Shown: positions 1 through 64,000 of the stretch, piece after piece
How positions within the stretch are numbered: position 1 is the stretch's first letter
Layout: each line of letters opens with the position of its first letter
DNA from: Dehalococcoidia bacterium
Lineage (GTDB): Bacteria; Chloroflexota; Dehalococcoidia; Lucifugimonadales; JAGWBF01
Direction: 5' to 3'
NCBI GenBank assembly: GCA_965247055.1
Contig: CBDFGE010000001.1
Location: forward strand, 145,956 to 209,955
DNA: 64,000 nt
Translations under genes and position numbers: made by a program
Notes under the pieces: model-generated
Seen by the model: only the letters and a program-made list of their open reading frames with translations
The model's database searches: none
What the model was told of the DNA's origin: nothing

Positions 1-476
1 GGGGAGTGCTCTACGCCGGGCTGATGCTCACATCCCAGGGCCCAACGGTCCTGGAGTTCAACTGCCGCCTGGGGGACCCGGAGACCCAGGTGGTGCTCCC
101 CCTCCTGGACACAGACCTACTGGATGTCGTGGTGGCCTCCCTTCAGGGCAGGGTGGACTCCCAGGCTGTGGAGTGGCGTAGAGAGGCCTGTGTGGGCGTC
201 GTGGGGGCTTCGGGCGGCTACCCCTCGGGATATGGCACGGGCTTCCCCATTGGTGGGCTCGAGGACGTAGATGCGGACGTCCATGTCTTCCACGCGGGCA
301 CGAGGCTCGCCGGCAGCGGCGACGGATGCCAGGTGCTCACCGATGGAGGTCGCGTTCTCACGGTGGCGGCTTGCGGGCCAACCCTCGGCGAGGCTAGAAG
401 GAGGGCGTATGAAAATATTGGGAAGGTCAACTTCCAGGCCATGCACTACCGGCGGGACATCGCCCTCCTCAGGTAA
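1..476 (+). CDS. purD: phosphoribosylamine--glycine ligase (GAR synthetase), C-terminal part; 5' end lies outside the window
   Basis: The ORF is open to the window edge. The motif LEFNCRLGDPETQVVLPLL and the C-terminal FHAGT...VLTVAA pattern are typical of the PurD ATP-grasp and C domains. It sits in a pur gene neighbourhood. Confidence 0.88.
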   Translation, partial: GVLYAGLMLTSQGPTVLEFNCRLGDPETQVVLPLLDTDLLDVVVASLQGRVDSQAVEWRREACVGVVGASGGYPSGYGTGFPIGGLEDVDADVHVFHAGTRLAGSGDGCQVLTDGGRVLTVAACGPTLGEARRRAYENIGKVNFQAMHYRRDIALLR

Positions 477-565
477 GGCCGTTTCGTAACACAGGTGGCC
501 GGAACTCCCCGGTTGGGGTGTCCGTGACTCGGGCATAACGCTGTCGTAGCAAGGAGGGCGTAGAG

Positions 566-1024
566 TTGCCGCTGGTAAGCGTTGTCATGGGCAGCGCCTC
601 GGACGAGCCCGTGGTGAAGGAGACGGTAGCCGTATTGGAGGAGCTGGGGGTGGACTACGAGGTGCGGGTGATGTCGGCCCACCGGGCCCCAGACCGGGTC
701 AGAGAGTACGCCTTGTCGGCGAGAGGGAGGGGGGTGGAGGTGTTCATCGCCGCCGCCGGTGGGGCCGCCGCACTGCCCGGGGTACTGGCCTCATGGACCA
801 CTCTGCCAGTCATCGGCGTCCCCCTCGCCACCAGTGAGCTCAAGGGCATCGATGCCCTAATGGCGGTGGCCCAGATGCCTCCCGGCGTGCCGGTGGGCTG
901 TGTGGCCGTAGGTTCGTGGGGCGCCAGGAACGCCGCCTACCTTGCCGCTCAAATTCTGGGCCTGAAATATGATAGTATAAGAGACGCTTATGAAAAGTAT
1001 CGGAAAGAACTCCGGGAGAGGTAA
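566..1024 (+). CDS. purE: N5-carboxyaminoimidazole ribonucleotide mutase
   Basis: 152 aa. VSVVMGSASDEPVV...VMSAHRAPDRV...AAGGAAALPGV...PVIGVP matches the PurE signature. TTG start, preceded by aaggaggg. Confidence 0.92.
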   Translation: MPLVSVVMGSASDEPVVKETVAVLEELGVDYEVRVMSAHRAPDRVREYALSARGRGVEVFIAAAGGAAALPGVLASWTTLPVIGVPLATSELKGIDALMAVAQMPPGVPVGCVAVGSWGARNAAYLAAQILGLKYDSIRDAYEKYRKELRER

Positions 1025-1817
1025 TGCTCTGCCCGGAGTCTATCCGCGCCCAATCGAGACCGAGTCCCGAGCCGCGCCCGGCCCTTACAGGGGGAGCCGG
1101 CCGCCCGCCGTAATCTGCGACTTCGACGACACGACGGCGGTCGAGAACGTGGCCTCGCTCCTGTTGGAGCATTTCAGCGAAGACTCCTCATGGCAGGTGC
1201 TGAGGCGCCAGTCGCGGGAGAACGAGATTTCCTTGAAGGAGTACCAGGAGCGGGCCTTCAACGCCACCAGAGCCGGCAGGGAGGCCATGCAGGCAGTTGT
1301 GAAGGGCAAGGCCACCCTCAGGCCCTACTTTAAAGAGCTGTGGCAATATTGCCGGTCGAAGGACGTACCCCTCGCCATCGTTACCGTGGGCCTGGACTTC
1401 TACGTGGAGGCCCTCCTGGAGCGGGAAGGGCTCCAGGACGTGCCCAGCTACGCCGTCAAGACCAGGTTCACCCCCGAGGGGATCACCTACGAGTATCCCC
1501 ACTGCTGGGATGGCTCTGGGGCCTCCAGCTTCGAGGTGTGCAGCCGCTGGGGCAACTGCAAGTGCAGTGTGCTCGCTGGGTACAAGAAACGGGGCTACAG
1601 CATCCTATACGTCGGCGACGGGCGGTCCGACTACTGCCCCGCCTCCACAGCCGACCACATCTTTGCACGGAGCTACCTCGCCGACGTCTGCCGGGAGAAC
1701 CTGGTCGAGTACACGGAGTTCCAAGACTTTAGCGACGTCATCCGGGAGCTGGAAGGCTGGGCAGGCCGCCATGACCCAGGAGAGCCCGGACCCCGCCTCA
1801 TTGGAGAGACAGGATGA
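990..1817 (+). CDS. HAD-IB family phosphatase, MtnX-like (2-hydroxy-3-keto-5-methylthiopentenyl-1-phosphate phosphatase family)
   Basis: HAD motif I is present (ICDFDDTTAV), as is GDGRSDYCPA...FAR (motif IV). A Cys-rich CSRWGNCKC segment resembles MtnX. The stop overlaps the purB ATG (ATGA). The start is uncertain, because ATG 990 overlaps the purE end. Confidence 0.68.
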   Translation: MKSIGKNSGRGNALPGVYPRPIETESRAAPGPYRGSRPPAVICDFDDTTAVENVASLLLEHFSEDSSWQVLRRQSRENEISLKEYQERAFNATRAGREAMQAVVKGKATLRPYFKELWQYCRSKDVPLAIVTVGLDFYVEALLEREGLQDVPSYAVKTRFTPEGITYEYPHCWDGSGASSFEVCSRWGNCKCSVLAGYKKRGYSILYVGDGRSDYCPASTADHIFARSYLADVCRENLVEYTEFQDFSDVIRELEGWAGRHDPGEPGPRLIGETG

Positions 1818-3142
1818 TCGACCGGTACTCCAGGCCCGAGATGAAGCGGGTCTGGTCCGACGACACAAAATACGATAAGTGGCTGCAAGTCGAGTTGGCG
1901 GTGTGCGAGGCCTGGGCCGAAGAAGGTGTCGTCCCACGGGCGGACATTGAAAGGCTGCGCCATGCCAGGTACGACCAGCGGCGCATGGCAGAGCATTTCC
2001 AGCGGACGCGCCACGACGTCACCGCGTTTCTCAGCTCCGTGACCGAGGGTCTGGGCGAGGCGGGGCGGTGGCTTCATCTGGGGCTCACGTCGAGCGACGT
2101 TATAGACACGGCCCTCAGCCTCCAGCTGGTGGAATCCGCCCGGCTCCTCACAGAGGACATGGACGAGCTGCGCCGGGCACTGAAGAAGCTCGCGCTGGCC
2201 CACCGGGACACGCCAATGGTGGGCCGGACCCATGGCGTCCACGCCGAGCCCACCACCTTCGGCCTTAAGATCGCCCTGTGGTGGGATGAGATGGACAGGC
2301 AGCAGGTCAGGCTGGATCACGCTCTCGACAGCGTGAGGGTGGGTAAGATCTCCGGCGCGGTGGGCACCCACGCCACCGTTCCCCCGGAGGTGGAGCGCAG
2401 GGTATGCGAGCGGCTGGGGCTGCAGGCAGCACCCGTGTCCAGCCAGATAGTCCAGCGGGACCGGCACGCCCACTTCATCGGCACCCTCGCCCTGATCGCC
2501 GCCTCCCTGGAGAAGTTCGCCACCGAGATACGTTCCCTTCAGCGGACGGAGGTAAGGGAGGTGGAGGAGCCCTTCGGCGAGGGTCAGACCGGCTCATCTT
2601 CCATGCCCCACAAGCGCAACCCGGAGCTCTCCGAGCGGGTATGCGGGCTGGCGCGCCTGATACGGGGCCACAGCGTTACCGCCCTTGAAAATGTGGCGCT
2701 CTGGCATGAGCGGGACATCAGCCACTCCTCGGCGGAGCGCCTGATCATCCCAGACTCCTGCCTGGCCCTGGACTACATCCTGGACCTGATGACCCAGATA
2801 GTAGGCGGCCTCAGGGTTTATCCCGATCGCATGTGGCGAAACATGGAGAGCACCAGGGGGCTCCTGTTCAGCCAGCGCGTGCTGCTGGCCCTGGTAGAGA
2901 AGGGCCTACCCAGGGAAAGGGCCTACGGGATCGTACAGAGAAACGCCATGCGTAGCTGGGACGAGGATCTGGACTTCCGAGATCTGCTAAACTCCGATCC
3001 GGAGGTCACCTCGTACCTGCCGCCAGTCGGTCTGGCCGAGCTGTTCGATTACGGATACTACCTGAGGTACGTTGGGGACACCTTCCGGAGCATCGGGCTG
3101 GTGGAAGAGAACGTGGCCGCAGGCCATAGTGTAGCAGAGTAA
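1814..3142 (+). CDS. purB: adenylosuccinate lyase
   Basis: 442 aa. The N-terminus MIDRYSRPEMKRVWSD..KYDKWLQVE and the SSMPHKRNP signature loop are both present. Confidence 0.95.
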   Translation: MIDRYSRPEMKRVWSDDTKYDKWLQVELAVCEAWAEEGVVPRADIERLRHARYDQRRMAEHFQRTRHDVTAFLSSVTEGLGEAGRWLHLGLTSSDVIDTALSLQLVESARLLTEDMDELRRALKKLALAHRDTPMVGRTHGVHAEPTTFGLKIALWWDEMDRQQVRLDHALDSVRVGKISGAVGTHATVPPEVERRVCERLGLQAAPVSSQIVQRDRHAHFIGTLALIAASLEKFATEIRSLQRTEVREVEEPFGEGQTGSSSMPHKRNPELSERVCGLARLIRGHSVTALENVALWHERDISHSSAERLIIPDSCLALDYILDLMTQIVGGLRVYPDRMWRNMESTRGLLFSQRVLLALVEKGLPRERAYGIVQRNAMRSWDEDLDFRDLLNSDPEVTSYLPPVGLAELFDYGYYLRYVGDTFRSIGLVEENVAAGHSVAE

Positions 3143-3158
3143 GAGGACGAGTCGAGGA

Positions 3159-4070
3159 ATGATTATCGAGACCCGTTTACCCAACGCGACCCCCTGGCAC
3201 CGGGGTAAGGTCAGAGATAGCTACGAGCTGGGAAACGGCCTCCTGCTGATGGTCGCCACGGACCGAATCTCGGCCTTCGACGTCGTCCTGCCCACCGGCA
3301 TCCCGTCCAAGGGCCTGGTACTGGCAAGAATGTCCGCCTTCTGGTTCCGTAGCACCGGTTCCATAGTGGAGAACCACTTCGTGGCAATGGCCGACGACGG
3401 CGGGATTGTCCAACGCTACGGCGACAGCCCTCTGTTGGCCCAGCTGCCGGCGGAGGCCGCCCGCCAGGCCATGGTAGTCCGAAAGGCCCGGCGCATCGAC
3501 ATCGAGTGTATCGTGCGGGGCTACCTGGCAGGCTCGGCCTGGTCCGAGTACCGCCGCTCCGGTACCGTGTGGGACAGGACGCTCCCCAAGGGACTGCTGG
3601 AGGGGCAGGCCCTGCCGGAGCCGGTGTTTACGCCCACCACCAAGGCGGAGGAGGGCCACGACCAGAAGATGACCCACCAGGAGGTAACCGGCATGGTGGG
3701 AGAGGACATGGCCCGCCAGCTCCAGGAGTACAGCCTCGGGGTCTATACCTTCGCCCACGATTACGCCCGGGAGCGGGGCATCATCCTGGCCGACACCAAG
3801 ATGGAGTTCGGCCTTCTGGATGGGAACCTCATTCTCATAGACGAGCTCCTGACCCCTGACTCCAGCCGTTTCTGGGACGCAGCCGGCTACGAACCCGGAC
3901 GCTCATTGCCCAACTACGACAAACAGTACGTCCGGGACTGGCTGGACTCCCAGGGCTGGGACCGGGAGCCCCCCGCCCCGCCCCTTCCCGAGGAAGTAGT
4001 CGAGAAGACATCCCAGCGGTATCTAGAGGCCTACCACCGTCTCACCGGCGAGACGATCTCTATCAGCTAA
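3159..4070 (+). CDS. purC: phosphoribosylaminoimidazole-succinocarboxamide (SAICAR) synthase
   Basis: 303 aa. GKVRDSYE...LMVATDRISAFDVVL and ILADTKMEFG motifs. Confidence 0.95.
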   Translation: MIIETRLPNATPWHRGKVRDSYELGNGLLLMVATDRISAFDVVLPTGIPSKGLVLARMSAFWFRSTGSIVENHFVAMADDGGIVQRYGDSPLLAQLPAEAARQAMVVRKARRIDIECIVRGYLAGSAWSEYRRSGTVWDRTLPKGLLEGQALPEPVFTPTTKAEEGHDQKMTHQEVTGMVGEDMARQLQEYSLGVYTFAHDYARERGIILADTKMEFGLLDGNLILIDELLTPDSSRFWDAAGYEPGRSLPNYDKQYVRDWLDSQGWDREPPAPPLPEEVVEKTSQRYLEAYHRLTGETISIS

Positions 4071-4086
4071 CAGCAGGAATACGTTC

Positions 4087-4827
4087 ATGCCAGATTCACA
4101 AGGCCGAAGAAGAGGCCGGAATAAACCGGCCCGTGGGAGGAGAAGGGCCGGGTCGGCGGTTTCAGGGAGTTCCCAAGGCCCATCCGCTCCTTCCAAGCCC
4201 GGATGGTTTCCGAAAATACGTCGCAGGACGCGGCGCAGGATACGGCGTTGGGCCTTCTTAGGGGCTGCCGGGCTTATAGCGTTTCTTATTATCCTCAGCT
4301 TCTCCCTTAGCTCCTTCCCGGGCGCTGGAGGCGGCAGCGTCGGCGCTGGAGGGAGGAGCTCTCCAGACGCCGACGTGGGCACGTCTGTCGCCGTGACGGG
4401 CGCGAGCCATGTTCCGACTGGGCAACCCGTTGTCTACAGCACCACGCCTCCGACTTCGGGTGACCACTGGGGCACGCCGGCCGGGTGTGGCGTTTACGAC
4501 GTGGCCGTGGCCGACGAGACGGTGGTCCACAACATGGAGCACGGCCACGTGATTATCAGCTACAACCTATCGGACCCAGACGAAGTCACAAGGCTTGTGC
4601 AGCTGGCGGAGGACCTCCGAGACCTGGACCTGTGGGGTATCGTCCGCCCGTACCAAAAGATCGACCCGGGTACCGTGGCCATGACCGCCTGGGGGGTGAC
4701 GGACCAGGCCCAGGGGGTGGACGAGGTGCGGATTCGGAGATTCTACGAAGCCTACACCAAGAATAAGTTCAGCGACGAAACCAGCAGGTTGGGGCGGGCG
4801 ATTCCATGCTCCTCCGTGCACGGATAG
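4087..4827 (+). CDS. membrane-anchored DUF3105-like protein with an Arg-rich N-terminus and one TM helix
   Basis: PPTSGDHWG and HNMEHGHVIISYN motifs resemble DUF3105. A hydrophobic helix (FLGAAGLIAFLIILSF) follows an Arg-rich tail. Confidence 0.7.
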   Translation: MPDSQGRRRGRNKPARGRRRAGSAVSGSSQGPSAPSKPGWFPKIRRRTRRRIRRWAFLGAAGLIAFLIILSFSLSSFPGAGGGSVGAGGRSSPDADVGTSVAVTGASHVPTGQPVVYSTTPPTSGDHWGTPAGCGVYDVAVADETVVHNMEHGHVIISYNLSDPDEVTRLVQLAEDLRDLDLWGIVRPYQKIDPGTVAMTAWGVTDQAQGVDEVRIRRFYEAYTKNKFSDETSRLGRAIPCSSVHG

Positions 4828-4857
4828 TCCTTACCAGCCTGGCGACAAGGGGGCCGG

Positions 4858-5556
4858 ATGCATTGCAGCCGTTGCGGGACACAGAGCGCTGACGACGATG
4901 CACTCTGTTCACACTGTAGACGTCCGCTGAGTGGTAACCGGCCCACCGGGGCGGAGCCGGCGAGTCTGGGTCGGCGCTTCGGATCGTTTGTGCTGCCGGG
5001 TGTGCCCATCTTCCTGATCATCGGCAGCTTCGTCCTGAGCTCGTGCTCAGGGTCCGAGTCCCAGGTCGCCGGTGGCGGAAGGAGCTCTCCGGACCCCAGT
5101 GTGGGGACGTCCGTCGCTGCGACGAGCGCGAGCCATGTCCCCGTCGGGCAGGCCGTCGCCTACACGACCCTACCACCGACTTCGGGCAGCCACTGGGGCA
5201 CTACGGCCGCGTGCGGCGTTTACGACCAGGCCGTGGCCGACGAGATGATAGTGCATAACATGGAGCACGGCCACGTGATCATCAGCTACAACCTATCGGA
5301 CCCAGACGAAGTCACAAGGCTTGAGCAGCTGGCGGAGGACCTTCCGGACCTGGAACAGTGGGGTATCGTTCGCCCATACCAGAAGATCGACGCGGATACC
5401 GTTGTCATGACTGCCTGGGGGGTGATCGACCAGATCCAGGGGGTGGACGAGGTACGGATACGGAGATTCTACGAGACCTACTTCAAGAACCGGCTAAGCG
5501 CCGAGACCAGCAGTCTGGGACGGGCGATTCCCTGCTCGTCCATCGTGCAAAGATAA
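4858..5556 (+). CDS. zinc-ribbon / TM / DUF3105-like protein; tandem paralog of 4087..4827
   Basis: N-terminal CSRCG...CSHC zinc ribbon, then a TM helix, then a C-terminal ~155 aa that is about 80% identical by eye to the upstream gene. Confidence 0.7.
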   Translation: MHCSRCGTQSADDDALCSHCRRPLSGNRPTGAEPASLGRRFGSFVLPGVPIFLIIGSFVLSSCSGSESQVAGGGRSSPDPSVGTSVAATSASHVPVGQAVAYTTLPPTSGSHWGTTAACGVYDQAVADEMIVHNMEHGHVIISYNLSDPDEVTRLEQLAEDLPDLEQWGIVRPYQKIDADTVVMTAWGVIDQIQGVDEVRIRRFYETYFKNRLSAETSSLGRAIPCSSIVQR

Positions 5557-5601
5557 GGGTAGCGGGCTTCCTTCCCCCCACCACTCACTGGAGCCGAGAG
5601 A

Positions 5602-5853
5602 ATGTTCCAGGCCAGGATATATATAACCCTCAAGCCCACCGTTGGCGACCCCCAGGGACAGGCGGTCCTCGGAGGTCTCCGGTCGCTGGGCTTCGCCTCC
5701 GTGGATACCCTCAGGATGGGAAAGTACCTGGAGGTGAGGCTCTCGGAGGGAGAGCGCGGGCGGGCAGAGGCGCAGGTAAACGAGATGTGCCGTAAGCTGC
5801 TGGCCAATCCGGTGATCGAGGACTACCGGTTCGACCTGGAGGAGCTAGGCTAG
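5602..5853 (+). CDS. purS: phosphoribosylformylglycinamidine synthase subunit PurS
   Basis: 83 aa. The IYITLKPTVGDPQGQAV pattern is typical of PurS. RBS gagccgagag lies upstream. Confidence 0.9.
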   Translation: MFQARIYITLKPTVGDPQGQAVLGGLRSLGFASVDTLRMGKYLEVRLSEGERGRAEAQVNEMCRKLLANPVIEDYRFDLEELG

Positions 5854-6449
5854 TCCTGGATCGTGCCCTTGGTGCTGGGCACCTGCCCGGCGGCCCGGGG
5901 GTCTATCTCCGCCGCATATCGCAGTGCCTTGGCGAGGGCCTTGAACAGCGCCTCCGCCTTGTGATGAGAGTTCACCCCGCTCAGTATCCTCGCGTGCAGG
6001 GTGATGCGGGCCTCGGCCGCGAAACTCTCCAGGAAGTGCCCCAACAGGTCCCCCGGCAGGCTCTCCACCATCTCGTGGTCCAGGGAAAGATCGAGGGAAG
6101 CGTGGCTCCTCCCGCCCAGATCCACCACCACCAGGGCCAGGGTCTCATCCAGGGGCACGTAGGCGTGTCCCATCCTGTTGATTCCACGCCCCTCGCCCAG
6201 TGCCTCGCGGAAGGCCCTGCCCAGGGTTATCGCGGTATCCTCCACCATGTGGTGCCATCCGGTGGACAGGTCTCCCTCAGCCCTTAATGTTATGTCAATG
6301 AGACCGTGCCTCGACAGCTGCGCCAGCAGGTGGTCCAGCATCCCATTCCCCGTGACGATGTCGTAGCGGCCCTGCCCGTCCAGATTAAGGGAGAGGGAGA
6401 TGCTGGTCTCCCCGGTGCGGCGGTCAACGCTGGCCTGCCGTGGCTCCAA
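5850..6449 (-). CDS. hisB: imidazoleglycerol-phosphate dehydratase (monofunctional, no phosphatase domain)
   Basis: 199 aa. RTGETSISLSLNLDG...GMLDHLL...HHMVED...HHKAEALFKA metal-binding motifs. Confidence 0.95.
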   Translation of the reverse strand: MEPRQASVDRRTGETSISLSLNLDGQGRYDIVTGNGMLDHLLAQLSRHGLIDITLRAEGDLSTGWHHMVEDTAITLGRAFREALGEGRGINRMGHAYVPLDETLALVVVDLGGRSHASLDLSLDHEMVESLPGDLLGHFLESFAAEARITLHARILSGVNSHHKAEALFKALAKALRYAAEIDPRAAGQVPSTKGTIQD

Positions 6450-6500
6450 CTTCCTACTCCTTCCAGGAGAGTCCGACCCTGAGCGCCAAAGGGTCAGGGT

Positions 6501-7610
6501 TCAGCAAAGGTCCCTCATGACCCAGCCCAGCGCCGGGATCACGGCATCGGTCTCGTGGGGCAACCCCACACTGGCCCGCAGGTAGTCCTTCATTCGAGGC
6601 CCGGACAGCTGACGGAAGAATATTCCCTGCTGGGCGAGGCCCTCGAAGACGGCACCCGCCTTCCCCTCGGGAAACTGGCAGAGGATGAAGTTCGCTCGGG
6701 AGGGCCAGGGAGTTACCCCGGGGATCTCCGCAAGCAGCGAGATCATTCGCTCCCGCTCAGCGACTATGGCGTTCACCCGTTCGATCAGGCCCTCTCGGTC
6801 CTCCAGGGACGCCAGGAGGGCTATTTCAGCCGCCAGGCTCACGTTGTAGGGCGGTTTCACGCTCATCATCACCCTGGCGACGTCCGGGTGCATCACTCCC
6901 AGCCCCATGCGCAGCCCGGCGAGCCCGGCCCATTTGCTGAAGGTGCGGAGGACTATGAGGTTGGGGTACTCCCTCACCAGAGGCAGCACCGTCTCGCTTG
7001 CGAACTCGTGGTAGGTCTCATCCACTACCACCAGTATGCCCATCTCCAGCAGTCGCCGCACCTGCCACTCAGGGGTGATGTTCCCGGTGGGATTATTGGG
7101 TGAGGCGAAAAGCATGGCCTTGGTATGGGAGTCCAGCGCCAGCTCCGTCGCTTCCGTGTCTATGGCAAAGGCCTCGTCCCGGGGCACCTCCACCACCTCT
7201 CCCCCGCAGATGTGCGCGGCGACAGCGTACATACCGAAGGTGGGAGTGGGGTCTATAATCTTCTCTCCGGGGGCCAGGAAGATACGCAGGGTCAGGTCTA
7301 TGATCTCGTCGCTGCCGTTTCCGGCGACGATGTGCTCAGGGCCGATGCCCAGGTACTCCGACAGGGCCCCCCGTAGCCGCCTCTGTTCCGGGTCAGGATA
7401 CAGGTTGTAGGACTTGAAGCCGGCAAGGGCCTCGGCCACCTTAGGGGAAGACCCGAAGGGGTTCTCGTTGCCGTTGAGCCTTATGACCTTCTCCGGGGGA
7501 ATCCCAGCCTTCTCCGCCAGGACCTCCGTGGGGTCCACGCCGTGGTACATGTCGAGGCGGCGAATGTGGGGCTGGATGAGGTCCAGCACATCACCTTCCG
7601 AAAGTTTCAT
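6501..7610 (-). CDS. hisC: histidinol-phosphate aminotransferase
   Basis: 369 aa class-II aminotransferase. LNGNENPFG, NPNNPTG-like SPNNPTGN, and FSKWAGLAGLRMG carrying the PLP lysine. The start overlaps the hisD stop. Confidence 0.93.
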   Translation of the reverse strand: MKLSEGDVLDLIQPHIRRLDMYHGVDPTEVLAEKAGIPPEKVIRLNGNENPFGSSPKVAEALAGFKSYNLYPDPEQRRLRGALSEYLGIGPEHIVAGNGSDEIIDLTLRIFLAPGEKIIDPTPTFGMYAVAAHICGGEVVEVPRDEAFAIDTEATELALDSHTKAMLFASPNNPTGNITPEWQVRRLLEMGILVVVDETYHEFASETVLPLVREYPNLIVLRTFSKWAGLAGLRMGLGVMHPDVARVMMSVKPPYNVSLAAEIALLASLEDREGLIERVNAIVAERERMISLLAEIPGVTPWPSRANFILCQFPEGKAGAVFEGLAQQGIFFRQLSGPRMKDYLRASVGLPHETDAVIPALGWVMRDLC

Positions 7611-8977
7611 ATCTGCTTAACCTCGTGGGGGGCTCCGCCGCCTGCCCGCCTCAGTCCGTCCAGCCGGACCTCCACGGCCCGGGCGTGTCCCGTGAGCCCC
7701 TCGGCTCTCGCGATCACGGCGGCCGCCTCACCCAACTCGCCATACTCCTCGGGCCTCAGCCCCACCACCGGCATAGTCCTCAGGAAATGGTGGACACTCA
7801 GGGCGGAGCTGAACCGGGCCGTGCCCCCGGTGGGCATTACGTGGCTGGGCCCGGCCACGTAATCTCCCATCACCTCGGGGGAGTAGGGGCCCAGGAACAG
7901 ACCACCGGCATGCTTAACCATGCCCGCCCAGCGCCACGGGTCCTGGACCATCATGCACAGGTGCTCGGGTGCGATGGAGTTCGCCAGCTCTATCGCCTCC
8001 TCGACGCTGCCCACCAGGACAACCTTGCCCTGCCTCTCCAGTGACACGCCGGCAAGGTCACCCCGCTCCAGCGAGGCCAGCTGTCTCGCCAGCTCTTCCT
8101 CCACCTCCTCCACCAGAGATGGGGAGGTGGTGACCAGAATGGCCGATGCCATGGGGTCGTGCTCGGCCTGGGCAAGCAGGTCGGCGGCACAGTAGGCGGC
8201 TTTGGCGGTCTCGTCCGCGATCACCACCGTCTCGGTGGGCCCGTACAGGCCATCGATGTCCACCTGGCCATAGACCAGCTTCTTTGCCAGGGTTACGAAC
8301 ACGTTGCCAGGCCCGCAGATCTTGTCCACCTTGGGCACGGTCTCAGTGCCGAAGGCCATCGCCGCAATGGCCTGCACCCCCCCGACCCGGAACACTCGGT
8401 CCACCCCGGCCAGGCGCGCCGCCGCGAGGACGGCAGGCGCCGGTAACTCCCCACCCCGGGGAGGAGACGCCAGGACCACCTCTCTGACCCCCGCGACCCT
8501 GGCGGGGACCGCCGTCATCAGCACCGTGGATGGGTAGGAGGCGCTGCCGCCCGGTGCGTAGATGCCCACCCGCTCCAGGGGTAACACCAGCTCGCCCAGC
8601 CCGGTCGAGAGATCCACCCAGCTCTGGCGCATCGTCTTCCTGTGATATTCCTCGATGCGCCTGGCCGCGAGCTCCAGGGCCTTCACCAGCTGCTCCGGCA
8701 CCTCCCGGCAGGCCTCGTCGATCTGCGCGGCTGAGACCTCCAGCTCCTCCAGCTCCACGCCATCCAGGAGACGGGCGTAATGCCTGACGGCACCGTCGCC
8801 CCTTCGTCTCACATCCTCGAGGATGCGCTCCACCGACTCGCCGGGCGACAGCCGCTCCCCGAACACCTCGACGGTCTTGTCCATCATCTCAGGGGGGATG
8901 GAACTCAGGTCCAGGACATCCGCGCGGGTAAGCGCTTTCCTGGCCTCCTCCAGACCCTTAATCAGCTTCAGGTGCAC
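7607..8977 (-). CDS. hisD: histidinol dehydrogenase
   Basis: 456 aa. GIYAPGGSASYPSTVLM, AQAEHDP and GDYVAGPSHVMPTGGTARF motifs. Confidence 0.95.
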   Translation of the reverse strand: MHLKLIKGLEEARKALTRADVLDLSSIPPEMMDKTVEVFGERLSPGESVERILEDVRRRGDGAVRHYARLLDGVELEELEVSAAQIDEACREVPEQLVKALELAARRIEEYHRKTMRQSWVDLSTGLGELVLPLERVGIYAPGGSASYPSTVLMTAVPARVAGVREVVLASPPRGGELPAPAVLAAARLAGVDRVFRVGGVQAIAAMAFGTETVPKVDKICGPGNVFVTLAKKLVYGQVDIDGLYGPTETVVIADETAKAAYCAADLLAQAEHDPMASAILVTTSPSLVEEVEEELARQLASLERGDLAGVSLERQGKVVLVGSVEEAIELANSIAPEHLCMMVQDPWRWAGMVKHAGGLFLGPYSPEVMGDYVAGPSHVMPTGGTARFSSALSVHHFLRTMPVVGLRPEEYGELGEAAAVIARAEGLTGHARAVEVRLDGLRRAGGGAPHEVKQI

Positions 8978-9719
8978 CCAGATACCCCTTTATCAACCGT
9001 GCAGATTCCTCTACGACCCTCTCCTGATACTCGGCGATCTTATGTCTAGGTATCTCGCCGTACACTCCTCCGAGGCTGTCCGGGACACAGCGGAGGAACT
9101 CATCGACTATCTCCGCGGCGCCGGAGTCATCACTGTACATCCGGCGCGCCATGAAGCGTAGCCGCTCCCACGTCAGGTCCCAGGTGTTGAATTTCGACAC
9201 CCACTCCCGCCACTCGGTAAGGGTCTCGGGGCTGATGAACCCCACCTCTATCCCCTGCTCCGAGCCCTCCAACGAGGCCCTTATCTGCTCAAAATCACCC
9301 AGCCACTCCCTGGCCGCCATGTCCATGTCCAGCTGCAGTGCCCTGTCCCATATATTCGCCCGCACCTGGTCGCCAGGGCGGTGCCCGTTGAAATATGGGC
9401 GGTATATCTCCACGATCCAGGTCTCGTCCGCAACCAGGTGGGTGAAATACCCGGAGAGGAAAGCCCTGGTAGCGTCGTCGATCCGTGACGAGTCGGCAAG
9501 GTGAGGATGGGCATTAAGCAGGCCCTCCACACCGGCGCCGACATGGTCTACCGCCAGCGGGGCGAAGTGGGTCTGGTCCCTCTTCCATTTGGTGATTATT
9601 CTAATGTCGGGCGACGTTGACCCAAGGAGGAAGGAGCCTAGATGCCCCTCGACCACGGGGTGGGCGAGGCGAGAGGAGGTCCGCCATGCCAGGCACAAAT
9701 GGGTTGGCAGGTTGGGCAC
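8958..9719 (-). CDS. zinc-dependent phospholipase C-like / metal-dependent hydrolase family protein, function unknown
   Basis: 253 aa. N-terminal PTHLCLA, then LLGSTSPD...THF and GYFTHLVADE His/Asp-rich motifs resemble the Zn_dep_PLPC-type fold. The GTG start is 1 nt after the hisG stop, and the gene overlaps the hisD start by 20 nt. Confidence 0.5.
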   Translation of the reverse strand: MPNLPTHLCLAWRTSSRLAHPVVEGHLGSFLLGSTSPDIRIITKWKRDQTHFAPLAVDHVGAGVEGLLNAHPHLADSSRIDDATRAFLSGYFTHLVADETWIVEIYRPYFNGHRPGDQVRANIWDRALQLDMDMAAREWLGDFEQIRASLEGSEQGIEVGFISPETLTEWREWVSKFNTWDLTWERLRFMARRMYSDDSGAAEIVDEFLRCVPDSLGGVYGEIPRHKIAEYQERVVEESARLIKGYLGAPEAD

Positions 9720-9720
9720 G

Positions 9721-10842
9721 TCAAACCTTCTCCAGGAATTCCAGCAGCCTCTGGTAGGCCTGGCAGCGGTCTTTGAAGAGGTAGCCCACTTGGGAGGAGG
9801 AGATGTCCAGACCTCCGGCTCGACGAAGGTGCTCCACGGCGTCCAGCAGCTTATCTTTGGCCACCACCAGACTCACTGCATACCAGTCGTCCTCGGAGTT
9901 GCCGTACACCCGGGAGATAGTGGGCCCCTGGAGCCCCGCCAGATCGGGTCTGGTGAGGAGGTTGGCGGCCACCATCTCGGGCGATGAGCCTCGCACGTTG
10001 GCGGTGAGGCGGTAGAACGACCCCGCCCGCAGATTGGCCTCCATCAGCTCCAGCATGGCCCGGGCCAGCTCCAGGCCCTGGGAAGAGTCTCGAAGCAGCC
10101 GGCGGTTGCCTATCAGGCAAGCCTGGGATACCAGGATGGTCCCGTCCTCCACCGTCTTGAGTCTGTTCTCCCGGAGGGTGACTCCGCTGGCGGAGAGATC
10201 GGCGATGACGTCGGCGTAGCCGGCCACGGGCGCTGCCTCCAGGGTGCCGCTAGCCTGCACTAGGGTGAAGTGGTGAATCCCCCTGCCATATAGGAACTCC
10301 CCCAGCAGCCGGGGGTACTTGGTAGCGATGCGCAGCTGCTTCCCCTCCTGCCGGAACTCAGCCGCCAGGTCTGCCAGGTCGTCCAGTGAGGACATGTCTA
10401 GCCACGAGTCTGGGATTGCCAGCACAAGCTCGCAATGGCCGAAGCCGAGGTCTTCGATGATGGGAACCACCGGGCTCCCCTCACGCCGGGACTCCAGGAA
10501 CCGGTCAAGTCCGGTAATCCCGAGCTCGGCGCTCCCCTCCTCTACCTTAGAGGTGACGTCGGCGGTGCGTTGAAACAGCACGGTAGCCCCTGGCAAAGTG
10601 GGGATACGGGCGGTGTAGCGGCGGCTGCTGGGCCGGTTCACCGTGATGCCACAGCGGCCCAAGAAGGCCAGCGAAGGCTCGTACAGGTCGCCATCGCTGG
10701 GCAGGACCAGCCGCAGATTCCCCTCCTTCTCTGCCGCCGTGCCCCCGGTCCGGGCTGCCCTGGGCTGCGGGCCCTCGAAGGACACGCCATTCCCGCTGAG
10801 CCCTCCCAAGCCGGCCGCGAATCTGGACGAAGGGTACGTCAT
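9721..10842 (-). CDS. hisG: ATP phosphoribosyltransferase, long form with C-terminal regulatory domain
   Basis: LRLVLPSDGDLYEPSLAFL start region. The C-terminal HisG_C-like segment contains LAGLQGPTISRV. The ~40 aa N-terminal extension may be an artefact: an internal aaggagggg sequence precedes LRLVLPS. Confidence 0.88.
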   Translation of the reverse strand: MTYPSSRFAAGLGGLSGNGVSFEGPQPRAARTGGTAAEKEGNLRLVLPSDGDLYEPSLAFLGRCGITVNRPSSRRYTARIPTLPGATVLFQRTADVTSKVEEGSAELGITGLDRFLESRREGSPVVPIIEDLGFGHCELVLAIPDSWLDMSSLDDLADLAAEFRQEGKQLRIATKYPRLLGEFLYGRGIHHFTLVQASGTLEAAPVAGYADVIADLSASGVTLRENRLKTVEDGTILVSQACLIGNRRLLRDSSQGLELARAMLELMEANLRAGSFYRLTANVRGSSPEMVAANLLTRPDLAGLQGPTISRVYGNSEDDWYAVSLVVAKDKLLDAVEHLRRAGGLDISSSQVGYLFKDRCQAYQRLLEFLEKV

Positions 10843-10852
10843 CGGCGGGCCG

Positions 10853-12322
10853 TTACCTTTCTCTCCGGCTGCCTGAAGGAGCCGCCTGGATCAGGTGACT
10901 GCTGCGCTGCCCATCGGCTTCCACCGTGATTACCTCTGAGATGTTCCTGGCCCGCGCGTACGATAGACTCTCTTCCACGCTCATGCCGCAGACTTCCACC
11001 TCCGCCACCATCCCTTTTTCACGGAGCTCGCCTGCCAGACGCAGCGCCTCTCGGTAAGCTTCGTCACTGGAGGCGGACACCAGAACGGAGCCACCGGCAC
11101 CGTCCAGTCCCCGCTGATTTCCCTGCGCGTCGAGGACCTCCACTATGTGCTCAAGCGTGTAGGCAAAGCCGAGGGCAGGCGTGTTGGAGGGGCCTCCCAA
11201 TGCCCTGGCCAGGCTGTCGTACCTGCCGCCGCCCCCGAGGGAGTGCTCAAGGGACGGGTGGACGATCTCGAACACCGTGCCCGTGTAATAGGCCAAGCCC
11301 CTGGCCAGGCCGAAGTCCAGTACCACAGCCGCACCGTCGGTCTGGGTCAGGTCCAGAATGGCCATCGTTTCCCTCAGCCTATCGAGGACCGAGGTGTCCA
11401 TGCCGGAGGATTCGATGACCTTTCCCGCCTCCGCAAGGGCGGCACCGGGCTCGCCCGCCACGCCGGCCAGATTGTAAGCCATCTCCAGTCCCCTTCTCAG
11501 CCTGTCCGGTTCATCCGTACCTTTGAGCTTGCGAAGCAGGCGCTCCACTACCTGCGAGGGCTGACGCTGGCCCAGCGATCCGACCTCTGCCCACTGGAGC
11601 AGCCCGTGCAGCAGCTCCCGGGACTCCTCCTCCTCCATCCCTCCCAGGGCCACGCTGAGGTAGCTGTGCCGGGGATCGGAGGCCAGCAGCCGAATCTGTA
11701 CCGCTTTCTCCAGCGCCGCGTCCAAGGCACCCTCGCCGGCCTTCAACCCAGTCACGCTACCCAGGATGAACTCCACCGCCCGCTCGGAAAGGGAAAGGGG
11801 CCCCAGAAGCCGGTACAGCACCCCTACGTCCCCTATCGCCAGCTGGTGACCGGTGAGCCCCAGGCCCGACAGCGCCGTGCAGCTCAGGGAGAGGATCTCC
11901 GCATCGGCCCTCGGACCGGCGACGCCCAGGACCTCGGCTCCCATCTGGGTGAACTGGCGGTAGGCTGTAGCATCCTTTTCGTAACGAAAGACCGGGCCCG
12001 CGTACTGGACACGTAACGGCAGCGCCGTCGCCGTCAGACCCTCTTCGAGGAAGTGCCTGATTATTGAGGCGGTATACTCCGGGCGCAGGCTCACGTGGTT
12101 GCCACCGGGATCGGAGAAGGAGTACATCCGTGTGGCTAGCTCACCCCCGGACTTGCGCAGGAACAGCTCCGTGGGCTCGAGCACCGGCGTTTCGAGAACC
12201 TGGTAACCGTAGGAGGAGAAGGTCTCCCTCAACTGGTCGGTGGCGGCCTTCAACGGCCGCCAGGTCGCGGGGGTAAGGTCACGAGTTCCATGGAGGTGCC
12301 GGAGCTTTTCCATATATCCCAA
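10853..12322 (-). CDS. histidyl-tRNA synthetase-like protein (HisS, or a HisZ-type regulatory paralog)
   Basis: 489 aa class-II aaRS. HGTRDLTP, FRYEK..AYRQFTQMGAEVLG, LARGLAYYTG and GGGGRYDSL are present. A C-terminal anticodon-binding-like domain is present. Motif 2 is partly degenerate (see findings). Confidence 0.8.
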   Translation of the reverse strand: MGYMEKLRHLHGTRDLTPATWRPLKAATDQLRETFSSYGYQVLETPVLEPTELFLRKSGGELATRMYSFSDPGGNHVSLRPEYTASIIRHFLEEGLTATALPLRVQYAGPVFRYEKDATAYRQFTQMGAEVLGVAGPRADAEILSLSCTALSGLGLTGHQLAIGDVGVLYRLLGPLSLSERAVEFILGSVTGLKAGEGALDAALEKAVQIRLLASDPRHSYLSVALGGMEEEESRELLHGLLQWAEVGSLGQRQPSQVVERLLRKLKGTDEPDRLRRGLEMAYNLAGVAGEPGAALAEAGKVIESSGMDTSVLDRLRETMAILDLTQTDGAAVVLDFGLARGLAYYTGTVFEIVHPSLEHSLGGGGRYDSLARALGGPSNTPALGFAYTLEHIVEVLDAQGNQRGLDGAGGSVLVSASSDEAYREALRLAGELREKGMVAEVEVCGMSVEESLSYARARNISEVITVEADGQRSSHLIQAAPSGSRRER

Positions 12323-12676
12323 CGGGGGTATTGTACACCAAAAGGCGACGCGTAGGAAATAGAAGACGCCGTCACGGATGGGCCATCAGGCCTCCGTCCA
12401 CGTAGACGGCATGGCCGGTGGTGTAGTCGCAGGCGTCGGATGCTAGATAGACCAGGAGGGGAGCGATGTCCCGGGGGTGCCCCTTCCGCCGGAGGGGGAT
12501 GTAGCGGACCAGAAGCTCCTTCTGGGCCTCTTCGGGGGGCAACTCCTCGGCGCTGAACCAGCCGATGCCGATGGCGTTTACCCGTATGTTTTGCCTTCCC
12601 CACTCCAGGGCCAGGGCTCGGGTAAGCTGAAGCACGGCTCCCTGGCTGGCGCAGAATGCCGCCGAGTTCCACAGGG

Positions 12677-14348
12677 ATGTTGTAGGTCTACAATTTTGTC
12701 AGTAGGTAACTGTTCAGGGAAAATGTCAGTTTATGGAAGGACTGACATTGAGTACGAAAGAGCAGAACCGGTTACATATCTTGAACGGAGTATTAGAGCG
12801 GCACTGGACGATGAAGGAGGCGGCCCCGCTGCTTGGAGTAAATGAACGTCAGGGATGGCGAGTGCTGGCGGCCTATCGTAAGGAAGGGGCCAGAGGAGTG
12901 GTGCATAAGAACCGGGGCCGGGTGCCACCCAACGCGACTCCAGAGACCATCCAGCAGCAGGTGGCGAGCCTGGCCCAAGAACGCTACGAGGGGATCAACC
13001 ATACCCATCTGACCGAGTTGCTGGCCGAGCGGGAAGGGGTGATGTTATCCAGGCCCACGCTAAGGCGAATTCTGGTACGGGCCGGATTGACCAGCCCCCG
13101 CCACCGCCGGCCACCACAACATCGGTGTCGCCGACAACGGATGCCTCAGGAGGGGATGCTGCTCCAATTGGACGGGAGCCACCACCTCTGGCTGGAGGAC
13201 CGGGGGCCCTGGCTAACGCTGCTGCTGGCGGTGGACGACGCTACCGGGACGGCACCCTATGCACTATTCCAGGAACAGGAGGATACCCGAGGCTACCTGT
13301 CCCTGCTCCAGGGCATCATTGAACGTCGGGGGGTGCCGATGGCGGTGTACACCGATGGGCATGCCGTCTTTCAGCCACGGCGTCGTCCATCGGACCTATC
13401 CCAGGTTCCCGGGAAAGGACCATCAACCCAATGGAGCCGGGCCCTGGGAGAACTGGGGATCACCCAGATATTGGCCCACAGTCCCGAGGCCAAAGGAAGG
13501 GTGGAGCGAGCCAACGGCACCTTCCAGGACAGGCTGGTGGCGGAACTTCGTCTGGCTGGCGCTTGCACCCTGGCGGAGGCGAATCAAGTGCTGGCCAAGT
13601 TTCTGCCTCGGTTCAACCAGCGCTTCGGGGTGCCTGCGGACCAGGCGGAGTCGGCCTACCGGCCAGTGAACCCGGAGTTGGACCTGGGTGGCGTGCTGTG
13701 CATCAAGGAGTTGCGCAGAGTGGCCAAAGACGACACGGTGCAATACCACGGGCGGGCTTTGCAACTCTTTCCCAGTCTGGAGCGCCCCAGCTATGCCGGG
13801 GCCCGAGTAGAGGTGCAGGAACGTCTGGATGGTCGTCTGCTGGTGCGGCATCGGGAGCAGATTCTGACTCCCCAAGAAGCGCCGGCGCTAGCTACTGAAC
13901 TCCGGGCTCGGGTGACGGCCGGTCCGGTGACAGCGATTCTTCCCGACCCGGATCCGACGGACTGGAGGCCCAAGCAACGTATCAGAGCCCCGGTGCTTCT
14001 AGGACCCCTGGCTGGCGAGACCATCTGGTATGAGGACGCCGCAAGGAAGCAGGTCCACCGGGACCTGGTGGTGGCCGGGATGGAGCGGGCGCGGCAGCAG
14101 GGCAAGCGCATCGGCCGGCCCTCGGTGAATGAACGCCCGAGTTTGAGCAGCGATTCGCCGCGGTGGTGCAGCGCATCGGATCGGGAGAGCTTTCCAGAAA
14201 TCAAGCTGCCAGAGAACTGGGCATCGGCTATGCCACCCTCAAGCGCCTCCTCCAGGCCTGGGAACAGCCCAACGCCAAGCCATCTATTTCACTTTCGGTG
14301 AAACCAAGCAGCGGTAAGGACTACTGACATTTTCGGTGAACAACGACA
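12677..14348 (+). mobile_element. insertion sequence, ISNCY-like (HTH + DDE/integrase-core transposase), about 1.67 kb
   Basis: Flanked by the direct repeat ACAGGG (12671..12676 and 14349..14354). The terminal inverted repeats are imperfect, about 28 bp, and share TGT...TGTCAGTAG. It sits inside an SDR-like ORF. Confidence 0.75.
12733..14301 (+). CDS. IS transposase (ISNCY-family-like) with an N-terminal HTH; the C-terminal tail is probably frameshifted
   Basis: LSTKEQNRLHILNGVLERHWTMKEAAPLLGVNERQGWRVLAAYRKEGARGVVHKNRGR is the typical N-terminus of this transposase class. A DDE-type core follows (LLQLDGSHH...VDDATG...YTDGH). Confidence 0.8.
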   Translation: MEGLTLSTKEQNRLHILNGVLERHWTMKEAAPLLGVNERQGWRVLAAYRKEGARGVVHKNRGRVPPNATPETIQQQVASLAQERYEGINHTHLTELLAEREGVMLSRPTLRRILVRAGLTSPRHRRPPQHRCRRQRMPQEGMLLQLDGSHHLWLEDRGPWLTLLLAVDDATGTAPYALFQEQEDTRGYLSLLQGIIERRGVPMAVYTDGHAVFQPRRRPSDLSQVPGKGPSTQWSRALGELGITQILAHSPEAKGRVERANGTFQDRLVAELRLAGACTLAEANQVLAKFLPRFNQRFGVPADQAESAYRPVNPELDLGGVLCIKELRRVAKDDTVQYHGRALQLFPSLERPSYAGARVEVQERLDGRLLVRHREQILTPQEAPALATELRARVTAGPVTAILPDPDPTDWRPKQRIRAPVLLGPLAGETIWYEDAARKQVHRDLVVAGMERARQQGKRIGRPSVNERPSLSSDSPRWCSASDRESFPEIKLPENWASAMPPSSASSRPGNSPTPSHLFHFR

Positions 14349-14858
14349 ACAGGGCCCTTTCCGCCAGGCCGGATATTATGTTAATGATCCGTCCCCGTCC
14401 CCCCAGAACCATCCGCCTTCCCACCGCCCGGCACGTCACGTAGACGGTCGTCACGTTCCGCCGCATCACGGCCTCGAACTCGCCGAGAGTGACCTGGTCG
14501 AAGGGTCTGGCGAACTCCGTGCGAAAATCGTTCACCAGTACATCCAACCGGCCCCATCGGGAGATGACGTCGTCCAGGGCCGCCTCCACGTCACCCTCTA
14601 TGGAGGCATCACAAACGCTACCGAAGGCCTGACCTCCCAGCTTCCCTACCCTCTCCACCACCTCCTTCATGAGCTCGCGCCGCGCCGCCATGACGTAGAC
14701 GCTGGCGCCGGCCTCGGCCAGCACCTCAGCCAGATAGGGGGTAAACTCGTTGCCCTCTCCGGCCAGGACAGCCACTTTGTCGGTCAGCCTGTACTCTTCC
14801 AGGAGGGGCATCCTCGTCTCCTCGCTAACGGCGGTGCTCGACCACGGCACGGCCGGGA

Positions 14859-15674
14859 CTAGTCGCCGGGCTGAATCCCCAGGGGGGTCAGCGGCGCGTG
14901 TCCCGTCGGTGCGTAGCCTGCCGCCAGCCCCCCTCCATCCAGAGTAAGCATCTCGCCGTTCATGTAGTCCGAGGCGTCGGAGGCCAGGAAAACGGCGATG
15001 GGGCCGATGTCTCCCGGCTCCCCCAGCCTGCCGGTGGGTATCACCTCCCCCGACCTGGGCAGGCTGTCCCGCATGGCCTCGGTCCCGCGAGTGGGTATGA
15101 ACCCCGGCACAATGGTGTTGGCCGTCACGCCGTAGCGGGCCAGGCTCATGGCGAGGGTGCGGGTCAGCTGTACCATGCCCCCCTTGCTGCGCGTATATAC
15201 GTATATGTCACGCCCACCCCTGAGGCCAAACCCGGAGGCCACGTTGATTATTTTCCCGCTACCCCGTTCCACCATGTGTTTGGCCACCGCCCGGGAGCAG
15301 TAAGAGGCGCCGCTCAAGTTCGTTTCCAGACCCGACCGCCACTCTTCGTCGCTTATATCCCATATAGGCCGGGGAGATTCCCCGGTCCGACCGGCATTGT
15401 TGATCAGCACGTCTACCTTGCCGAACCGGTCCAGGGCCCGGGCCACCATGCCGTCCACCTGCGGGGAGTCGGTGACATCGGTTGAAACCGCCAGGGCGTG
15501 CCTTCCCAGTCCCTCCACCTCCCGGACCGTCTCTTCGATGGGCTGCCGCCTCCGGGCTGCTATTACCAGGTCGGCCCCGGCCCTGGCCAGGGAGCGCACC
15601 ATGGCCCTGCCCAGCCCAGTGCCCCCGCCGGTGACAACCACTACCTTCCCGTCGAGACTCAACCGCTGCAGCAA
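14859..15674 (-). CDS. SDR family oxidoreductase (classical, FabG-like)
   Basis: 271 aa. VVVVTGGGTGLGRA, NNAG and the SGF...YVYTRSKGG catalytic region are present. Confidence 0.9.
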   Translation of the reverse strand: MLQRLSLDGKVVVVTGGGTGLGRAMVRSLARAGADLVIAARRRQPIEETVREVEGLGRHALAVSTDVTDSPQVDGMVARALDRFGKVDVLINNAGRTGESPRPIWDISDEEWRSGLETNLSGASYCSRAVAKHMVERGSGKIINVASGFGLRGGRDIYVYTRSKGGMVQLTRTLAMSLARYGVTANTIVPGFIPTRGTEAMRDSLPRSGEVIPTGRLGEPGDIGPIAVFLASDASDYMNGEMLTLDGGGLAAGYAPTGHAPLTPLGIQPGD

Positions 15675-15677
15675 CCT

Positions 15678-16526
15678 CTACTCCCCGCCTCCGGCAACCG
15701 TGCCCGCCGTGACTTCGCCAGCGGGGAGGGTTACCAAAGTGCCATCCGCCTGGCGCAGCATAAGGTTCCCCAAGTCATCCACATCCTCGGCATAGCCGGC
15801 GTACACGTCCTCTCCCCACCGCACTTGCACCTCTCTTCCCAGCGTCTCCAGAAGGCCTCGCCACTCCGCCATCACCTGCTCAAGACTCCCATCTCCCAAG
15901 GACCGGGCGGGGGCGCTCGCGTGCGGACCTCCGTTGATCCCCCTGAGGGGCAGGTATAGCTTGTCCACCTCCTGGAGGAGGTTTCGCAGGAGGGCCTCCC
16001 GCCCTACCTCGGTGCCCGCCTCTAGGTGCAGGCTGGTGGCTATGTCCGCCAGGCCATCCACCACGGAAAGGTCGAGGGCAACGTTTATACCAATACCCAC
16101 TATCGCGTACCGGACCGAGTCTCCCAGAAGCGAGCTCTCCACCAAGACACCGCACACCTTCTTCCCGCCTAGCCGGACGTCGTTGGGCCACTTAATGGTG
16201 GGCCTCAGGCCTATCGTCTTTCTGATGGCCCGTGCCATCGCGACCCCCGATACGATGCTGAGGTACTGGAGCGCCTGGCGCGAGGGGCGCAGCACAATAG
16301 AGAGGTAGAGGTTCCCCTCTTGGGTAACCCAGACCCGGTCGAAACGGCCTCGCGCGGCCGTCTGCTCCTCTGCCAGGACCACCGTACCGTCCTCGGCGCC
16401 TTCTAAGGCCAGGCGCGCCGCCTCGTCCATGGTCGACGAGACCCTCCGGAAATAGAGGACCCGCCGGCCCACGACGCGGGTGTAGAGACCTTCCCTCAAC
16501 ATGCCGGCCACGACGTTCCTGGGCAA
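15678..16526 (-). CDS. birA: biotin--[acetyl-CoA-carboxylase] ligase (group I, no N-terminal repressor HTH)
   Basis: 282 aa. EEQTAARGRFDRVW..GNLYLSIVLRP, KWPNDV and KVCGVLVE motifs. Confidence 0.88.
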   Translation of the reverse strand: MPRNVVAGMLREGLYTRVVGRRVLYFRRVSSTMDEAARLALEGAEDGTVVLAEEQTAARGRFDRVWVTQEGNLYLSIVLRPSRQALQYLSIVSGVAMARAIRKTIGLRPTIKWPNDVRLGGKKVCGVLVESSLLGDSVRYAIVGIGINVALDLSVVDGLADIATSLHLEAGTEVGREALLRNLLQEVDKLYLPLRGINGGPHASAPARSLGDGSLEQVMAEWRGLLETLGREVQVRWGEDVYAGYAEDVDDLGNLMLRQADGTLVTLPAGEVTAGTVAGGGE

Positions 16527-16565
16527 CCTACCTCCTCCACAAGCCGGGGAGCAGCGACCCTGGCC

Positions 16566-17003
16566 CTAGCGTCCGCGGCTGGGAAGGGCCAGTATGGCCT
16601 TCCCACCTATCATCTGCCCGCGGTCCTCAGTGGACAGAATCACATCGCACTCCACCAGGTGCTCCCCTCCATCCACCCGCATGTCGGTCACCACGGCCGT
16701 GATGACGACGGGCTTGTGGAACACCGGCTGCCGGAACACCACGTCCAGATGTTTGAGGGACACGGTGGGAGACCAGTCGGTGAGGAGCTGGGCCATCATG
16801 GCCATGCTCATTATCCCCGGCACGATACGGCCGGACAGACCTACCCTCTTCGCCTCATCCTCGTCCAGGAACCGATTGGGTCTGGGGCTGCCTCGTACAC
16901 GGCAGAAGGTCGCCACCGCCTCTTCGGAGATGTCCTTGTGCAGCGGGCCGATCTCATCGCCCAGATCCACGTCCTCGTAGTAACGTACGACGTTTTCGGC
17001 CAT
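16566..17003 (-). CDS. MaoC-like (R)-hydratase/dehydratase, hot-dog fold (HadB-like)
   Basis: 145 aa with a hot-dog fold and a GIMSMAMMAQLL pattern. Paired with the upstream MaoC-N-type gene. Confidence 0.82.
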   Translation of the reverse strand: MAENVVRYYEDVDLGDEIGPLHKDISEEAVATFCRVRGSPRPNRFLDEDEAKRVGLSGRIVPGIMSMAMMAQLLTDWSPTVSLKHLDVVFRQPVFHKPVVITAVVTDMRVDGGEHLVECDVILSTEDRGQMIGGKAILALPSRGR

Positions 17004-17007
17004 CTCC

Positions 17008-17451
17008 CTACTCCCTGGCCGCGTATGATTCTTGGACAGAGGCTACTCTCTCGCCCCTCTGGTTGGCGAAGATCGTCTCGAAAACGATAAAGACCATCGT
17101 GCCGGAGCGCCCTGTCTTGGGGTAAACCTCCTTCAAATAGGAGGAGGCCATCATGGAGTCCCCCGCCAGGATGGGAGCCAGTGGCTCCACGATCTGCCCC
17201 GCGTGGAACCGCGCATTTCCAAACTTCAGGTTGATGTCCGGTATCGTCTCTTCCCGCAAAAAGATAGTGCACAGGGTTGCGGGCGCCACCACCGTGGGGT
17301 GTCCCGCCTTCCTGGCTGCATCCTCGTCCAGGTAGATGGGGTTCGTCTCTCCCACGGCGAGACAGTAGTCCCGGATCAGCTCCTTGGTAATCTCGAAGGG
17401 TCCTGCCCGGTGCTCCTTGCCCAGGAGGGAGCGGTCGTACTCCAGGTCCAT
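17008..17451 (-). CDS. MaoC N-terminal-type dehydratase subunit (HadA-like, non-catalytic hot-dog)
   Basis: FEITKELIRDYCLAVGETNPIYLDEDAARKAGHPTVVAPATL. The start is placed at the internal ATG (MDLEYD), which has GAGGAGG upstream. The supplied ORF extends to 17538. Confidence 0.72.
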   Translation of the reverse strand: MDLEYDRSLLGKEHRAGPFEITKELIRDYCLAVGETNPIYLDEDAARKAGHPTVVAPATLCTIFLREETIPDINLKFGNARFHAGQIVEPLAPILAGDSMMASSYLKEVYPKTGRSGTMVFIVFETIFANQRGERVASVQESYAARE

Positions 17452-17589
17452 TGACGCTGGTAGCCTCCTCAGATGGTCTCGGCCAGAGCCGCAGCTACTC
17501 GATGGGGCTGGCGCTTGCCTCGTGCTAGGCCGGACCACGGCAGCGGCCGCGCCTACCGGCGTCAGCGACGGCCCCTCCAGGCAAGATGG

Positions 17590-18273
17590 CTAGTGCTCGC
17601 GGAAGCTCGCCTCTGTGGTCTCCTCCAGGCGCAACGGGGCGAACTCCCCGTGGAGCAGAGCCTCCACCAGGTCCTGCTCGCTGCGAATGGCCCCCGGGAA
17701 GGATGTCAGGCATGCCCCGATGGAGCTAACCAGATGGGCATCGCTGCCGGCGATCCCCATGTAGCCCCGGTTCGCCGCCAACTCCATCCCCCTTTCGTTC
17801 TCCCCCCTGCGGCTGCCCCCGTTTAGGGTCTCCACGATGCTAAGGCCGGGAAACTCCACGCCCCTGTCCATGAACTCGCAGAGCCCGATGCCGGCCCTGC
17901 CTGGATGGGCCGGCACAGCGATGGCGCCGCGCCGCGCCGCCTCTTCTACAAGCTGGAACGAGTCGATGGCCACGTCGGAGAAGTCAACGGAGCCGAGCAG
18001 TCCGTCGCTGACACCGTACACCAGGAAGTGGCCGTGCAGCGTGTCCAGCTCAGACCCCTTCAGCACCAGCACCCCGTACTGTCGTGCCAAGCCCGAATAG
18101 TCGATAGCCTTGTCGAACTTGCGGTGCTCCGTGAGAACGATGCCATCGATGGAATAGCCACGCTTTCTGAGCACCTGTATCCACTTCAAGTACTGCTCGA
18201 CCGTCGCTCGGGAGTCGTCCGAGGAGACGGAGTGGCTGTGCATGTCTATCAGGGTCCGGCCCGTTTCGAGCAC
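17590..18273 (-). CDS. PHP-domain metal-dependent phosphoesterase
   Basis: IDMHSHSVSSDD at the N-terminus, with GIAGSDAH and VPAHPGR His motifs of the PHP fold. The exact start is uncertain (GTG 18273 or ATG 18243). Confidence 0.75.
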   Translation of the reverse strand: MLETGRTLIDMHSHSVSSDDSRATVEQYLKWIQVLRKRGYSIDGIVLTEHRKFDKAIDYSGLARQYGVLVLKGSELDTLHGHFLVYGVSDGLLGSVDFSDVAIDSFQLVEEAARRGAIAVPAHPGRAGIGLCEFMDRGVEFPGLSIVETLNGGSRRGENERGMELAANRGYMGIAGSDAHLVSSIGACLTSFPGAIRSEQDLVEALLHGEFAPLRLEETTEASFREH

Positions 18274-18359
18274 CTCCTGGCGAGGAACAACGCCCCCGGT
18301 ATCGAGGGTTGTTGAGATACACCCTGGGACGCCTTGCTAAGGCGATTCGCCGGTAAATA

Positions 18360-18795
18360 TCGGGGAGTGAGGCAGGCCTGTAAGCCGGGTTCTGTGTCCC
18401 CATGGTCGAAGCATCGACGCCCGTAGGCGCGATCACCCGCCCTTTGGGAGCGGTGACCATCTCTCTAGGCCCGCCGTTGCCGACGGACTCAAGCGGCCAA
18501 CCCGGGGACGGGCCAGGCACCCATAGTCCCCCTATTTGGCCTTGCTCCAGGTGGGGTTTAGCCACCGCCGTGTCACCACGGCCGGCCGGACGCTCTTACC
18601 GTCCGTTTTCAACCTTACCGCGCCGGCCCGAAGGCCGCCGTGGCGGTGTGGTTTCTGTGCCACTTTCCGTCCCCCGGATGATGTATCCCACCATCCGGGG
18701 GCCTGGGCGTTACCCAGCACCCTGCCCGGTGGAGCCCGGACTTTCCTCTCCCCCGACCTTGCGGGGCAGCGGTCACCCGGCCTGCCCTATCCCAA
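18360..18795 (-). ncRNA. rnpB: RNase P RNA, bacterial type A
   Basis: On the minus strand the universal P4 strands are both present: GAGGAAAGUCCGGGCUCC (reverse complement of 18731..18748) and ACAGAACCCGGCUUAC (reverse complement of 18380..18395). P1 pairs GGCAGGCC with GGCCUGCC at the two ends. No convincing CDS lies in this 570-nt gap. Confidence 0.88.
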
Positions 18796-18848
18796 GAGCA
18801 CTCTAGCATATCCCCCTGAGAGGGTCAAGCTGGCCCGATTCGTGGCGC

Positions 18849-19562
18849 CTAGCTCACGTAGAGTATCCGTCCGCAACTGTTGCACAGTACCCGCTCGCGG
18901 CCCCCACGAGCCCGCTGGAGCTGGTGAGTCGGAAGGGCCATGCGGCAGCCTCTGCACAGGCCTCGCTCCACTTTGGCGATGGCCTGGCCTCCCTTGGCCG
19001 ACCTCAGACCCTCGTAAAGTTTCAGCTCCTGCTGTCCCATAGCCGAGGCCAGCTCCCCCCGGCGCGTTTCCAGGTCAGCCACCTCATCCGCAAGCCTTTG
19101 CCGCTCCCTTACGAGCTCCCCCTGACTGACGCGCCACTCTTCCTCGGCCCGGGCAAGCTCCTTCTCCAGGGACCGAAGCGTCTCCTGCGCCTCCTCCAGT
19201 CCCACCATCGACTCCAGAAGCTGGTCGTCCAAACCCTTCATCTGGATCTTCAGAGACGCCGCCTCCCGTTCGTGGCCCTCAATCTCCCGAAGATTCGTCA
19301 CTTCACCGCCGTATAGCCTGGCCTCCACCTGTTGGATCTTTTCTCTCACGGACCCGGCGTCCAACTCCCTGGCCCGTTGCGCGAGGCGCAAGGCGTTGAG
19401 GAACGCCCGTCTATCCGCGCGCTCCTGGGTCAGCCTGTCCAGCTCCACCCGGTCTCCCAGATGGCCGTCTATCGAGGAGATCCTGCCTTTGCGCCAGTCG
19501 ATCTCAACGTCCACCTCTTGAAGGTCGTACATCTGCCTGACGGTGGTCATCACCGACACCAA
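18849..19562 (-). CDS. coiled-coil protein with a C-terminal C4 zinc ribbon (COG1579-like)
   Basis: 237 aa. A long heptad-like region is followed by CRGCRMALP...CNSCGRILY. Confidence 0.72.
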   Translation of the reverse strand: MVSVMTTVRQMYDLQEVDVEIDWRKGRISSIDGHLGDRVELDRLTQERADRRAFLNALRLAQRARELDAGSVREKIQQVEARLYGGEVTNLREIEGHEREAASLKIQMKGLDDQLLESMVGLEEAQETLRSLEKELARAEEEWRVSQGELVRERQRLADEVADLETRRGELASAMGQQELKLYEGLRSAKGGQAIAKVERGLCRGCRMALPTHQLQRARGGRERVLCNSCGRILYVS

Positions 19563-19656
19563 GCCAACTAGGGATGAAATTAGGCCTGGTTAGGATTGTA
19601 GGTAGGGCTCGGGCGATTGTCAACGGGCGGTAAGCGGGTGCAATGAAGATAGATAC

Positions 19657-21867
19657 ATGATAAAATCTGTCTGGAGTCGCCTGGCGAGGGGCAAATTGTT
19701 GCTTCGGATACTTAACACCCTGACCAAAAGGGTTGAAGAGGTCTCTACCCTGGAGCCGGGGGTCGCGCGGATGTACACCTGTGGCCCCACCGTATACAGG
19801 TATGCCCATATCGGGAACCTGCGCACATACCTCATGGCCGACTGGCTCAGAAGGGTGCTGGAATGCGGCGGCTACGAGGTGGTCCACGTCAAGAACATCA
19901 CCGACGTAGGCCACATGCGTATGGAGATGCTGGAGTCCGGCGGCGACAAGGTGGTCACCGCTGCCCTCGCGGAGGGCAAGACACCCCAGGAGATCGCACA
20001 GTACTACACCAGCGCCTTTCACCGCGATGAAGAAAGGCTCAATATTCTTCCGGCCCACCATCACCCCCGGGCCACCGGACACATACACGAAATGATCGCG
20101 ATGATTGAGCGGCTTTTCGAGAAGGGCTACGCGTACCAGTCTGGAGGCAACGTTTACTTCGACGTTAGCAAGTTTGCCGACTACGGCAAGCTGTCCGGCA
20201 ACCTCCAGCAGGGCCTAATGGAGGGGGTACGGGCGGAGGTGGACCCCCTCAAGAGAAGCCCACGGGACTTCACCCTCTGGAAAGCGGCGGAACCTGGCCG
20301 CGACATGAAGTGGGACAGCCCATGGGGAGAAGGATTCCCGGGGTGGCACATCGAGTGCTCCGCTATGTCCACCAGGTACATGGGGGAGCAGCTGGACATA
20401 CACACCGGCGGAGTGGACAACATCTTCCCCCATCACGAAGATGAGATAGCCCAGAGCGAGGCGGCCTTCGGCAAACCCTTCGTTCGCTACTGGCTCCACG
20501 GCCAGCACCTTCTGGCCGATGGGGTCAAAATGGCGAAGTCCGCCAGAAACGAGTTCATTCTGGCCGACCTGGAACAGCGGGGGTTCGACCCCCTGTCATT
20601 CCGGTATCTTTGCCTCACCACAAGGTACCGGCACAGGATGAACTTCACCTTTTTGGCCCTGCGAGCCGCCGAGACGGCCCTCACCAGCCTGCGGGACCGG
20701 GTGTGGGAGTGGCGGAACGCACCCGCTATCGACGAGCTTCCGGAGGAGTCCCACGGGTGGCAGGAGCGATTTACCGAAGCCGTGCACGCAGACCTTGATA
20801 TGCCCAGGGCCCTCGCCATTACCTGGGATATGGTCCGCTCTCCCATCCCCGGCAGGGCCAAACTTCAGCTGCTCCTGGGATTCGACCGCATCCTCGGGCT
20901 GGGACTGGACAGGGTTTCAGACCGTTACGAGTTACCCCACCATATCCAGTCCAGCATCGGCGAGAGGGAAGAGCTCCGGGCCCGAGCGCAGTACGAGAGG
21001 GCGGATGGGATGCGGTCCGCCATATCGGCCAGCGGCTACCTGGTCGGGGACACCTGTCAAAGCACCAGGGTCCGCCCCAAGACGGAGCTGGAGAAACGGC
21101 AGGACCGCTGGCAGGAGGTATCCTCCTCCAGGGAAGTGGAATCGCACCTGGACCTGCCTCCAGAGCTGGACTTCTCCGTGGTCGTGACGGCCAGCAACTA
21201 CCTGGACGACGTGGTGCGCTGCACCGAGACCGCCTTGAAGTGGGCCGGGGGGCATTCCACCGAGCTGATAGTGGTGGACAATGGCTCCAGCGACGGCACA
21301 TCGGAATGGCTGGAGGCGCTACACGAAAGGGACCCCAGAGCCAGGGTCATCCACTGCGACCACATCCTCGGCGAGGCGGCGGCAAGGAATATCGGCCTCA
21401 AACAGAGCCTGGGCCGGACCGTGTTAATACTTGATACCTCGGTGGAGGTGGCGGGAGATGTGCTCGGGCCTATCGGGCGCTGGCTTGAAGACGACACCGT
21501 GGGTATCATCGGCCCCTGGGGGCTCAGGACCACCGACCTCCGCCACTTCCACGAGGAGGTCGGGGATGGGGACGCGGACGCCATCCAGGCGTACTGTATG
21601 GCCTTTCGTCGTGCCCACATCAAGCAGGTAGGGCTGATGAGAGAGACGTTCCGCTTCTATCGCAACCTCGACCTCGACTACAGCTTCCAGTTCAAGGCCC
21701 AAGGATACCGAACGGTGGCCGACGGCACCCTGCCGTTAAGCCGCCACGAACACCGGCAGTGGGCTGCTCTCGGTGAGGCCGAGCGGGACCAGCTAAGCGC
21801 GAAGAACTTCAAGCGTTTCCTTAAGACGTGGGGCGACAGGGCCGACTTGCTCTTATCCAGGACGTAG
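19657..21867 (+). CDS. cysS: cysteine--tRNA ligase-type enzyme fused to a C-terminal GT2 glycosyltransferase domain
   Basis: The CysRS motifs are MYTCGPTVYRYAHIGN, PGWHIECS, FPHHEDEIAQSEA and KMAKS, plus a C-terminal helical region. From about nt 21170 the GT-A motifs are FSVVVTASNY, VVDNGSSDGT and LILDTSVEV. The real start may be TTG 19696/19699, which would give (L)LRILNTLTK. Confidence 0.85.
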   Translation: MIKSVWSRLARGKLLLRILNTLTKRVEEVSTLEPGVARMYTCGPTVYRYAHIGNLRTYLMADWLRRVLECGGYEVVHVKNITDVGHMRMEMLESGGDKVVTAALAEGKTPQEIAQYYTSAFHRDEERLNILPAHHHPRATGHIHEMIAMIERLFEKGYAYQSGGNVYFDVSKFADYGKLSGNLQQGLMEGVRAEVDPLKRSPRDFTLWKAAEPGRDMKWDSPWGEGFPGWHIECSAMSTRYMGEQLDIHTGGVDNIFPHHEDEIAQSEAAFGKPFVRYWLHGQHLLADGVKMAKSARNEFILADLEQRGFDPLSFRYLCLTTRYRHRMNFTFLALRAAETALTSLRDRVWEWRNAPAIDELPEESHGWQERFTEAVHADLDMPRALAITWDMVRSPIPGRAKLQLLLGFDRILGLGLDRVSDRYELPHHIQSSIGEREELRARAQYERADGMRSAISASGYLVGDTCQSTRVRPKTELEKRQDRWQEVSSSREVESHLDLPPELDFSVVVTASNYLDDVVRCTETALKWAGGHSTELIVVDNGSSDGTSEWLEALHERDPRARVIHCDHILGEAAARNIGLKQSLGRTVLILDTSVEVAGDVLGPIGRWLEDDTVGIIGPWGLRTTDLRHFHEEVGDGDADAIQAYCMAFRRAHIKQVGLMRETFRFYRNLDLDYSFQFKAQGYRTVADGTLPLSRHEHRQWAALGEAERDQLSAKNFKRFLKTWGDRADLLLSRT

Positions 21868-22068
21868 GGACGAAGCTCCCGGCCCCATCGAGATTGCCTC
21901 TGGACAGCCCCAGACCTCTGCCCGCCCCGGTGCGGGCCGCCGCCTGAAAGGGGTCCGTGCACGGAGCGTTACGCGGGAGTGGCCCAGGGCTGGAGGAAAC
22001 CTTGAGGAGCATGCCGGAGCGGTGACCAGCCTTGAACGAGCAGTTCAGCTTTCGGAGGTTTTAGCGGC

Positions 22069-22779
22069 ATGAGTGAGGAAGAACCCTACCGGCGTGGCAT
22101 GGTGGTTGTGGCCCACGCCGACGACGCCGAGTACGGGTGCTCGGCCACCGTGGCGAAATGGTGCAGGGAAGGCATGGTGGTGGTCTACGTCATCTGCACC
22201 GATGGCAGCAAGGGAAGCAGCGACCCGGACATGACTCTGGGGAGGCTGGTGGAGATACGTCGCGAGGAGCAGCTTGCGGCGGCCAAGGTGCTGGGGGTCA
22301 AGGAGGTGGTGTTTCTGGGCTACGAGGACTCCATGCTCCAGCCAACCCTTGAGCTGAGGCGTGACATCGCACGGGAGATCAGGAAGCACAGGCCCGATGT
22401 CCTGATATGTCCCAGCCCCATCAGAAACCTGCGTGGCACCCACTACATAGGACACCCCGACCATCTGGCTGTGGGGGAGGCCGCCCTGTCCGCGGTCTTC
22501 CCCACAGCCAGGGACAGGCTCACCTTCTCGGAGCTGCTGGAAGAGGGACTGGAGCCCCATAAGGTGCGCGAAGTGCTGGTAATAGGCGACCCCGAGCCGG
22601 ACAAGTGGATCGATGTCTCGGATACCGTAGAGATCGCCATAGAGGCGCTGAAGCAGCACGTGTCCCAGGTCGGGGACGGCGAGGACGGCTACACCTGGAT
22701 GAGAGAGCGAAGGCGCATCGCAGGGCAGCACCACGGCATGAAGTACGCCGAGACCTTCAACCATTTCCATTTCAGTTAG
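22069..22779 (+). CDS. PIG-L / LmbE family N-acetylglucosaminyl deacetylase
   Basis: 236 aa. VVVAHADDAEYGCSATV, TDGSKGS and HPDHLAVGEA are the family zinc-site motifs. Confidence 0.85.
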   Translation: MSEEEPYRRGMVVVAHADDAEYGCSATVAKWCREGMVVVYVICTDGSKGSSDPDMTLGRLVEIRREEQLAAAKVLGVKEVVFLGYEDSMLQPTLELRRDIAREIRKHRPDVLICPSPIRNLRGTHYIGHPDHLAVGEAALSAVFPTARDRLTFSELLEEGLEPHKVREVLVIGDPEPDKWIDVSDTVEIAIEALKQHVSQVGDGEDGYTWMRERRRIAGQHHGMKYAETFNHFHFS

Positions 22780-22803
22780 GCGAGTCTGACGGAGGAACGG
22801 ACA

Positions 22804-23811
22804 ATGGCTTCAGACACTTCCACCACCGTGGAACCCTATGTCTACGTCGGGGCGGGCACCGGGGGTCTGTACCGCAAGGCACCGGGGTCGGAGGACTGGG
22901 AAGAGCTTACCAACGGGCTTCCGACGTCCCCGGAGGTACATGCTCTCGGAATCCATCCCCTACAGCCCGGGGTGGTGTTCGCCGGCACTCAGGACGGCCT
23001 CTATCGGAGCGGCAGCCGCGGCGACCACTGGAGACGGCTGAACATGCCGGTCACAGGCAGCGTCGTCTGGTCGCTGCTCTTCCGGCCCCATAGACCCAGC
23101 GTGATGTATGTGGGCATGGCTCCTGCCCAGATCTTTCGCACCTGGGATGGAGGCGATTCCTGGGAGTCCCTTCCTTTTTACCCCGGAGCCGACACCGTCA
23201 CCATGTCCTTCGAGACCCGCGTCATTGCCATGGCAGTGAGCCCGAGCAACCCCGACGAGATGTACTCGGCCCTTGAGGTCGGTGGGGTGATGCGTAGCCT
23301 GGACGGCGGTGAGACGTGGGAGCCCATCAACAAGGGGCTGGCCGAGGGAGGGGAGGACCGGCTGGACCTCCATGGGGTGCAGATCAGCCCGGCCCAGCCG
23401 GACACCGCCTACATCAGCACCCGGCAGGGCATGTTCCGGGGTCCCGACCGAGGCAGCCGGTGGGAGTTCATCGACCTGGCGAGCTATTCTCCCATCGGTT
23501 ACACGCGCGACCTGCTTCTATCGCCCTCTGATCCCAAGACCCTATACGTGTCCCTCGGCAGGGCGGCCCGAAGCGATGCGGGGGCGCTTTTCCGCAGCCG
23601 TGACCTGGGAAAGACGTGGGAGCGTGCGGACCATGGCGTCACGCCGCGGAGCACCATGATGGCGGTAGCGGTCAACGCGCGGCGGTCCTCCCAGGTGTTC
23701 TGCGCCACCCGCGACGGCCAGGTCTTCGGCTCACTGGACGACGGCGCCACCTGGAAGGAGTACCGGCTACCCGAGGCGGCCACAGAGGTCTACGCCCTGG
23801 CGGTGGCATGA
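22804..23811 (+). CDS. BNR/Asp-box repeat beta-propeller protein (sialidase / Ycf48-like fold)
   Basis: Six or seven repeats of the S/x-x-D-x-G-x-T/S-W type: WDGGDSWES, SLDGGETWEP, SRDLGKTWER, SLDDGATWKE. Confidence 0.7.
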   Translation: MASDTSTTVEPYVYVGAGTGGLYRKAPGSEDWEELTNGLPTSPEVHALGIHPLQPGVVFAGTQDGLYRSGSRGDHWRRLNMPVTGSVVWSLLFRPHRPSVMYVGMAPAQIFRTWDGGDSWESLPFYPGADTVTMSFETRVIAMAVSPSNPDEMYSALEVGGVMRSLDGGETWEPINKGLAEGGEDRLDLHGVQISPAQPDTAYISTRQGMFRGPDRGSRWEFIDLASYSPIGYTRDLLLSPSDPKTLYVSLGRAARSDAGALFRSRDLGKTWERADHGVTPRSTMMAVAVNARRSSQVFCATRDGQVFGSLDDGATWKEYRLPEAATEVYALAVA

Positions 23812-23832
23812 CCCCAGGGATGAGGAGGTACC

Positions 23833-24807
23833 ATGAGGGGCGTTAGATTCCACAGCTTCGGGGGACCGGAAGTCCTGGTGTACGAAGATGGCCTTCCACG
23901 TCCCAAACCCGGCAGAGGAGAGGTCCTGATCAAGGTGGCCGGCGCGGGAGTGAACTACACCGACCTGACACGGCGGGCAGTCATCAACCCAGGCCTGGAC
24001 CTCCCGGCCACCCTGGGTGTCGAGGTCTCCGGCACCGTCGAAGAGGTGGGGCCCGGCGAAGCGGCGTTCGCGGTTGGCGACAGGGTAATGGCCCAGCGGG
24101 CCGGCGTCGCCGGCCAGGCCGAGTACGCCGTCGCAGACGCCTCCCTGACGTTCCCCTGCCCTCCCGACATCGACCTGGTACTGGCCGGAGCCATTCCCAA
24201 TACCTTCCTTACCGCATATCATCTGGTGAAAACCCGCGCCCAGATACGGCCCGGGGAGACCGTCCTGGTACAGGCCGGGGCATCGGGCATAGGCACGGCG
24301 GCGATCCAGGTCGCCAGGGTCTGGGGGGGGGCGCGGGTCATCGCGACGGCCTCGACGGAGGAGAAGCTGGAGCTGGCGAGGTCCCTGGGCGCCCAGGACA
24401 CCATCAACTATGCGACCCACGACTTCGAGGCAGAGGTGAGGGCGCTAACTTCCGGGGCGGGAGTGGATGTGGTGCTGGAGTGCGTGGGAGGGGAAGTGCT
24501 GGAGAAGAGCCTTCGGTGCCTGGCCCCTTTCGGCCGCCTGGTCGTCTACGGGAACATCAGCGGCAGCCCTTCTTCCCTCCAGGCAGGGGAGGTATTCATG
24601 AAGAACCGCTCGGTACTGGGCCTGGGAATGGGCAGCGGCCAGGGAGTGCTGGACCACCACGCGGCTATGGCGGAGATGGTCCCCCTCTTCCAGTCCGGCC
24701 GGATACGGGTGGCCGTAGCCAGGGTCCTGCCCATGTCGGAGGTGTCCCAGGCCCACGCCATTCTCGAAGCCCGAAAGATAGGTGGCAAGGTGATCCTCAC
24801 TCCTTGA
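23833..24807 (+). CDS. NADPH:quinone oxidoreductase / MDR-family zinc-type alcohol dehydrogenase-like
   Basis: 324 aa. VLIKVAGAGVNYTD and VLVQAGASGIGTAAIQVA Rossmann motif. Confidence 0.85.
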   Translation: MRGVRFHSFGGPEVLVYEDGLPRPKPGRGEVLIKVAGAGVNYTDLTRRAVINPGLDLPATLGVEVSGTVEEVGPGEAAFAVGDRVMAQRAGVAGQAEYAVADASLTFPCPPDIDLVLAGAIPNTFLTAYHLVKTRAQIRPGETVLVQAGASGIGTAAIQVARVWGGARVIATASTEEKLELARSLGAQDTINYATHDFEAEVRALTSGAGVDVVLECVGGEVLEKSLRCLAPFGRLVVYGNISGSPSSLQAGEVFMKNRSVLGLGMGSGQGVLDHHAAMAEMVPLFQSGRIRVAVARVLPMSEVSQAHAILEARKIGGKVILTP

Positions 24808-24910
24808 GCTGCGGTGCCATCCCAGACGGGGTCCCTGTGCCCCCTAGGGTTTCGCCATCTAACCCTTTCTGCTAGACTGGCCCAAGCCCTCCACCAGAGA
24901 GTCCATTAGT

Positions 24911-25201
24911 ATGTCTATCAGTAGAGAAGAAGTGCAGCACATAGCGGCCCTGTGCCGCATCGGCATGACCGAGGAGGACCTGGAAAGGTTCCCGGAGCAG
25001 CTCTCCCACATCCTGGAGATGTTCGAGGTCCTTCAGGAGATGGACACCGACGACGTACCTCCGACGGGTCACTCGGTCACGTCGGGGACCGTGTGGCGGG
25101 AGGACGAATCCCGCCCCTCCTCCCCAATAGAAGAGTCCCTCTCCAACGCACCCCTAAGGGAGGGCGACCTGATCCGCGTCAAGGCCGTGCTGGGGGAGTA
25201 G
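24911..25201 (+). CDS. gatC: Asp/Glu-tRNA amidotransferase subunit C
   Basis: 96 aa. ISREEVQHIAALCRIGMTEEDLERF...DTDDVPPTGH is the typical GatC pattern. Confidence 0.9.
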   Translation: MSISREEVQHIAALCRIGMTEEDLERFPEQLSHILEMFEVLQEMDTDDVPPTGHSVTSGTVWREDESRPSSPIEESLSNAPLREGDLIRVKAVLGE

Positions 25202-25228
25202 CGTGCTCAGGGTTTCGGTAAAACTGCC

Positions 25229-26686
25229 TTGACCGATCTGTGGCGGCTCACCGCCCGCGAGGCCCACGACCTCCTGAGAAAAAGGGAGACAAGCTCCCTG
25301 GAGCTGACGGGCCAGTGTCTCGACCGCATCCAGGCGGTGGAGGACCGGGTGAAGGCTTTCGTCACCATCACCCGTGAGACCGCCATCGAGGGGGCCCGCC
25401 GCGCCGACCAGCGTCTCGCCGCCTCAGAGGGGACGGCGCTCACCGGCATACCCATGCAGATCAAGGACGTCATGTGCACCAGGGGCGTCCGCACCACCTG
25501 CTCCTCCCGTATACTGGAGGAGTTCGTCCCCACCTACGACGCGACCGTCGTGGAGAGGCTTTACTCCCAGGATGCCGTACTGCTGGGCAAAGGTAACATG
25601 GACGAGTTCGCGATGGGCTCCTCCACCGAGAACTCGGCCTTCTTCCCCAGCCGGAACCCCTGGGACCTGGACCGGGTGCCCGGCGGCAGCAGCGGCGGCG
25701 GGGCCGCCGCGGTGGCCGCCGGGGAGGCGATCTACGCCCTGGGCTCCGACACCGGCGGCAGCGTGCGCCAGCCGGCATCCCTGTGCGGCGTGGTGGGAAT
25801 GAAGCCCACCTACGGCCTGGTGAGCCGGTTCGGGCTCATCGCCTACGCCTCATCCCTCGATCAGATAGGCCCCATCACCCGGGACGTGGCCGATTGCGCC
25901 CTGGTTCTCAACGCTATCGTGGGACACGATCCCAGGGACTCCACCTCCATGCACCACGAGACGTCCGACTACTGCGGCGCCCTGACGGGAGACATCAGGG
26001 GCCTGCGGATTGGGGTGCCCAGGGAGTACTTCGTCGAGGGGATAGACGAGGCGGTGAGGGATGCGCTGAGCGCGGCTATCTCCCGGCTAGAAGGTCTGGG
26101 GGCGCAACTTGGGGAGGTTTCGTTGCCCAGCACTCCCCACGCGCTCGCCTGCTACTATATCATCGCCCCATCTGAGTGCTCCGCGAACCTGGCGCGGTAC
26201 GACGGGGTGAAGTACGGCTTCTCCTACCGGGACACGGAGAGCATGTGGGAGGCGATGGAGAGGACCCGCCAGCACGGGTTCGGCGCCGAGGTGAAGCGGC
26301 GCATAATGCTGGGCACCTATGCCCTCTCCACGGGATACTACGACGCCTTCTACCTCAAGGCACAGAAGGTCCGCACCCTGATACGCCGGGAGTTCGATGA
26401 GGCCTTCCGCCGTTTCGATGTCCTCGTCACCCCCACCTCCCCCACTGTGGCCTTTCGGCTGGGCGAGAAGACGGAGGATCCGGTGCAGATGTACCTGAGC
26501 GACGTCTACACGGTGCCCGCAAACGTAGCGGGCCTGCCCGCCATATCCGTCCCCTGCGGCTTCAGCGACGGCCTCCCCGTGGGGATGCAGCTTATAGGCC
26601 CACACCTATCCGAGGAGACCCTGCTCAGGGTGGCCCACTCCTACGAGCAGTCCACCGAGTGGCACAAGGCCCGCCCGACCCTTTAG
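25229..26686 (+). CDS. gatA: Asp/Glu-tRNA amidotransferase subunit A
   Basis: 485 aa amidase signature: [14 protein letters not shown] and [13 protein letters not shown]. It follows gatC. Confidence 0.95.
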
Positions 26687-26725
26687 GGGGTCGCCGCCAA
26701 GAACGAAGAGCAAGTCGCGTAGCGG

Positions 26726-26905
26726 CTACTTAGAGGGCTGGCGCCTCTTCCAAGCGACGAGGAAATCCTGTACGTCCTCTCGCATGAAGCGGCGGTCACC
26801 TCGGCATCCGAGCCGGTAGGAACGGATAAGGTCCATATCGGCCCAGCGCCGCACCGAGTTGGGGTGCACGCCCAGCATCTCGGCTGTCTGGGATACGGTG
26901 AGCAT
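26726..26905 (-). CDS. excisionase/MerR-type helix-turn-helix DNA-binding protein (short)
   Basis: MLTVSQTAEMLGVHPNSVRRWADMDLIRSYRLG..DRRF matches the excisionase-family HTH pattern. The start is placed at the internal ATG 26905. The upstream part of the 121-aa ORF looks non-coding. Confidence 0.6.
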   Translation of the reverse strand: MLTVSQTAEMLGVHPNSVRRWADMDLIRSYRLGCRGDRRFMREDVQDFLVAWKRRQPSK

Positions 26906-27385
26906 ATGCCCGTTGGGCGATGCCGTGGGAGAGGCCCCTCTCCGTGTATGCACATCAGTTGGGCTCGCCACAGTCTTCCACCCCCCTTCACACACGCGGG
27001 AGCCGGCTAAGCGCCTGAAGCCCGTTCCGCCACCGTCCCCGTGTACGTCTACGGTAGCAGGATGCTCACCCCAGCCCCAGTGGGTGGGCACCCGGTGGCT
27101 GTAGGGGACCCACCTATGTCTGGCCGGTGCCAGGTGATCTCCACGGGCTGGTGGTCTCAGCCTAGGAGGCGCGACACACCCGGTGGCGAATTCGAGGAGG
27201 TTCCCGCGATATTTGGAGATATGGCTAAGTTAGGTGGACTGACAGTGAGCGTTTACCAGAAGTGAGTAAGTGTCAAGCGTGCCCCGATGGGTAAGCCAGC
27301 GTTGGCAAGAAAGTATCCGATGCCCTGGTCACGAGGGCCCATCGATCATCGCTGCCCTTGGGAGCTGGCCGTAGCGAGGACTCGC

Positions 27386-28633
27386 CTAGATGACCCCCTT
27401 CTCCCGTAGCTGGGCCATCTCCGAGGGACCCAGCCCCAGTAGCCGGCCGTAGACCATCTCGTTGTCGTAGCCCAGGGGGACCGACCCCCTCCAGACCTTC
27501 CCCGGGGTCACCGAGAACCTGGGACAGACACCCGTTCCCTTGACTTTCCTGCCCAGCGATATGTCCTCCCACTCGATGTGGACGTTGCGCGTCCGGTAGT
27601 GGGGGTCCTCGTCCATGTCCCTGGAGGTGAGGATGCGGCAGCAGGCCACCTGGGCGGCGTTCATCTCGTCCACCGTCTCCTCTACGGTCCGCTCCAGCAC
27701 CCAGCCCCGCAGCATGGCGTCGAACTCTATCCCCTCGGGGGACTCCACCTCTTTGTGGGCCGTGCGCCACTTCTCCTCGGTGGGGTCCAGGCCCAGAAGC
27801 CTGCAAAGTCGCTCGTAGATGGTGCCCACGGCGGCGATGATTACCCAGCCGTCGCTGGCCTGGAAGAGGTCGTATGGCTGGAACATCCCGGCCCGGTTGC
27901 CCGAGCGCTCCCGCACCAGCCCAAGCTCGTAGTAGGCGACCATAGTGCCGGCCAGGACGCGGTGGATGGCCTCGTACTGGGCCAGGTCGATCACCTGCCC
28001 CTTGCCGGTACGCTGGGCGTAGACGTAGGCTGCCAGAGAAGAGGATAGGCAGAAGAGGGCGGTGATGTAGTCCGCGGTCCAGGGCGCCGCCCTGACGGGC
28101 GGATCGGGCTCGGGGAAGCCGGTCAGGTTCATAAGGCCGCCGAAGGCCTGGCCGATGAAGTCGTAGGACGCCCGGGCCAGGTAATCGGGATGCCCGGTCT
28201 GGCCATAGCCCGATACATGGGCGATGACCACCCGGGGGTTGGCCTTCAGGACCGTTTCGTCGTCCAGCCCCCACTCGCTGAAGGTGCCGGGAATCGAGCC
28301 TTCCATCCAGATATCCGTACGGGCGATCAGGCGGAGGAACATGTCGCGGCCGGCCGGGGTGGCCAGATTCAGGGTGGTGTGGAGGGTGTTGCGGCGGTCC
28401 TGAATCCATCCCGCCGCCACCGAGCTGCCCCCCTCACCCTCTATGGGGAACTCCAGGTTCCTCCAAACCACGTCCCCCACTTCGGGCCGCTCGATTTGAA
28501 TCACCTCAGCCCCCATTTCCGCGGCTAGCTCCGCGGCGAAGGGCTGGGCGATGATGGTCCCGGTGGAGAGGACCCGGACCCCCTGAAGGGGACCGAACTG
28601 CTCGGGCAGCAGGGCAATTTCACTGGGCTCCAT
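27386..28633 (-). CDS. CoA-transferase family III (CaiB/BaiF type)
   Basis: 415 aa. LQGVRVLSTGTIIAQPFAAELAAEMGAEVIQIERP and GYGQTGP-like YGQTGHPDY motifs. Confidence 0.88.
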   Translation of the reverse strand: MEPSEIALLPEQFGPLQGVRVLSTGTIIAQPFAAELAAEMGAEVIQIERPEVGDVVWRNLEFPIEGEGGSSVAAGWIQDRRNTLHTTLNLATPAGRDMFLRLIARTDIWMEGSIPGTFSEWGLDDETVLKANPRVVIAHVSGYGQTGHPDYLARASYDFIGQAFGGLMNLTGFPEPDPPVRAAPWTADYITALFCLSSSLAAYVYAQRTGKGQVIDLAQYEAIHRVLAGTMVAYYELGLVRERSGNRAGMFQPYDLFQASDGWVIIAAVGTIYERLCRLLGLDPTEEKWRTAHKEVESPEGIEFDAMLRGWVLERTVEETVDEMNAAQVACCRILTSRDMDEDPHYRTRNVHIEWEDISLGRKVKGTGVCPRFSVTPGKVWRGSVPLGYDNEMVYGRLLGLGPSEMAQLREKGVI

Positions 28634-28750
28634 ACCTAATGTCCCTCCTTCGCGAGTCTAGCCACAGTATAGTCCGTGTCCCCGCCAGATGAGAAGCTCT
28701 GCGTTGCGTCCGGCATGCTATAACTGGTGGTGCCGCCACCCCTGGGGTGC

Positions 28751-28779
28751 TTGGCCGCGCCTGGCGCCGGTGCTAGAAT
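28751..28779 (+). promoter_or_regulatory. putative sigma70-type promoter for asnS (TTGGCC-17-TAGAAT)
   Basis: -35 at 28751..28756 and -10 at 28774..28779, 17-nt spacer, about 27 nt upstream of the ATG and before the ggaggga RBS. Confidence 0.3.
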
Positions 28780-28806
28780 GGGATACACCGTGGCAGGAGG
28801 GAGACG

Positions 28807-30192
28807 ATGCGGCGTACCAGGATCGCGGACATCCTTAAAAGGGACACGGCTGGAGGCGAGGTCATGGTGCAGGGATGGGTCAAGACCAGACGCTCGTCAA
28901 AGAACGTGTCCTTCGTTCAGGTGAACGACGGCTCGACCATCTCGGACCTTCAGATCGTCCTCGACGACTCCCTGCCAGGCTACGACCGTGTAGAGTCCAT
29001 CATGACCGGGTGCAGCGTCAGCGTCGTGGGCACCCTCGTTAGCTCCCCGGGGAAAGGGCAAGGGTATGAGGTGCAGGCCAGGCTCCTGGATGTTCTGGGC
29101 CACGCCGACCCTGAGGTCTACCCCCTGCAAAAGAAGCGACATACCCTGGAGTACCTGCGGGAGATAGCCCACCTCAGACCCCGAACCAACACCTTCGGCG
29201 CCATGGCGCGGGTGAGAAACGCCATGGCCTTCGCCATGCACAGCTTCTTCCAGAGCCGGGGGTTTATCTACGTGAACACCCCCATAATAACGGCCAGCGA
29301 CGCTGAGGGTACGGGGGAGTTGTTCCGGGTCACGACCCTCGGCCCGGAGGCGCCAGCCACCCGGGACGCTGGGGACAGCCCCGCGGAGGACTTCTTCGGC
29401 AGACCCACCTACCTTACGGTGAGCGGCCAGCTTGAAGCCGAGATATTCGCCCTGGCCCTCTCCGATGTCTACACCTTCGGACCCACCTTCCGCGCCGAGA
29501 ACTCCAACACCTCCAGGCACCTGGCGGAGTTCTGGATGGTGGAGCCCGAGGTGGCTTTCTGCGACCTGGACGGCCTGGCGGAGCTGGCCGAGGAGTTTCT
29601 GAAGTACATCTTCGGCTACGTGCTGGAGCGCTGCCCGGAGGACATGGCCTTCTTTAATCGCAGGTACGATGAAAGCGCAATCGCCACCCTGGAGAGCATC
29701 GTGAACACCAGCTTCGAGCGGCTGACCTATACCGAGGCGGTGGACGTGTTGAAGTGCTCCGGTGAGAGCTTCGAGTTCCCCGTGGAATGGGGCCTGGACC
29801 TCCAGTCGGAGCATGAGCGATACCTCACCGAGAAGAAGCTACGCAGGCCCCTGGTGATTACCGACTATCCCAAGGAGATAAAGCCGTTCTACATGCGGCT
29901 GAACGACGACGGGAGGACGGTCGGGGCCATGGACGTCCTGGTTCCCAGGATCGGAGAGATCATCGGCGGCAGCCAGAGGGAGGAGCGCCACGAGGTCCTC
30001 CTCAGGCGCATGGGCGAGTCCGGCCTGGATGAGGCCGGCTACTGGTGGTACTTGGACCTGCGCAGGTTCGGCACGGTGCCTCACTCCGGGTTTGGCCTGG
30101 GCTTCGAGCGCACCGTCCAGTTCGTGACCGGCATGCAGAACATCCGGGACGTGGCCGCCCTCCCCAGGACACCCAAGAACGCTGAGTTCTAG
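28807..30192 (+). CDS. asnS: asparagine--tRNA ligase
   Basis: 461 aa class IIb enzyme. N-terminal OB fold, [25 protein letters not shown] and GFGLGFER motifs. Confidence 0.92.
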
Positions 30193-30221
30193 GCCCACCG
30201 GTCGTGCCGGCGCAACCTGTA

Positions 30222-30250
30222 TTGCCAGTGCTGGCGTATGGGGGTACAAT
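30222..30250 (+). promoter_or_regulatory. putative sigma70-type promoter (TTGCCA-17-TACAAT)
   Basis: -35 at 30222..30227 and -10 at 30245..30250. Located 30 nt upstream of the 30281 ATG. Confidence 0.35.
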
Positions 30251-30280
30251 GGGCGCAACACCAGTGGCGAGGTAGCAGTT

Positions 30281-30700
30281 ATGTATGAGGCCCCTCAGCT
30301 CGGGCTTGAGCAGGTTCAGGCCGCCATGTCCGCCATGCTGGAGCATGCCCTCAAGGAGCCCAAGGGCCCTGTGGCCATAGCCATCGTGGACTCGCAGGGA
30401 AACCTCCTCGCCTTCGCCCGCATGGACGGTTGCCGCCCCATTCCCAGGAAGATGGCCATAAAGAAAGCCTACACCTGCGCCGTCACCGGGGCGGACTCTC
30501 TGGCCTTCGCCGAGAGGCTCAAGGCCCAGGGGAGAAGCGTCGCCGAGATGGGAGACCAGAACCTGGCGGCAATGCAGGGCGGGGTCGTGGTTGCGAGCCC
30601 GGGCGACGGTGCCGTTCTGGGGGGAATCGGCGTCAGCGGTCTGGCTGCCCCGGAGGATGAGGACATCGCCCGTATCGGGCTGGGAGCCCTGGGCCTCTAA
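30281..30700 (+). CDS. GlcG/HbpS-like (DUF336) heme-binding family protein
   Basis: 139 aa. AIVDSQGNLLAFARMDG and GGIGVSG motifs. Confidence 0.8.
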   Translation: MYEAPQLGLEQVQAAMSAMLEHALKEPKGPVAIAIVDSQGNLLAFARMDGCRPIPRKMAIKKAYTCAVTGADSLAFAERLKAQGRSVAEMGDQNLAAMQGGVVVASPGDGAVLGGIGVSGLAAPEDEDIARIGLGALGL

Positions 30701-30737
30701 GGGTACCCGGCAGGAATCACCGAGTCCGGAGGACCAG

Positions 30738-31970
30738 ATGAAGATCAGCTTCTTCCATCTAATGCCCTATCAGGAGCTGCCGGCGGACTTTGAGCACCGC
30801 TTCCGCAGCGCCTGGGTGGACCTGCCCAACGCCAATTTCGACCCCAACCATGGCCATAAGGTGTACGGCGACTACCTGGAGGCGCTCCAGTACGCAGACC
30901 GCCTGGGCTACGATGGGATCTGCGTCAACGAGCACCACTCCAACGCCTACGGCCTCATGCCCTCCCCCAACATAATAGGGGGCATCCTGAGCCGCAGCAC
31001 GTCCCGCTCCGCGCTGATAGTGCTGGGCAACAGTATCGCCCTTTACCAGCCTCCCATCAGGGTGGCCGAGGAGTTGAGCATGCTGGACGTGCTCAGCGGT
31101 GGGAGGCTGGTGGCCGGCTTCCCGGTGGGCACCTCCATGGACACCGCCTTCGCCTACGGGCAGGTGCCCATACAGCTACGGGAACGCCACACGGAAGCCC
31201 ACGACCTGATCATGCAAGCCTGGACCCGGCGAGAGCCCTTCGCCTTCAACGGGAAGTTCAACAAGCTGCGTTATGTCAACATCTGGCCCCGCCCCATGCA
31301 GCAGCCCCATCCCCCAGTCTGGATTCCCGGCAGCGGCAGCCTGGAGACCTGGGACTGGGTGCTGCAGCGGGACTACGTCTACTGCTACCTCAGCTACTAC
31401 GGCTACAAGGCGGGCCGCAAGGTCCTCGACAGCTTCTGGGAGAGGACCGCCCAGCTGGGACTGGACGACAACCCCTACCGTGTAGGGTTCTTGCAACTCG
31501 TGTGCGTCTCCGAGACGGACGAGCGCGCCGAAGAGGAGTACTCAGAACACGTCGACTACTTCTATAAGAAGATGCTCCGTGTCTATCCGCCCTTCGCCGA
31601 GGCCCCCGGCTACCGCTCCGTCGAGTCCATCCGGAAATCGGGCCTCCCCCAGATCGGCCAGGAGGCGCGAAAGATCGCCCAGGAGCTCACATGGAAGGAC
31701 TATGTTGAGAAGGGACACGTCATCGCAGGGAGCCCCGCGACCGTACGCGACCGGTTGAAGGAGGCCATAAAGGTCCTCAGGGTCGGCCACCTCATGGTCC
31801 TCCTCCACATAGGCAGTATGCCCAAAGAGCTGACCATGAAGAACCTGGAGATGTTCGCCAAAGAGGTTTTGCCGGCCGTCAAGGACACCTGGAGTGACTA
31901 CGAAGACCGCTGGTGGCCGGCGGCAGTACCCGACCAGGCGAAGACACCGACGCTATCGGGGGACTCCTAA
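30738..31970 (+). CDS. LLM-class (luciferase-like) flavin-dependent oxidoreductase
   Basis: MKISFFHLMPY...NEHHSNAYG...GRLVAGFPVG pattern. The start is set at ATG 30738, behind ggagga. The supplied ORF begins at 30591. Confidence 0.85.
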   Translation: MKISFFHLMPYQELPADFEHRFRSAWVDLPNANFDPNHGHKVYGDYLEALQYADRLGYDGICVNEHHSNAYGLMPSPNIIGGILSRSTSRSALIVLGNSIALYQPPIRVAEELSMLDVLSGGRLVAGFPVGTSMDTAFAYGQVPIQLRERHTEAHDLIMQAWTRREPFAFNGKFNKLRYVNIWPRPMQQPHPPVWIPGSGSLETWDWVLQRDYVYCYLSYYGYKAGRKVLDSFWERTAQLGLDDNPYRVGFLQLVCVSETDERAEEEYSEHVDYFYKKMLRVYPPFAEAPGYRSVESIRKSGLPQIGQEARKIAQELTWKDYVEKGHVIAGSPATVRDRLKEAIKVLRVGHLMVLLHIGSMPKELTMKNLEMFAKEVLPAVKDTWSDYEDRWWPAAVPDQAKTPTLSGDS

Positions 31971-31993
31971 GCACCCACTTATCCCTAGAGGTC

Positions 31994-32797
31994 ATGTCGA
32001 TGGTAGACCATCAGGCCCGGACCATATCGGTCCGGGGCGGAAAACTGCGGATAGAGGTCCTGGAAGGTGGGAGCGGAGAGCCGCTGGTGTACCTGCACGG
32101 ATTCGCAGGGCTCACCGGCTGGTCCCCTTACCTGGACGCGCTGGCCCAGGATTTCCACGCCTATGCCCCATACCACCCGGGGGTCGGTCCCTCGGTGGGC
32201 CTGGAGCATCTGGACGACCTCTGGGACCTGGTGACATTCTACGAGGAACTGCTTGAGGCCATGGGGCTGGAGCAAACCTCGCTGCTTGGACACTCCTACG
32301 GCGGTATGCTGGCCGCCGAGCTGGCGGCCCACTGTCCCCATAGGGTCCGACGCCTGGTCCTCCTGGACGCCCTGGGCCTATGGCTGGACGACGCGCCGGT
32401 GGCTGATTTCTTCGTCCTCTCTCCCGAGGAGCGGGCCGAGGCTGTCTGGTACGACCCTACCTCCCCGGCGGCCAGGGAGGCGCTCGCCCTTCCCGAGGAC
32501 GACGACGGGCTCATCGAGGCAGTCGTGGAGCGGCACAAGACCCTGGCCTCCATCGGGAAGTTCTGCTGGCCCATCCCGGACCGAGGGCTGAGGAAACGTA
32601 TACACCGTATCACCGCCCCCACCCTGCTCCTGTGGGGAGCGGCGGACGGGATAGTCCCCCCGGTTTATGGCGAAGAGTTCCGGCGGCTGATCCCTAACTC
32701 CCGCTTGGTGGTGCTTGAGAAGTGCGGGCACGTTCCCCACCAGGAAAGCCCCAAGCAGTTCTTCTCCGCACTGTCCCAGTTCCTGAAGGAAGGATAG
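31994..32797 (+). CDS. alpha/beta-fold hydrolase
   Basis: PLVYLHGFAG, the nucleophile elbow GHSYGG, and C-terminal GHVPHQE. Confidence 0.85.
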   Translation: MSMVDHQARTISVRGGKLRIEVLEGGSGEPLVYLHGFAGLTGWSPYLDALAQDFHAYAPYHPGVGPSVGLEHLDDLWDLVTFYEELLEAMGLEQTSLLGHSYGGMLAAELAAHCPHRVRRLVLLDALGLWLDDAPVADFFVLSPEERAEAVWYDPTSPAAREALALPEDDDGLIEAVVERHKTLASIGKFCWPIPDRGLRKRIHRITAPTLLLWGAADGIVPPVYGEEFRRLIPNSRLVVLEKCGHVPHQESPKQFFSALSQFLKEG

Positions 32798-34403
32798 CTC
32801 CCTGGAGCGGGCCTGGGTTCCCGGACTGTTCACAGGCTGAGGTGGTAGATGCGCTATCCCTTCACGACAGCCGGAGTATAGGCCTCCACCAGCATGGACC
32901 GGACGCTGCGCCACACCTGGCTTTGGGAGATGCCCGCCCCACCCCAGCGAGTCTGGCCATTGGTGTCGGACACCAGTGGCTTTAACCGGGCCATCGGGCT
33001 GGGGCCGTGGACCTTTAGCGAAACGCCCAACCCCCTGGGCGGCTCCCTTCGCCTGGGCTCTGCCCCGTCGATGGGCGGGAACGTTACGTGGGACGAAAGG
33101 CCCTTCCACTGGGTGGAGGGCCGGGAGTTCAGCGTCGATCGCATCTATCACAGCGGCCCCTTTCGCTCGGTCCGCTCCAACCTGGTGCTGGAGCCCGCGG
33201 ATAACGGCACCACTCTGAGCTATACCATCGAGGCGGTGGTACGCTCCCTTCTCTGGGGCCCCGTCGCCCGTTACTATCTCGGCGTGCACACTCGCCGCCA
33301 GTTTCGGCGGGCGTTCGGGAACGTGGCCAGGTATCTCCAGGGACAGGCGGAGACGGCCTACCCCCAGCCAACGCCCCGTCTCTCCAGGGCCGCCCGGGAC
33401 CGGCTCCGTGAAGCCCAGTCATCCCTCAGCCGGGCCGGCTTCGACCAGGCTATCGTCCAACGTCTTGTGGGCTATATCCAGGACGCACCCAACGACGCCT
33501 GCCGGCGGATCCGTCCCTACTCACTTGCCGACACGTGGGGCGAGGACCGGGAGACGGTCCTTCGGCTCTGCCTGCATGCGACCCGTCTGGGCGTCCTCGA
33601 TCTGACCTGGGAGCTCATGTGCCCCCTCTGCCGCGGAGCGAAGGACCCCGCGTCGTCCCTGAGCGAACTGCGGCGGGGCGGCCACTGCTCTTCCTGCAAT
33701 ATCCAGTTCGACGCCAATTTCGACCACTCGGTGGAGGTTACCTTCCGTCCGTCCCAGCAGATACGCCGGATCGAAGAGGCTGCCTACTGCGTGGGGGGGC
33801 CGGGCAACACGCCCCACATCACGTTGCAGCAGTCCCTCGCCCCCAGGCGCGGCGTGACCGTGCCCGTAGAGCTGGCGGAAGGGCTCTACCGGCTCCGGGG
33901 GCCTCAGATGTCCTCCAGCGGGCTGATCGAGGTGGGCTCGTCCCATCCAGCCACGGAGGGGGTGAGCATATCCTGCAGCAGCCATGAGGTACGCCCCCAG
34001 AAGCTGGAAGTGCATCCGGGTAGGGTCAGCTTACAGCTTGAGAACTCGGAGGAGGGGGACCTGCTGGTGCTGCTGGAGAAGATGCGGTGGCCGGACGATT
34101 CCGTGACCGCGGCTCAGATAACCGCCTTGCAGGACTTCCGAGACCTGTTCTTCTCGGAAGTCCTGGCCCCGGAGGAGCAGTTCGAGGTCCGCTACCTCAC
34201 CTTCATGTTCACGGACCTGAGGGCCTCGACGGCCCTTTACCAGGAAAGGGGCGATGCTCCCGCCTACGCCCTCGTGAGGGACCACTTCCAGGTGCTACAC
34301 GAGTGGGTCGCCAGGCACCACGGTGCGGTGGTAAAGACGATAGGAGACGCTGTCATGGCCGTATTCCTCGAACCGGGGGCTGCGGTGGCCGCGGGGCTGG
34401 ATA

Positions 34404-35762
34404 AGTAGAGTCCCAGGAAGTGGTGTAACAAGAGGAGAGGGTCTGGATGAAGAGAGACCACCACGTCATCCTTAGCGGGCAAAGACGAGCCTGAGAAAGG
34501 AGGACAACGGTGGTCAAGGAAAGGATGGACCTGCTTGAGCTAATGCGCAAGACGGTGACGTGGACTTTCTACGAGAGGCACTGAGAGTGCTGGTCGAGGA
34601 GATCATGGAGGCTGATGTGTCATCGAGGACCGGTGCTGGGTATGGAGAACGCAACCCTGAGCGGGTGACCCAGCGCAACGGGTACCGGTCTCGAGCATGG
34701 GACACTCGCGTAGGGACCATGGAGTTGCAGATACCCAAGCTCAGAGAGGGAAGCTACTTTCCGAGCCTGCTGGAGCCACGGCGTCGCAGCGAGCGAGCTC
34801 TGCTGGCGGTGATCCAGCAGGCGTATGTGGAGGGTGTATCGACGAGGCGAGTGGATGATCTGGTCAAGGCTCTTGGGTGCGAGGGTATCTCAAAGAGCCA
34901 AGTGTCGCGTATCTGCCAGGAGCTGGACGGGGTGGTGGAGAGCTTCCTAGGTCGGCCGCTGGACGGCGGATCATATCCCTACCTGTGGCTGGACGCACTA
35001 ACCCAGAAGGTCAGAGAGGCCGGTAGGATAGTCAACGTCAGCGTGGTGGTGGCGACGGCGGTCAATAGCGAGGGCAAGCGTGAGATCGTTGGGATGGACG
35101 TGGGTACCAGTGAAGACGGCGCCTTCTGGCTGGCCTTCCTGCGCTCACTGGTCGCCAGGGGCCTCGGCGGGGTGGAACTGGTGGTATCGGACGCTCATCA
35201 GGGACTCAGGGATGCCATCGCAACTGTCTTCGGTGGGGCCAGTTGGCAGCGGTGCCGCACCCACTTCATGACCAACCTGCTCACTCGGGTCCCCAGGAGT
35301 GCTCAGCCCTGGGTGGCCACCATGGTACGCACCATCTACCAGCAGCCGTCCCCTCAGGAGGTGCATGCCCAACTCGAGCGGGTGATTGCTCAGCTCCAGG
35401 ACCCGTTCCCACAGGGCGCCTCTCGACTGGACGAGGCTGGACCCGACGTCCTGGCCTTCTCCAGCTTCCCCGTCGCCCACTGGAAGAAGATCTGGTCCAA
35501 CAACCCCCTGGAGCGTCTCAACAAGGAGATACGGCGCCGCACCGATGTGGTGGGCATCTTCCCTAACCGCCCAGCTGTCCGTCGCCTGGTCGGCGCCGTC
35601 CTAGCTGAGCAGCACGACGAGTGGGCCGTCGGCCGTCGATACATGACACAGGAGGTAACCACCTCCAACGAAGCTCTACCCAGAGCCGAACTCGCAGAGG
35701 CAGCGGCCTAGACGATATCAACAGGATGACGTACTCTTACACCACTCTATGGGACGGGACCT
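34404..35762 (+). mobile_element. IS256-family insertion sequence (about 1.36 kb)
   Basis: Direct repeat CTGGATA at 34397..34403 and 35763..35769. The imperfect terminal IRs share GTCCCA-N4-AGTGGTGTAA (34410..34428 versus the reverse complement of 35737..35755). It contains a Mutator-type transposase. Confidence 0.8.
34560..35711 (+). CDS. IS256-family (Mutator-type) transposase
   Basis: RNGYRSRAWDTRVGTMELQIPKLREGSYFPSLLEPRRRSERAL, YLWLDA, VSDAHQGL, WQRCRTHF and NPLERLNKEIRRR are canonical IS256 transposase motifs. Confidence 0.9.
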   Translation: MDFLREALRVLVEEIMEADVSSRTGAGYGERNPERVTQRNGYRSRAWDTRVGTMELQIPKLREGSYFPSLLEPRRRSERALLAVIQQAYVEGVSTRRVDDLVKALGCEGISKSQVSRICQELDGVVESFLGRPLDGGSYPYLWLDALTQKVREAGRIVNVSVVVATAVNSEGKREIVGMDVGTSEDGAFWLAFLRSLVARGLGGVELVVSDAHQGLRDAIATVFGGASWQRCRTHFMTNLLTRVPRSAQPWVATMVRTIYQQPSPQEVHAQLERVIAQLQDPFPQGASRLDEAGPDVLAFSSFPVAHWKKIWSNNPLERLNKEIRRRTDVVGIFPNRPAVRRLVGAVLAEQHDEWAVGRRYMTQEVTTSNEALPRAELAEAAA

Positions 35763-36142
35763 CTGGATATCCATAGGGCCTTTAGCCGGTCCGAGGGCGC
35801 CGGTGCCTCGGGCCTCGTCCTGAAGATAGGGGTGCACGCGGGGCCCTGCATCGCGGTCAACCTGAACGGGCGCCTGGACTACTTCGGCACCACCGTAAAC
35901 ATGGCCGTGAGGCTCCAGGGACACAGCCTCGGGGGTGATGTGGTGGTACACGCCGACACCCTGAAGGATCCCGCCGTGCAGGACGTGGTCTCCAGGCCGG
36001 GCATAGGCACTGAGCACCTTAACGCCCAGCTAAGAGGCTTCCAGGGCGCCTACGACATCTGTCGCCTCAGAGAGGCCACCGCCCCTGGCCATGCCACGGA
36101 CCCTACGGAGCCGAGCAGCCCCGTACAGTAGCCGAGTCGTGG

Positions 36143-36487
36143 CTAGTCCTGGCTCGCGTCCTGGTCAAGGAGCAGGCAGGGCTCGCCCCACTGGCTGGGG
36201 CTGTCCAGGTCCCACGCCTCCTCACCCCCGGCCAGCTTGAGCCTGATCCCTTCGTCCCCTCCGTACACCAGCAAGACAATCCCCTCTCCGGAGTCCTCCA
36301 CCAGTACCGCTTGAGCCGGGCACGGACCGGCGGCAGACCAGCCGGTCACGTCACAGAGGCGCTCGGCATAGCCGGGATCGGAGGCCATCACTCGGGAGAC
36401 CGGAGCCGGCTCCCCCAGGGCGTAGAACACTCTGCCCAGGGACATGGGACAGTTGACGCTTTCCGATACGTCCACTTCCACCAGCAA
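36143..36487 (-). CDS. hypothetical protein
   Basis: 114-aa ORF filling the gap between the cyclase and lipB. No recognisable motif. Confidence 0.35.
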   Translation of the reverse strand: MLVEVDVSESVNCPMSLGRVFYALGEPAPVSRVMASDPGYAERLCDVTGWSAAGPCPAQAVLVEDSGEGIVLLVYGGDEGIRLKLAGGEEAWDLDSPSQWGEPCLLLDQDASQD

Positions 36488-36686
36488 TTCAGGTCTCCCT
36501 CTCCTTCGGCGATGCTGTCTCGCTAAGGGTTGCGGAGTATGGAAACATCTCCTTGCTATTGTACCATCCCGGTCGCCCCTATTCAGGGTGAGGAAGACCG
36601 CAGCGCGGTGAGGAGGTGCAAGCTGATTTCCCGGAGGTCAGCGGTGGCCGGCTGGCAACCCGGCAGCCATTCCCCACGGGGATGGT

Positions 36687-37385
36687 CTACCGAATCGACG
36701 GCTGCGCGGCCTCTAAATCATCCAAGGTTAACCCCGTCTCCAGCATACGGAAGCCCATCTCCGCGCCGAAGTGGTACGCCAGGCTGTACGCCACCACATC
36801 CACATCCACCAGCCCCCCCAGAAGCCTTTCCATAGAGGTCACGTCCCCGTCGGTGATGCCGCAGGGGACGATGTGGTCGAATCGGGACAGATCGGTGTTC
36901 ACGTTGAGGGCTACGCCGTGGTAGGTCACGCCCCGGCTTATCTTCACCCCGATGGCCGCGATCTTCTCGCCCCCTAGCCAGACTCCCGTAAGCCCGTCCA
37001 CCAGCCCCGCCGTGATCCCGAAGTCGACCAGGGTCTTGACGATCACCTGCTCCAGGGTGCGGACGTACTTGACGGGGCCGCCCCACTCCCGCAGGTCCAG
37101 GACCGGGTAGGCCACGAGCTGGCCGGGGCCGTGATAGGTTACCTGGCCACCCCTGTCCGCCTCATGGAGGGAGACGCCCAGCTCAGCGAGCCGTTGGTCG
37201 TCCAGCATCACGTGGTCCCGTGTCCCGCGACGGCCGATGGTGTACACGGGCGGGTGCTCCAGCAGCAGGAGGACGCCGGGCCGGGCTCCGCTCTGTACCT
37301 GTGAGACGAGCTGCCGTTGCAGCTCCCAGGCCCTCACGTACTCCACAAGGCCCAGATGGTAAATGTGGCATTCCTGCTTTGGCAT
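36687..37385 (-). CDS. lipB: lipoyl(octanoyl) transferase
   Basis: 232 aa. LLLEHPPVYTIGRRG, RGGQVTYHGPGQLVAYPVLDL and KIAAIGV motifs. Confidence 0.92.
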   Translation of the reverse strand: MPKQECHIYHLGLVEYVRAWELQRQLVSQVQSGARPGVLLLLEHPPVYTIGRRGTRDHVMLDDQRLAELGVSLHEADRGGQVTYHGPGQLVAYPVLDLREWGGPVKYVRTLEQVIVKTLVDFGITAGLVDGLTGVWLGGEKIAAIGVKISRGVTYHGVALNVNTDLSRFDHIVPCGITDGDVTSMERLLGGLVDVDVVAYSLAYHFGAEMGFRMLETGLTLDDLEAAQPSIR

Positions 37386-37459
37386 TCAGCTGGCCTTGAT
37401 CTCCATGCCGGCTCCCTCGGCGGCGAGTCCGTTCCGAGAACCCACAGCATGGTATTCTC

Positions 37460-38782
37460 CTAGTATATGGGCGTGCTGGGCCCCATGGCCTCCAGGTATC
37501 CCTTTACCGACTGGAGAAAGGCCCCCGCTTCCGCCCCATCGGTAATACGATGGTCAAAGGCGAGGCACAGGTTCATGATGGAGCGTATAGCGATGGCGTC
37601 GCCCACCACGACGGGCCTCTTCCGGACTGCCTCGGAGGTCAGGATTGCAGCCTGGGGATAGTTGATGATGGGCTGGGAGACGACCGAGCCAAGAGCGCCG
37701 GTGTTGTTCACGGTGAAGGTGCCTCCCTGCACGTCCTCAAGGGTCAACTTGCCCTCGCGGGCCCTGCGGGTCAGCTCCCGCGCCGCCTTGGCCATGCCCG
37801 CCACGCTCAGAGAGTCGGCATGGTGAATGACCGGGACCACCAGGCCCTCCGGGGCCGCAACGGCGATGCCGATATGGACGCGCCTCTTCAGAATAACTCT
37901 GTCGCCACCCCATGTGGAGTTCAGCAGAGGATGCCCTTTAAGGGAGCCCGCCACGGCCTTGATAACGAAGGGGAGGTAGGTAAGCTCGGCCCCCTCCCGG
38001 CGCAGGAACTCTTCCTTTAGCGTCTCCCGGCACCGCACCAGCTCGCTCAAGTCGGCCTCCACTATGCTCCATGCATGGGGAATCTCGGTGACACTCTTGA
38101 CCATGCGTTGGGCGATCATGCGTCTCACGGGGCTGAGGGGCAGCGACTCCTCTTCGGGGCCCACCGCCTCGGACGATCGACGCCCCTCTACGCCAGAGAC
38201 AGCCCCAGGAGCCGCCGCTACGGGCCCTCGGGCGTCCAGGTAGCCCAACACGTCGTTCCTGGTGATGCGGCCGTCGGAGCCCGTGCCCCGGACGCTATCC
38301 AGGTCAACGCTGTGCTCCCGGGCGAGCCGGCGCACAGTAGGAGAGTACCGGCCCCGAGCCGCGGGCGCCTCCTCCCCCGGCCTGGAAAAAACCAGCACGT
38401 CCTCCTCCACTCCCCCACCCGTGGGGCCGACGGGTTTGACGTTCGTTACCAGGTAGCCTATGGTGCTCGCCCTGGCGGGTGACCTCTCCGGCGTGGAAGG
38501 GACCTGGGCCGGCGTGGGGGTCCCGGCCGGCTGCGTGTCGGTCTCCGTTGTCTCTACTTCGGCTATGGGGGTACCCATGGGCACCGTGGCCCCCTCCTCA
38601 ACCAGGATGCGGGACAACACCCCAGCGACGGGAGAGGGGACCTCCATGGTTACCTTATCGGTGACAACCTCCACCAGGGGCTCGTACTTCGCCAGGACGT
38701 CGCCGGGCCTTTTCAACCACCTGGCGATTATCCCCTCCACCACAGACTCACCGACATGGGGGAGGTCCACGATTATGGCCAT
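37460..38782 (-). CDS. dihydrolipoamide acyltransferase (E2) of a 2-oxoacid dehydrogenase complex
   Basis: Lipoyl domain (VEVVTDKVTMEVPSP), an E3-binding region (SPTVRRLAREHSVDL), and a catalytic domain ending DHRITDGAEAGAFL. Confidence 0.92.
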   Translation of the reverse strand: MAIIVDLPHVGESVVEGIIARWLKRPGDVLAKYEPLVEVVTDKVTMEVPSPVAGVLSRILVEEGATVPMGTPIAEVETTETDTQPAGTPTPAQVPSTPERSPARASTIGYLVTNVKPVGPTGGGVEEDVLVFSRPGEEAPAARGRYSPTVRRLAREHSVDLDSVRGTGSDGRITRNDVLGYLDARGPVAAAPGAVSGVEGRRSSEAVGPEEESLPLSPVRRMIAQRMVKSVTEIPHAWSIVEADLSELVRCRETLKEEFLRREGAELTYLPFVIKAVAGSLKGHPLLNSTWGGDRVILKRRVHIGIAVAAPEGLVVPVIHHADSLSVAGMAKAARELTRRAREGKLTLEDVQGGTFTVNNTGALGSVVSQPIINYPQAAILTSEAVRKRPVVVGDAIAIRSIMNLCLAFDHRITDGAEAGAFLQSVKGYLEAMGPSTPIY

Positions 38783-38833
38783 CTCACCATCCTCAGATGC
38801 CTGACTACTACTCAGTCAACTCAAAATTGTTGG

Positions 38834-38927
38834 ATGTCATTCTGAGCCGAAGCGAAGAATCTGGAGTAGGCGGGGGTAGTCCCTCACTTCCAGATTCTTC
38901 GGTCGCTGCGCTCCCTCCGAATGACAC
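38834..38927. repeat. imperfect hairpin repeat element (GTCATTC...GAATGAC termini) in the E1beta-E2 intergenic spacer
   Basis: Arms 38836..38864 and 38890..38925 pair GTCATTC with GAATGAC and GAAGAATCTGG with CCAGATTCTTC. Confidence 0.6.
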
Positions 38928-38953
38928 GCTACCGAAATCCTGTTGACAAGGTA

Positions 38954-39937
38954 CTAGTAGGACGCCAGCTTCCGCAGGGCGGCAGCGATCTTCCCTGTAT
39001 CGGGCAGGTAGGCTTCCTCCAGGGTGGGAGCAAAGGGCATTGTGGGAATGTCGGGTCCGCATAGCCTGGTGATGGGCGCGTCCAGGTACTCAAAGGCCTC
39101 CTCGGCCAGAAGGGCGGCCACCTCCGCGCCGACGCCGCCCGTAATGTTGTCCTCGTGGACGACCAGGGCCTTGCCCGTCTTCTTCACCGAGCCCAGGATA
39201 GTCTCCCTGTCCAGGGGTTTGAGGGTACGCAGGTCGATCACCTCTACGCTGACTCCCTCTCCCTCCAAGTGGGCCGCCGCCGCCAGGCAGTAATGCACCA
39301 TCAGCCCGTAGGTCACCACGGTAACATCGCTGCCGTCGCGTTTCACGTCGGCGACCCCGATGGGAAGGCAGTAGTCCTCCTCGGGGACCTCCCCACGAAC
39401 CAGCCTGTAGCTCTTCTTGTGCTCCACGAAGACCACGGGGCTATTGTCCCTGATGGAAGACTTGAGGAGCCCCTTGGCATCGTAGGGCGTCGAGGGGGCG
39501 ACCACCTTGAGTCCAGGGGTATGGAAGAAGTAGGCCTCCACATTCTGGGAGTGGTACAGCCCGCCCCGGATACCGCCCCCATAGGGTATACGCACGACCA
39601 GAGGCACGGAGAGGGCGCCGTTGGTCCCGTAGCACACCCTGGCTGCCTCACCGATGAGCTGGTTGGCTGCGGGCCAGATGAAGTCTGCGAACTCTACCTC
39701 GGCGATAGGCCGCAGGCCCCTGAAGGCCGCCCCCTGGGCTATACCGACGATAGACGCCTCGGCCAGAGGAGTATCGATGACCCTCTCCTCGCCGAACTCC
39801 TCGAGGAAGCCCTGGGTCGCCAGGAAGACCCCGCCCCGCTTACCCACGTCTTCGCCCATGATGAAGACATCCCGGTCCCGCTTCATCTCCTCGTACATCG
39901 CCTCTCGCACGGCCTCTAGCAAGCTCTTGACGGCCAA
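38954..39937 (-). CDS. 2-oxoacid dehydrogenase E1 component, beta subunit
   Basis: 327 aa transketolase-like pyrimidine-binding and C-terminal domains. Typical start (REAMYEEMKRDRDVFIMGEDVG). Confidence 0.93.
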   Translation of the reverse strand: MAVKSLLEAVREAMYEEMKRDRDVFIMGEDVGKRGGVFLATQGFLEEFGEERVIDTPLAEASIVGIAQGAAFRGLRPIAEVEFADFIWPAANQLIGEAARVCYGTNGALSVPLVVRIPYGGGIRGGLYHSQNVEAYFFHTPGLKVVAPSTPYDAKGLLKSSIRDNSPVVFVEHKKSYRLVRGEVPEEDYCLPIGVADVKRDGSDVTVVTYGLMVHYCLAAAAHLEGEGVSVEVIDLRTLKPLDRETILGSVKKTGKALVVHEDNITGGVGAEVAALLAEEAFEYLDAPITRLCGPDIPTMPFAPTLEEAYLPDTGKIAAALRKLASY

Positions 39938-39969
39938 AGTTCCTCCCTCAGCTCGCTCAGCGCGGACCC

Positions 39970-40998
39970 CTACCGGGCATAGACGTGATCGTACACCGTG
40001 GAAGGGTCGGGGTAGGGCGCGGCCTCGGCGTCGTTGGTGGCCCGGTCCACCTCCTGCCGGGTCTCTTCACCAATCTCCTCATCTCGCTCCGCGGTAAGGA
40101 GCCCCGCGTCCACCAGGTAGGAGCGGAGCAGCAGGATGGGATCTCGTTTCCTGGCCTCCTCGACCTCCCCCTTGGAGCGGTACCTACGGTCGTCATCGTC
40201 GGTGGTATGGGGCATGAAACGCTCCACCTTCATCTCCAGCAGGACCGGCCCCTGGGCACGGGCGTGCTCGATCGCCCCTTTGGTGGTCTCGTAGGCCTCA
40301 AAGAAGTCCATGCCGTCTACCACGAAGCCGGGAAAGCCATAGGCTGCGGCCCGATCGGCCACGTCGGGGATAGCCATCTGCATGGACAGGGGGACCGAAA
40401 TAGCGTACCTGTTGTTCTCGCAGACGAACACCACGGGCAGCCGGTGCACTCCGGCGAAGTTCATCGCCTCATGGCACTCACCTTCGCTGGAGCCGCCGTC
40501 CCCGAAGTAGCACAGGACCACGGTAGCCTCCCCCTTGATCTTACACCCCAGGGCATAGCCCACCGCCTGGGTCAGCCCCGACGAGACTACGTTGGAGATA
40601 TTGATGATCCTGTTTTTCAGGTCGGCTCCCTGGAGGGGAAACTGCCTCCCGCCGCTGTAGGGCGCCCCATCCTTCCCCATGAAGGAGAGCATCGTTTCCA
40701 GAGGGGTCAAGCCCGCGGCCATCTTGAGGGATAGGTCCCGGTAGTAGGGGAAAAGGAAGTAGTCCCCGTCCTTTTGGGCTGCAAGCAGGCTTCCCAGCTG
40801 GGCCCCCTCGTGTCCCTGACACGAGGCCGCGATGGGTACCTTGCCCTGGCGGTTCAGAGCCCAGATGCGCTCATCGAGGGTCCGGGCAAGGACCATCTTC
40901 CTGTAGGAGTCGGTGACCTCGCCGGCGGACAGTTCCAGGCGCTGATGCTTGGGGAGGACTTGGCTCCCGGCGGGAGCCTTCTGCCTGGTCTGAGCCAT
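39970..40998 (-). CDS. 2-oxoacid dehydrogenase E1 component, alpha subunit (TPP-dependent)
   Basis: The TPP motif YFGDGGSSEGECHEAMNFA...ENNRYAIS is present. The start is set at ATG 40998, behind GGGAGGG. Confidence 0.9.
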   Translation of the reverse strand: MAQTRQKAPAGSQVLPKHQRLELSAGEVTDSYRKMVLARTLDERIWALNRQGKVPIAASCQGHEGAQLGSLLAAQKDGDYFLFPYYRDLSLKMAAGLTPLETMLSFMGKDGAPYSGGRQFPLQGADLKNRIINISNVVSSGLTQAVGYALGCKIKGEATVVLCYFGDGGSSEGECHEAMNFAGVHRLPVVFVCENNRYAISVPLSMQMAIPDVADRAAAYGFPGFVVDGMDFFEAYETTKGAIEHARAQGPVLLEMKVERFMPHTTDDDDRRYRSKGEVEEARKRDPILLLRSYLVDAGLLTAERDEEIGEETRQEVDRATNDAEAAPYPDPSTVYDHVYAR

Positions 40999-41050
40999 TC
41001 GTCCCTCCCGTCGGGCTCCCGCGGGCCCTCCCACAGATCGCCCACCGGCC

Positions 41051-43447
41051 TTACCCGGCCCCCATCGTCTCCAGCGCCCCGAAGCAGGCCATCATTATGC
41101 TGTCGACGTCGATCCCGTGCTCCCGGTACAGGTCCTGCAAGGCGCCCGACTGTCCGAAGTCGGACACACCCAGGGGAAAGGCCCTGGCACCCAGAAAGCC
41201 GCCTATCCACGCCAGTGTGTGGGGATGGCCATCAAGCACGGTAACCACGGGGGCCGCCCGCTCACCGGGGGACAGGAGGTCCCCGATGCTGTCTGCGTTC
41301 CCCCGCCCCCTCATGGCCATCGAGGCCCACTCCTGGAGCCGCCGGAACAGCAGGTCGGAGGAGGTAACGTTGATCACGTTGGCGTACACGCCCTCCCTGG
41401 CTATGGCCCCACTTGCTTCGACCGCCTCGGGGATCATGGCGCCGCTGGAGAAGATGTGGACCACGTTCTCCCCAGGCTTGTATCCCGGTTCTCTGCTCCG
41501 GTCCAGCAGCCGGTACGCCCCACCCAAGACCTGCTGTCGAAGTAGCTCCCTTTGACCGTCGTCTTCGGGAAGGGAGAACAGCCCCTGGTCCACGCGCTTC
41601 GTTGTCAGCCGCAGGTAGAAGGACTCCTTGCGCAGGCGGATCTGCTCCAGTCCGTGGAGCACGATCCACTCCAGCTCCTGGCCGAAACAGGGCTCGCAGA
41701 AGGTGATGCCGGGCATCTCGAGGCCGATGGAGGGGGTGATGACGGACTGGTGGGCTCCCCCTTCCCGGCTCAGAGTTATCCCAGAAGGCGTGCCCGTCAC
41801 CATAAACCGGGCCCCTACATACGTGTTGTAGAGACAGGCCTCCAGGGCCCGGCACACAAAAGGGTCGTAAAGGGTCCCTATGGGGAATATCAGCTCTCCC
41901 GACATCTCGTACGCCAGGCCCAACTGCCCCAGCAGCATGAACAGATTGTTCTCGGAGATGCCCAGCTCAATGTGCTGCCCCTGTGGGCTCTCCTCCCATC
42001 GCAGCGTCCTGGCGACTCCATCCTCGGGAAGGCGCTCCTTCTCCTGGTGGCTCCACACTCCTACCTTGTTTATCCAGCCCCCCAGGTTGGTGGAGCTTGC
42101 AACGTCCGGGCTGGCGGTCACTATCCTTTGCGCCACCTCGGGAAGCTCCCAGGCTATGTCGGTCAGGATCCTGCCGAAAGCCTGTTGGGTCGACATCTTA
42201 CCCTGATAGGTGCGCCCCAAGCTGGTTGGAAGTCTCGCGCTATCGGAGGGACCTCTGGAGCTCACCCGTGGGCGGAGGCGCTGGCCAACCTCGGAGCAGA
42301 AACGCCCCTCCGGGCTATCGGGGGCAAATCCCGACCAGACCTCTTCCTCGTCGATCCCGAGACCGGCACGTAGCCCGTCCATGTCGGCCTGGGACAGCAC
42401 CACCGAATGGTTCTGGGGATCTCCTATGACGGGAAGCCGCCAGCCCTTCAGGGTATACGCGAATACGACGCTGGGCTGCCTCGCCGCGTCCGCCTCGGAG
42501 AATGCCTTGCGGAGGATGGTAAAGTCGTGTCCCCCCAGGTTCTGGAAAGTGTCCCTCAGCTCCTCGTCATTCCACTGGCTGATGAGATTCCGGATGTCGC
42601 CGGAGTGGTCGCTATAGCTGGGCAGCAGCTCCCGCAGCGCTTCCGACGGTAGCCGCAACAGCCGCTGGTAGGCCTCGTTGGACATGTCGTCGATACACTG
42701 GCGCAGCAGGTGCCCCTTGGGTTGCGCGAAGGCCGCCTCGAGTCGAGAGCCGTACTTCGCGTCGATCACACGCCAGCCATTGGCCGAGAACATCTCCCGC
42801 CATAGCTGGACCCGGACTCCCGGAATGACCCTGTCCAGACTTTGTCGGTTGAGATCGACCACCCACAGGACGTTGGGGAGGTCGTGGAGGTGCTGCTCTA
42901 CGATGGTCTCCCACACCGAGCCCTCGTCCAACTCCGCATCGCCGATCAGGGCGATGTACTTGTGTTTCGGCTCCAGCCGGCCCCACTCGTGGCCCAGTAT
43001 ATATCGCTCCGTCAGGGCCGCGAAGTTGGGAGCTATCGCCCCCAACCCCACGGACCCGGTGGAGAAGTCCACCGGATCGGGGTCCTTGGTACGGCTGGGA
43101 TAGGACTGGAGCCCATGGAACTCCCGCAACGTCTTCAGATACTTCTGGTCGAGGTTCCCCAGGAGATACTGAATGGCGTGGAAGACGGGCGAGGCATGAG
43201 GTTTGACGGCGATGCGGTCTCCCGGCTGCATGTATTCGAAGAACAGGGACGTTAGGATGGTAAGCACCGAAGCGCAGGACGCCTGATGTCCCCCCACTTT
43301 TATGCCGTCGGGGTTGGGGCGCACACTGTTGGCATGGTGGATCATCTGCGTGGACAGCCACAGGAGCCGTTCCTGGACCCTGGCCAGCATATCGTCCTTG
43401 CCCTGGAGTGTTCCTATGGCCTGGTCTGAGGCGGGAGTTACCACCAT
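41051..43447 (-). CDS. homodimeric-type 2-oxoacid (pyruvate) dehydrogenase E1 / transketolase-like TPP enzyme (AceE-like)
   Basis: 798 aa. IKVGGHQASCASVLTILTSLFF, IALIGDAELDEGSVWE (TPP GDG-type motif) and transketolase-like central and C-terminal domains. Confidence 0.82.
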   Translation of the reverse strand: MVVTPASDQAIGTLQGKDDMLARVQERLLWLSTQMIHHANSVRPNPDGIKVGGHQASCASVLTILTSLFFEYMQPGDRIAVKPHASPVFHAIQYLLGNLDQKYLKTLREFHGLQSYPSRTKDPDPVDFSTGSVGLGAIAPNFAALTERYILGHEWGRLEPKHKYIALIGDAELDEGSVWETIVEQHLHDLPNVLWVVDLNRQSLDRVIPGVRVQLWREMFSANGWRVIDAKYGSRLEAAFAQPKGHLLRQCIDDMSNEAYQRLLRLPSEALRELLPSYSDHSGDIRNLISQWNDEELRDTFQNLGGHDFTILRKAFSEADAARQPSVVFAYTLKGWRLPVIGDPQNHSVVLSQADMDGLRAGLGIDEEEVWSGFAPDSPEGRFCSEVGQRLRPRVSSRGPSDSARLPTSLGRTYQGKMSTQQAFGRILTDIAWELPEVAQRIVTASPDVASSTNLGGWINKVGVWSHQEKERLPEDGVARTLRWEESPQGQHIELGISENNLFMLLGQLGLAYEMSGELIFPIGTLYDPFVCRALEACLYNTYVGARFMVTGTPSGITLSREGGAHQSVITPSIGLEMPGITFCEPCFGQELEWIVLHGLEQIRLRKESFYLRLTTKRVDQGLFSLPEDDGQRELLRQQVLGGAYRLLDRSREPGYKPGENVVHIFSSGAMIPEAVEASGAIAREGVYANVINVTSSDLLFRRLQEWASMAMRGRGNADSIGDLLSPGERAAPVVTVLDGHPHTLAWIGGFLGARAFPLGVSDFGQSGALQDLYREHGIDVDSIMMACFGALETMGAG

Positions 43448-43477
43448 GTCCTCCTTGAGGCGGAGGGGTATACCGCT

Positions 43478-43506
43478 ATTATAATCCCGGTATCGGAATT
43501 CCGTAA
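43478..43506 (-). promoter_or_regulatory. putative sigma70-type promoter for the AceE-like gene (TTACGG-17-TATAAT on the minus strand)
   Basis: The reverse complement of 43501..43506 is TTACGG and of 43478..43483 is TATAAT. The RBS aaggagga precedes the ATG at 43447. Confidence 0.3.
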
Positions 43507-43507
43507 A

Positions 43508-43526
43508 CGGCGCCCATCCGGCGCCG
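43508..43526 (-). terminator. possible weak intrinsic terminator after the LLM gene
   Basis: A 7-bp GC stem (CGGCGCC/GGCGCCG) with a 5-nt loop, followed on the minus strand by only TTTA. Confidence 0.25.
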
Positions 43527-43594
43527 GGCTCTTTGCCTGAGCAGCCTTGGGCCGGGACGAAAGAAGCGGAGTCGTGGTCCAGGCTTCCGTGGCG

Positions 43595-44569
43595 TCACCC
43601 TCCAGCGGACTGGGCGGCCCGGCCCAGCAACCGCAGGGTCCGCTCCAGGGAGGACGCCCGGTCAGCCCCGGCAGCTATGGGCGATGCAAGGACCTCCGTG
43701 GCTCCCAAGGCGAAGAGCCCCTCGATCTTCCCGGCCACGGTGGACTCGTCGCCCGACAGAGCAGTCGCCTCTATCATGGCGTCGCTCCACGTCCCGCTGG
43801 ACGCCTCGGGGAAACCCGCCGCGGCGAACATCCGCTGGTAGAAGGGGAGCCGTGGGTTCATGACCTGCTCACTTATGGCGGCCCGTACCTCGGCAGGGTC
43901 ATCGTGGACGCACACGGGGGCGTGGGCTATCAGGGGCGGCACCGGACGGTTAGCCCCTGCCGCCCCCACCCTCAGGGCCGGCAGGGCAACGTCCCTCAGG
44001 TACGCGCCGGGGCATACCCAGCTAATGGCCCCCTCCGCTTCGGCTCCACACAGCTCGAACGACCGGGGTTGGAGGGCCGAGGCCATTACCGGAACATCCA
44101 CCGGCACCCCGATGCGGGCATGGGCCTTGTAGTAGCGCCCGTCGAAGTCCACCGATCCCGTATGCAGTAGCTCCTTGAGGATGTGCAGGTACTCCCGCAG
44201 GTGCCCCAGGGGAGCCCGGAACTCCACGCCGAAGGTATCCCGCATGGTGGGCCTGTGGCTGGGGCCCACACCCAGCCGAAAGCGCCCCGGGGCAAGCTGG
44301 GCCAGCACCTGGACCTGGTGCGCCATTACCACGGGATGGCGGGGGAAGGTCGGCACAATGGCCGTCCCAAGCAGGATCCGCTCCGTGCGCACCGCAGCCG
44401 CGGCGAACAGGGTAAGGGTGTCCAGTCCCGTCCCACCGTAGGTGAGCCACGCCGCCGGGATGCCCAGCTCCTCAGCCCTCGCTATGCCGTCAAGCACGGC
44501 TTTCGTGTCCGGGCCGAATACCGCGACGCCGATCCGCTTAGGGCACAAGCCTCCACCTCCAGCCGCCAT
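43595..44569 (-). CDS. LLM-class (luciferase-like, probably F420- or FMN-dependent) oxidoreductase
   Basis: RIGVAVFG..., LGTAIVPTFPRHPVVMA and GRFRLGVGPSH motifs. The start is set at the internal ATG 44569 and is uncertain. Confidence 0.78.
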   Translation of the reverse strand: MAAGGGGLCPKRIGVAVFGPDTKAVLDGIARAEELGIPAAWLTYGGTGLDTLTLFAAAAVRTERILLGTAIVPTFPRHPVVMAHQVQVLAQLAPGRFRLGVGPSHRPTMRDTFGVEFRAPLGHLREYLHILKELLHTGSVDFDGRYYKAHARIGVPVDVPVMASALQPRSFELCGAEAEGAISWVCPGAYLRDVALPALRVGAAGANRPVPPLIAHAPVCVHDDPAEVRAAISEQVMNPRLPFYQRMFAAAGFPEASSGTWSDAMIEATALSGDESTVAGKIEGLFALGATEVLASPIAAGADRASSLERTLRLLGRAAQSAGG

Positions 44570-44780
44570 CTTGTGGTAGGGCGACCACCATCGTACCCAG
44601 AGCCTATCCCAGGCGGCGCCGGGAGTCAAGTCCCATCCGGGGTCCCCGGCCAGGCCCCGCGACTTGAAAAGTCGGATGCGCACGGTTAAAATAGGCACCC
44701 CAGGGTAGAGCGCACGGCCAAGGTGGGCGTGCACCGCTGTAGGCAGCCGCGAGGGTGAATCCAGGTCACAGGAGGATGCC

Positions 44781-45080
44781 ATGCACGTCAGGATGCTATG
44801 GGGCAGGCTTCGGGTCGGAATGTGGGGCGAGTACGAGCGGTCCTATAACGAGCACATCGAGCCGCTGACCCGGGGGCGCAAGGGGTTCCTTGGCCGGCAG
44901 CTGCTGCGCAGCACCGAGAATCCAGACGAAGGCGCTTCGGTAACCCTGTGGGACTCCTTTGAGGACCTCCAGGCTTACGATAGAAGCGCCGAGCGCCAGG
45001 AGGCGGCCAAGGCGCTGGAGCACCTGTACACCGGAGAATACTGGGTAAGGGTCTTTGAGGTACGGTCTTCCACTATTTAG
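44781..45080 (+). CDS. antibiotic-biosynthesis-monooxygenase (ABM)-like small ferredoxin-fold protein
   Basis: 99 aa. The GFLGRQLLRS...VTLWDSFEDLQAY pattern is typical of the ABM/Dabb fold. Confidence 0.6.
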   Translation: MHVRMLWGRLRVGMWGEYERSYNEHIEPLTRGRKGFLGRQLLRSTENPDEGASVTLWDSFEDLQAYDRSAERQEAAKALEHLYTGEYWVRVFEVRSSTI

Positions 45081-45240
45081 CCGCCGTACCGGGCAGGCCA
45101 TCCAGGCGGTTCGCCGCGCCCCCGGGGCATCACAACCCGGCAAGCCCCGTTTCCGCGTCACCCGCGGTTTGGCGGGTGTCCCTGTCGGGGGCTGCAGCGA
45201 GCAATGAAAAGGGCACGGGGGCGAGGATAAGGAGGGTCTC

Positions 45241-46065
45241 GTGGCTACGTTAGAGGAGCGGTTCCAGAAAGGCCTGGAGATGCGGGCACGCCTGGGAGAG
45301 GGAGAGGGAAGGATTTTCGTAGGCTCAGTGGCGAGCGCCTTCGCGCTGTCCCCGGACATGTACCGCATCTCGACGGAGTGTCTCTACGGTTCTATCTGGA
45401 ACCGGCCCAACCTGGACATCAGGCACCGGGTGATGGCCACGCTGACGGTGGCCGCGGTGCGCTGCGTAGAACCTCAGGTGAGGGCATACATCGCGAACGC
45501 GCTGAACGTCGGCCTGACGCCGGAGGAGATCGTGGAGGTGCTCATGCAGGGCGCCTTCTATGGCGGCATACCCGCCGCCTACAACGCCCTCGGCGTGGCC
45601 AAGGAGATTTTCGAAGAGAGAGGGGTCCAGTTTACGCCCTCGTCTACCTTCGACAGCTCGCTGGACCCGGAGGCCCTTTACGAGAAGGGAGTGGCCAAGC
45701 GGGCTGAGCTGATCCCCGACGTCACGGCCGTCTACTCGATGGAGCTCACCCCCGAGGAGCATGACATGGACCTGCTCATGCACGAATACCTCTGGGGGGC
45801 GATCTGGACCCGGCCCGAGCTGGACATCAAGAGCCGCATCATCTGCGCCCTGTCGGCCCTGGTGGCCCAGGGGCAGTACGATCAGTTCATCCGCCGCATG
45901 ATCGAGGCGGGCCTGCGCAACGGCGTTACCCGCGCGGAAATAATGGAGACCCTCCTGCACCTGTCCTTCTACGTTGGCATGCTGTCGGCGAGGTCCGCCA
46001 TGACCATCGCCAACTCGGTATTCCGGTCCCCCGAGTTCTCCGCACCGGGCAGCCCCGACCGCTAG
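45241..46065 (+). CDS. carboxymuconolactone decarboxylase (CMD/AhpD-like) family protein, two tandem CMD domains
   Basis: The LD.R.R.....A repeat occurs twice, followed each time by PEEIVEVLMQGAFYGGIPAA or RAEIMETLLHLSFYVGM. GTG start behind taaggaggg. Confidence 0.85.
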   Translation: MATLEERFQKGLEMRARLGEGEGRIFVGSVASAFALSPDMYRISTECLYGSIWNRPNLDIRHRVMATLTVAAVRCVEPQVRAYIANALNVGLTPEEIVEVLMQGAFYGGIPAAYNALGVAKEIFEERGVQFTPSSTFDSSLDPEALYEKGVAKRAELIPDVTAVYSMELTPEEHDMDLLMHEYLWGAIWTRPELDIKSRIICALSALVAQGQYDQFIRRMIEAGLRNGVTRAEIMETLLHLSFYVGMLSARSAMTIANSVFRSPEFSAPGSPDR

Positions 46066-46157
46066 CACGCGGGCGTCAGCGCCCTGGGGGCGCGGGCTCT
46101 CGTGGAGAGCCCTGGAACGAGCTTGACTACTCGCCTGCGCCTTCGTACCATAAAGTC

Positions 46158-46640
46158 ATGGGCACTTTCCGAATTGTCATGGAGATAGGTGACAGCCAGG
46201 GGCAGCGTTGGGAAACGCTTCAAGCCCTGGTGGACACGGGCTCCACCTTCACGTGGATACCAAGGGATATCCTGGAGCGTTTGGGTATACAGCCTGAATT
46301 CAGCCAGGAATTCCAAACCGCCGACGGCCGCGTAATCGAACGCGACATGGCCGAGACGCGAGCACGGCTGGACGGCCGGGAGCGTGTCACCATAGTTGTC
46401 TTCGGTGGCGAGGGGGACGTCGTGCTGCTGGGCGCCTACACCTTGGAAGGCTTCTCCCTAGCTCCCGACCCGGTGAACCAGCGGTTGGTGCCGGTGCGAG
46501 GATTGGCCTTGGCCATCGCAACGCCCCTGATCCCCAATCTGCCCCCAGTTTTATGCACACTCCCGCCAGAGCTTCCTGCTAACAACCCATCGATTTCGGC
46601 CTATTGGCAGCTCACTGACACTACGCTAATCTATCTATAG
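46158..46640 (+). CDS. retropepsin-like (clan AA) aspartic protease domain protein
   Basis: LQALVDTGSTFTWIP supplies the DTG active-site motif. Small single-domain size. Confidence 0.62.
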   Translation: MGTFRIVMEIGDSQGQRWETLQALVDTGSTFTWIPRDILERLGIQPEFSQEFQTADGRVIERDMAETRARLDGRERVTIVVFGGEGDVVLLGAYTLEGFSLAPDPVNQRLVPVRGLALAIATPLIPNLPPVLCTLPPELPANNPSISAYWQLTDTTLIYL

Positions 46641-46654
46641 ATAGATTAGCGTAG
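46621..46654. repeat. perfect 34-bp palindrome CTACGCTAATCTATCTA|TAGATAGATTAGCGTAG
   Basis: Read directly: the second half is the exact reverse complement of the first. It spans the stop codon of 46158..46640 and ends 7 nt before the next start. Confidence 0.95.
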
Positions 46655-46661
46655 AAAAGAG

Positions 46662-47108
46662 GTGGGCATGGTAGTTCTGGTTGAACGTCTAGAGGTGGCT
46701 GCTGAGCAGGTACGGGAGGTCCGCAAGTCGGTACAAATTGAAGGGCAACGCTATCGTCTGGACATAGCGCTGCAGGCCATTCAGAGCACGATAAGCTTAC
46801 TGAAATCTCCAGACTTTCGGACCGATGGAGACGCAGAGCCTGCAGAAAAAAACCATGTCTGGTCCCCCATCCCCGTAATTTGGAGCCGTCCTAGAAAGGG
46901 TCAGCGATTCGAAGGCCACTTGCTTGAGAGTGGGAAAATTCGCCTGCTAGATGGGCGCGGCCCTTTTACGCCATCTGGCGCCTGTCAGGCCCTCGTGAAA
47001 GGCTTCTTTAACGGCTGGCGCGAGTGGAAGTATTGGGACGAAGGGCAGGCAGGTGGAGGACAGTGGCTGCCAATCGGCGAACTTCGTGCAGCAGGTTGCT
47101 TCGAGTAG
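46662..47108 (+). CDS. hypothetical protein with a DUF4357-like C-terminal motif
   Basis: FTPSGACQALVKGFFNGWREWKY resembles the SPS.AA..V.G...NGW..WK motif seen at C-termini of restriction/GIY-YIG-associated proteins. Locally lower GC. Confidence 0.45.
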   Translation: MGMVVLVERLEVAAEQVREVRKSVQIEGQRYRLDIALQAIQSTISLLKSPDFRTDGDAEPAEKNHVWSPIPVIWSRPRKGQRFEGHLLESGKIRLLDGRGPFTPSGACQALVKGFFNGWREWKYWDEGQAGGGQWLPIGELRAAGCFE

Positions 47109-47189
47109 CGCGACCGTGGCCCCAAGGTCCCCGAGGCTCGACGTGGCGTGGAGACTCGGGCTGGAACATCCCAAGGTGCGCCGTGCGCC

Positions 47190-47507
47190 CTACGCGGGAG
47201 GACCCACCAGGATGTCCTCGCCCTCTATCGTGACGGGGTACACGGTGAGGTCTTCGGCGCAGGGGGGAGACAGCACCTGGCCTGTCCTGACGTTGAAGGA
47301 GCTGGCGTGGAGAGGGCACATCAGCTCATCGCCGTCGAGTTGGCCCCTGGACAGGAGGGCGTAGGCGTGGGGGCACAGCTCGTCGACGGCGTAGTACTCG
47401 CCGTCGACGTTTGCCAGCAGAATGCGCTCTGGACCCAACCGCACCAGCTTCTTCTCACCGGGCGCCAGGTCGCCGACGCTCGCCGCCTTGACGTACTCCT
47501 CGGGCAT
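47190..47507 (-). CDS. Rieske [2Fe-2S] ferredoxin-type protein
   Basis: The CPH...CPLH ligand pairs are present (CPHAYALLSRG...CPLHASSF). 105 aa. Confidence 0.85.
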   Translation of the reverse strand: MPEEYVKAASVGDLAPGEKKLVRLGPERILLANVDGEYYAVDELCPHAYALLSRGQLDGDELMCPLHASSFNVRTGQVLSPPCAEDLTVYPVTIEGEDILVGPPA

Positions 47508-47667
47508 CCCTCGCCTCCGTCTGCTGTGCGGGGGGCTAGCCCAGCTTCCCGCCGTACATTATCGCAGTAGTGGCCCCCACATTATAGGCAATTCGCCCCG
47601 CTTTTGTAAGGGCGGACGCTGAAGCGTCCCATCGAGAATGGGTTCCTGCCGGTGGGGTGGCGGACTC

Positions 47668-48006
47668 CTAAACGTCGAGGCTGACCAGCACCGCCGCATT
47701 GGCGATGATGGCGGCGTCGGAGCCGTCTTCGTTGGGGACCTCGAGTCCTCCCTTGACCACCCGGATGTGCTTGTGCCCGCGGGGCAGCATCTTCAGCACC
47801 TCTTCCACGTTGACTGCCTCGGGCTCAGGCACACCGATTGTTACGTCCACCCGCATGGAGTCGGCACCCGAACCGAAGGAGCGGACAAAGAAAAGGTTGG
47901 TGCTGGAGATGGCGTTGGATACCGCCCGCTGAGCCGCTGTAGTATAGTCCTTCCCGTGGAGGTCTACGCCCATACCCGTCTCCAGAAGGCACCGTTTGAG
48001 CGCCAT
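47668..48006 (-). CDS. Lin0512-family conserved hypothetical protein
   Basis: 112 aa. From memory, LETGMGVDLHGKDYTTAAQRAVSNAI resembles the Lin0512_fam N-terminus. Confidence 0.55.
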   Translation of the reverse strand: MALKRCLLETGMGVDLHGKDYTTAAQRAVSNAISSTNLFFVRSFGSGADSMRVDVTIGVPEPEAVNVEEVLKMLPRGHKHIRVVKGGLEVPNEDGSDAAIIANAAVLVSLDV

Positions 48007-48091
48007 AAGTTCTCTCCTTCATCGCCGCCGGCTGTAGTCGCTCCATTACACTACCCTGGGACGGGCACCGTCAAGCCTGACGCCGGCGGGA

Positions 48092-48120
48092 TTGCGGGCG
48101 CCATGGCCAGGGGCTAGAAT
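48092..48120 (+). promoter_or_regulatory. putative sigma70-type promoter for pfk (TTGCGG-17-TAGAAT)
   Basis: -35 at 48092..48097 and -10 at 48115..48120. The start codon TTG at 48150 would leave a very short leader. Confidence 0.3.
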
Positions 48121-48149
48121 AGGGTAAGTTTTGGCCGGGAGCGTCCCGA

Positions 48150-49349
48150 TTGAGCACCGGAGCCAGAAAGAACGTTCTCATTGTCCAGTCGGGGGGCTGT
48201 ACGGCGGTCATGAACCGGAGCCTCGCGGGAGTGGTGCAGGCGACCTTTGAGCACAGCGTGTTCGGGGAGGTCTACGGGGCCTCTCATGGCCTGGCCGGTG
48301 TCCTGGAAGCCTCCTTCCTGGACCTGCGCCGCCCACGCCGCACCACGTGGCGGAGAGTGGCCAACACCCCTGGGGCGGCCCTGGGCTCCGGACGCCGCAG
48401 TCTCGCGCCGCAGGACGTTCCCGCGGCGGTGAGCGTTCTGCGCAAGCACGGGATAGGCTATCTGTTCACCATCGGCGGCAACGACTCGGCGGAGACGGCC
48501 CACGCCATCGCCGTGCAGAGCGTGGCGGAGGGCGATGGCGTGGTGGTCGTGCACGTGCCCAAGACCATAGACAACGACCTGATGTGCACGGACCACACCC
48601 CCGGATATGGGAGCGCCGCCCGTTTCGTCAGCCTGGCCACGATGGGAGCGGGAAGGGACGCCGAGTCCATGGGCGAGGCTTCCCCCGTCACCGTTCTGGA
48701 GGTCATGGGCCGGGATTCGGGCTGGCTGGCGGCAGCCGCCGCCCTGGGAAAGAGGGCCGAGATGGACGCGCCCCACTACATCTGCGTCCCCGAGGCGCCT
48801 CTGGACGAAGCCCGGTTCCTCGACTGCATGGAGGATGCCTGGAGGCGCTGGGGATTCGCCGTCGCCGTCACGGCGGAGAACGTGCGAGGCCCGGCGGGTC
48901 CGCTGGGAGGCCAGCAGAAGCCCTTCCTGGTCGATGACTTCGGCCACGAGTATTTCGAGGGGGCAGGCCGGTACCTGGCCCAGCTCGTGGGGCGGGAACT
49001 CAAGGTACGGGTCAGATACGAGAGGCCCGGAACTATCCAGCGGTCCCTGATGGCCTGTGTGTCTCGGACCGACGCCGAGGAGGCCTCTCTGGTGGGCAGG
49101 GCGGCCGTGGGTTATGCTGTCGAAGGGCGTAGCGACGAAATGGTCACCTTACTGCGCAAAGACGGCCCGGCCTACGAGTGTACTGTGGGGGTGGCGCCCC
49201 TGGAAGCCGTCGCAGGGGTACACAGGCCCCTACCCGAAGGCTACGTCGATGCCGCGGCCGGCGTTGTTACCGGGGCCTTCCTCGAATACTCCCGGCCACT
49301 GTTGGGAGCCCCCCTGCCCAGGTACGCCCGGCTCGAAGCCGGTTTGTAG
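48150..49349 (+). CDS. pfk: 6-phosphofructokinase family enzyme (ATP- or PPi-dependent)
   Basis: IVQSGGCTAVMN, LFTIGGNDS and VPKTIDNDL..TDHTPGYGSAA motifs. Confidence 0.88.
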   Translation: MSTGARKNVLIVQSGGCTAVMNRSLAGVVQATFEHSVFGEVYGASHGLAGVLEASFLDLRRPRRTTWRRVANTPGAALGSGRRSLAPQDVPAAVSVLRKHGIGYLFTIGGNDSAETAHAIAVQSVAEGDGVVVVHVPKTIDNDLMCTDHTPGYGSAARFVSLATMGAGRDAESMGEASPVTVLEVMGRDSGWLAAAAALGKRAEMDAPHYICVPEAPLDEARFLDCMEDAWRRWGFAVAVTAENVRGPAGPLGGQQKPFLVDDFGHEYFEGAGRYLAQLVGRELKVRVRYERPGTIQRSLMACVSRTDAEEASLVGRAAVGYAVEGRSDEMVTLLRKDGPAYECTVGVAPLEAVAGVHRPLPEGYVDAAAGVVTGAFLEYSRPLLGAPLPRYARLEAGL

Positions 49350-49381
49350 TCCGCCAGATAACTAGCGGGAGAGAGGAGACC

Positions 49382-50098
49382 ATGCGCCAAACGCCCAAGA
49401 GGGTCCTCGTGGTGACCCCGCATCCGGACGACGCAGAAGGCGGCTGCGGAGGCACGGTCGCCAGGTGGATCGGCGAGGGGGCGGAAGTCGTCTATGTCTT
49501 ATGTACCAATGGGGACAAAGGTACCACCGACCGCGAGATCGCCCCGGAGAGGCTGGCGGCCGTCCGGGAAGGAGAGCAGCGGGAGGCGGCCCGGGTCCTG
49601 GGCGTGAAAGGTGTGGTGTTCCTCCGTCATCCCGACGGGGGACTGGAGGACTGCCGCCAGCTGCGCGGCCAGATAGTCCGAGAGATACGCCACCACCGCC
49701 CCGAGGTGGTGATGTGTAATGATCCCGACAGGAGCCGGAGCCACTCCCACCGGGACCACCGTGTCTGCGGGCAGGTCACTATCGACGCCGTCTGCACCTA
49801 CTCGTGGCGCCGGCTCTATTTTCCCGAGCATTTCGTCGATGAAGGCCTGCAACCTCACGTGGTAAAGGAGATCTACCTCTGGGGAACCGACGCGCCGGAC
49901 ACCTTCGTCGATATAAGCGCGACCCTGGAGCAAAAGGTGCTAACGCTGAGCAAGCACGCGAGCCAGTTCCCCGACCCCGACAGGCCGGCAAAGAGCGTGC
50001 GGGACCACGCCAGGCAGGTCGGCGAACAGGCGGGTCTGGGCTCCGCAGAGGCCTTCCGGGTGGTCCCCTTCGCACCGGACCCGCTCCTCGTGGGCTGA
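49382..50098 (+). CDS. PIG-L / LmbE family deacetylase (second copy)
   Basis: VLVVTPHPDDAEGGCGGTV, TNGDKGT and HRDHRVCG motifs. The start is set at ATG 49382, behind gagaggag. Confidence 0.85.
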   Translation: MRQTPKRVLVVTPHPDDAEGGCGGTVARWIGEGAEVVYVLCTNGDKGTTDREIAPERLAAVREGEQREAARVLGVKGVVFLRHPDGGLEDCRQLRGQIVREIRHHRPEVVMCNDPDRSRSHSHRDHRVCGQVTIDAVCTYSWRRLYFPEHFVDEGLQPHVVKEIYLWGTDAPDTFVDISATLEQKVLTLSKHASQFPDPDRPAKSVRDHARQVGEQAGLGSAEAFRVVPFAPDPLLVG

Positions 50099-50149
50099 GG
50101 CCGCAGGCCGGCTCTGGCGGGCGGTCCGGCGCGTACACGAAGCAACAAA

Positions 50150-51274
50150 TTGCAGGAGGGCGTGTTGAAGAGCATTGAGCTGGACTACACCAAACGATGC
50201 GGAGACGAACCTACCAAGGGACACAACCGGTGGCACCCAGACATACCCCCCGCCGTCGAGGTGGAACCCGGGGAAGAGGTGGTCTTGCAGACCCGCAACG
50301 CCTTCGACGGCGGAATCACCCCCCAGAGCAAGGCCGGCGACCTGCGCAACGTGAACCTCAACCTGGTCCACCCTCTCACGGGTCCGGTCTACGTCCGGGG
50401 CGCCCAGCCCGGCGACCTGCTGGAGGTGAACACACTCAATATAGAGCCCGCCCGCTGGGGGTTCACTTGCATCATCCCCGGCTTCGGGTTCCTTCGGGAC
50501 CTGTTCCTGGACCCCTTCATTGTCCATTGGGACATCGGCGACGGCTACGCCCAGTCTGCACAGCTTCCCGGCGTGCGGATACCAGGGGCACCCTTCATGG
50601 GCACCATCGGGATCGCTCCCTCCCGCCAGCTTCGCCAGCAGATACTCCTTCGGGAGGAGGAGCTGCGGCGGCGTGGAGGCTTCGTACTGGGCCCGGAGCC
50701 GCGGGATGCCGCGCCCGCCACCGAGCCCCTCGCCTCCGAGGGGTTGCGCACGATCCCGCCCCGCGAGCACGGGGGCAACATGGATATCAAGCAGCTCACG
50801 GCGGGGACACGGCTGCTCCTGCCCGTTTACACCGAGGGGGCCTTTTTCTCCGCGGGAGACGCCCACTTCGCCCAGGGGGACTCCGAGTGCTGTGGCACCG
50901 CCGTCGAGATGGACTGCACGCTGCACGTCAGCTTCCAGGTACGCAAAGGGGAAGCTACGCGGCGCAACCTACGCTTCCCCATTTTCGAGCGCGACGACTA
51001 TTTCACCAGCCCGGAGATGGCGGCGCCCAAGAGATTTGTCGCGACCACGGGGATGTGCATAGCCGAGGACGGCACCAACGAGTCCGAGAACGCGACCCTG
51101 GCGGCGCGGCACGCTCTGCTGAACATGATCCAGCTCCTCATGGAGCGAGGATGGTCCCGCGAGCAGGCCTACTGTATCTGTAGCGTGGCCGTAGACCTGA
51201 AGATAAGCGAGATGGTGGACGTCCCGAACTTCGTCGTTTCGGCGTTTTTGCCCCTGGACATATTCCAGGGCTAG
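50150..51274 (+). CDS. acetamidase/formamidase family amidohydrolase
   Basis: GHNRWHPDIPP, NLVHPLTGPVYV, HGGNMDIK and GDAHFAQGDSECCGTA motifs. The true start is probably GTG 50162 or TTG 50165, after aggagg. Confidence 0.88.
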   Translation: MQEGVLKSIELDYTKRCGDEPTKGHNRWHPDIPPAVEVEPGEEVVLQTRNAFDGGITPQSKAGDLRNVNLNLVHPLTGPVYVRGAQPGDLLEVNTLNIEPARWGFTCIIPGFGFLRDLFLDPFIVHWDIGDGYAQSAQLPGVRIPGAPFMGTIGIAPSRQLRQQILLREEELRRRGGFVLGPEPRDAAPATEPLASEGLRTIPPREHGGNMDIKQLTAGTRLLLPVYTEGAFFSAGDAHFAQGDSECCGTAVEMDCTLHVSFQVRKGEATRRNLRFPIFERDDYFTSPEMAAPKRFVATTGMCIAEDGTNESENATLAARHALLNMIQLLMERGWSREQAYCICSVAVDLKISEMVDVPNFVVSAFLPLDIFQG

Positions 51275-51306
51275 GCCGCCACCCACGTTCATGCCCGCAG
51301 GCTGTC

Positions 51307-52176
51307 CTACGCTCCGTCCACCGCCTCTTTGAATCGGCGGATGGCGTCGATGTGGGCCTGAGGGGAGCCCAGTCCCGCGTTCATGGTGTTCACCGCGATA
51401 TGGGTCGCACCCAGGGCCTCCCAGGACTTCGCCTGCCCCACCCAGAACTCCGGCCCGCCACCGGAAAAACCGATCCCCCCCTCTACGCCGATGGTCGAGG
51501 GGTCCCGCCCGGCCTCCCGCGCGTAGGAACGCATCCGGTCCAGCTGCCTCACCCCGTCCTCGTCGGGCGGGAAGTTCGGCACCCAGCCATCGGCGATCCT
51601 ACCCACGCGACGGATCACGGGCTCGGCACCGCCACCCAGCCATATGGGTATGGGCCGCTGCACCGGCAGGGGATTCAGGCCCGCGTGGGTAACCCGATGC
51701 CACCGTCCCTTGAAGTCCACCAGCTCCTGGGTCCACAGCGTCCTCAGAAGGGCCACCTGCTCCTCGCTCCTGCGGCCCCGGTCATGGAAGTTCTCTCCCA
51801 GGCCCTCGTACTCCACGGGATTCCAGCCTGTACCGATACCCAAACGCAGTCGGCCTCCGGAAAGCACGTCCACCTCCGCCGCCTGCTTGGCCACCAGTAC
51901 GGTCTGTCGCTGCCCCACGATGAGCACCTTCGTCGCCAGCTCCAGACGCGTCGTAACGGCAGCCAGGTATCCGAACAGGACAAAGGGCTCGTGGAACATG
52001 TGCTGGGACCTGTAGGGGCCGGTCAGCCCCCCGTGGACCCGGGCGTCGGCGCCCAGAACGTGGTCGAACACGGCCAGGTGGGAGTATCCCAGCTCCTCGG
52101 CCGCCTGGGCGTACTCCCGCACCGCCCCGGGGTCCTCGCCGATTTCGGTCTGAGGAAAGATCACGCCAACTCGCAC
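51307..52176 (-). CDS. LLM-class F420-dependent oxidoreductase (Rv2161c-like subgroup)
   Basis: MRVGVIFPQTEIG.DPGAVREYAQAAEELGYSHLAVFDHVLGAD and GRLRLGIGTGWN are typical of this subgroup. Confidence 0.82.
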   Translation of the reverse strand: MRVGVIFPQTEIGEDPGAVREYAQAAEELGYSHLAVFDHVLGADARVHGGLTGPYRSQHMFHEPFVLFGYLAAVTTRLELATKVLIVGQRQTVLVAKQAAEVDVLSGGRLRLGIGTGWNPVEYEGLGENFHDRGRRSEEQVALLRTLWTQELVDFKGRWHRVTHAGLNPLPVQRPIPIWLGGGAEPVIRRVGRIADGWVPNFPPDEDGVRQLDRMRSYAREAGRDPSTIGVEGGIGFSGGGPEFWVGQAKSWEALGATHIAVNTMNAGLGSPQAHIDAIRRFKEAVDGA

Positions 52177-52262
52177 TGCTTCGCTCCTTTCTTCGCGTTG
52201 ATCGCGTTGCCCAATGTCCGTGGGTCCGACGCCCCCCGGCTCTGGGGACGCCGTCTCGACTC

Positions 52263-52748
52263 CTAGAGTGGGGTCGCCGCCGCGGCAAGGTCGGGGTACC
52301 CCTCCAGGGACAGTACCTCCCCCTTCGCTTCGTAGTGTTGGATGAGCTCCCTGAGGTCCGCCGGCACGGGCCGGGTGGTCCCCGTGGCCGGATCGTATCC
52401 TACACAGACGGCCTGGCCTGTGGTCAGCCGCTTATCCGTGCCCTGAAGATATATCTCCATGTCCAGGGTGACACTGGTGTTCCCGATACGGGACACCCTC
52501 ACGTATATGTCCAGGATGTCGTCAACACGGGCCGGGGCGCTGTACTCGAGGGTGGCCTTCACCATGGCGGTATCGAAGTAGCCGCGCTGGGCTACCTTGT
52601 AGATGCTGAACCCCAGGTTACGGAAATAGTCGGCATGGGCCACCTCCTGGTAGTCCATGTAGGTCCCGGCGTAGACGATGCCCTGGGCGTCGCACTCCAT
52701 CCAGCGCACGCGGAGGTCGGTGTGGAACCTGAAGTCTCCTTTTACCAT
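52263..52748 (-). CDS. acyl-CoA thioesterase, 4HBT/YbgC-like hot-dog fold
   Basis: VRWMECDAQGIVYAGTYMDY carries the catalytic Asp region. The start is set at ATG 52748, behind GGGAGGGG. Confidence 0.8.
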   Translation of the reverse strand: MVKGDFRFHTDLRVRWMECDAQGIVYAGTYMDYQEVAHADYFRNLGFSIYKVAQRGYFDTAMVKATLEYSAPARVDDILDIYVRVSRIGNTSVTLDMEIYLQGTDKRLTTGQAVCVGYDPATGTTRPVPADLRELIQHYEAKGEVLSLEGYPDLAAAATPL

Positions 52749-52836
52749 AGGCCCCTCCCAGAGTTTGGCAACCGCCACGGGCTCGGTTGACTCTCGTGTA
52801 CGTCCAGGATATACTTCTCGCCGGGGTGAAACAAGC

Positions 52837-53241
52837 ATGCCGGACGTGAAAATAGTCCATCCTCATGAACTGGAGCAGGACGCCGTCTCCGGCGCCATGA
52901 TCCGGCTTGGCGGCGTCTCGGCGAAGCTCACGGGGGCCGAGGGGATCCACATGGGTATCTCCACCATACCTCCGGGGTGTACCTCCAGCCCCCATCACCA
53001 TACCAACTGTGAGAGCGCGATCTACGTGGTGAGCGGCCACGGGCGGATGCTCACCGGGGACCGGCTGGAGCACTCCCAGGAGTTCGGTCCGGGGGACTTC
53101 ATCTACGTCCCGCCCCAGGCCGCGCACCAGCCCGTCAACGGCAGCGACACCGAGCCGGTCATCATGGTCATCGCCAGAAACAGCCCGGTGGAGATAGTGG
53201 AAGAGCACCGCGGACCCGCTGGAAGCCACCCCCACGGGTGA
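52837..53241 (+). CDS. cupin-domain protein
   Basis: GISTIPPGCTSSPHHHTNCESAIYVVSG...GDFIYVPP gives the two cupin motifs. The start is set at ATG 52837. Confidence 0.8.
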   Translation: MPDVKIVHPHELEQDAVSGAMIRLGGVSAKLTGAEGIHMGISTIPPGCTSSPHHHTNCESAIYVVSGHGRMLTGDRLEHSQEFGPGDFIYVPPQAAHQPVNGSDTEPVIMVIARNSPVEIVEEHRGPAGSHPHG

Positions 53242-53374
53242 CCCCAAGCCCCTGGCGGGGCGTCCCCGGGGCCAGACGTCGCCTTCTATTCCTCCGCTGG
53301 CGAGCACCGGCGGGGTTGCCCGCACCCGGGGCTGCTGATATAATCCAACTAGCTTCAGCCATGACTTCAGCGAT

Positions 53375-53451
53375 GGGCCCGTAGCTCAGATGGTTAGAGC
53401 GCGGTCCTGATAAGACCGAGGCCGATAGTTCGAGTCTATCCGGGCCCACCA
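53375..53451 (+). tRNA. tRNA-Ile (anticodon GAU), CCA encoded
   Basis: The cloverleaf was folded by hand. Acceptor GGGCCCG/CGGGCCC, D stem GCTC/GAGC, anticodon stem CGGTC/GACCG with loop CTGATAA, T stem GATAG/CTATC with loop TTCGAGT. Confidence 0.93.
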
Positions 53452-53562
53452 AACTGGACAAAATCAAGAACCTTTGTAATTAGGTTTAAGTTAGTCCTGT
53501 AGGTTGTTCGGATCTGGCTGAAGCAGACTAGAGGGATTGAATTCGGCGTCGAATGTGGCAGA

Positions 53563-55203
53563 ATGGGCAGGAGAGGGCACACATTGGATCAGGTAATCAG
53601 CATAATGTGGGTACAGAGAGCTTTACACATTCCAGTGATCCTAACGCTGGTGTTCGCCGTGATGGCCTGCAGTCCCGAAGAGCCTGAATTGGTGGCCACA
53701 GCGGCTCCAACCGATACTCCGACTACCATGCCCGTTCCAACAGTAGCCCCCGAACCTACTGCTACTGTACGAGTGCCAACCCCTGAACCCACAGCAACAC
53801 CTCAACGCCAAGCATTTGATGTCGGCGATACCGTGCGCCTTGGCAGCCTCCACATCACTGTGAACGGCGTTCGAGCCTCTCTCGGAGATAACTTCTGGGC
53901 GCCGGAGGAGGGAAACTACTTCATTTATGTAGATGTCACGTTTAGGAATGAAGGCAATCAACCTGAAGTGGTCAGTACCTTAATTCAAATGGAGATGCGT
54001 GATGCCGAAGGACGGTTGTACAATACCGATTTGTTCGCCACTGCCAGTAACAGTTCGTCGCTGGACGGCGAGATTGCTCCCGGAGGCAATCTTCGTGGGG
54101 AGGTAGGTTACCAACTACCGGCAAGTGAAGTCGAGCTAACCTGGCGGTTCTCCGGCGATTTATTCCGGCTGGGACAGGCCGTCTTCTCCTTAGGTACCGT
54201 AGCCGTCCCCGTGCCACCACAAGGGTCCACCCTGGACGACCCTCTCCCAGCAGGTGAAGTTCTGCTAGGCTCTGATGGTACAGAGGTACGTGTTGTGGGG
54301 ATAGCCGAGGATGCCTGGCGGCAGATAGCTGAGGAGAACAGCTTCAACGATCCACCGGGACAGGGGATGCGCTTCTACATAGTCCGCCTAGAGATTGCTA
54401 ATCCGTCGGGCGCGTCCGGTTCCGTCAAGGTGTCAGGGTCCGACTTCAGCCTCATCGGCGACAACCGCGTTGTCTACGGCGGACTCCTGAATAGCATCAG
54501 TTGTGGCCTTATCCCAGACGCACTTGGGGGCAAATACGGAGCAGGGTCCGAGATCTTTGCCGGAGGTCGGGTAGAAGGTAACATCTGCTTAGAGATTCCC
54601 GAGGACGAGGGCGGCTTCATCCTAATACATGAACCCGGATATGGAGCAGATTCGCGCCGTTTCCTCAGACTCCCCTACGGTGAAGCCAAAGAGCCGACAC
54701 CGACCCCGGAAGCGACAGCCGCCCCTACGACAACACCAACGCCGACGGCCATCCCAAAACCCGAATCCACGCCTACGCCGGCTTCGACGGCTACCCCAAC
54801 GCCCGAACCCACGCCCGTGGCCATCGGGACGACGGTAGAAGCGGGAGGAAGCTCGTACACTCTGAACGAGGTAAAGGACCCTGCTCCCGCAGGCATATTC
54901 GGTGTTAATGAAGGCAAGAGACTGATAGCCCTGGACATCACGCAGGTGGGAATCAGCGGCGGCGGTGATTCCTACAATCCATTCTACTTTGCAATCCAAG
55001 ACACGGATGGATACGTGTACACGCCAGGTTTTTCGGACGCCGATGTGGGACCGCCGTTCGGCTCGGGCAAGCTTTCGGCCGACCAGATAGTACGGGGATG
55101 GGTGGTCTTTGAGTTGCCCGAATCAGCGAGGTTGGTGTCGGTCTTGGTTAACCCTGAAGTGTTCGGTGCGAGGATAACCATCGCTGATCTGGCACAAGAA
55201 TAG
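53563..55203 (+). CDS. secreted/lipoprotein-like protein with repeated DUF4352-like domains and Thr/Pro-rich linkers
   Basis: N-terminal hydrophobic segment with Cys (VFAVMACS). TPTP linkers. DUF4352-like beta-sandwich motifs (ITVNGV...YVDVTFRNEG; GWVVFELPE). Confidence 0.68.
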   Translation: MGRRGHTLDQVISIMWVQRALHIPVILTLVFAVMACSPEEPELVATAAPTDTPTTMPVPTVAPEPTATVRVPTPEPTATPQRQAFDVGDTVRLGSLHITVNGVRASLGDNFWAPEEGNYFIYVDVTFRNEGNQPEVVSTLIQMEMRDAEGRLYNTDLFATASNSSSLDGEIAPGGNLRGEVGYQLPASEVELTWRFSGDLFRLGQAVFSLGTVAVPVPPQGSTLDDPLPAGEVLLGSDGTEVRVVGIAEDAWRQIAEENSFNDPPGQGMRFYIVRLEIANPSGASGSVKVSGSDFSLIGDNRVVYGGLLNSISCGLIPDALGGKYGAGSEIFAGGRVEGNICLEIPEDEGGFILIHEPGYGADSRRFLRLPYGEAKEPTPTPEATAAPTTTPTPTAIPKPESTPTPASTATPTPEPTPVAIGTTVEAGGSSYTLNEVKDPAPAGIFGVNEGKRLIALDITQVGISGGGDSYNPFYFAIQDTDGYVYTPGFSDADVGPPFGSGKLSADQIVRGWVVFELPESARLVSVLVNPEVFGARITIADLAQE

Positions 55204-55214
55204 AGGATGCAAAT

Positions 55215-55550
55215 GTGAGAGTTGCTGCGCTGATTATAGGGATAATCGGGTCTGCTGCGGGATTTGTAGCTGCCGTGATTGCCCTGTTCATTGGGGGAGT
55301 GGGAGTAGCTCTCGAAGCTGAGGAAGCAAGCAAGATAACCAGCTTGGCTTTCGGAGCCATAGGTGCCTCAATCGTCGGGCTGGTTGGCGGAGCCTTGTCT
55401 ATCGCTAAACCACGATTCGCTGCGGTCTTGATGGTCCTGTCAGCGGTCGTTGGGGTCATTAGCATATCCGCCTTCTATGCACTGGGAGCGGCGCTGCTAG
55501 TTATTGGAGCCTTATTGGCATTCCTAGGACGAAGCCGACCTGGGCAGTAG
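55215..55550 (+). CDS. small integral membrane protein (DUF4064-like, 3-4 TM helices)
   Basis: 111 aa, almost entirely Gly/Ala/Ile/Val-rich helices. GTG start behind gagga. Confidence 0.5.
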   Translation: MRVAALIIGIIGSAAGFVAAVIALFIGGVGVALEAEEASKITSLAFGAIGASIVGLVGGALSIAKPRFAAVLMVLSAVVGVISISAFYALGAALLVIGALLAFLGRSRPGQ

Positions 55551-55749
55551 GAGCTCTCCTCGACCCACAGGCCCCGGGAGACGTCCGCGCAGAACTCCAG
55601 GCCGTCGGGCGACAGTTGGGTCTGCCGTATGGGCTCGCCGCCTCCGGTGGAGAGCCAGGCCATGCTGGACATGCCGGCACCACCGCTGTTTACGCCCGAG
55701 TGGCATAGGGGCTCTGGACCGTCTATGCGTCAGAGGGGTACCTCTATGG

Positions 55750-57195
55750 GATGGAGAGCCGGAGGCTCTTGGAGTCTGACCCGGGGTCGCCTGACTAACC
55801 CCTCCTACCCTATAGAGACCTTCCAGCGAAAAGTTCGCAGTAGAGCCTGATGCTCCTATAGATGTCAAGGAGTGCTGTGGGATAGGGCTGGTTCCGTAGG
55901 ACGGAGAAGACCTCGCGAGCGACATAGCGTTTGAGGCAGCGGATCACCTCAGCCTTGCTCATTCCCTCGGTGGTGCGACGACGCATGTATGCCTGGGTCC
56001 GCTCATCATGACGAAGTCTGACGACAACAATGCGATGGAGTGCCGCGTTGGCCTGGCGGTGGCCGCCTCGGTTGAGCCGATGCCTGTTGGTCTTGCCGGA
56101 GGAAGCAGGGATGGGATTGACACCGCACAGGGAGGCGAAGGCAGCCTCGGAGTGGAGGCGGTCAGGGTTACTCCCGGCAGCAATGAGGAGGGTCGCCGCC
56201 GTGTCTGGTCCTATGCCGAAGCCATCCACCAGGGCTGGGGCTGCCGTCCGTGTGAGTCGTTGGATCTCGGCCTCCAGGTCCTTTATCTCATTACCGAGTT
56301 GACGGTAGCGACGGGCAAGGGAGCGAAGAGCATACTTGGCCGCCGCGGTGGGACCCTCCATACGACCAGGCCGGAAGCTCTTGGACCGGGTGACAAGGGC
56401 AGCAGTGGTGAGGCCAGTGAGGTGCTCACGAAGCCGGGCCGGGGCCGTGACAACCAGGGCCTTCATCTGGTTGATTGCCTGGGTGCGAGCCTTGACGGCC
56501 GAGTCCTTGGTGCTCTTGAACATACGGATCATTTCGACTTCACCCTCACCTGACTTGGGAGTGGCATCGGCTACTCCGGCAAGCACGGCACGCGCTGCCA
56601 TCTCCGCATCAGTGGGATCGCTCTTCCCCTTCCGATAGCGGGTTGACCGGTCGGGCCGGTTGACCTCCACTACGGTATGGCCCCTACTGGTCAGGAATCG
56701 GGCGACTCCGGCACCGTAGGAACCGGTGCCTTCAATCCCGAAGGCATGAATCTCTCCCAGGCTCCGGGACCACCGTTCGAGCTCCTCATACCCATGGGTG
56801 GTCGCCACTGTGTGAAGCTCCCCAAGGCGGACCCCCTGACGGTCAATGGCCACCGCCACATGCTCATCCTGGTGGGTGTCGACTCCGACGACCAGCTCAA
56901 CATCACGACTACCTTTATGACCGACGACTCCTGTCATTTCTACCTCCCGGAGGATTGTGCGCCGGCCAGGTGAGCGGACAAGACTGCGATGGGGCGTGGG
57001 GCCAGGCTCCTATAAGGTCACTGCTCGCCTTGCCGAGGGCACTTCTGGCGCCACCTCGAATCGAGTCGACAGATCAGGCTGAAGGCATGACGCCAGTCTC
57101 AGAAAGGGTCAGGCCCGAGCCGAGGTGGCCCGGGATTCATCATCGCAGTCTCAGAAGTCCCCTCCACTTGATTTGCACTATGCGAGACAGTCTGG
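55750..57195 (-). mobile_element. IS110-family element (the boundaries are approximate and not determined)
   Basis: Contains an IS110-type DEDD recombinase gene plus about 250 nt of structured upstream non-coding DNA. This family lacks classical IRs, so the ends cannot be fixed from one copy. Confidence 0.35.
55810..56937 (-). CDS. IS110-family transposase/recombinase (DEDD + Transposase_20 domains)
   Basis: VVGVDTHQDEHVAVAID, FGIEGTGSYG, GIGPDTAATLL and SGKTNRHRLNRGGHRQAN are canonical IS110 motifs. Confidence 0.9.
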   Translation of the reverse strand: MTGVVGHKGSRDVELVVGVDTHQDEHVAVAIDRQGVRLGELHTVATTHGYEELERWSRSLGEIHAFGIEGTGSYGAGVARFLTSRGHTVVEVNRPDRSTRYRKGKSDPTDAEMAARAVLAGVADATPKSGEGEVEMIRMFKSTKDSAVKARTQAINQMKALVVTAPARLREHLTGLTTAALVTRSKSFRPGRMEGPTAAAKYALRSLARRYRQLGNEIKDLEAEIQRLTRTAAPALVDGFGIGPDTAATLLIAAGSNPDRLHSEAAFASLCGVNPIPASSGKTNRHRLNRGGHRQANAALHRIVVVRLRHDERTQAYMRRRTTEGMSKAEVIRCLKRYVAREVFSVLRNQPYPTALLDIYRSIRLYCELFAGRSL

Positions 57196-57215
57196 ATTCC
57201 GGCGTACGCCGGAAT
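57196..57215. repeat. perfect 20-bp palindrome ATTCCGGCGTACGCCGGAAT (hairpin repeat ending GAATGAC)
   Basis: Read directly. It shares the GAATGAC terminus with the element at 38834..38927. Confidence 0.85.
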
Positions 57216-57564
57216 GACGTGATTGAGATATGGCGTCAGGTCCGTCATCTCGTCGAAAGACGGAATACAGAACATTGAGACTCTGGAAATGTCAGCTTTA
57301 TGAGACAAGCTCAGTACGGTACGCTTAGGCCCACCATTTCCGGCCGTGGTGTACTGTAGACAGTAACCCTTGCTGGGGCCACCAAGGCAAAGGCATCCGG
57401 GGTCAGGTAACCCAGAGCACCGTGGGGCAGTTTCCACTCCGCTGACAGGAATCCCAATAGATCTGTCTGCTACACTGTCAGTTGGCCAAGTGTTCCGAAA
57501 ATCTCCTGTGAGATTTCATACAATTGTTGGAATCCATTATGCCTATCGGCCCCCGAAGAGAGAC

Positions 57565-57873
57565 ATGACAGAGGATCAGTACCGGGAAATGTTTGAGACC
57601 ATGGGGATAGAGGCCAGGGAACTCCGCCATGTACTACGCTATGGGGGCCTGCCTAGGCGAGTGTACTTCAATCGCAATAAGGATGTCGGCATCTACTTCT
57701 CAGCCCATGGGGATGATGAGGCGTGGTATCCGAGCAACCTGTGGGAGAAGATAGACCCCTACCGAGTCCAAAAGGCGGACCACAAGCGGCTGAATGTTGT
57801 TCCTAGGCCTCGAATGGCAACCGGGGCGTTTCGGAACCTCGTTTTGAATTGGGAAAAGCACGAAGGACAATAA
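57565..57873 (+). CDS. hypothetical protein
   Basis: 102-aa ORF from the internal ATG. Lower-GC island context, no motif recognised. Confidence 0.4.
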   Translation: MTEDQYREMFETMGIEARELRHVLRYGGLPRRVYFNRNKDVGIYFSAHGDDEAWYPSNLWEKIDPYRVQKADHKRLNVVPRPRMATGAFRNLVLNWEKHEGQ

Positions 57874-57924
57874 ACCCCCATCTACCACTCATACGTGCGT
57901 TAAGGGGAACATCGCCGAAATTAT

Positions 57925-58113
57925 ATGCCGGAACTAATACCATGTAGAGTGTGTAAGAAGGAGATGGCGTCATCCGCCAAGCAGTGTCCGCATTGTGGAG
58001 ACCCTAATCCCAATCACAAGGAGCCTCTCGACCATTGGGGTTGTTTAGGAGCTGTTGTAGTAGTAGTGGTGTCTATCATCATACTGTTATTCTTAGGGAA
58101 CCCTTTTGGATAA
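57925..58113 (+). CDS. small zinc-ribbon protein with a C-terminal TM helix
   Basis: CRVC...CPHC followed by GAVVVVVVSIIILLFLG. Confidence 0.5.
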   Translation: MPELIPCRVCKKEMASSAKQCPHCGDPNPNHKEPLDHWGCLGAVVVVVVSIIILLFLGNPFG

Positions 58114-58169
58114 AAAAGCTTTGGTTCCCTATTAGGTATGTGGACAGTGTCATCGCCACGTGACTGAAG

Positions 58170-58982
58170 GTGGCATCGCGAGTCTGGAGAGGATCAATCT
58201 TGTTGAAAGAGCGGGCAAGCCTTGACGAAGCGATAGCGAAGGCTTGGTGCGCCTACGACAACGCGGCGGAGTTGTCGGTGCGCGTTAAGCCCGCCGCGCC
58301 GATTCTGTTCTTTGGTGACCTCGGTGCGTACAGGGTATCCACACTGCGTGTACTGACTGTGGGGTTGAATCCCTCGCTACAGGAATTCCCGGCGGATAGG
58401 CCGTTCTCACGCTTTCCGTTAGACGAGGGTACCGCGGGCCGTGGCCGCGATCACTACCTTTATGCCCTATCGTCCTACTTCCGCACCAACCCTTATCGCG
58501 CCTGGTTCAGAGCATTCGAGCCCTTACTTAACGGCGCTGGAGCCAGCTACTACGAAGGCTTCACCTCGACAGCGCTCCATACCGACATCTGCTCACCCGT
58601 CGCCACCGATCCGACTTGGAGCAAACTCGGCGATGTCGACCGGTCCACACTTGAAGCCGATGGCGGTCCGCTTTGGCACATGCTGCTGAAGATACTGGAG
58701 CCCCAGATCGTGGTCCTGTCCGTCGCAAAGCGCCACCTTGAGCGCATAGCGTTTGAGCCGCAAGGCAACGAGTGGACTGCCATCCACACTTTCGATCGGA
58801 CTGGGGGCGGCGCACCTCGCTCGCGGCCGTACGAGGTCATGGCACGCTGGTACGATGTCGACGGCAAGCCGTCGCTGTTCATCTTCGGTCCAGCCGCTCA
58901 GACCCCGTTTGGCCTAATCTCCGATCCCCAGAAGGGCAAGGTAGGGGCCATCCTGCGGGAGGTATGTCGGAATGGACGATAG
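58170..58982 (+). CDS. hypothetical protein, possibly uracil-DNA-glycosylase-superfamily-like fold
   Basis: ILFFGD...RVLTVGLNPS loosely resembles the GINPG-type motif of MUG/TDG-type UDGs. The likely start is TTG 58200, after ggagagga. The functional call is weak. Confidence 0.45.
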   Translation: MASRVWRGSILLKERASLDEAIAKAWCAYDNAAELSVRVKPAAPILFFGDLGAYRVSTLRVLTVGLNPSLQEFPADRPFSRFPLDEGTAGRGRDHYLYALSSYFRTNPYRAWFRAFEPLLNGAGASYYEGFTSTALHTDICSPVATDPTWSKLGDVDRSTLEADGGPLWHMLLKILEPQIVVLSVAKRHLERIAFEPQGNEWTAIHTFDRTGGGAPRSRPYEVMARWYDVDGKPSLFIFGPAAQTPFGLISDPQKGKVGAILREVCRNGR

Positions 58983-59844
58983 ACGATGTTTCGTTCAGTT
59001 CCCGCACCCCGGGCGCGAACATGAACCCGACCGCGACGGCGGAAAGACATGGAACAAAAGCAATCGTAGCCATAGGCGAAAATTCATGCGGTTTCGTGGC
59101 GAGTGGATCGAACGGGACGGCGGCAAGCGCACTGGGGACCTGTACGCGTGGGGTGAGTGGGAACCGGAATCAGAGCTCATCCGAGAACTGCATCAGCCGG
59201 TCGGGGACTCGCAGTATCCCCGATACCTGTGGCGCCCGTACTATATGCCGAAGAACGATTACCAAGGACTGCACAACACCGACCCGTTCATCTTCGGCGA
59301 ACGCTTTTTGTATTCGAATTGCGGTCAGGGGAGCAAGCCGGGCTTGACGCGTCTGGGCGACGGTTCCATAATCGCCTTCGGGAGCGGCAAGGAAATCATG
59401 GGAGAGCGGCGGTGGATGCTTGATACCGTGCTCGTGGTCAAGGACTCAGTCGAATACTGCCCTCCCGAGGCGTCCACGGCACTGGATGAATGGGCACCGG
59501 AGGACGCATTCTGGGTTGCTACCGGAGGACTCCTGACCGACAGCGGCCGACTATACCGGGGAGCAACACCCGACGACCCGGTCGACGGGATGTTTAGCTT
59601 CTTCCCCGCAATTCCGGCGGGCAGTGATGGGGGCTTCTCACGGCCGCTCATCGACCTTCCGAGCGACTACTTTAACGCGCGGAATTGGCAGGCCCCAAAG
59701 GGGCTTTGGCGCGACCGCACCGCCGAGGAACTGCACGGTCTCTGGTACTCCCTGGTATCGCAAGTCCGTGCTAAGGGCCTCGTTCTAGGCACATACGCCG
59801 AACCGCCGGAGTGCCGGGCGCGAACGGCCACCGTAATGGTTTAG
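58972..59844 (+). CDS. hypothetical protein (conserved-looking, unknown function)
   Basis: 290-aa ORF overlapping the upstream gene by 11 nt. Starts MDDRRCFVQFPHPGREHEP and contains HNTDPFIFG and YSNCGQG segments. No family recognised with confidence. Confidence 0.55.
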   Translation: MDDRRCFVQFPHPGREHEPDRDGGKTWNKSNRSHRRKFMRFRGEWIERDGGKRTGDLYAWGEWEPESELIRELHQPVGDSQYPRYLWRPYYMPKNDYQGLHNTDPFIFGERFLYSNCGQGSKPGLTRLGDGSIIAFGSGKEIMGERRWMLDTVLVVKDSVEYCPPEASTALDEWAPEDAFWVATGGLLTDSGRLYRGATPDDPVDGMFSFFPAIPAGSDGGFSRPLIDLPSDYFNARNWQAPKGLWRDRTAEELHGLWYSLVSQVRAKGLVLGTYAEPPECRARTATVMV

Positions 59845-60045
59845 ATACGTAACGAAGTTGTCACCAACCCGAGCCTCTGCGAGAGGTTCACGAAGCGGTT
59901 GTCGCGCACCTTCGAAAGGCTGCCCATCCGGTAATTCGACCCTGCGCCTGCCCCATTTGAAGCCAGTGAGCGCCTGCCACCCTCCCGCACCGACCCTGAC
60001 ATGTGAAGGTTGCCGCCGTCGCCTCTCCTTCATTACGCTCAACAC

Positions 60046-61758
60046 ATGGCCCTGTCAGACCGACAGTTACTTGACTCCCTCAGCAGGATGCCCTTCATCG
60101 ACTCGGCGGAGCTGGCGCTCGTTCTCGGCGAGCCGCACGCCACAGTCCACCGCGCCCTGACCAGCCTGCTGGCCGACGGCATCGCCGGGAGGGTCAGCCA
60201 CGGCACCGTGCACCTGCCTTCGAGCCAGCGATACCACCTGACGGCCAACGGCATCGGCGAAGCGGCCGGGATTCTCGACTTCAAGACGCCCTCGGACTTC
60301 GTGCGGGCCTACCCCGTTTCCAGGGAGTGGCTGGCGCTGCTCATCCGCCGCATGGACGCGGTGGCCTCCGTCTATCGTCTCGCTGCCGCGCTCTCCCCAG
60401 GCATCGGCTCCCACCGGTCACACGTGGAGTTCCACCGCAGGGGCCGCTTCGACGCCACCATCACCCTCCACGACGGGCGCAGCTTCGGCGTGGTCCGCCA
60501 GGGTCTGGCACTGAGGCGTCGTTCCCTCTACGACCGCCTGCGGGCCGTAGCGGAGTATGACTACACGCGCCGCCCCGACACCGTTCTAATCCTTGTGCCC
60601 AGCGTCTGGGAGGAGAGACTGACGGGGAGGTTCTGCGAGCGCAACTATCTCAGGGATTCCTACATCGCCGTGGAGTCCAGGGAGGTTCTCGAAAGACGGG
60701 ACCGGCGCGTCTGGCAGCGAACCACGGGGCTGTTCGGGAGCACGTACCACACTCTCGATTTTGTGAGTTCACAGGGCGGCACCGGCGGAGCGCTTCATAC
60801 GGAGTCGCCGGAGCGGAAGCGGGCCTTGATACCCAATCCTGAGCGGATGGTGCAGGCTGCGCCGACCTTCGGGGTCAGCCCTTCGGAGAAGCGGATTCTC
60901 GACATGGTGACGGACCACCCGATGATGCCCCGTGACCACCTTGCGTGCTGGCTTGGTGTTTCGGAAGGGCGGATCAGCCAGATGATGCACAGCCTCGTCG
61001 ATACATGGGGCCTGATCGAGCGCCGGGGAAAACGCGGAGACACTCGCTACACGTTGTCCGCTGAAGGCATTCGCTACGTCACCCACAGGGACCGCGCCCA
61101 GCTTTCCACGACGCAGGGTATATGGAGCACGGCCCTCACCACCGACAAACAGGGCCGCAGGCGTCACGTGGGCCACCGCATCGAGACGTGGGCGCGTCAG
61201 ACGAAGCACGCAGACGGCATCACGTGGTTCCTCTCGAAGCTTCAGTCTGAGGCCAGGGCCGACCCTGACAGCGAGCTGCTGTGGTCGGTTCCAACCGCGA
61301 GATCCGACCGGGCCTACAACTGGGGTCAGTCGGCCATCGCCCCAGACGCCGTGGGGAAGATGGTCGCAGAGGGCCTTGAGATACCGTTCTACCTGGAGTA
61401 CGAGCTTCGCACCCGTCACCCCGAAGGAGTCATTGCCCGCCTGAGTCCCTACACGCGCTACTACTGGTCCACCGAGCCGGGCGAAGACCAGCCCCCGTTC
61501 CCCACCACGCTGTTCGTCGTCGACACCGAGGAGGTCGAGGACACCTACGTCCGCACCGCCGCCCTGAGGAGCCGGATGTCGCTGCCCATCCTCGTGTCGT
61601 GCATCCCCATGCTGTCCACCGCAGGAATACTCGGAAAGTCATGGCGTCCACTCTGGGAACCGGACTCACCGAGACTGCCTCTGTCCCGGCTGAGCGCCTA
61701 CCAGTGGGACAGTCTCTACCACCGGATGCGTCAGCGTCCTGTAGGGGGGAATAGGTAG
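60046..61758 (+). CDS. two-module winged-helix / replication-relaxation-like protein
   Basis: Two wHTH-like segments: LALVLGEPHATVHRALTSLLADG and LACWLGVSEGRISQMMHSLVDTWGLIER. The second is followed by APDAVG...FYLEYELRT, reminiscent of the Replic_Relax family. Confidence 0.55.
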   Translation: MALSDRQLLDSLSRMPFIDSAELALVLGEPHATVHRALTSLLADGIAGRVSHGTVHLPSSQRYHLTANGIGEAAGILDFKTPSDFVRAYPVSREWLALLIRRMDAVASVYRLAAALSPGIGSHRSHVEFHRRGRFDATITLHDGRSFGVVRQGLALRRRSLYDRLRAVAEYDYTRRPDTVLILVPSVWEERLTGRFCERNYLRDSYIAVESREVLERRDRRVWQRTTGLFGSTYHTLDFVSSQGGTGGALHTESPERKRALIPNPERMVQAAPTFGVSPSEKRILDMVTDHPMMPRDHLACWLGVSEGRISQMMHSLVDTWGLIERRGKRGDTRYTLSAEGIRYVTHRDRAQLSTTQGIWSTALTTDKQGRRRHVGHRIETWARQTKHADGITWFLSKLQSEARADPDSELLWSVPTARSDRAYNWGQSAIAPDAVGKMVAEGLEIPFYLEYELRTRHPEGVIARLSPYTRYYWSTEPGEDQPPFPTTLFVVDTEEVEDTYVRTAALRSRMSLPILVSCIPMLSTAGILGKSWRPLWEPDSPRLPLSRLSAYQWDSLYHRMRQRPVGGNR

Positions 61759-62312
61759 GGCCGATGCGTCCCTACCTCCCCGATATGCTGAATGGGGGTT
61801 GCAAAACGGTACATCCTGGCCTGTCGGCAAGGTCTTGAGGGGGCGCAATGCGCCCCATTTGCCCCTGATTCAGCTACGAAGTGGGCTGCCGGACCCTCTG
61901 ACCGGTCAGCGCCTGACAATACAAATGAGTGGGAAGCCATGCTAAACTACGATGCCTCTTCGACGACGACTTGTTTGCACTCTTGCAGCCGTTGACATGT
62001 CAGCATGTAGCGAGGAAACAGCTACGGATGGGCCTGTCCGGGGGAGCCGGAGGGTTGATGCGGACAGGATTTGGAGTGTTGGCGACGATGGCGGCCCAGT
62101 TTGGCCCATCGGTTTTGGCGCGAAACGATGTCGGGGTGCGTGACATGATTTTGGGGAATGGGTAGGAGCGGACATCCTGGGCCAGCCAGCTAACGCTTTC
62201 TGCCACATTCGGGGTGTATTGACCGAAATCTGTTAGCAGTATCTGTAAAGGGCTGGTTCCACCGAAAAATGGATGAAATTGCAAAAGCGGCCACCCCATG
62301 TAGAAAACGGAA

Positions 62313-62675
62313 ATGACTCCTGGGAAGCCAAAGAGCAACGGCGGGCCAGCATCGCGGGCCGACGACAGTCAGCCCGACCTCAAGTGGGTTGTGGAGTGGC
62401 TCGTTGAGCGGGAGGGACAGCGCCGGACGGCGGCCCTTCTGGGAGTGAACCGGAAGACAGTGGCGCTGTCCCTGCGCCGGGAGCGACTGACGGGCAGGAT
62501 GACCCTGGCCGTGCAGCGACTCATGGCCAACCTGGACGACCCCGGATGGGAGAGAACGACGCCACTGGACCGTAGCTGCCGATGCCCCATCGCGCAATCC
62601 AAAGCCCATGTTCCAATCACACCCGCGAACGCCACTGCCATTTTGTCCACTTTCGTAGCTGCGACTGTCCAGTAG
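62313..62675 (+). CDS. hypothetical protein with a possible HTH
   Basis: 120-aa ORF. RTAALLGVNRKTVALSLRR looks HTH-like. Coding status is uncertain. Confidence 0.3.
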   Translation: MTPGKPKSNGGPASRADDSQPDLKWVVEWLVEREGQRRTAALLGVNRKTVALSLRRERLTGRMTLAVQRLMANLDDPGWERTTPLDRSCRCPIAQSKAHVPITPANATAILSTFVAATVQ

Positions 62676-62977
62676 GGGTGGAACGAGTACCGGAATCAAA
62701 TTGCTCGCTCCGATTTAGCAGGATGCCCCATTCACCCCGATTTCAGATACGGAATCGCCCGAACTGCGACTTGGTGTCCCGTGCGATCTCCTGTACACGG
62801 GTATGACACCGCCAGCGACCCCTGGCATCTCACGCCTTCTGAGGGGGGGCTGTGCGTGTGAGCCCTACCCGGTCCGTTGCCGTTGTCCAGGCGCTTGCGC
62901 TGGAGTCACTAACTCACTACAATGTATCTGGACATCTACCCTCCGGCTAGGGCAAGCTGAGACGAAGGAGGCACGAC

Positions 62978-63382
62978 ATGGCCGTAGACCAGAAGGACAA
63001 GTACCGAGAAATGGTGATCCGAGGCAAGTACCAGAGACTGTACACGTACCTGAGCAGTCTTCAGGTGCAGGAGTGGAGGACCTCCTTTAGGGAGATGGAG
63101 ACGGTCATCGGATTCGTACTGCCTCCGTCCGCACGGCTGCACCGGCCCTGGTGGGGAAATCAGAGAGGCGGCAATGGCCACAGCCACGCCCTTGCCTGGA
63201 GCGTCGCCGGCTGGGAGACGGCGGAGGTCGATATGGATGGCGAGATGCTGCTGTTCCGGCGAACGCACCCGAAGCCCATACCCAGGCTCTCTCTCGACGA
63301 GGCGTGGCCCGTCCACCCCACCGCGGTGTGGCCGGAAGGTCTGAGCCTCAGACGTGAGGACCTCTACGAGGAGAGGGTTTAG
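62978..63382 (+). CDS. hypothetical protein, likely partner (antitoxin-position) of the downstream PIN gene
   Basis: KYQRLYTYLSSL...SFREMETVIGFVLPPSARLHRPWWGN...AWSVAGWE is a motif pattern I recall from small proteins in mobile or TA contexts. Ends 7 nt before the PIN start. Confidence 0.5.
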   Translation: MAVDQKDKYREMVIRGKYQRLYTYLSSLQVQEWRTSFREMETVIGFVLPPSARLHRPWWGNQRGGNGHSHALAWSVAGWETAEVDMDGEMLLFRRTHPKPIPRLSLDEAWPVHPTAVWPEGLSLRREDLYEERV

Positions 63383-63389
63383 TCCCGCC

Positions 63390-63812
63390 ATGTTCATAGA
63401 CACCAACGTGCTGGTGAAGTCCCGTGTCCCCAGCGCGCCTGACCACGACGCGGCCAGGGCCAGCTTGGAACGTGCTTTTCGAGACCCTGAACCGCTAAGG
63501 ATCAGCCGTCAGGTGATACGAGAGTACCTGGCCGTCGTCACTCGACCGCAGACCTGGCCAGTGGCCATCACCCGTGAGGATGCCCTGGATGACGTGAGCA
63601 GGCTGATAGGCAGCTTCGAGATACTCGAGGACGGTCCCGTGGTGACCGAATCGCTCGTGGGGCTGTGTCGAGAGATTCCCGCGGGGGGACGGCAGATTCA
63701 CGACGCCAACATCGTCGCAACCATGCTGGCGCATGGGGAGCGCAGGCTATTGACGTTCAACGCCGCAGACTTCCGCCGTTACGGTGACCGCATAGAGCTG
63801 GTGGACGGGTAG
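63390..63812 (+). CDS. vapC: PIN-domain ribonuclease (VapC-like toxin)
   Basis: MFIDTNVLV (first acidic residue), REYLAV, and HDANIVATML (the late Asp) fit the PIN pattern. 140 aa. Confidence 0.78.
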   Translation: MFIDTNVLVKSRVPSAPDHDAARASLERAFRDPEPLRISRQVIREYLAVVTRPQTWPVAITREDALDDVSRLIGSFEILEDGPVVTESLVGLCREIPAGGRQIHDANIVATMLAHGERRLLTFNAADFRRYGDRIELVDG

Positions 63813-63848
63813 CAGGTTGGGTTGGAAGCAATCACTGAGGAGGACAGC

Positions 63849-64000
63849 ATGAAGAAGGACCTACAGCCGCTCACACCGGCGGCACTCTACGCCAGGGTCT
63901 CCAGCGAGCGGCAGGACGTGGACCTGTCCGTGTCCGCCCAGCTCAGGGCGCTCAAGGACTACGCCAAGGCCAACGGCTACTCCGTAGCCCGCGAGTACGT
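63849..64000 (+). CDS. serine recombinase (resolvase/invertase catalytic domain), N-terminal part; continues beyond the window
   Basis: ALYARVSSERQDVDLSVSAQLRALKDYAKANGYSV contains the catalytic-Ser motif (R-V-S-S-x-x-Q). RBS gaggagga upstream. Confidence 0.85.
   Translation, partial: MKKDLQPLTPAALYARVSSERQDVDLSVSAQLRALKDYAKANGYSVAREY

Follow-up and report, generated by a model that had tools for sequence, protein, structure and literature searches.

In histidine biosynthesis, one step has been invented anew time and again: the dephosphorylation of histidinol phosphate by histidinol-phosphate phosphatase (HolPase). The PHP-type enzymes (HisK/HisJ; TIGR01856) adopt a distorted TIM barrel and contain a His/Asp-ligated multinuclear metal centre, of a kind also present in phospholipase C (PLC) and nuclease P1. 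The HAD-type HolPases (HisB-N, paHisN and toHisN/nmHisN) use an Asp nucleophile within a Rossmann-like HAD fold; they illustrate how often the step has been invented, and many are encoded inside his clusters (PMC10804674). IMPase-type HisN (TIGR02067) is Mg-dependent and serves as the stand-alone HolPase of several bacterial phyla (Kulis-Horn et al. 2017, PMC5516325). Only three HolPase superfamilies are known, and the enzyme is unassigned in about 32% of histidine-synthesising organisms (PMC10804674).

The window analysed here, a 64,000-nt stretch of the genome of a Dehalococcoidia bacterium (assembly GCA_965247055.1, contig CBDFGE010000001.1, positions 145,956-209,955), contains a his operon whose genes all lie on the minus strand. 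The operon is headed by a hisZ/hisS-like HisRS paralogue (10853..12322) that scores slightly under the TIGR00442 and TIGR00443 cut-offs; a second HisRS-like gene of the assembly lies on contig C2. Next come hisG (9721..10842), encoding a long-form ATP phosphoribosyltransferase with a HisG_C domain (PF01634 and PF08029; TIGR00070, 167.7 bits), and gene X (8958..9719), an ORF with a GTG start encoding a 253-aa candidate PLC-like metallo-phosphoesterase. The ORFs of histidinol dehydrogenase (hisD, 7607..8977) and histidinol-phosphate aminotransferase (hisC, 6501..7610) follow, both in the same positions as in relatives, and hisB (5850..6449) comes after them. HisB (199 aa) is a monofunctional imidazoleglycerol-phosphate dehydratase (IGPD; 236 bits with NF002111, cut-off 231), with PF00475 (residues 33-176) as its sole domain and no phosphatase domain. 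A single base separates the hisG stop codon (TGA, 9721-9723) from the start codon of X (9717-9719), and the end of X overlaps the start of hisD by 20 nt. The start position of X is corroborated by its N-terminus, MPNLPTH, which is invariant across the family. Operon order, coordinates, both junctions of X and the dehydratase-only HisB were all found as an earlier note on this DNA had described them.

That note had also concluded that the phosphatase step is not covered by the operon; in the assembly as a whole, a screen for HisN, HisK and HisB-N recognised none of the three. The best match to TIGR01856 in the assembly reaches 26.5 bits, below the cut-off, and weak matches occur on contig C5. 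Motif 5 (as defined in PMC5516325) is missing from all three IMPase paralogues, whose scores also stay under the cut-off for HisN. The sole TIGR01656 domain is a phosphatase of the GmhB type that forms one protein with a sugar nucleotidyltransferase, encoded beside an epimerase gene in a sugar cluster. The competitor named in the earlier note, a protein at 17590..18273, does contain PHP and PHP_C domains but is not a relative of HisK: it has no match to TIGR01856, the models that fit it best are PHP_C and, at 56 of 80 bits, CehA/McbA, and its orthologues never occur near his genes. The assembly is 91% complete and is missing hisH, hisA, hisF and hisIE; the only genes in it that resemble hisF or hisH are paralogues of the WbuZ/WbuY type, located in a sugar cluster.

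Searches with X found 870 homologues, and the family comprises about 550 clusters at 50% identity from at least 237 species. A literature search returned no paper assigning a function to this family and no description of a PLC-like HolPase. Zn_dep_PLPC (PF00882) is the sole Pfam family matched by 24 of 26 diverse members (E<=0.01; best 1.2e-9); the window protein matches it at 25.7 bits (gathering score 26.8) and over residues 14-100 only, and some relatives exceed the threshold (for example, 27.1 and 28.8 bits). Residues H7, D38, R47, H51, H94 and D98 do not vary, not even among paralogues located away from his genes, and the N-terminal Met-Pro is equally fixed. In their H...D...H...HxxxD spacing and fixed N-terminus, these residues mirror the ligand set of PLC and nuclease P1, in which an N-terminal residue is followed by His, Asp, His and HxxxD, and the proteins are all-alpha (X by prediction). 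Of the nine zinc ligands in Bacillus cereus PLC (the N-terminal residue, H14, D55, H69, H118, D122, H128, H142 and E146), five have invariant counterparts in X (H7, D38, H51, H94 and D98), to which the fixed Met-Pro can be added. The remaining His/His/Glu triad (H128, H142 and E146), which binds the third zinc, has no clear counterpart. D125, Q129 and D133, on one face of a predicted helix, may substitute for it; they belong to a motif, DRALQxxxD, that is confined to the his-linked subfamily.

X differs from PLC in several further respects. Its similarity to PF00882 is limited to the first ~100 residues and, in the window protein, does not exceed the gathering score, and the C-terminal 150 residues are unrelated to PLC; this half contains conserved residues (F161, L167 and W170) and resembles no known domain. 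X is cytosolic and starts with Met-Pro, whereas mature PLC starts with a cleaved Trp1, and its genomic context is histidine biosynthesis rather than the cleavage of lipids or nucleic acids. The structure prediction proposed in the earlier note did not reveal a PLC-like fold. The full-length AlphaFold model is all-alpha (pLDDT 91.5), but its best Foldseek match in the PDB has E=0.39 and a TM-score of ~0.15; a model of the N-terminal 150 residues (pLDDT 89.6) gave a best match of E=3.3. No PLC or P1 nuclease entry was matched by either model, and sequence-profile searches of the PDB were empty. With no PDB match for two confident models, the PLC-like fold named in the earlier note is unconfirmed and remains a suggestion from sequence. 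Very probably, X is a functional metallo-phosphoesterase linked to histidine synthesis.

The earlier note had asked whether X recurs in the his operons of relatives, and it does so consistently. X occurs in 88 of 151 sampled Dehalococcoidia genomes, and it lies directly upstream of hisD in 93/93 loci examined (80 species loci and 13 from 11 further families), down to 28% X identity; the HisD proteins that follow are 47-77% identical to that of the window. hisG was detected upstream of X in 86/93 loci. Among the 80 species loci, X lies between hisG and hisD in 77, and the other three keep X directly before hisD (contig end or hisG not found in L027, L074 and L153). In the 13 further loci, X precedes hisD in all and hisG was found upstream by tblastn in nine (not detected in L105, L113, L114 and L121). 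The median gap from the hisG stop to the X start is 4 nt, and the median overlap of X with hisD is 11 nt. In family f8, hisC and hisB are found some 20 kb from hisG, X and hisD, yet these three have not been separated from one another. X is effectively single-copy in the 88 genomes, the only two second matches being fragments. Two apparent fusions proved to be artefacts: a HisG_C-X protein (P0174) stems from a frameshift-ridden long-read contig, and a 1134-aa open frame in G127 reflects high GC content. Genuine fusions of X to HisD or HisG were thus not found.

Our best single guess, offered tentatively, is that X is a HolPase. The fixed position between hisG and hisD, the tight junctions and the linkage retained in f8 argue for this reading, as do the invariant His/Asp ligand set and the restriction of DRALQxxxD to his-linked X. 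It is also favoured because the assembly has no recognised alternative, because both HisN and HisK are absent from 51/88 X-bearing genomes, and because IGPD is present in 147/151 genomes. X would then be a cytosolic, metal-dependent phosphoesterase with a PLC-like metal site, dedicated to histidine biosynthesis and most likely acting on L-histidinol phosphate; it would be co-translated with hisG and hisD, and the histidinol would be passed on to HisD. The putative two- or three-metal centre would be formed by the N-terminal Pro (after removal of Met), H7, D38, H51, H94 and D98, with the helix face D125-R126-Q129-D133 providing subfamily-specific determinants of substrate binding or of a third metal site. 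X would share its reaction with HisK/HisJ, to which it has no sequence relationship and whose barrel contrasts with the all-alpha structure predicted for X. On a broader scale, and equally tentatively, X may represent a fourth, PLC-like HolPase superfamily that closes the his pathway in most Dehalococcoidia, including marine SAR202, and acts as a metal-alternative isozyme alongside Mg-dependent HisN/HisK in some lineages.

The phosphatase reading finds support only in part. The earlier note, which called a fourth solution to this step plausible, regarded it as refuted if a canonical phosphatase existed elsewhere and X were not syntenic with his genes in relatives; half of this applies. The synteny, the invariant putative metal site and the lack of recognisable HisN, HisK and HisB-N in the assembly agree with the fourth solution, but HisN-like or HisK-like genes are present in 37/88 X-bearing genomes (HisN-like in 27, HisK-like in 10) and in 11/63 X-lacking genomes, a positive association with X (odds ratio 3.4, uncorrected for phylogeny). 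No phyletic complementarity between X and known HolPases was thus found among the 151 genomes. X and HisN occur together in 8/8 genomes of each of families f16, f21 and f31, and X and HisK-like genes in families f26 and f43; HisN, whose fold is unrelated, coexists with X in these families rather than replacing it. The hisN gene of f31 encodes motif 5 (RAPGDFWGF); it follows hisB at a distance of 0.6-1.8 kb and shares its strand with the X operon. X is intact in HisN/HisK-bearing genomes, with all ligands kept and a divergence no greater than elsewhere; in-frame TGA flags that had suggested pseudogenes were terminal stops, and 4/4 genes checked were intact.

The lack of a complementary distribution, and a hisN beside hisB while X is intact in f31, weaken the HolPase reading. 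It is also weakened by 52 X-lacking genomes in which the hisZ-G-D-C-B operon is the same and a known HolPase is missing too. Another, unrecognised phosphatase must therefore exist in the class anyway; on inspection of the region downstream of hisB in X-lacking operons, no ORF was convincing as one. A second his-embedded hydrolase is a further point against: in close relatives, hisF and hisIE are separated by a HAD-IA gene, within the cluster missing from the assembly analysed here. In this protein, Tyr or Phe replaces the Asp+2 general acid. The idea that it is phosphatase-competent (DxD) only where X is absent was rejected, since 13/13 copies compared have Dx[Y/F] (8 from X-bearing and 5 from X-lacking genomes). 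Finally, the absence of a structural match extends beyond PLC and P1 nuclease to any other phosphatase, which also counts against X being a HolPase.

An alternative that we consider rather unlikely is that X is a his-pathway phosphoesterase with another hydrolytic job, HolP being dephosphorylated by HisN, HisK or some further enzyme. The stable presence of intact X beside genuine HisN/HisK would fit this view, as would the coupling of X to hisG, which is as tight as that to hisD. Active sites of the PLC/P1 type would fit as well, since diesters and anhydride-like bonds are hydrolysed there no less readily than monoesters. X could be a non-orthologous, HisE-like PR-ATP pyrophosphohydrolase that works on the product of HisG: a strong HisE domain is present in only 47/151 genomes, always fused to HisI, and is absent from 57 X-bearing genomes, and a canonical HolPase and HisE occur together in only 2/88 X-bearing genomes. 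However, 31 genomes combine X with fused HisIE, among them members of families f4, f8, f19 and f28, and 47 X-lacking genomes are also without a strong HisE match, so that X and HisE (PF01503, PRA-PH) show no complementarity among the 151 genomes either. Replacement of HisI/HisE by X, both of which are missing from the assembly, was rejected because 5/5 complete X-bearing relatives have fused HisIE; what the assembly lacks is the hisH-A-F-IE cluster as a whole. X might instead hydrolyse a side product or a damaged intermediate, but no concrete side reaction is known to need such an enzyme. Both a fourth HolPase solution and an additional, so far unrecognised reaction of this textbook pathway would allow better metabolic reconstruction of the abundant uncultured Chloroflexota of marine and subsurface environments.

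It is improbable that X is a non-catalytic or accessory partner, such as a subunit that regulates HisG or Zn-dependent HisD or handles metal for one of them, held at a fixed ratio by translational coupling. Throughout the class the X reading frame overlaps those of the genes on either side; this is compatible with such a role, as are a conserved C-terminal half unlike any known domain and a distribution independent of which catalytic HolPase is present. Invariance of an enzyme-like ligand set even in paralogues far from his genes argues against it; moreover, X-lacking genomes run the same operon, and genuine fusions of X to either HisD or HisG did not turn up.

Least probable of all is a general phosphoesterase (for lipids, sugar phosphates or nucleotides) inserted once in a stable operon and without a role in histidine synthesis: the hisZ-G-D-C-B operon is strongly conserved with or without X, so that the synteny of X amounts to few independent events, and remote paralogues are located in glycan or cell-envelope clusters, but X is effectively single-copy, precedes hisD in every examined locus, remains beside hisG and hisD even after relocation of hisC and hisB, and carries a subfamily-specific motif.

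Remote X relatives in other Chloroflexota classes (families f68 and f72) are not found near his genes and therefore give no independent support. Remote paralogues of X lie directly upstream of genes for alcohol-oxidising enzymes (SDR epimerases or an FMN dehydrogenase), or beside a GHMP kinase gene, contexts that fit a small-molecule phosphatase and count in favour of the HolPase reading.

ORF calling and domain searches identified a tightly packed minus-strand operon of six genes in the window: a hisZ-like HisRS paralogue (10853..12322), hisG with a C-terminal regulatory domain (HisG_C; 9721..10842), the 253-aa gene X (8958..9719), hisD (7607..8977), hisC (6501..7610) and hisB (5850..6449). 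The earlier note was right about the X locus in all details: the operon order, the single base that, as read from the sequence, lies between the stop codon of hisG and the start codon of X, the 20-nt overlap of X with hisD, and a hisB encoding the dehydratase only. The single Pfam match of X, zinc-dependent phospholipase C (PLC; PF00882), falls short of the gathering score (25.7 versus 26.8 bits) and is limited to residues 14-100; X matched none of the NCBIfam models. At 9721-12322, a long-form HisG (with HisG_C) lies alongside a 489-aa hisZ-like HisRS paralogue that retains its C-terminal domain. Short-form HisG is the usual partner of HisZ. Contig C2 of this assembly carries a second HisRS-like gene (about 170.3-171.4 kb), and families f19 and f28 have a long HisG with no hisZ match within ~6 kb upstream. 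An f37 genome (G043) has, between hisZ and hisD, a 471-aa ORF in which the HisG domain occurs twice in tandem (two PF01634 stretches) (L108:12485-13900).

X is real and widespread. Searches detected 870 homologues, around 250 aa long and nearly all unnamed; among 1.84 billion representative proteins, the family forms ~550 clusters at 50% identity. It is encoded in 237 species genomes, and the record titles of the 80 that were listed give Dehalococcoidia, SAR202 cluster or Chloroflexota, with one exception ('uncultured bacterium'). PF00882 is the sole family matched by 24 of 26 diverse members. Of 151 Dehalococcoidia genomes sampled, each at least 90% complete, 88 carry X, its presence being nearly all-or-none per family. 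Beyond Dehalococcoidia the searches found only weak relatives, whose similarity to X spans its N-terminal ~100 residues (f68) or ~175 residues (f72) and which have no his genes nearby.

X lies between hisG and hisD in 77 of 80 species loci, usually in the order hisZ-hisG-X-hisD-hisC-hisB; in the other three it is immediately upstream of hisD, with the hisG side undetected or beyond the contig end. Thirteen loci from 11 further families also have X immediately before hisD, at identities down to 28%, and tblastn detected hisG upstream in nine of them. In the 93 loci together, X starts a median of 4 nt after the hisG stop, and the first aligned residue of HisD lies at a median of -11 nt from the X stop, an overlap. 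In family f8, hisG-X-hisD is unbroken though hisC and hisB are ~20 kb away. Genomes lacking X keep the identical operon with hisG abutting hisD; X was thus inserted into an operon that was already stable, and its many loci do not each represent an independent event. That X is a mere hitchhiker in this operon is improbable, and it is predicted almost certainly to act in histidine biosynthesis.

Residues P2, H7, D38, R47, H51, H94, D98, D125, Q129 and W170 are conserved across his-linked X proteins; when paralogues unlinked to his genes are added, H7, D38, R47, H51, G90, H94 and D98 are invariant. A DRALQxxxD helix face, with residues spaced i, i+4, i+8 inside a predicted helix (115-140), is confined to the his-linked subfamily. 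The order and spacing H...D...H...HxxxD and the fixed N-terminus resemble the N-terminal residue, H14, D55, H69, H118 and D122 of Bacillus cereus PLC, whose third-zinc triad, however, has no evident counterpart in X. X is almost certainly catalytic, probably as an active phosphoesterase with two or three metals. AlphaFold2 models are all-alpha and confident (pLDDT 91.5 for the full length, 89.6 for residues 1-150). Foldseek searches of the PDB with both models returned nothing significant (best E-values 0.39 and 3.3, TM ≤0.3) and listed no PLC or nuclease P1 entries, and PDB sequence-profile searches were empty; thus it is the sequence motifs that support a possible PLC-like fold.

Known histidinol-phosphate phosphatases (HolPases) belong to only three superfamilies, HAD, PHP and IMPase, and an annotated HolPase is missing in about 32% of histidine producers (PMC10804674, PMC5516325). 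No paper in the literature searched connects PF00882-like proteins with histidine biosynthesis. This assembly, which is 91% complete and without hisH, hisA, hisF and hisIE, has no recognisable HisN or HisK. The top HisK match (TIGR01856) reaches 26.5 bits, and the HisN cut-off of 275 bits is above the 112-160 bits of the three IMPase paralogues, which carry SuhB-like 'GS' sequences in place of HisN motif 5 (aromatic-G-D-aromatic), as defined by Kulis-Horn et al. (PMC5516325). The single TIGR01656 domain lies in a fusion of a GmhB-type phosphatase with a sugar-1-phosphate nucleotidyltransferase, with an epimerase adjoining. The PHP protein at 17590..18273, previously named as the competing candidate, is not HisK-like, and its orthologues are never his-linked. 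The only hisF/hisH-like genes of this assembly are WbuZ/WbuY-like paralogues in a sugar-biosynthesis cluster (contig C4, 298.9-301.7 kb).

HolPase activity is the best single hypothesis for X, if a tentative one: among the steps of the pathway it alone has no enzyme assigned here, and it suits the inferred chemistry. The lack of a recognisable HisN or HisK in this genome favours the earlier proposal of a non-orthologous HolPase; however, the expected complementarity is absent from the comparative data. The HisB dehydratase domain was found in 147 of 151 genomes, monofunctional in every case. HisN-like (E≤1e-55) or HisK-like proteins occur in 37 of the 88 X-bearing genomes (27 and 10, respectively) and in 11 of the 63 lacking X (9 and 2), a positive association (odds ratio 3.4, uncorrected for phylogeny), whereas non-orthologous displacement would predict a negative one. 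X and HisN occur together in 8 of 8 genomes of each of f16, f21 and f31. The f31 hisN (231 bits, motif 5 'RAPGDFWGF'), which shares its strand with the X-containing operon and follows hisB at 0.6-1.8 kb, is a genuine hisN; the f31 X is intact, keeps every ligand and is no more divergent than in HisN-free lineages. Losses of X within families are split: those in f18 and f26 could reflect redundancy, those in f25 and f30 could not. Neither HisN nor HisK was found in 52 genomes lacking X; therefore, the class must contain at least one further phosphatase, whatever the role of X.

A different his-linked hydrolytic role for X is a possible, rather doubtful, alternative. A strong PRA-PH (HisE) domain was detected in only 47 of 151 genomes, each time fused to HisI. 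In the remaining 104, HisI is monofunctional and no HisE is obvious. X is not complementary to HisE either, since X-bearing genomes include 31 with HisE and 57 without. A canonical HolPase and HisE are both present in 2 of 88 X-bearing and 8 of 63 X-lacking genomes, a scarcity that is suggestive but confounded by phylogeny. An accessory role for X has a low probability.

Five complete relatives have a HAD-IA gene between hisF and hisIE (L093-L097; for example, L095:691-1404), and a related HAD directly adjoins hisI/hisIE in f2, f3, f4 and f8, in X-bearing and X-lacking genomes alike (L138-L145; hisI/hisIE side mapped). Its motif I (FDx[Y/F]xTL) resembles that of haloacid dehalogenases and, unlike that of HAD phosphatases, has no Asp+2 general acid; as a candidate HolPase it is not convincing, and it makes a second enzyme, besides X, that is linked to the pathway yet unexplained. 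In f31, a DxD-type HAD directly follows monofunctional hisI and overlaps its end (L146:4124-4819).

Three remote X paralogues, on three unrelated contigs, head clusters with glycosyltransferases and an SDR (NAD-dependent) epimerase, to which they are translationally coupled; another is likewise coupled to an FMN-dependent dehydrogenase, and one follows a GHMP kinase. Such neighbourhoods are consistent with a family of phosphoesterases that act on small molecules, often feeding an alcohol-oxidising enzyme, the arrangement of a HolPase feeding HisD, and by analogy may weakly favour the phosphatase reading of X. Paralogues coupled to epimerases or the FMN-dependent dehydrogenase are among L123-L125, L127, L129 and L157.

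Elsewhere in the window, an IS481-like transposase (12733..14301, plus strand) apparently interrupts a short-chain dehydrogenase gene (12372-14850), leaving an N-terminal part (14284..14850; adh_short positions 1-140) and a C-terminal part (12372..12635; adh_short_C2 positions 151-235). Bacterial class A RNase P RNA lies at 18365-18788 on the minus strand (253 bits), and a 736-aa fusion protein at 19657-21867 combines the catalytic domain of a cysteinyl-tRNA synthetase (334 bits) with a family-2 glycosyltransferase domain at the C-terminus.

Follow-up and report, generated by a model that had tools for sequence, protein, structure and literature searches.

The locus considered here lies in a 64-kb stretch of DNA (the window) and raises the question of what a GT2-type glycosyltransferase does at the end of a cysteinyl-tRNA synthetase (CysRS), and whether the PIG-L/LmbE-family deacetylase gene that follows belongs with it. 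A sequence-only reading had seen in this trio the enzyme logic of mycothiol or bacillithiol synthesis. It offered two alternatives: that a tRNA or aminoacyl product is glycosylated, or that a housekeeping CysRS carries an unrelated fused domain. It knew of no described pathway with this architecture, and a search of family databases and literature agrees, having found neither a curated family nor a paper for it; fusion homologues are labelled only "cysteine--tRNA ligase" in databases. The features are as follows.

19657..21867, + strand: cysS-GT2 fusion gene, 736-aa ORF (ORF list, Pfam, NCBIfam)
19699..20916, + strand: CysRS catalytic core, CP domain, stem-contact fold and helical bundle, aa 15-420 (TIGR00435, PDB matches, motif table, 1u0b_B fold match)
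20917..21081, + strand: CysS_C, the CysRS anticodon-binding alpha/beta domain, aa 421-475 (cysS model to 464/466, profile alignment to 1li5/1u0b, conservation counts)
21082..21165, + strand: conserved linker, aa 476-503, RPKT..E...SS..EV.S (conservation; predicted ordered, AF2 pLDDT 86-88)
21166..21867, + strand: GT-A/GT2 glycosyltransferase domain, aa 504-736 (Pfam PF00535, conservation, AF2, GT-A fold matches, motif table)
21868..22068, + strand: intergenic gap of 201 nt between the fusion gene and PIG-L (sequence scan)
22069..22779, + strand: PIG-L/LmbE-family deacetylase, 236 aa (Pfam PF02585, 109 bits, E 2.6e-31)
22804..23811, + strand: BNR/Asp-box (sortilin-Vps10-like, F510_1955 glycosylhydrolase-like) protein, 25 nt after PIG-L

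The fused gene and its synthetase module

The ORF joining CysRS-type and GT2 modules is present as first described, with all the motifs originally quoted (MYTCGPTVY, HIGN, WHIECS, FPHHEDE, KMAKS, FSVVVTASNY, VVDNGSSDGT and ILDTSVEV) in place and with FSVVVTASNY at aa 506, nt ~21172, close to the proposed GT2 start near nt 21170. Translation probably begins at TTG 19699, giving 722 aa, because a 99% identical homologue (P0001) is called at that length and the cysS model start matches there; a GAGGGG element lies just 5' of this codon. Conservation of the fusion among relatives, posed earlier as a check, is complete, with the CysRS core in frame directly 5' of GT2 in 80/80 related genome loci, and more than 120 protein clusters of 63-99% identity share the architecture, which argues against chance or an assembly artefact. 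A reading of the fusion as accidental, as decaying, or as an error of assembly or gene calling, with an inactive GT2, could appeal to the atypical DXD motif (DxS) of the transferase, but it must contend with these counts, with the spread of the architecture over three phylum- or class-level lineages, with confident AF2 models, and with a mean column conservation of 0.75 in GT2, where many residues are invariant and purifying selection is evident. We give this explanation next to no chance, conservation having effectively refuted it.

The synthetase module is complete, as had been proposed: tRNA-synt_1e (Pfam) is matched at aa 30-338 (E 1e-99), and aa 16-473 cover positions 1-464 of the 466 in the cysS equivalog TIGR00435 (NCBIfam; 415.3 bits against a cutoff of 340), thus including the anticodon-binding end. 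CysRS structures in the PDB match it with E values from 1e-75 to 3e-94, and the best Foldseek match of its model is 1u0b_B, from the E. coli CysRS-tRNACys complex (target-normalised TM 0.84 over 461 residues, rmsd 3.6 Å, 485 columns). The motifs HIGN, KMAKS, TCGP, GWHIECS and HTGG..FPHHEDE are intact in the window protein and invariant in 52 fusions, the pocket motifs corresponding to what we take to be the Zn/cysteine pocket of the E. coli enzyme (C28/C209/H234/E238). MshC is a CysRS paralog of ~410 aa that comprises the CysRS core without the anticodon-binding domain; the window module, unlike MshC, has that domain, and it fails the MshC model TIGR03447 (220.1 bits against a cutoff of 485.1). 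The phylogenetic comparison suggested earlier likewise gave no MshC-like placement: the module groups with full-length CysRS, away from truncated paralogs of MshC-like architecture, which form a separate clade at ~36% identity and of which one is present at one other fusion locus. As judged from sequence and structural models, the N-terminal module is a genuine CysRS of full length and canonical type, not an MshC-like enzyme. It shares with CysS (TIGR00435/PRK14536 type; 1U0B) a complete N-terminal 460-470 aa with catalytic motifs and anticodon-contact residues, and differs in its ~260 additional C-terminal residues, linker plus GT-A, which are absent from every characterised CysRS. No second cysS was found in the 64-kb window, nor within 10 kb at the 80 loci.

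In one fusion lineage (P0285/P0413/P0414) HIGH, KMSKS and the residues of the Zn/Cys pocket are gone and the score is 235 against the cysS cutoff of 340, while CysS_C and every GT2 motif are kept. This combination suggests that the synthetase body is kept there for a role other than cysteine activation.

A family built on the CysRS anticodon-binding domain

On sequence evidence, the GT2 half of the fusion is a member of an unnamed, previously undescribed family, here called CysS_C-GT2, in which CysS_C, the last domain of the synthetase, is at the same time the first domain of the family. The layout is CysS_C, a linker of ~30 aa, and a GT2 domain with lDxSxE, FRFYR..D.D, (R)H.H and a C-terminal helix. 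A profile search gave 77 non-giant representatives matched over the full GT2: 55 are stand-alone proteins of ~300 aa with CysS_C, linker and GT2, nine are CysRS fusions, and 13 are without detectable CysS_C, several of these resembling truncated gene calls; one fusion lineage (P0402) also appears to have no CysS_C. Stand-alone members occur in Actinomycetota and Chloroflexota and, on inspection of their loci, are independent genes rather than split cysS. Window aa 421-736 align with them end to end at 33-46% identity. No NCBIfam family describes CysS_C-GT2, the top match, MftF, being below threshold.

In E. coli CysRS the anticodon is contacted by R427, W432, D436 and R439 (PMC13449415). The window CysS_C, aligned by profile to residues 413-460 of 1li5/1u0b, keeps R, Y, D and R at these positions, with Y at the W432 equivalent. 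Fusions show little or no variation at these four sites, which in stand-alone representatives are R in 58/58, aromatic in 57/57, D in 58/58 and R/K in 55/58. Pfam finds PF23493 (CysS_C) at stand-alone N-termini, and a PDB search with the profile of that domain gave no matches other than C-termini of CysRS (E 9e-12 to 7e-7), the alignment falling on E. coli CysRS residues 413-460. Across deep stand-alone lineages these surface residues are essentially invariant and core positions vary. Part of the R/aromatic/D/R conservation could be structural, since the same residues are a hallmark of the domain family.

The transferase domain matches Glycos_transf_2 (PF00535) at aa 507-629 with 68.5 bits against a gathering threshold of 23.3 (E 8.5e-19), and the family motifs are DNGSxDG, DH..G....N, lDxSxE, FRFYRNLDxD and RHEHR. 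D-T-S occupies the DXD position and an invariant E comes next, a conserved D-x-D lies within FRFYRNLDLD and a conserved His within RHEHR; with so atypical a DXD (DxSxE), catalytic competence is an assumption. In the C-terminal helix (NFxRF...W..R.DLL; KRNFYRF...R.DLL in stand-alones) the N is invariant and R and F are conserved. CysS_C and GT2 are modelled by AF2 as one rigid unit (pLDDT 94.6, pTM 0.86) that matches GT-A enzymes at probability 1.0.

Three independent links tie the family to CysRS: the shared domain, the fusion, and gene adjacency, a full-length cysS lying tail-to-tail with the gene in 15 of 21 informative loci of one stand-alone clade. Fusions occur in Roseiflexaceae and Dormibacteria as well as Dehalococcoidia/SAR202, and are best explained by merger with cysS through the shared CysS_C. 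An unrelated domain fused to a housekeeping CysRS is contradicted at the word "unrelated", because the GT2 family is itself built on the CysRS anticodon-binding domain.

The deacetylase and small-molecule readings

The deacetylase gene is where it had been reported, on the same strand after a gap that contains no detected terminator or promoter consensus, and its product carries the metal-binding motifs AHADDAE and HPDH. Its score falls below the curated cutoffs for BshB1 (97 vs 182.5), BshB2 (65 vs 195), MshB (32 vs 224) and Mca (61 vs 277), and the window genome has at least one further PIG-L paralog. Synteny, which the sequence-only reading had proposed to look for in relatives, is limited to 12/80 fusion loci within 10 kb, these being the window and 11 close relatives. 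PIG-L here is thus a lineage-specific neighbour outside the conserved core, and may or may not act together with GT2; a functional link would suggest a GlcNAc donor followed by de-N-acetylation. The BNR/Asp-box gene, accompanying PIG-L in 6/80 loci, is likewise context rather than part of a conserved unit.

In the pathway originally put forward, GT2 would make a GlcNAc-glycoside, PIG-L would deacetylate it, and the fused CysRS would ligate cysteine to the amine as MshC does. The window does share with MshA/MshB/MshC and BshA/BshB/BshC a glycosyltransferase, a PIG-L/LmbE protein and a cysteine-activating enzyme of the CysRS fold, all within 3.2 kb. PIG-L recurs, moreover, in a second, unrelated clade of Actinomycetota (5 loci, non-orthologous, 1-4 kb 3' of stand-alone GT2 genes). 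Other neighbours are an MST/DinB_2 thiol-S-transferase-family gene overlapping a stand-alone GT2 by 4 nt, ZAS anti-sigma/ECF sigma pairs, thioredoxin-like genes and GGT. The window transferase is, however, GT-A/GT2 and not GT4, its cysteine enzyme is a true CysRS with the anticodon-binding domain, its PIG-L fails the MshB and BshB models, and PIG-L is missing from 68/80 fusion loci, against 80/80 for the fusion itself. Neither a GT4 nor a bshC-like gene was found in the 64-kb window, and a scan of its 20 larger ORFs showed neither GT4 nor anything like mshD. A cysteine-activating module is missing altogether from most of the family and is dead in one fusion lineage; a Cys ligase of the tRNA-independent type, where present, is a separate truncated paralog (L160); and the pathway leaves the anticodon-binding domain on GT2 unexplained. 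We consider such a cysteine-glycoside pathway very improbable. PIG-L in the second clade, with the MST/DinB_2, ZAS anti-sigma and GGT neighbours, constitutes a weak residual thiol/GlcNAc signal.

A tRNA-dependent variant would have CysS_C recruit Cys-tRNA(Cys), with the GT-A domain S- or N-glycosylating the cysteine, or with an amino-sugar, possibly generated by PIG-L, capturing the activated cysteine to yield a cysteinyl-glycoside without an MshC/BshC-type ligase. It reconciles the anticodon-binding domain, the CysRS linkage and the recurrent thiol-redox and PIG-L neighbours, and has parallels in LysX (LysRS-MprF), in which a synthetase is fused to an enzyme consuming its aminoacyl-tRNA product, and in SunS, a GT2-family S-glycosyltransferase of cysteine. 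Against it, general tRNA geometry would separate a GT2 held rigidly beside CysS_C from the aminoacylated 3' end by some 65-75 Å, the pseudo-CysRS lineage has no Cys-tRNA unless another CysRS provides it, conservation of the family does not extend to PIG-L, and we know of no GT-A enzyme that uses an aminoacyl-tRNA. This route appears unlikely. The recurrent thiol-redox and PIG-L neighbours of some clades fit small-molecule chemistry better than a tRNA role.

A predicted tRNA(Cys)-guided glycosyltransferase

The near-universal retention of CysS_C makes tRNA-Cys a more probable target of GT2 than a small protective thiol, and our best inference, at a probability of roughly 45%, is that CysS_C-GT2 proteins are glycosyltransferases guided by the anticodon of tRNA(Cys). 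CysS_C would dock the GCA anticodon, the domain order would place the rigidly attached GT2 active site beside the anticodon stem-loop, and GT2, with a nucleotide-sugar as donor, would add a sugar to a tRNA(Cys) nucleoside or to a moiety that this tRNA carries; in fusions the anticodon face would have to remain free for aminoacylation. Of the original alternatives, the one in which a tRNA or aminoacyl product is glycosylated is thus favoured by CysS_C content and the CysRS links. No universal operon partner emerged across the loci surveyed, which counts for a tRNA role, being typical of tRNA-modifying enzymes. To our knowledge, no glycosylated nucleoside has been reported in bacterial tRNA(Cys).

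The acceptor might instead lie outside tRNA, for example in an envelope glycan, protein or metabolite, with CysS_C no more than an appendage that serves structure or regulation (tying activity to how much tRNA(Cys) or CysRS is present, for example) or the remnant of an old fusion, and the window protein a housekeeping CysRS with a passenger enzyme. In structure, GT2 is indeed closest to GT-A enzymes of peptides and glycans (ppGalNAc-Ts, WrtF and small GT2s), its pI of about 5.6 and median net charge of -6 make it an acidic domain, Ktedonobacteria members lie near MurJ, LytR_cpsA_psr and sugar-1-P nucleotidyltransferase genes, some members are without detectable CysS_C, and a synthetase anticodon-binding domain has been recruited to a non-tRNA role in the Pol gamma accessory subunit. 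A mere appendage, however, would hardly be expected to keep its anticodon-contact surface essentially invariant while its core varies, to be linked to CysRS in three independent ways, or to retain a full-length, catalytically dead CysRS body before GT2; and no signal peptide or membrane segment is evident in the family's ~300 aa. We regard a non-tRNA acceptor as unlikely, though less so than the small-molecule routes.

Charge analysis found no global RNA-binding surface on GT2, and no tRNA-Cys gene lies near any of 120 loci. The acidity of GT2, this distance from tRNA-Cys genes and the members without CysS_C were all counted against a tRNA role.

A broader version of the tRNA(Cys)-guided reading, which we offer tentatively, is that these proteins would be the first bacterial RNA glycosyltransferases: a recycled CysS_C would read GCA and the GT-A domain would glycosylate the tRNA(Cys) anticodon stem-loop, perhaps using GlcNAc, from which PIG-L would in some lineages remove the acetyl group, the writer being built into the synthetase in Dehalococcoidia/SAR202, Roseiflexaceae and Dormibacteria and the synthetase of one lineage serving purely as a tRNA-binding scaffold. 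If so, fusion lineages would carry out charging and modification of tRNA(Cys) on one polypeptide.

Synthetase modules are reused for tRNA modification, or fused to an enzyme linked to the cognate tRNA, in GluQRS (YadB) and LysX as well. GluQRS, a synthetase paralog, keeps the catalytic core without the anticodon-binding domain; stand-alone CysS_C-GT2 is the reverse, only the anticodon-binding domain being kept and an unrelated catalytic fold added. Closer in predicted logic is the anticodon-binding-domain protein DALRD3, which guides METTL2 to tRNA-Arg (PMC7237682), a synthetase-type domain without synthetase activity lending isoacceptor specificity to an enzyme that modifies the anticodon loop. 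DALRD3 is, however, eukaryotic, carries an ArgRS DALR domain and acts in trans as a separate subunit with a methyltransferase, whereas CysS_C is bacterial and covalently joined to a predicted glycosyltransferase. That ordinary glycosyltransferase folds can glycosylate tRNA is established by the animal enzymes QTGAL and QTMAN, which add galactose or mannose to queuosine-34 (PMC12518689) and share with the proposed activity a nucleotide-sugar dependence and an anticodon nucleoside of specific tRNAs as acceptor. They differ in acting on Q34 of tRNA-Tyr and tRNA-Asp, tRNA-Cys (GCA) being without Q, and in not being bacterial, and a synthetase-derived domain has not been reported in them; the likeness to CysS_C-GT2 drawn here is one of predicted function.

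The fusion gene and its surroundings

The sequence-only reading of this DNA had described one frame that joins a cysteinyl-tRNA synthetase (CysRS) module to a family 2 glycosyltransferase (GT2) domain and is followed by a PIG-L/LmbE deacetylase gene, and had proposed the three activities as a candidate pathway with the logic of mycothiol synthesis (MshA/MshB/MshC). The arrangement itself is borne out by the ORF list and by Pfam, and all the motifs then quoted are found in the fusion frame.

Features of the window discussed in the text
19657-21867, plus strand: fusion ORF, 736 aa (ORF list), with Pfam domains tRNA-synt_1e at aa 30-338 (E 1e-99) and Glycos_transf_2 at aa 507-629 (E 8.5e-19)
22069-22779, plus strand: PIG-L ORF, 236 aa (Pfam PIG-L, E 2.6e-31)
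~49397-50095, plus strand: second PIG-L/LmbE paralog
18365-18788, minus strand: bacterial class A RNase P RNA (253 bits)
9721-10842, minus strand: hisG
10853-12322, minus strand: HisRS-like paralog
12733-14301, plus strand: transposase-type gene
34560-35711, plus strand: transposase-type gene
53375-53451: tRNA-Ile(GAT)
~52000-60000: region of lowered GC

The true start of the fusion gene is likely the TTG at 19699, predicting a protein of 722 aa, since a 99%-identical homologue (P0001) is called from there, the cysS model begins there, and GAGGGG lies just upstream. The 201-nt gap between the fusion gene and the PIG-L gene holds neither a recognisable terminator nor a recognisable promoter and is uninformative. 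The remainder of the window, whose GC content is ~64%, is of housekeeping character, with pur and his genes, hisZ, AspRS, gatCA, 2-oxoacid dehydrogenases and RNase P RNA; no GT4, bshC-like gene or second cysS was found in it, the search for GT4 having covered its 20 larger ORFs. A tblastn search of the window and of all loci fetched likewise found no second cysS, except for a truncated MshC-like paralog in one fusion locus (L160).

Several minor features accompany these genes. The RNase P RNA sits between a PHP-domain gene and a CT398-like zinc-ribbon gene, just ahead of the fusion gene and pointing away from it. The HisRS-like paralog beside hisG has the layout typical of the HisZ regulatory subunit and is thus another protein of the window that derives from an aminoacyl-tRNA synthetase (aaRS) and is not a synthetase. 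Two transposase-type genes, one with IS481-like HTH/LZ domains and the other of the Mutator family, are interspersed among the housekeeping operons. Right after the tRNA-Ile gene, GC falls from ~0.64-0.66 to 0.58-0.61, and the region (including an ORF at 60010-61758) encodes DUF4352/DUF5067 and Replic_Relax/MarR_2 proteins, so that it may represent an integrated mobile element.

The synthetase module and its PIG-L neighbour

The N-terminal module is not an MshC-type ligase but a genuine CysRS of full length, and the window gene is very likely a CysRS of canonical type. It scores 415 bits against the cysS equivalog (cutoff 340), in an alignment that takes in positions 1-464 of the 466 in that model, but only 220 bits against the MshC model (cutoff 485), at odds with the MshC-like role once proposed for it. 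Solved CysRS structures are matched with E-values of 1e-75 to 3e-94, and the full-length AlphaFold2 model of the fusion (pLDDT 84, pTM 0.77) finds its best PDB match in 1U0B chain B, from the complex of E. coli CysRS with tRNACys (TM-score 0.84 across the whole target of 461 residues); structures of MshC come lower among the fold matches. Phylogeny also tells against an MshC-like role: in a neighbour-joining tree the fusion modules cluster with full-length CysRS (~49% identity), away from the distant truncated MshC-like paralogs (~36%).

The joining of CysRS and GT2 is common to more than 120 protein clusters (63-99% identity) from metagenome-assembled genomes of Dehalococcoidia and other Chloroflexota, and those of them that are named bear no label beyond "cysteine--tRNA ligase"; Roseiflexaceae, SAR202 and Candidatus Dormibacteria have fusions of greater divergence. 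Complete Dehalococcoidia chromosomes that encode the fusion include OZ240206.1, OZ244792.1, OY761541.1 and OZ240214.1. When GTDB was scanned with one genome for each species, 542 relatives came up, of which the best 80 loci, all from Dehalococcoidia, SAR202 or Chloroflexota and many on complete chromosomes, were analysed. The CysRS core lies directly upstream of GT2 in 80/80 of these, but only 12/80 have a homologue of the window PIG-L within 10 kb. All 12 are the closest relatives of the window (CysRS core identity at least 73%), and in 11 of them the PIG-L gene follows the fusion immediately; the BNR-repeat protein encoded after PIG-L in the window is present in 6/80 loci. Hence the fusion has proved conserved and its synteny with PIG-L has not, and the MshA/B/C-style triad is local to one subclade rather than a conserved system. 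The window PIG-L scores under the BshB and MshB cutoffs, and a second paralog in the window, 41% identical to it and flanked by a phosphofructokinase and an acetamidase/formamidase gene, makes PIG-L multi-copy in this genome.

The CysS_C-GT2 family and its anticodon-binding domain

Invariant motifs of the GT2 domain include DNGSxDG, DH..G....N, lDxSxE, FRFYRNLDxD and RHEHR, and in its C-terminal helix (NFxRF...W..R.DLL; KRNFYRF in stand-alone members) N is invariant and R and F are conserved. Sequence profile and fold returned only generic GT-A matches and no specific characterised relatives, the nearest structures being ppGalNAc-transferases, WrtF and small bacterial GT2s. Queries with the GT2 domain alone retrieved, besides fragments of fusions, proteins of ~293-324 aa that are 40-47% identical across the whole domain and in which Pfam finds an N-terminal PF23493, "CysS_C, cysteinyl-tRNA ligase anticodon binding domain". 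Searched exhaustively with a profile, 1.84 billion cluster representatives gave 1134 matches at E <= 1e-30; once the top 150 had been classified, there remained, giant proteins excluded, 77 representatives that match GT2 in full, among which 55 are stand-alone CysS_C+GT2 proteins that have no CysRS core, 9 are CysRS fusions and 13 have no detectable CysS_C; several of these 13 start visibly inside the domain and are therefore probably truncated gene calls. The stand-alone genes, found in Actinomycetota, Ktedonobacteria (for example Ktedonospora formicarum WP_220194942.1) and other Chloroflexota, are genes in their own right and not pieces of a split cysS. No NCBIfam model covers their products, the best match, MftF, being far below its cutoff, and we found no paper that describes them; literature searches on aaRS-glycosyltransferase fusions, Chloroflexi thiols, SAR202 cysS and bacterial tRNA glycosyltransferases likewise returned nothing relevant. 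The CysRS-GT2 architecture is common in nature, yet unnamed and unstudied.

What the stand-alone proteins have retained of CysRS is its anticodon-binding domain. The only PDB entries matched by a profile built from 34 of their N-terminal domains are five CysRS structures, each at its C-terminus (E 9e-12 to 7e-7), and the profile aligns to residues 413-460 of E. coli CysRS. The anticodon contacts in this region, as listed in a 2026 engineering paper based on 1U0B, are Arg427, which hydrogen-bonds O6 of G34, Trp432, Asp436 and Arg439 (PMC13449415). At the corresponding positions, 60 stand-alone representatives, each drawn from its own 50%-identity cluster, have R in 58/58, an aromatic residue in 57/57, D in 58/58 and R/K in 55/58, and ~130 fusions have R in 125/125, Y/F in 129/130, D in 130/130 and R in 128/130. 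The invariant positions of CysS_C are charged or aromatic surface residues while those of the hydrophobic core vary, a pattern in the alignments that argues for a conserved ligand rather than for mere folding. AlphaFold2 predicts CysS_C, linker and GT2 as one rigid body (pLDDT 94.6, pTM 0.86). In the fusion, CysS_C would have to keep its anticodon face toward tRNA(Cys) for aminoacylation, which would place GT2 beside the bound anticodon stem-loop, a position derived from domain order and general tRNA geometry, not from coordinates.

Two further observations concern the relation of the family to CysRS. A metagenome scan seeded with stand-alone proteins gave 80 loci; in the clade nearest to the protein P0270, a full-length cysS with its own CysS_C follows the stand-alone gene directly, tail to tail, in 15 of the 21 loci with enough downstream sequence, compared with 0/32 in other stand-alone clades, and in the tree the cysS genes adjoining stand-alone genes nest among the fusion CysRS modules. 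In addition, one fusion lineage (P0285, P0413 and P0414, each a distinct and intact ORF, 745-747 aa long, with contigs reaching 724 kb) has a degenerate core, in which AHIGN has become VDINQ, GWHIECS SPDIECL, HTGG LTGA and KMAKS KMATR, with loss of HIGH, of Zn/Cys pocket residues and of KMSKS. Its cysS score is 235 bits, under the cutoff of 340, despite alignment to model positions 1-457, and the lineage has kept the CysS_C contact residues and all GT2 motifs, so that a full-length tRNA-binding body appears to have been retained after Cys activation was lost. Such a natural pseudo-synthetase variant, which stands even if the acceptor is not tRNA, would be hard to square with a Cys-ligation role of the fusion and easy to reconcile with presentation of tRNA(Cys).

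Candidate acceptors and genomic neighbourhoods

The best-supported reading is that CysRS is joined here, via its anticodon-binding domain, to an undescribed CysS_C-GT2 family whose hallmark is a reader of the tRNA(Cys) anticodon. From this linkage we infer, with a probability of about 0.45, a tRNA(Cys)-guided glycosyltransferase, most simply one acting on the anticodon stem-loop. Each half of this logic has a precedent, in DALRD3, an anticodon-binding-domain protein that guides METTL2 to tRNA-Arg (PMC7237682), and in QTGAL and QTMAN, RNA glycosyltransferases that act on Q34 in animals (PMC12518689). The architecture takes up two familiar themes, the fusion of aaRSs and the guidance of tRNA modification by an anticodon domain, and it could constitute a new enzyme class. 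If the inference is true, these proteins would form a new bacterial class of tRNA-modifying enzyme, in which a borrowed synthetase anticodon reader aims a glycosyltransferase at one tRNA, and in abundant environmental lineages, among them SAR202 and other Dehalococcoidia, soil Actinomycetota and Ktedonobacteria, tRNA(Cys) would carry a sugar modification that has so far gone unseen.

Somewhat unlikely is an acceptor other than tRNA, with CysS_C serving as a structural or regulatory module, a reading to be weighed against the near-invariant anticodon contacts. Counting against a tRNA acceptor, one fusion lineage (P0402) seemingly has no CysS_C, and two candidate supports for a tRNA substrate were tried and rejected: no tRNA-Cys gene lies near any of 120 loci, and the GT2 domain is acidic (median net charge -6, pI ~5.6), giving no hint of RNA binding through positive charge. 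Should the acceptor be another molecule, CysRS is still tied to a GT-A enzyme by a clean Rosetta-stone link, and behind hundreds of entries labelled simply "cysteine--tRNA ligase" or "glycosyltransferase family 2 protein" there is still a conserved two-domain family that has no name. That the fusion is accidental or inactive is scarcely credible beside a GT2 domain under strong purifying selection, its mean column conservation being 0.75 where the helical/anticodon region of these proteins has 0.66.

A route to a cysteinyl-glycoside that depends on Cys-tRNA is improbable, but some neighbours of stand-alone genes have a thiol or GlcNAc flavour and keep models of cysteine/thiol chemistry alive, possibly via Cys-tRNA(Cys). 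In Chloroflexota (L092, also L093), a gene of the mycothiol-S-transferase family (MST/DinB_2) lies upstream of the stand-alone gene and overlaps it by 4 nt (7498-8004 and 8001-8969 of L092), and the opposite strand has, 0.5-3 kb upstream, Glrx-like, DsbD_TM and thioredoxin-like genes; a gamma-glutamyltranspeptidase gene is upstream of the stand-alone gene in one Ktedonobacteria-like contig; and one Actinomycetota clade has, 1-4 kb downstream in 5 loci, a PIG-L that is not orthologous, accompanied by a pair of genes for an ECF sigma and a zf-HC2 anti-sigma factor. The pathway of MshABC type read from the window is very improbable, given the local distribution of its PIG-L gene and the CysRS identity of its supposed ligase, and the present analysis corrects what was an attractive but weakly founded prediction. 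Chloroflexota/Dehalococcoidia also harbour a large family of ~390-aa truncated CysRS paralogs (P0446-P0565; L175-L177; L160), labelled in databases as cysS or with the MshC reaction (JGI), which match cysS model positions 5-375 only, without the anticodon-binding region, and with 336 bits on the MshC model fall short of its cutoff of 485. They are candidate tRNA-independent Cys ligases, and if these lineages make a Cys-conjugated thiol, such a paralog would be a more natural ligase than the fusion. One of them (L160, 19365-20492, minus strand) is 10 kb from a CysRS-GT2 fusion gene; no GT or PIG-L partner was found in their contexts.

Stand-alone genes have no universal operon partner, and their neighbours are clade-specific (cNMP-binding, ECF sigma/ZAS, PIG-L, rhomboid, FtsH, cysS and M3 peptidase genes). 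In eight loci of one Actinomycetota clade (L005, L146, L151, L153, L159, L165, L171 and L172), a tRNA-Met(CAT) gene is upstream of the GT2 gene, at ~0.6-2 kb in most and ~9 kb in L151, followed by cNMP-binding and alpha/beta-hydrolase genes, with ECF sigma, zf-HC2 anti-sigma and PIG-L genes often downstream; this recurrence looks like clade synteny. In Ktedonobacteria (L090, 8671-12942, and the contig of P0242), the stand-alone gene lies between those for a ManC-like sugar-1-phosphate nucleotidyltransferase and an M3 oligoendopeptidase, with MurJ and LytR_cpsA_psr genes nearby and, in one contig, the gamma-glutamyltranspeptidase gene beside the ManC-like one.

Follow-up and report, generated by a model that had tools for sequence, protein, structure and literature searches.

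A predicted Brig3-BapA-type anti-phage gene pair on an integrative island of a Dehalococcoidia bacterium

Background

Two overlapping genes, here ORF-A and ORF-B, are carried in a tRNA-Ile integrative island of a Dehalococcoidia MAG of marine or holobiont type, and they raise the question of what such a pair does as island cargo. The stretch of DNA analysed, referred to as the window, is 64,000 nucleotides long. An earlier note, made by reading the window's letters, had proposed a DNA-modification, repair or defence module composed of a protein with a fold like that of uracil-DNA glycosylases (UDGs) and a partner that matched nothing it could name.

Library searches left both proteins without a name. 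Neither has a match in Pfam, NCBIfam, PADLOC or PHROGs, and sequence and profile searches of the PDB returned noise only. Searches of phage records by tblastn gave no match to the pair, and among plasmids the one match, from Synechocystis, was weak and its surroundings were unremarkable.

The pair is very probably a distant copy of an already known defence pair, Brig3-BapA, that was recovered on a soil eDNA cosmid (GenBank PX942695; Mejia-Pitta et al., bioRxiv 10.64898/2026.02.25.707755, PMC13160076, hereafter the preprint). Brig3 is a UDG-superfamily glycosylase acting on 5hmC, and BapA, its overlapping partner, is an ASCH-like hydrolase that takes glucose off glucosyl-5hmC (10.64898/2026.02.25.707755). 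With a probability of about 0.8, ORF-A and ORF-B would constitute a Brig3-BapA-family two-gene anti-phage module working by the mechanism outlined below. The correspondence to Brig3 and BapA was drawn from published residue numbers and not from sequence alignment, and the substrates and defence phenotype proposed for the pair are those suggested by analogy with Brig3-BapA. A homolog search seeded with a soil protein that follows Brig3 numbering returned only entries named "hypothetical protein", none of them named Brig3.

Gene arrangement and translational coupling

Table 1. Coordinates of the gene pair and its junction within the window
Feature	Position	Strand	Description	Basis or assignment
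ORF-A	58170..58982	+	270 aa, GTG start	ORF listing; Brig3-like UDG-superfamily DNA glycosylase (predicted)
ORF-B	58972..59844	+	290 aa, ATG start	ORF listing; BapA-like accessory enzyme (predicted), beta-rich
ORF-A/ORF-B overlap	58972..58982	+	11 nt, ATGGACGATAG	ORF-B start to ORF-A stop; translational-coupling junction
Probable ribosome-binding site GGAGAGGA of ORF-A	58186..58193	+	6 nt 5' of TTG 58200	sequence reading
ORF-B Shine-Dalgarno GGGAGG	58957..58962	+	within ORF-A 3' end, ~9 nt before ATG	

The two ORFs and their overlap, from which the earlier note had deduced co-translation, are confirmed by the ORF listing (Table 1), and every motif that it had quoted is present in the translations: ILFFGD (residues 45-50), LTVGLNPS (62-69) and FGPAAQTPFG (239-248) in ORF-A, and MDDRRCFVQFPHPGREHEP, HNTDPFIFG and YSNCGQG in ORF-B. 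Among 44 related loci with both genes the overlap is exactly 11 nt in 37 and 8 nt in five, and a GGAGG-like sequence precedes the ORF-B start in the window and in all 13 related loci whose junction sequences were compared. The retained geometry and the internal Shine-Dalgarno sequence support co-translation, and ORF-A and ORF-B are a conserved, translationally coupled cassette. The true start of ORF-A is probably the TTG at 58200, which would give a product of 260 rather than 270 aa, because GGAGAGGA lies upstream of it and 260 aa is also the length of P0001, the closest homolog at 98% identity.

When all ORFs lying up to 5 kb from the ORF-B homolog were clustered for 80 loci, only shadow ORFs emerged as a third conserved gene, and two upstream ORFs, one encoding a Zn-ribbon (57925-58113) and the other a 167-aa protein (57370-57873), are not conserved with the pair. 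A promoter and terminator scan around the pair gave nothing informative.

Fold and residues of ORF-A

ORF-A has a confidently predicted UDG-superfamily fold. The AF2 model (pLDDT 85, pTM 0.85) consists of nine helices and six strands, and a Foldseek search of the PDB placed members of the UDG superfamily, including UdgX, family 4 UDG and SMUG1, in all of the top 34 or so matches at probabilities of 0.99-1.0, so that the structure prediction and search recommended in the earlier note bear out its guess of a UDG-like fold. Its comparison with the MUG/TDG type holds in part. GLNPS is indeed motif A, in place of the GINPG that is canonical for MUG; ORF-A itself falls outside the classical MUG/TDG family, with no match to the classical UDG profile PF03167 at E <= 0.1. 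The segment FGPAAQTPFG, where the note had placed motif B, is likewise the right one functionally, being the loop that bears the DNA-wedge residue (N225 in Brig3), yet its AAQTPFG lacks the His/Pro-Ser signature of motif B. Classical UDG families 1-6, MUG/TDG included, were rejected for ORF-A on these two grounds, the missing PF03167 match and the non-canonical motifs.

The residues of ORF-A point towards Brig3. Mutagenesis has shown N50, E55, W100 and D127 of Brig3, a protein of nine helices and six strands, to be essential (10.64898/2026.02.25.707755). The corresponding ORF-A columns N67, E72, W112 and D139 are invariant in 146/146 members of a family with 50 invariant columns in all and roughly 1,000 clusters of relatives at the 90% identity level, and GLNPS aligns with the catalytic N50-P51-S52 of Brig3. 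The columns F48, Y109, F113 and H137, equivalent to the Brig3 cage residues F31, Y97, F101 and H125, are also invariant; over all eight Brig3-matched columns invariance amounts to 145-146 of the 146 members. Six spacings in the ORF-A family equal those of Brig3 (W-to-D 27, D-to-R 13, R-to-A 34, A-to-R 23, wedge-to-G 4 and G-to-N/D 4), and K152, R210 and Q244 sit in loops that match Brig3 R140, R197 and N225. When scored against the Brig3 residue pattern, ORF-A reaches 12/17, the top value among the 3,591 ORFs of its own genome (next best, 9), as against a maximum of 10 over 2,000 shuffles. The wedge loop and its A-x-(3)-G context are conserved in the family, with Q at the wedge position (Q244) in 128 of the 146 members versus Asn (N225) in Brig3, where this long loop joins beta-6 to alpha-9.

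Fold, family and residues of ORF-B

The AF2 model of ORF-B is beta-rich (pLDDT 71, pTM 0.79). The Foldseek search proposed for this protein found nothing significant and only weak ASCH-like matches, with ZmASCH (5GUQ/5Y6B) at probabilities of 0.2-0.33 and 0.33 the best of any ASCH protein. Membership of the Pfam ASCH domain was ruled out, as ORF-B has no match at E <= 0.1 to any Pfam model, ASCH included. In BapA, D101 is essential, residues 186-196 form a flexible loop and barrel 1 has been likened to ZmASCH 5GUQ (10.64898/2026.02.25.707755). The ORF-B equivalent of the essential residue would be D104 in the motif LHNTDPF, in a column that is D in 231/232 family members; the sole variable insert of the family falls at D190/S191, corresponding to the flexible loop of BapA, and the D-to-Q252 spacing of 151 seen in BapA is present in 11 members. 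The earlier description of ORF-B as an orphan that could not be named is thus accurate as regards library matches, while the published residue positions indicate that it corresponds to a protein with a name, BapA. The family is very large, with 48 invariant columns, 1,679 representatives at 50% identity and roughly 1,000 clusters at 90%, and this size is a finding beyond the preprint (10.64898/2026.02.25.707755).

Soil relatives and the likely substrate

Two soil loci of the family follow the absolute numbering of Brig3. The ORF-A homolog of L078 (249 aa) has F31, N50, E55, Y97, W100, H125 and D127 at the absolute positions of Brig3, and L092 matches 12 of 13 Brig3 spacing positions, its ORF-B homolog having D101 in an NTDP motif. 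The window clade is 45-49% identical to such Brig3-numbered soil members in ORF-A and 38-42% in ORF-B. Given this 38-49% identity, two indels relative to Brig3 and the Q wedge, the substrate of the window pair may differ from that of Brig3-BapA. The same architecture might then serve another chemistry, in which ORF-A excises another hypermodified pyrimidine, for instance aminoalkyl-dU as for Brig2, 5hmU, or hmC bearing arabinose or some other sugar, and ORF-B removes a different decoration or is a reader of modified bases and not a hydrolase. Such versatility would be in keeping with the specificities of the Brig proteins, which range from alpha-glucosyl-5hmC (Brig1) through modified thymines (Brig2) to 5hmC (Brig3), and with hosts that are uncultured marine or holobiont bacteria without known phages. 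The invariance of E72, the counterpart of the hydroxymethyl-reading E55 of Brig3, of the whole aromatic cage and of the catalytic Asp of ORF-B speaks against it, and a change of chemistry on this scale is considered unlikely.

Fusions, solo genes and coupled evolution

An analysis of co-occurrence, which the earlier note had also proposed, gave a divided result. Both genes are present together in the 44 loci described above, and they are joined in single-chain A-B fusions in other bacteria (P0314, P0318, P0328 and P0390); ORF-B-family proteins are further fused, in either order, to members of a divergent glycosylase subfamily (P0297, P0349 and P0380). The extent of divergence in A tracks that in B (r = 0.79 over 43 loci). 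On the other side, an ORF-B homolog occurs without ORF-A at 35 of 80 loci (~44%), and of five genomes with solo ORF-B that were checked throughout, three are devoid of any ORF-A homolog. ORF-A homologs are likewise found alone. The A-B fusions, together with the apparent homology to Brig3-BapA, support the idea of a defence module.

The same observations bear on a toxin-antitoxin-like addiction module, in which ORF-B would neutralise a toxic glycosylase, or an anti-restriction module, in which the pair would shield the DNA of the element as it enters a new host. The genes are small, overlapping and co-translated on a mobile island, where they adjoin a DUF7662-PIN toxin-antitoxin module. A toxin-antitoxin pair does not fit the solo genes and the fusions, however, as each gene stands alone in many genomes where obligate co-occurrence would be anticipated, and cultures over-expressing Brig3 or Brig3-BapA grow robustly, which gives no sign of Brig3 toxicity (10.64898/2026.02.25.707755). 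An addiction or anti-restriction role is highly improbable.

No recurrent coupled partner was found for the solo ORF-B homologs. One ORF-B-family protein is fused to a TIR_2 domain (P0306, E = 2e-25; a single example), and in one genome only a GmrSD gene lies directly upstream of a solo ORF-B homolog. The share of solo ORF-B genes, the TIR fusion and the GmrSD neighbour are findings beyond the preprint (10.64898/2026.02.25.707755).

Genomic setting and distribution

The distribution of the pair is sporadic and mobile. The window island holds an IS110 element, the DUF7662-PIN pair and serine recombinases, and the gene pair is found in islands with integrases. Of 400 other genomes in the phylum one has homologs, as do two of 60 relatives, yet the spread takes in many phyla at 55-60% identity. 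The phyla reached include Chloroflexota, Acidobacteriota, Gemmatimonadota, Binatota, Nitrospirota, Proteobacteria and Actinomycetota. Sponge and coral-holobiont symbionts belonging to many phyla carry the ORF-B family in abundance. PADLOC detected no known defence system adjoining the pair, and a Replic_Relax neighbour gave only weak matches of wHTH type.

This distribution weighs upon a further explanation, namely that the pair is a DNA repair or demodification module, of housekeeping type or encoded by the element, with ORF-A removing bases altered by deamination or oxidation (U, hmU) from the cell's own DNA and ORF-B as an unrelated or auxiliary nucleic-acid binder. The classical role of UDG-superfamily members is repair, residual activity on uracil persists in Brig1 and Brig3, one solo ORF-A homolog (L005) lies close to genes for DNA ligase and UvrD helicase, and several solo ORF-B homologs are situated among ordinary metabolic genes. 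Such a role is at odds with the sporadic presence, the horizontal spread across phyla, the residence on integrase-bearing islands and the existence of decayed copies of the pair, as well as with the TIR fusion and GmrSD neighbour, which point to immunity, and with the lack of a classical UDG Pfam match for ORF-A. A repair function is accordingly very unlikely.

Proposed mechanism

In the Brig3-BapA-type reading, ORF-A would work as a UDG-superfamily DNA glycosylase of the monofunctional type. A 5-hydroxymethyl-type pyrimidine, most likely 5hmC, would be flipped into a cage formed by F48, Y109, W112, F113 and H137, where E72 would read the hydroxymethyl group and N67 and D139 would cleave the glycosidic bond, while the loop residue Q244 would occupy the space vacated in the helix. 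The abasic sites thereby left in phage DNA would block its replication. ORF-B, whose translation would be coupled to that of ORF-A on a shared mRNA, would be an accessory hydrolase that uses D104 to take the sugar off hypermodified 5hmC (glucose in the characterised case), and removal of the sugar would make phage DNA that had been protected open to attack by ORF-A.

Implications for the two families

As the mechanism for the window locus has already been described, the gain lies in annotation and distribution and no new principle is involved. A function can be put forward for two large protein families that are annotated as "hypothetical" and lack Pfam, NCBIfam and PADLOC models, and Brig3-BapA, hitherto from one soil cosmid, would now extend to many phyla. 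The natural A-B fusions and the conserved junction lend independent support to the two-enzyme model.

The frequent solo copies, along with the single TIR fusion and the single GmrSD neighbour, suggest a broader role for the accessory enzyme than the one put forward in the preprint. One tentative possibility is that BapA-like proteins are widespread free-standing strippers of phage-DNA hypermodifications that expose the DNA to any resident effector. If so, the effectors would include GmrSD-type nucleases, TIR modules and Brig3-like glycosylases from two or more subfamilies, and hmC-type hypermodified phages would, to judge by how abundant the family is in sponge and coral holobionts, be common in those communities.

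Comparison with known systems

UdgX, family 4 UDG and SMUG1 (PDB 6IO9, 4ZBY and 5H93, among others) share with ORF-A the alpha/beta UDG fold and a motif A that follows beta-1. They are its best Foldseek matches, yet TM-scores are only 0.3-0.55 and identities 10-18%, ORF-A carries an additional N-terminal helix and beta-hairpin and has no PF03167 match, and these enzymes act in repair on uracil. ZmASCH, of the ASCH/PUA-like type, is a small nucleic-acid-binding beta-barrel to which the ORF-B model bears a weak resemblance, and ORF-B is double its size, with two putative barrels. The type IV enzymes GmrSD and McrBC also target phage DNA with hmC or glucosyl-hmC, but they are backbone-cutting nucleases of unrelated folds.

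Among the Brig proteins, Brig1 (Hossain et al., Nature 2024, PMC11078745) is, as ORF-A is predicted to be, an anti-phage glycosylase of UDG fold, with GLNPG as motif A in place of GLNPS, a pocket Trp and an acidic residue ending beta-2. It differs in acting alone, on alpha-glucosyl-5hmC. The preprint terms Brig1 a Brig3 homolog (10.64898/2026.02.25.707755); the Brig1 sequence family was rejected for ORF-A, as there is no significant profile similarity (hhalign probability 0.2 over 8 columns; BLASTP E = 0.5, with an approximate, machine-read Brig1 query) and the match to the ORF-A family is limited to GLNPG/GLNPS. Brig2 (Getz et al., bioRxiv 10.1101/2025.10.29.685425), compared here by its description only, is likewise a UDG-like defence glycosylase spread by mobile elements and found in AT-rich regions, but is a single gene that targets modified thymidines.

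Brig3-BapA itself differs from the window pair in several respects. The window clade is 5 residues shorter between motif A and the aromatic cage and 6-7 residues longer before the wedge loop, which carries Q and not N225; the host is a marine or holobiont Dehalococcoidia MAG and not a soil organism, and a tRNA-Ile island takes the place of CBASS and Ssp neighbours. The likenesses comprise the gene order, with the glycosylase first and an overlapping gene second, whose product in the window would be a putatively ASCH-like beta-barrel protein with no other family assignment, the retention in ORF-A of the essential residues, aromatic cage and six spacings of Brig3, an equal count of helices and strands in the ORF-A model, and an ORF-B family that fits the catalytic Asp, flexible-loop position and D-to-Q spacing of BapA.

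The gene pair and its junction

Judged by its sequence, the locus formed by ORF-A, a member of the uracil-DNA glycosylase (UDG) superfamily, and its overlapping neighbor ORF-B is very probably a divergent, new member of Brig3-BapA, a phage-defense system known since February 2026. The earlier note had described an 11-nt overlap between the two genes and had quoted short motifs from both; the overlap is borne out by the ORF listing, and every motif was found. The TTG at 58200 is probably ORF-A's real start, giving a protein of 260 aa; GGAGAGGA stands ahead of it, and the nearest homolog has the same length of 260 aa. The junction has the layout of classic translational coupling, with GGAGG inside ORF-A about 9 nt ahead of the ORF-B start. 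Overlap length is exactly 11 nt in 37 of 44 scored loci and 8 nt in five of the 44.

Features of the window and of two related loci (L082, L097)
Feature	Position	Strand	Remarks
tRNA-Ile(GAT)	53375-53451		Only tRNA gene of the window
IS110 transposase	55810-56937	minus	Island gene
Upstream ORF	57370-57873		167-aa unknown
Upstream ORF	57925-58113		62-aa zinc-ribbon protein; weak PHROG matches
ORF-A	58170-58982	+	270 aa, GTG start (ORF listing)
GGAGAGGA	58186-58193	+	Upstream of ORF-A's TTG
GGAGG	58957-58962	+	Before ORF-B start
ORF-B	58972-59844	+	290 aa, ATG start (ORF listing)
Replic_Relax/MarR protein	60010-61758		Island gene
DUF7662-PIN toxin pair	62978-63812		Island genes
DUF4352 protein			Island gene
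Two convergent large serine recombinases			Island end, then contig ends
L082, divergent glycosylase	8830-9663		Downstream of ORF-B homolog, swapped order
L097, GmrSD and solo BapA-like gene	6886-8727 and 9001-9864		Also L098, L047; seen in one genome only

Sequence families and predicted structures

Neither protein has a match in Pfam, NCBIfam, PADLOC or PHROGs, and PDB sequence and profile searches with both returned noise only. Both families are large and well conserved, with 1,013 (ORF-A) and 977 (ORF-B) clusters at 90% identity, all unnamed, and with 50 invariant columns among 38 aligned ORF-A relatives and 48 among 37 aligned ORF-B relatives. An exhaustive profile search yielded 1,679 ORF-B family representatives at the 50% identity level. 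Four BapA-like proteins (P0289, P0337, P0308 and P0326) are extended at the C or N terminus by long stretches (150-440 aa) that have no Pfam match.

The ORF-A model is confident (mean pLDDT 85, pTM 0.85) and consists of nine helices and six strands. The UDG fold that the earlier note had guessed for ORF-A from short motifs proved right, because the top ~34 Foldseek matches in the PDB all belong to the UDG superfamily (UdgX, family 4 UDG, BdiUNG, SMUG1), with probabilities of 0.99-1.0, modest TM-scores of 0.3-0.55 and identities of 10-18%. The ORF-B model is weaker (pLDDT 71, pTM 0.79) and mostly beta. No significant fold match was found for it with Foldseek; the only matches to recur, both weak, were to ZmASCH (5GUQ/5Y6B, at 0.2-0.33 probability) and to the ATP sulfurylase PUA-like domain.

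Correspondence with Brig3 and BapA

A literature search led to Brig1 (PMC11078745) and to the February 2026 Brig3-BapA preprint (10.64898/2026.02.25.707755). In the latter, Brig3 excises 5hmC and is overlapped by an ORF2 "of unknown structure and function"; BapA is an ASCH-like double beta-barrel, likened to ZmASCH 5GUQ, that strips glucose from glucosyl-5hmC and requires D101 (10.64898/2026.02.25.707755). Brig3 and BapA (GenBank PX942695) were compared with the window proteins as a pattern of published residue positions, from which homology was inferred throughout. Brig1 itself gave no significant alignment to the ORF-A family, which is therefore Brig3-like and not Brig1-like.

Brig3 residues and their ORF-A counterparts (hmmalign of 146 members of the ORF-A family)
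Brig3	ORF-A	Conservation
F31	F48	Invariant
N50-P51-S52	N67-P68-S69	Invariant
E55	E72	Invariant
Y97	Y109	Invariant
W100-F101	W112-F113	Invariant
H125	H137	Invariant
D127	D139	Invariant
S139-R140	S151-K152	Modal residue at 152 is R
A174	A186	Nearly invariant
R197	R210	R in 106/146
A224-N225-x3-G229	A243-Q244-x3-G248	Q in 128/146

Six Brig3 spacings (27, 13, 34, 23, 4, 4) are the modal spacings of the ORF-A family. When the Brig3 pattern was set against null sequences, ORF-A scored 12 of 17. Its own genome has 3,591 ORFs of 200 aa or longer, among which the runner-up scored 9, and 2,000 shuffles reached 10 at most. The soil-type ORF-A homolog of locus L078 (249 aa) carries F31, N50, E55, Y97, W100, H125 and D127 in absolute numbering, and that of L092, also soil-type, matches Brig3 in spacing at 12 of 13 positions. 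Identity of the window proteins to these soil members is 45-49% for ORF-A and 38-42% for ORF-B.

On the BapA side, 231 of 232 family members have D in the column of ORF-B D104, and the D of the NTDP motif falls exactly at position 101 in the L092 homolog. The one variable insert of the family, at D190/S191, falls where BapA has its flexible loop (186-196). The BapA spacing of 151 from D to Q252 is seen in 11 family members, and one protein, P0181, has D102 and Q252.

Linkage, fusions and solo copies

The earlier note had named co-occurrence of the two families elsewhere as a check, and in a scan of GTDB species genomes about 45 of 80 loci encoding an ORF-B relative have an ORF-A relative directly upstream. 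The remaining 35 of 80 lack ORF-A, and among five genomes checked with a solo ORF-B copy three have no ORF-A homolog anywhere; solo ORF-A homologs also occur (L005-L007). Linkage is thus frequent, not obligate. Pairwise divergences of the two genes are correlated (r = 0.79 over 43 intact pairs, which are non-independent). No third conserved gene was found near the pair in related loci, and the two upstream ORFs, which are not kept beside it in other loci, are probably unrelated island cargo.

Single-chain proteins join the two domains as Rosetta-stone fusions, in the order ORF-A to ORF-B in P0314, P0318, P0328 and P0390. The BapA-like domain also shares a chain with members of a second, divergent glycosylase subfamily (GINPSSREF...PYSWF...CHLDL), in either order: the glycosylase part comes last in P0297 (GINPSSREF...HLDL) and first in P0349 and P0380. 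A middle domain of unknown kind, ~200 aa long, is sometimes present as well.

Decayed cassettes were found in six loci. In L093 the ORF-A homolog is intact and the ORF-B homolog behind it carries a frameshift; L011 and L012, from relatives of the host, retain C-terminal ORF-B fragments; and the ORF-B homolog of L014 and the ORF-A homolog of L023 are split. Both genes are split in L044, where the ~1.5 kb separating two ORF-A pieces is possibly an insertion.

Immune links of the ORF-B family are hinted at by two arrangements. In P0306 (441 aa) an N-terminal TIR_2 domain (E = 2e-25) is fused to a BapA-like domain, which, with no glycosylase involved, ties the family to immune-signaling or NADase modules. 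Elsewhere, a GmrSD-family type IV restriction gene is followed, 274 bp further along the same strand, by a solo BapA-like gene.

Island context and distribution

The host, a Dehalococcoidia MAG, has 6 contigs totaling 2.69 Mb. The two genes are carried as cargo by a lower-GC island (0.54-0.61 versus ~0.65 elsewhere) that begins directly after the tRNA gene, spanning 53452-64000 of the window and ~4.4 kb beyond to the contig end. Related copies elsewhere lie in islands with integrases, serine recombinases, IS110 elements, methyltransferases and toxin-antitoxin genes. The same island is present in another Dehalococcoidia MAG record (L013, CBDFGS010000011.1), with a 100% identical ORF-B homolog but a Replic_Relax gene only ~83% identical and in two tblastn pieces; therefore the island is mosaic, or the assemblies differ.

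The ORF-B family occurs in two of 60 relatives of the host, one with a fragment only, and in one of 400 other genomes sampled evenly across the phylum. Copies at 55-60% identity were found across many phyla, which indicates spread by horizontal transfer. No relative was found in phage records, and only one plasmid carries one.

Carrier habitats were read only from MAG names and from two papers mentioning the genera concerned. Many carriers among L013-L092 have names hinting at sponge or coral holobiont MAGs (RHO, COS, APA, CAR and SB066x bins), including Ca. Poriferisocius and Ca. Aldehydirespirator, and the bins that yielded members with Brig3-like numbering are named in a soil or desert style (MOJ, KAP, MGR, MFD).

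Proposed mechanism and comparison with known systems

The present analysis shows the fold of ORF-A, the conservation of key residues, the coupled junction, fusions between the two families and their mobile distribution. The substrates and phenotype of ORF-A and ORF-B would follow those of the characterized homologs. ORF-B, via D104, would take the sugar off hypermodified 5hmC of incoming phage DNA, and the exposed 5hmC would be flipped into the ORF-A aromatic cage. There E72 would read the hydroxymethyl group and N67 and D139 would cut the glycosidic bond, leaving abasic sites that would halt phage replication.

Version 1 of the preprint holds no homolog survey (10.64898/2026.02.25.707755). 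The analysis adds to it by showing how large and how widely spread among phyla both families are, that the junction is conserved, that A-B fusions exist, that a second glycosylase subfamily partners the ORF-B family, and that a high proportion of BapA-like genes stand alone. K152, R210 and Q244 of ORF-A lie in the loops that the preprint gives for Brig3 R140, R197 and N225. In comparison with Brig3, the segment from motif A to the cage is 5 residues shorter in ORF-A, the segment ahead of the wedge loop is 6-7 residues longer, and the wedge residue is Q instead of N.
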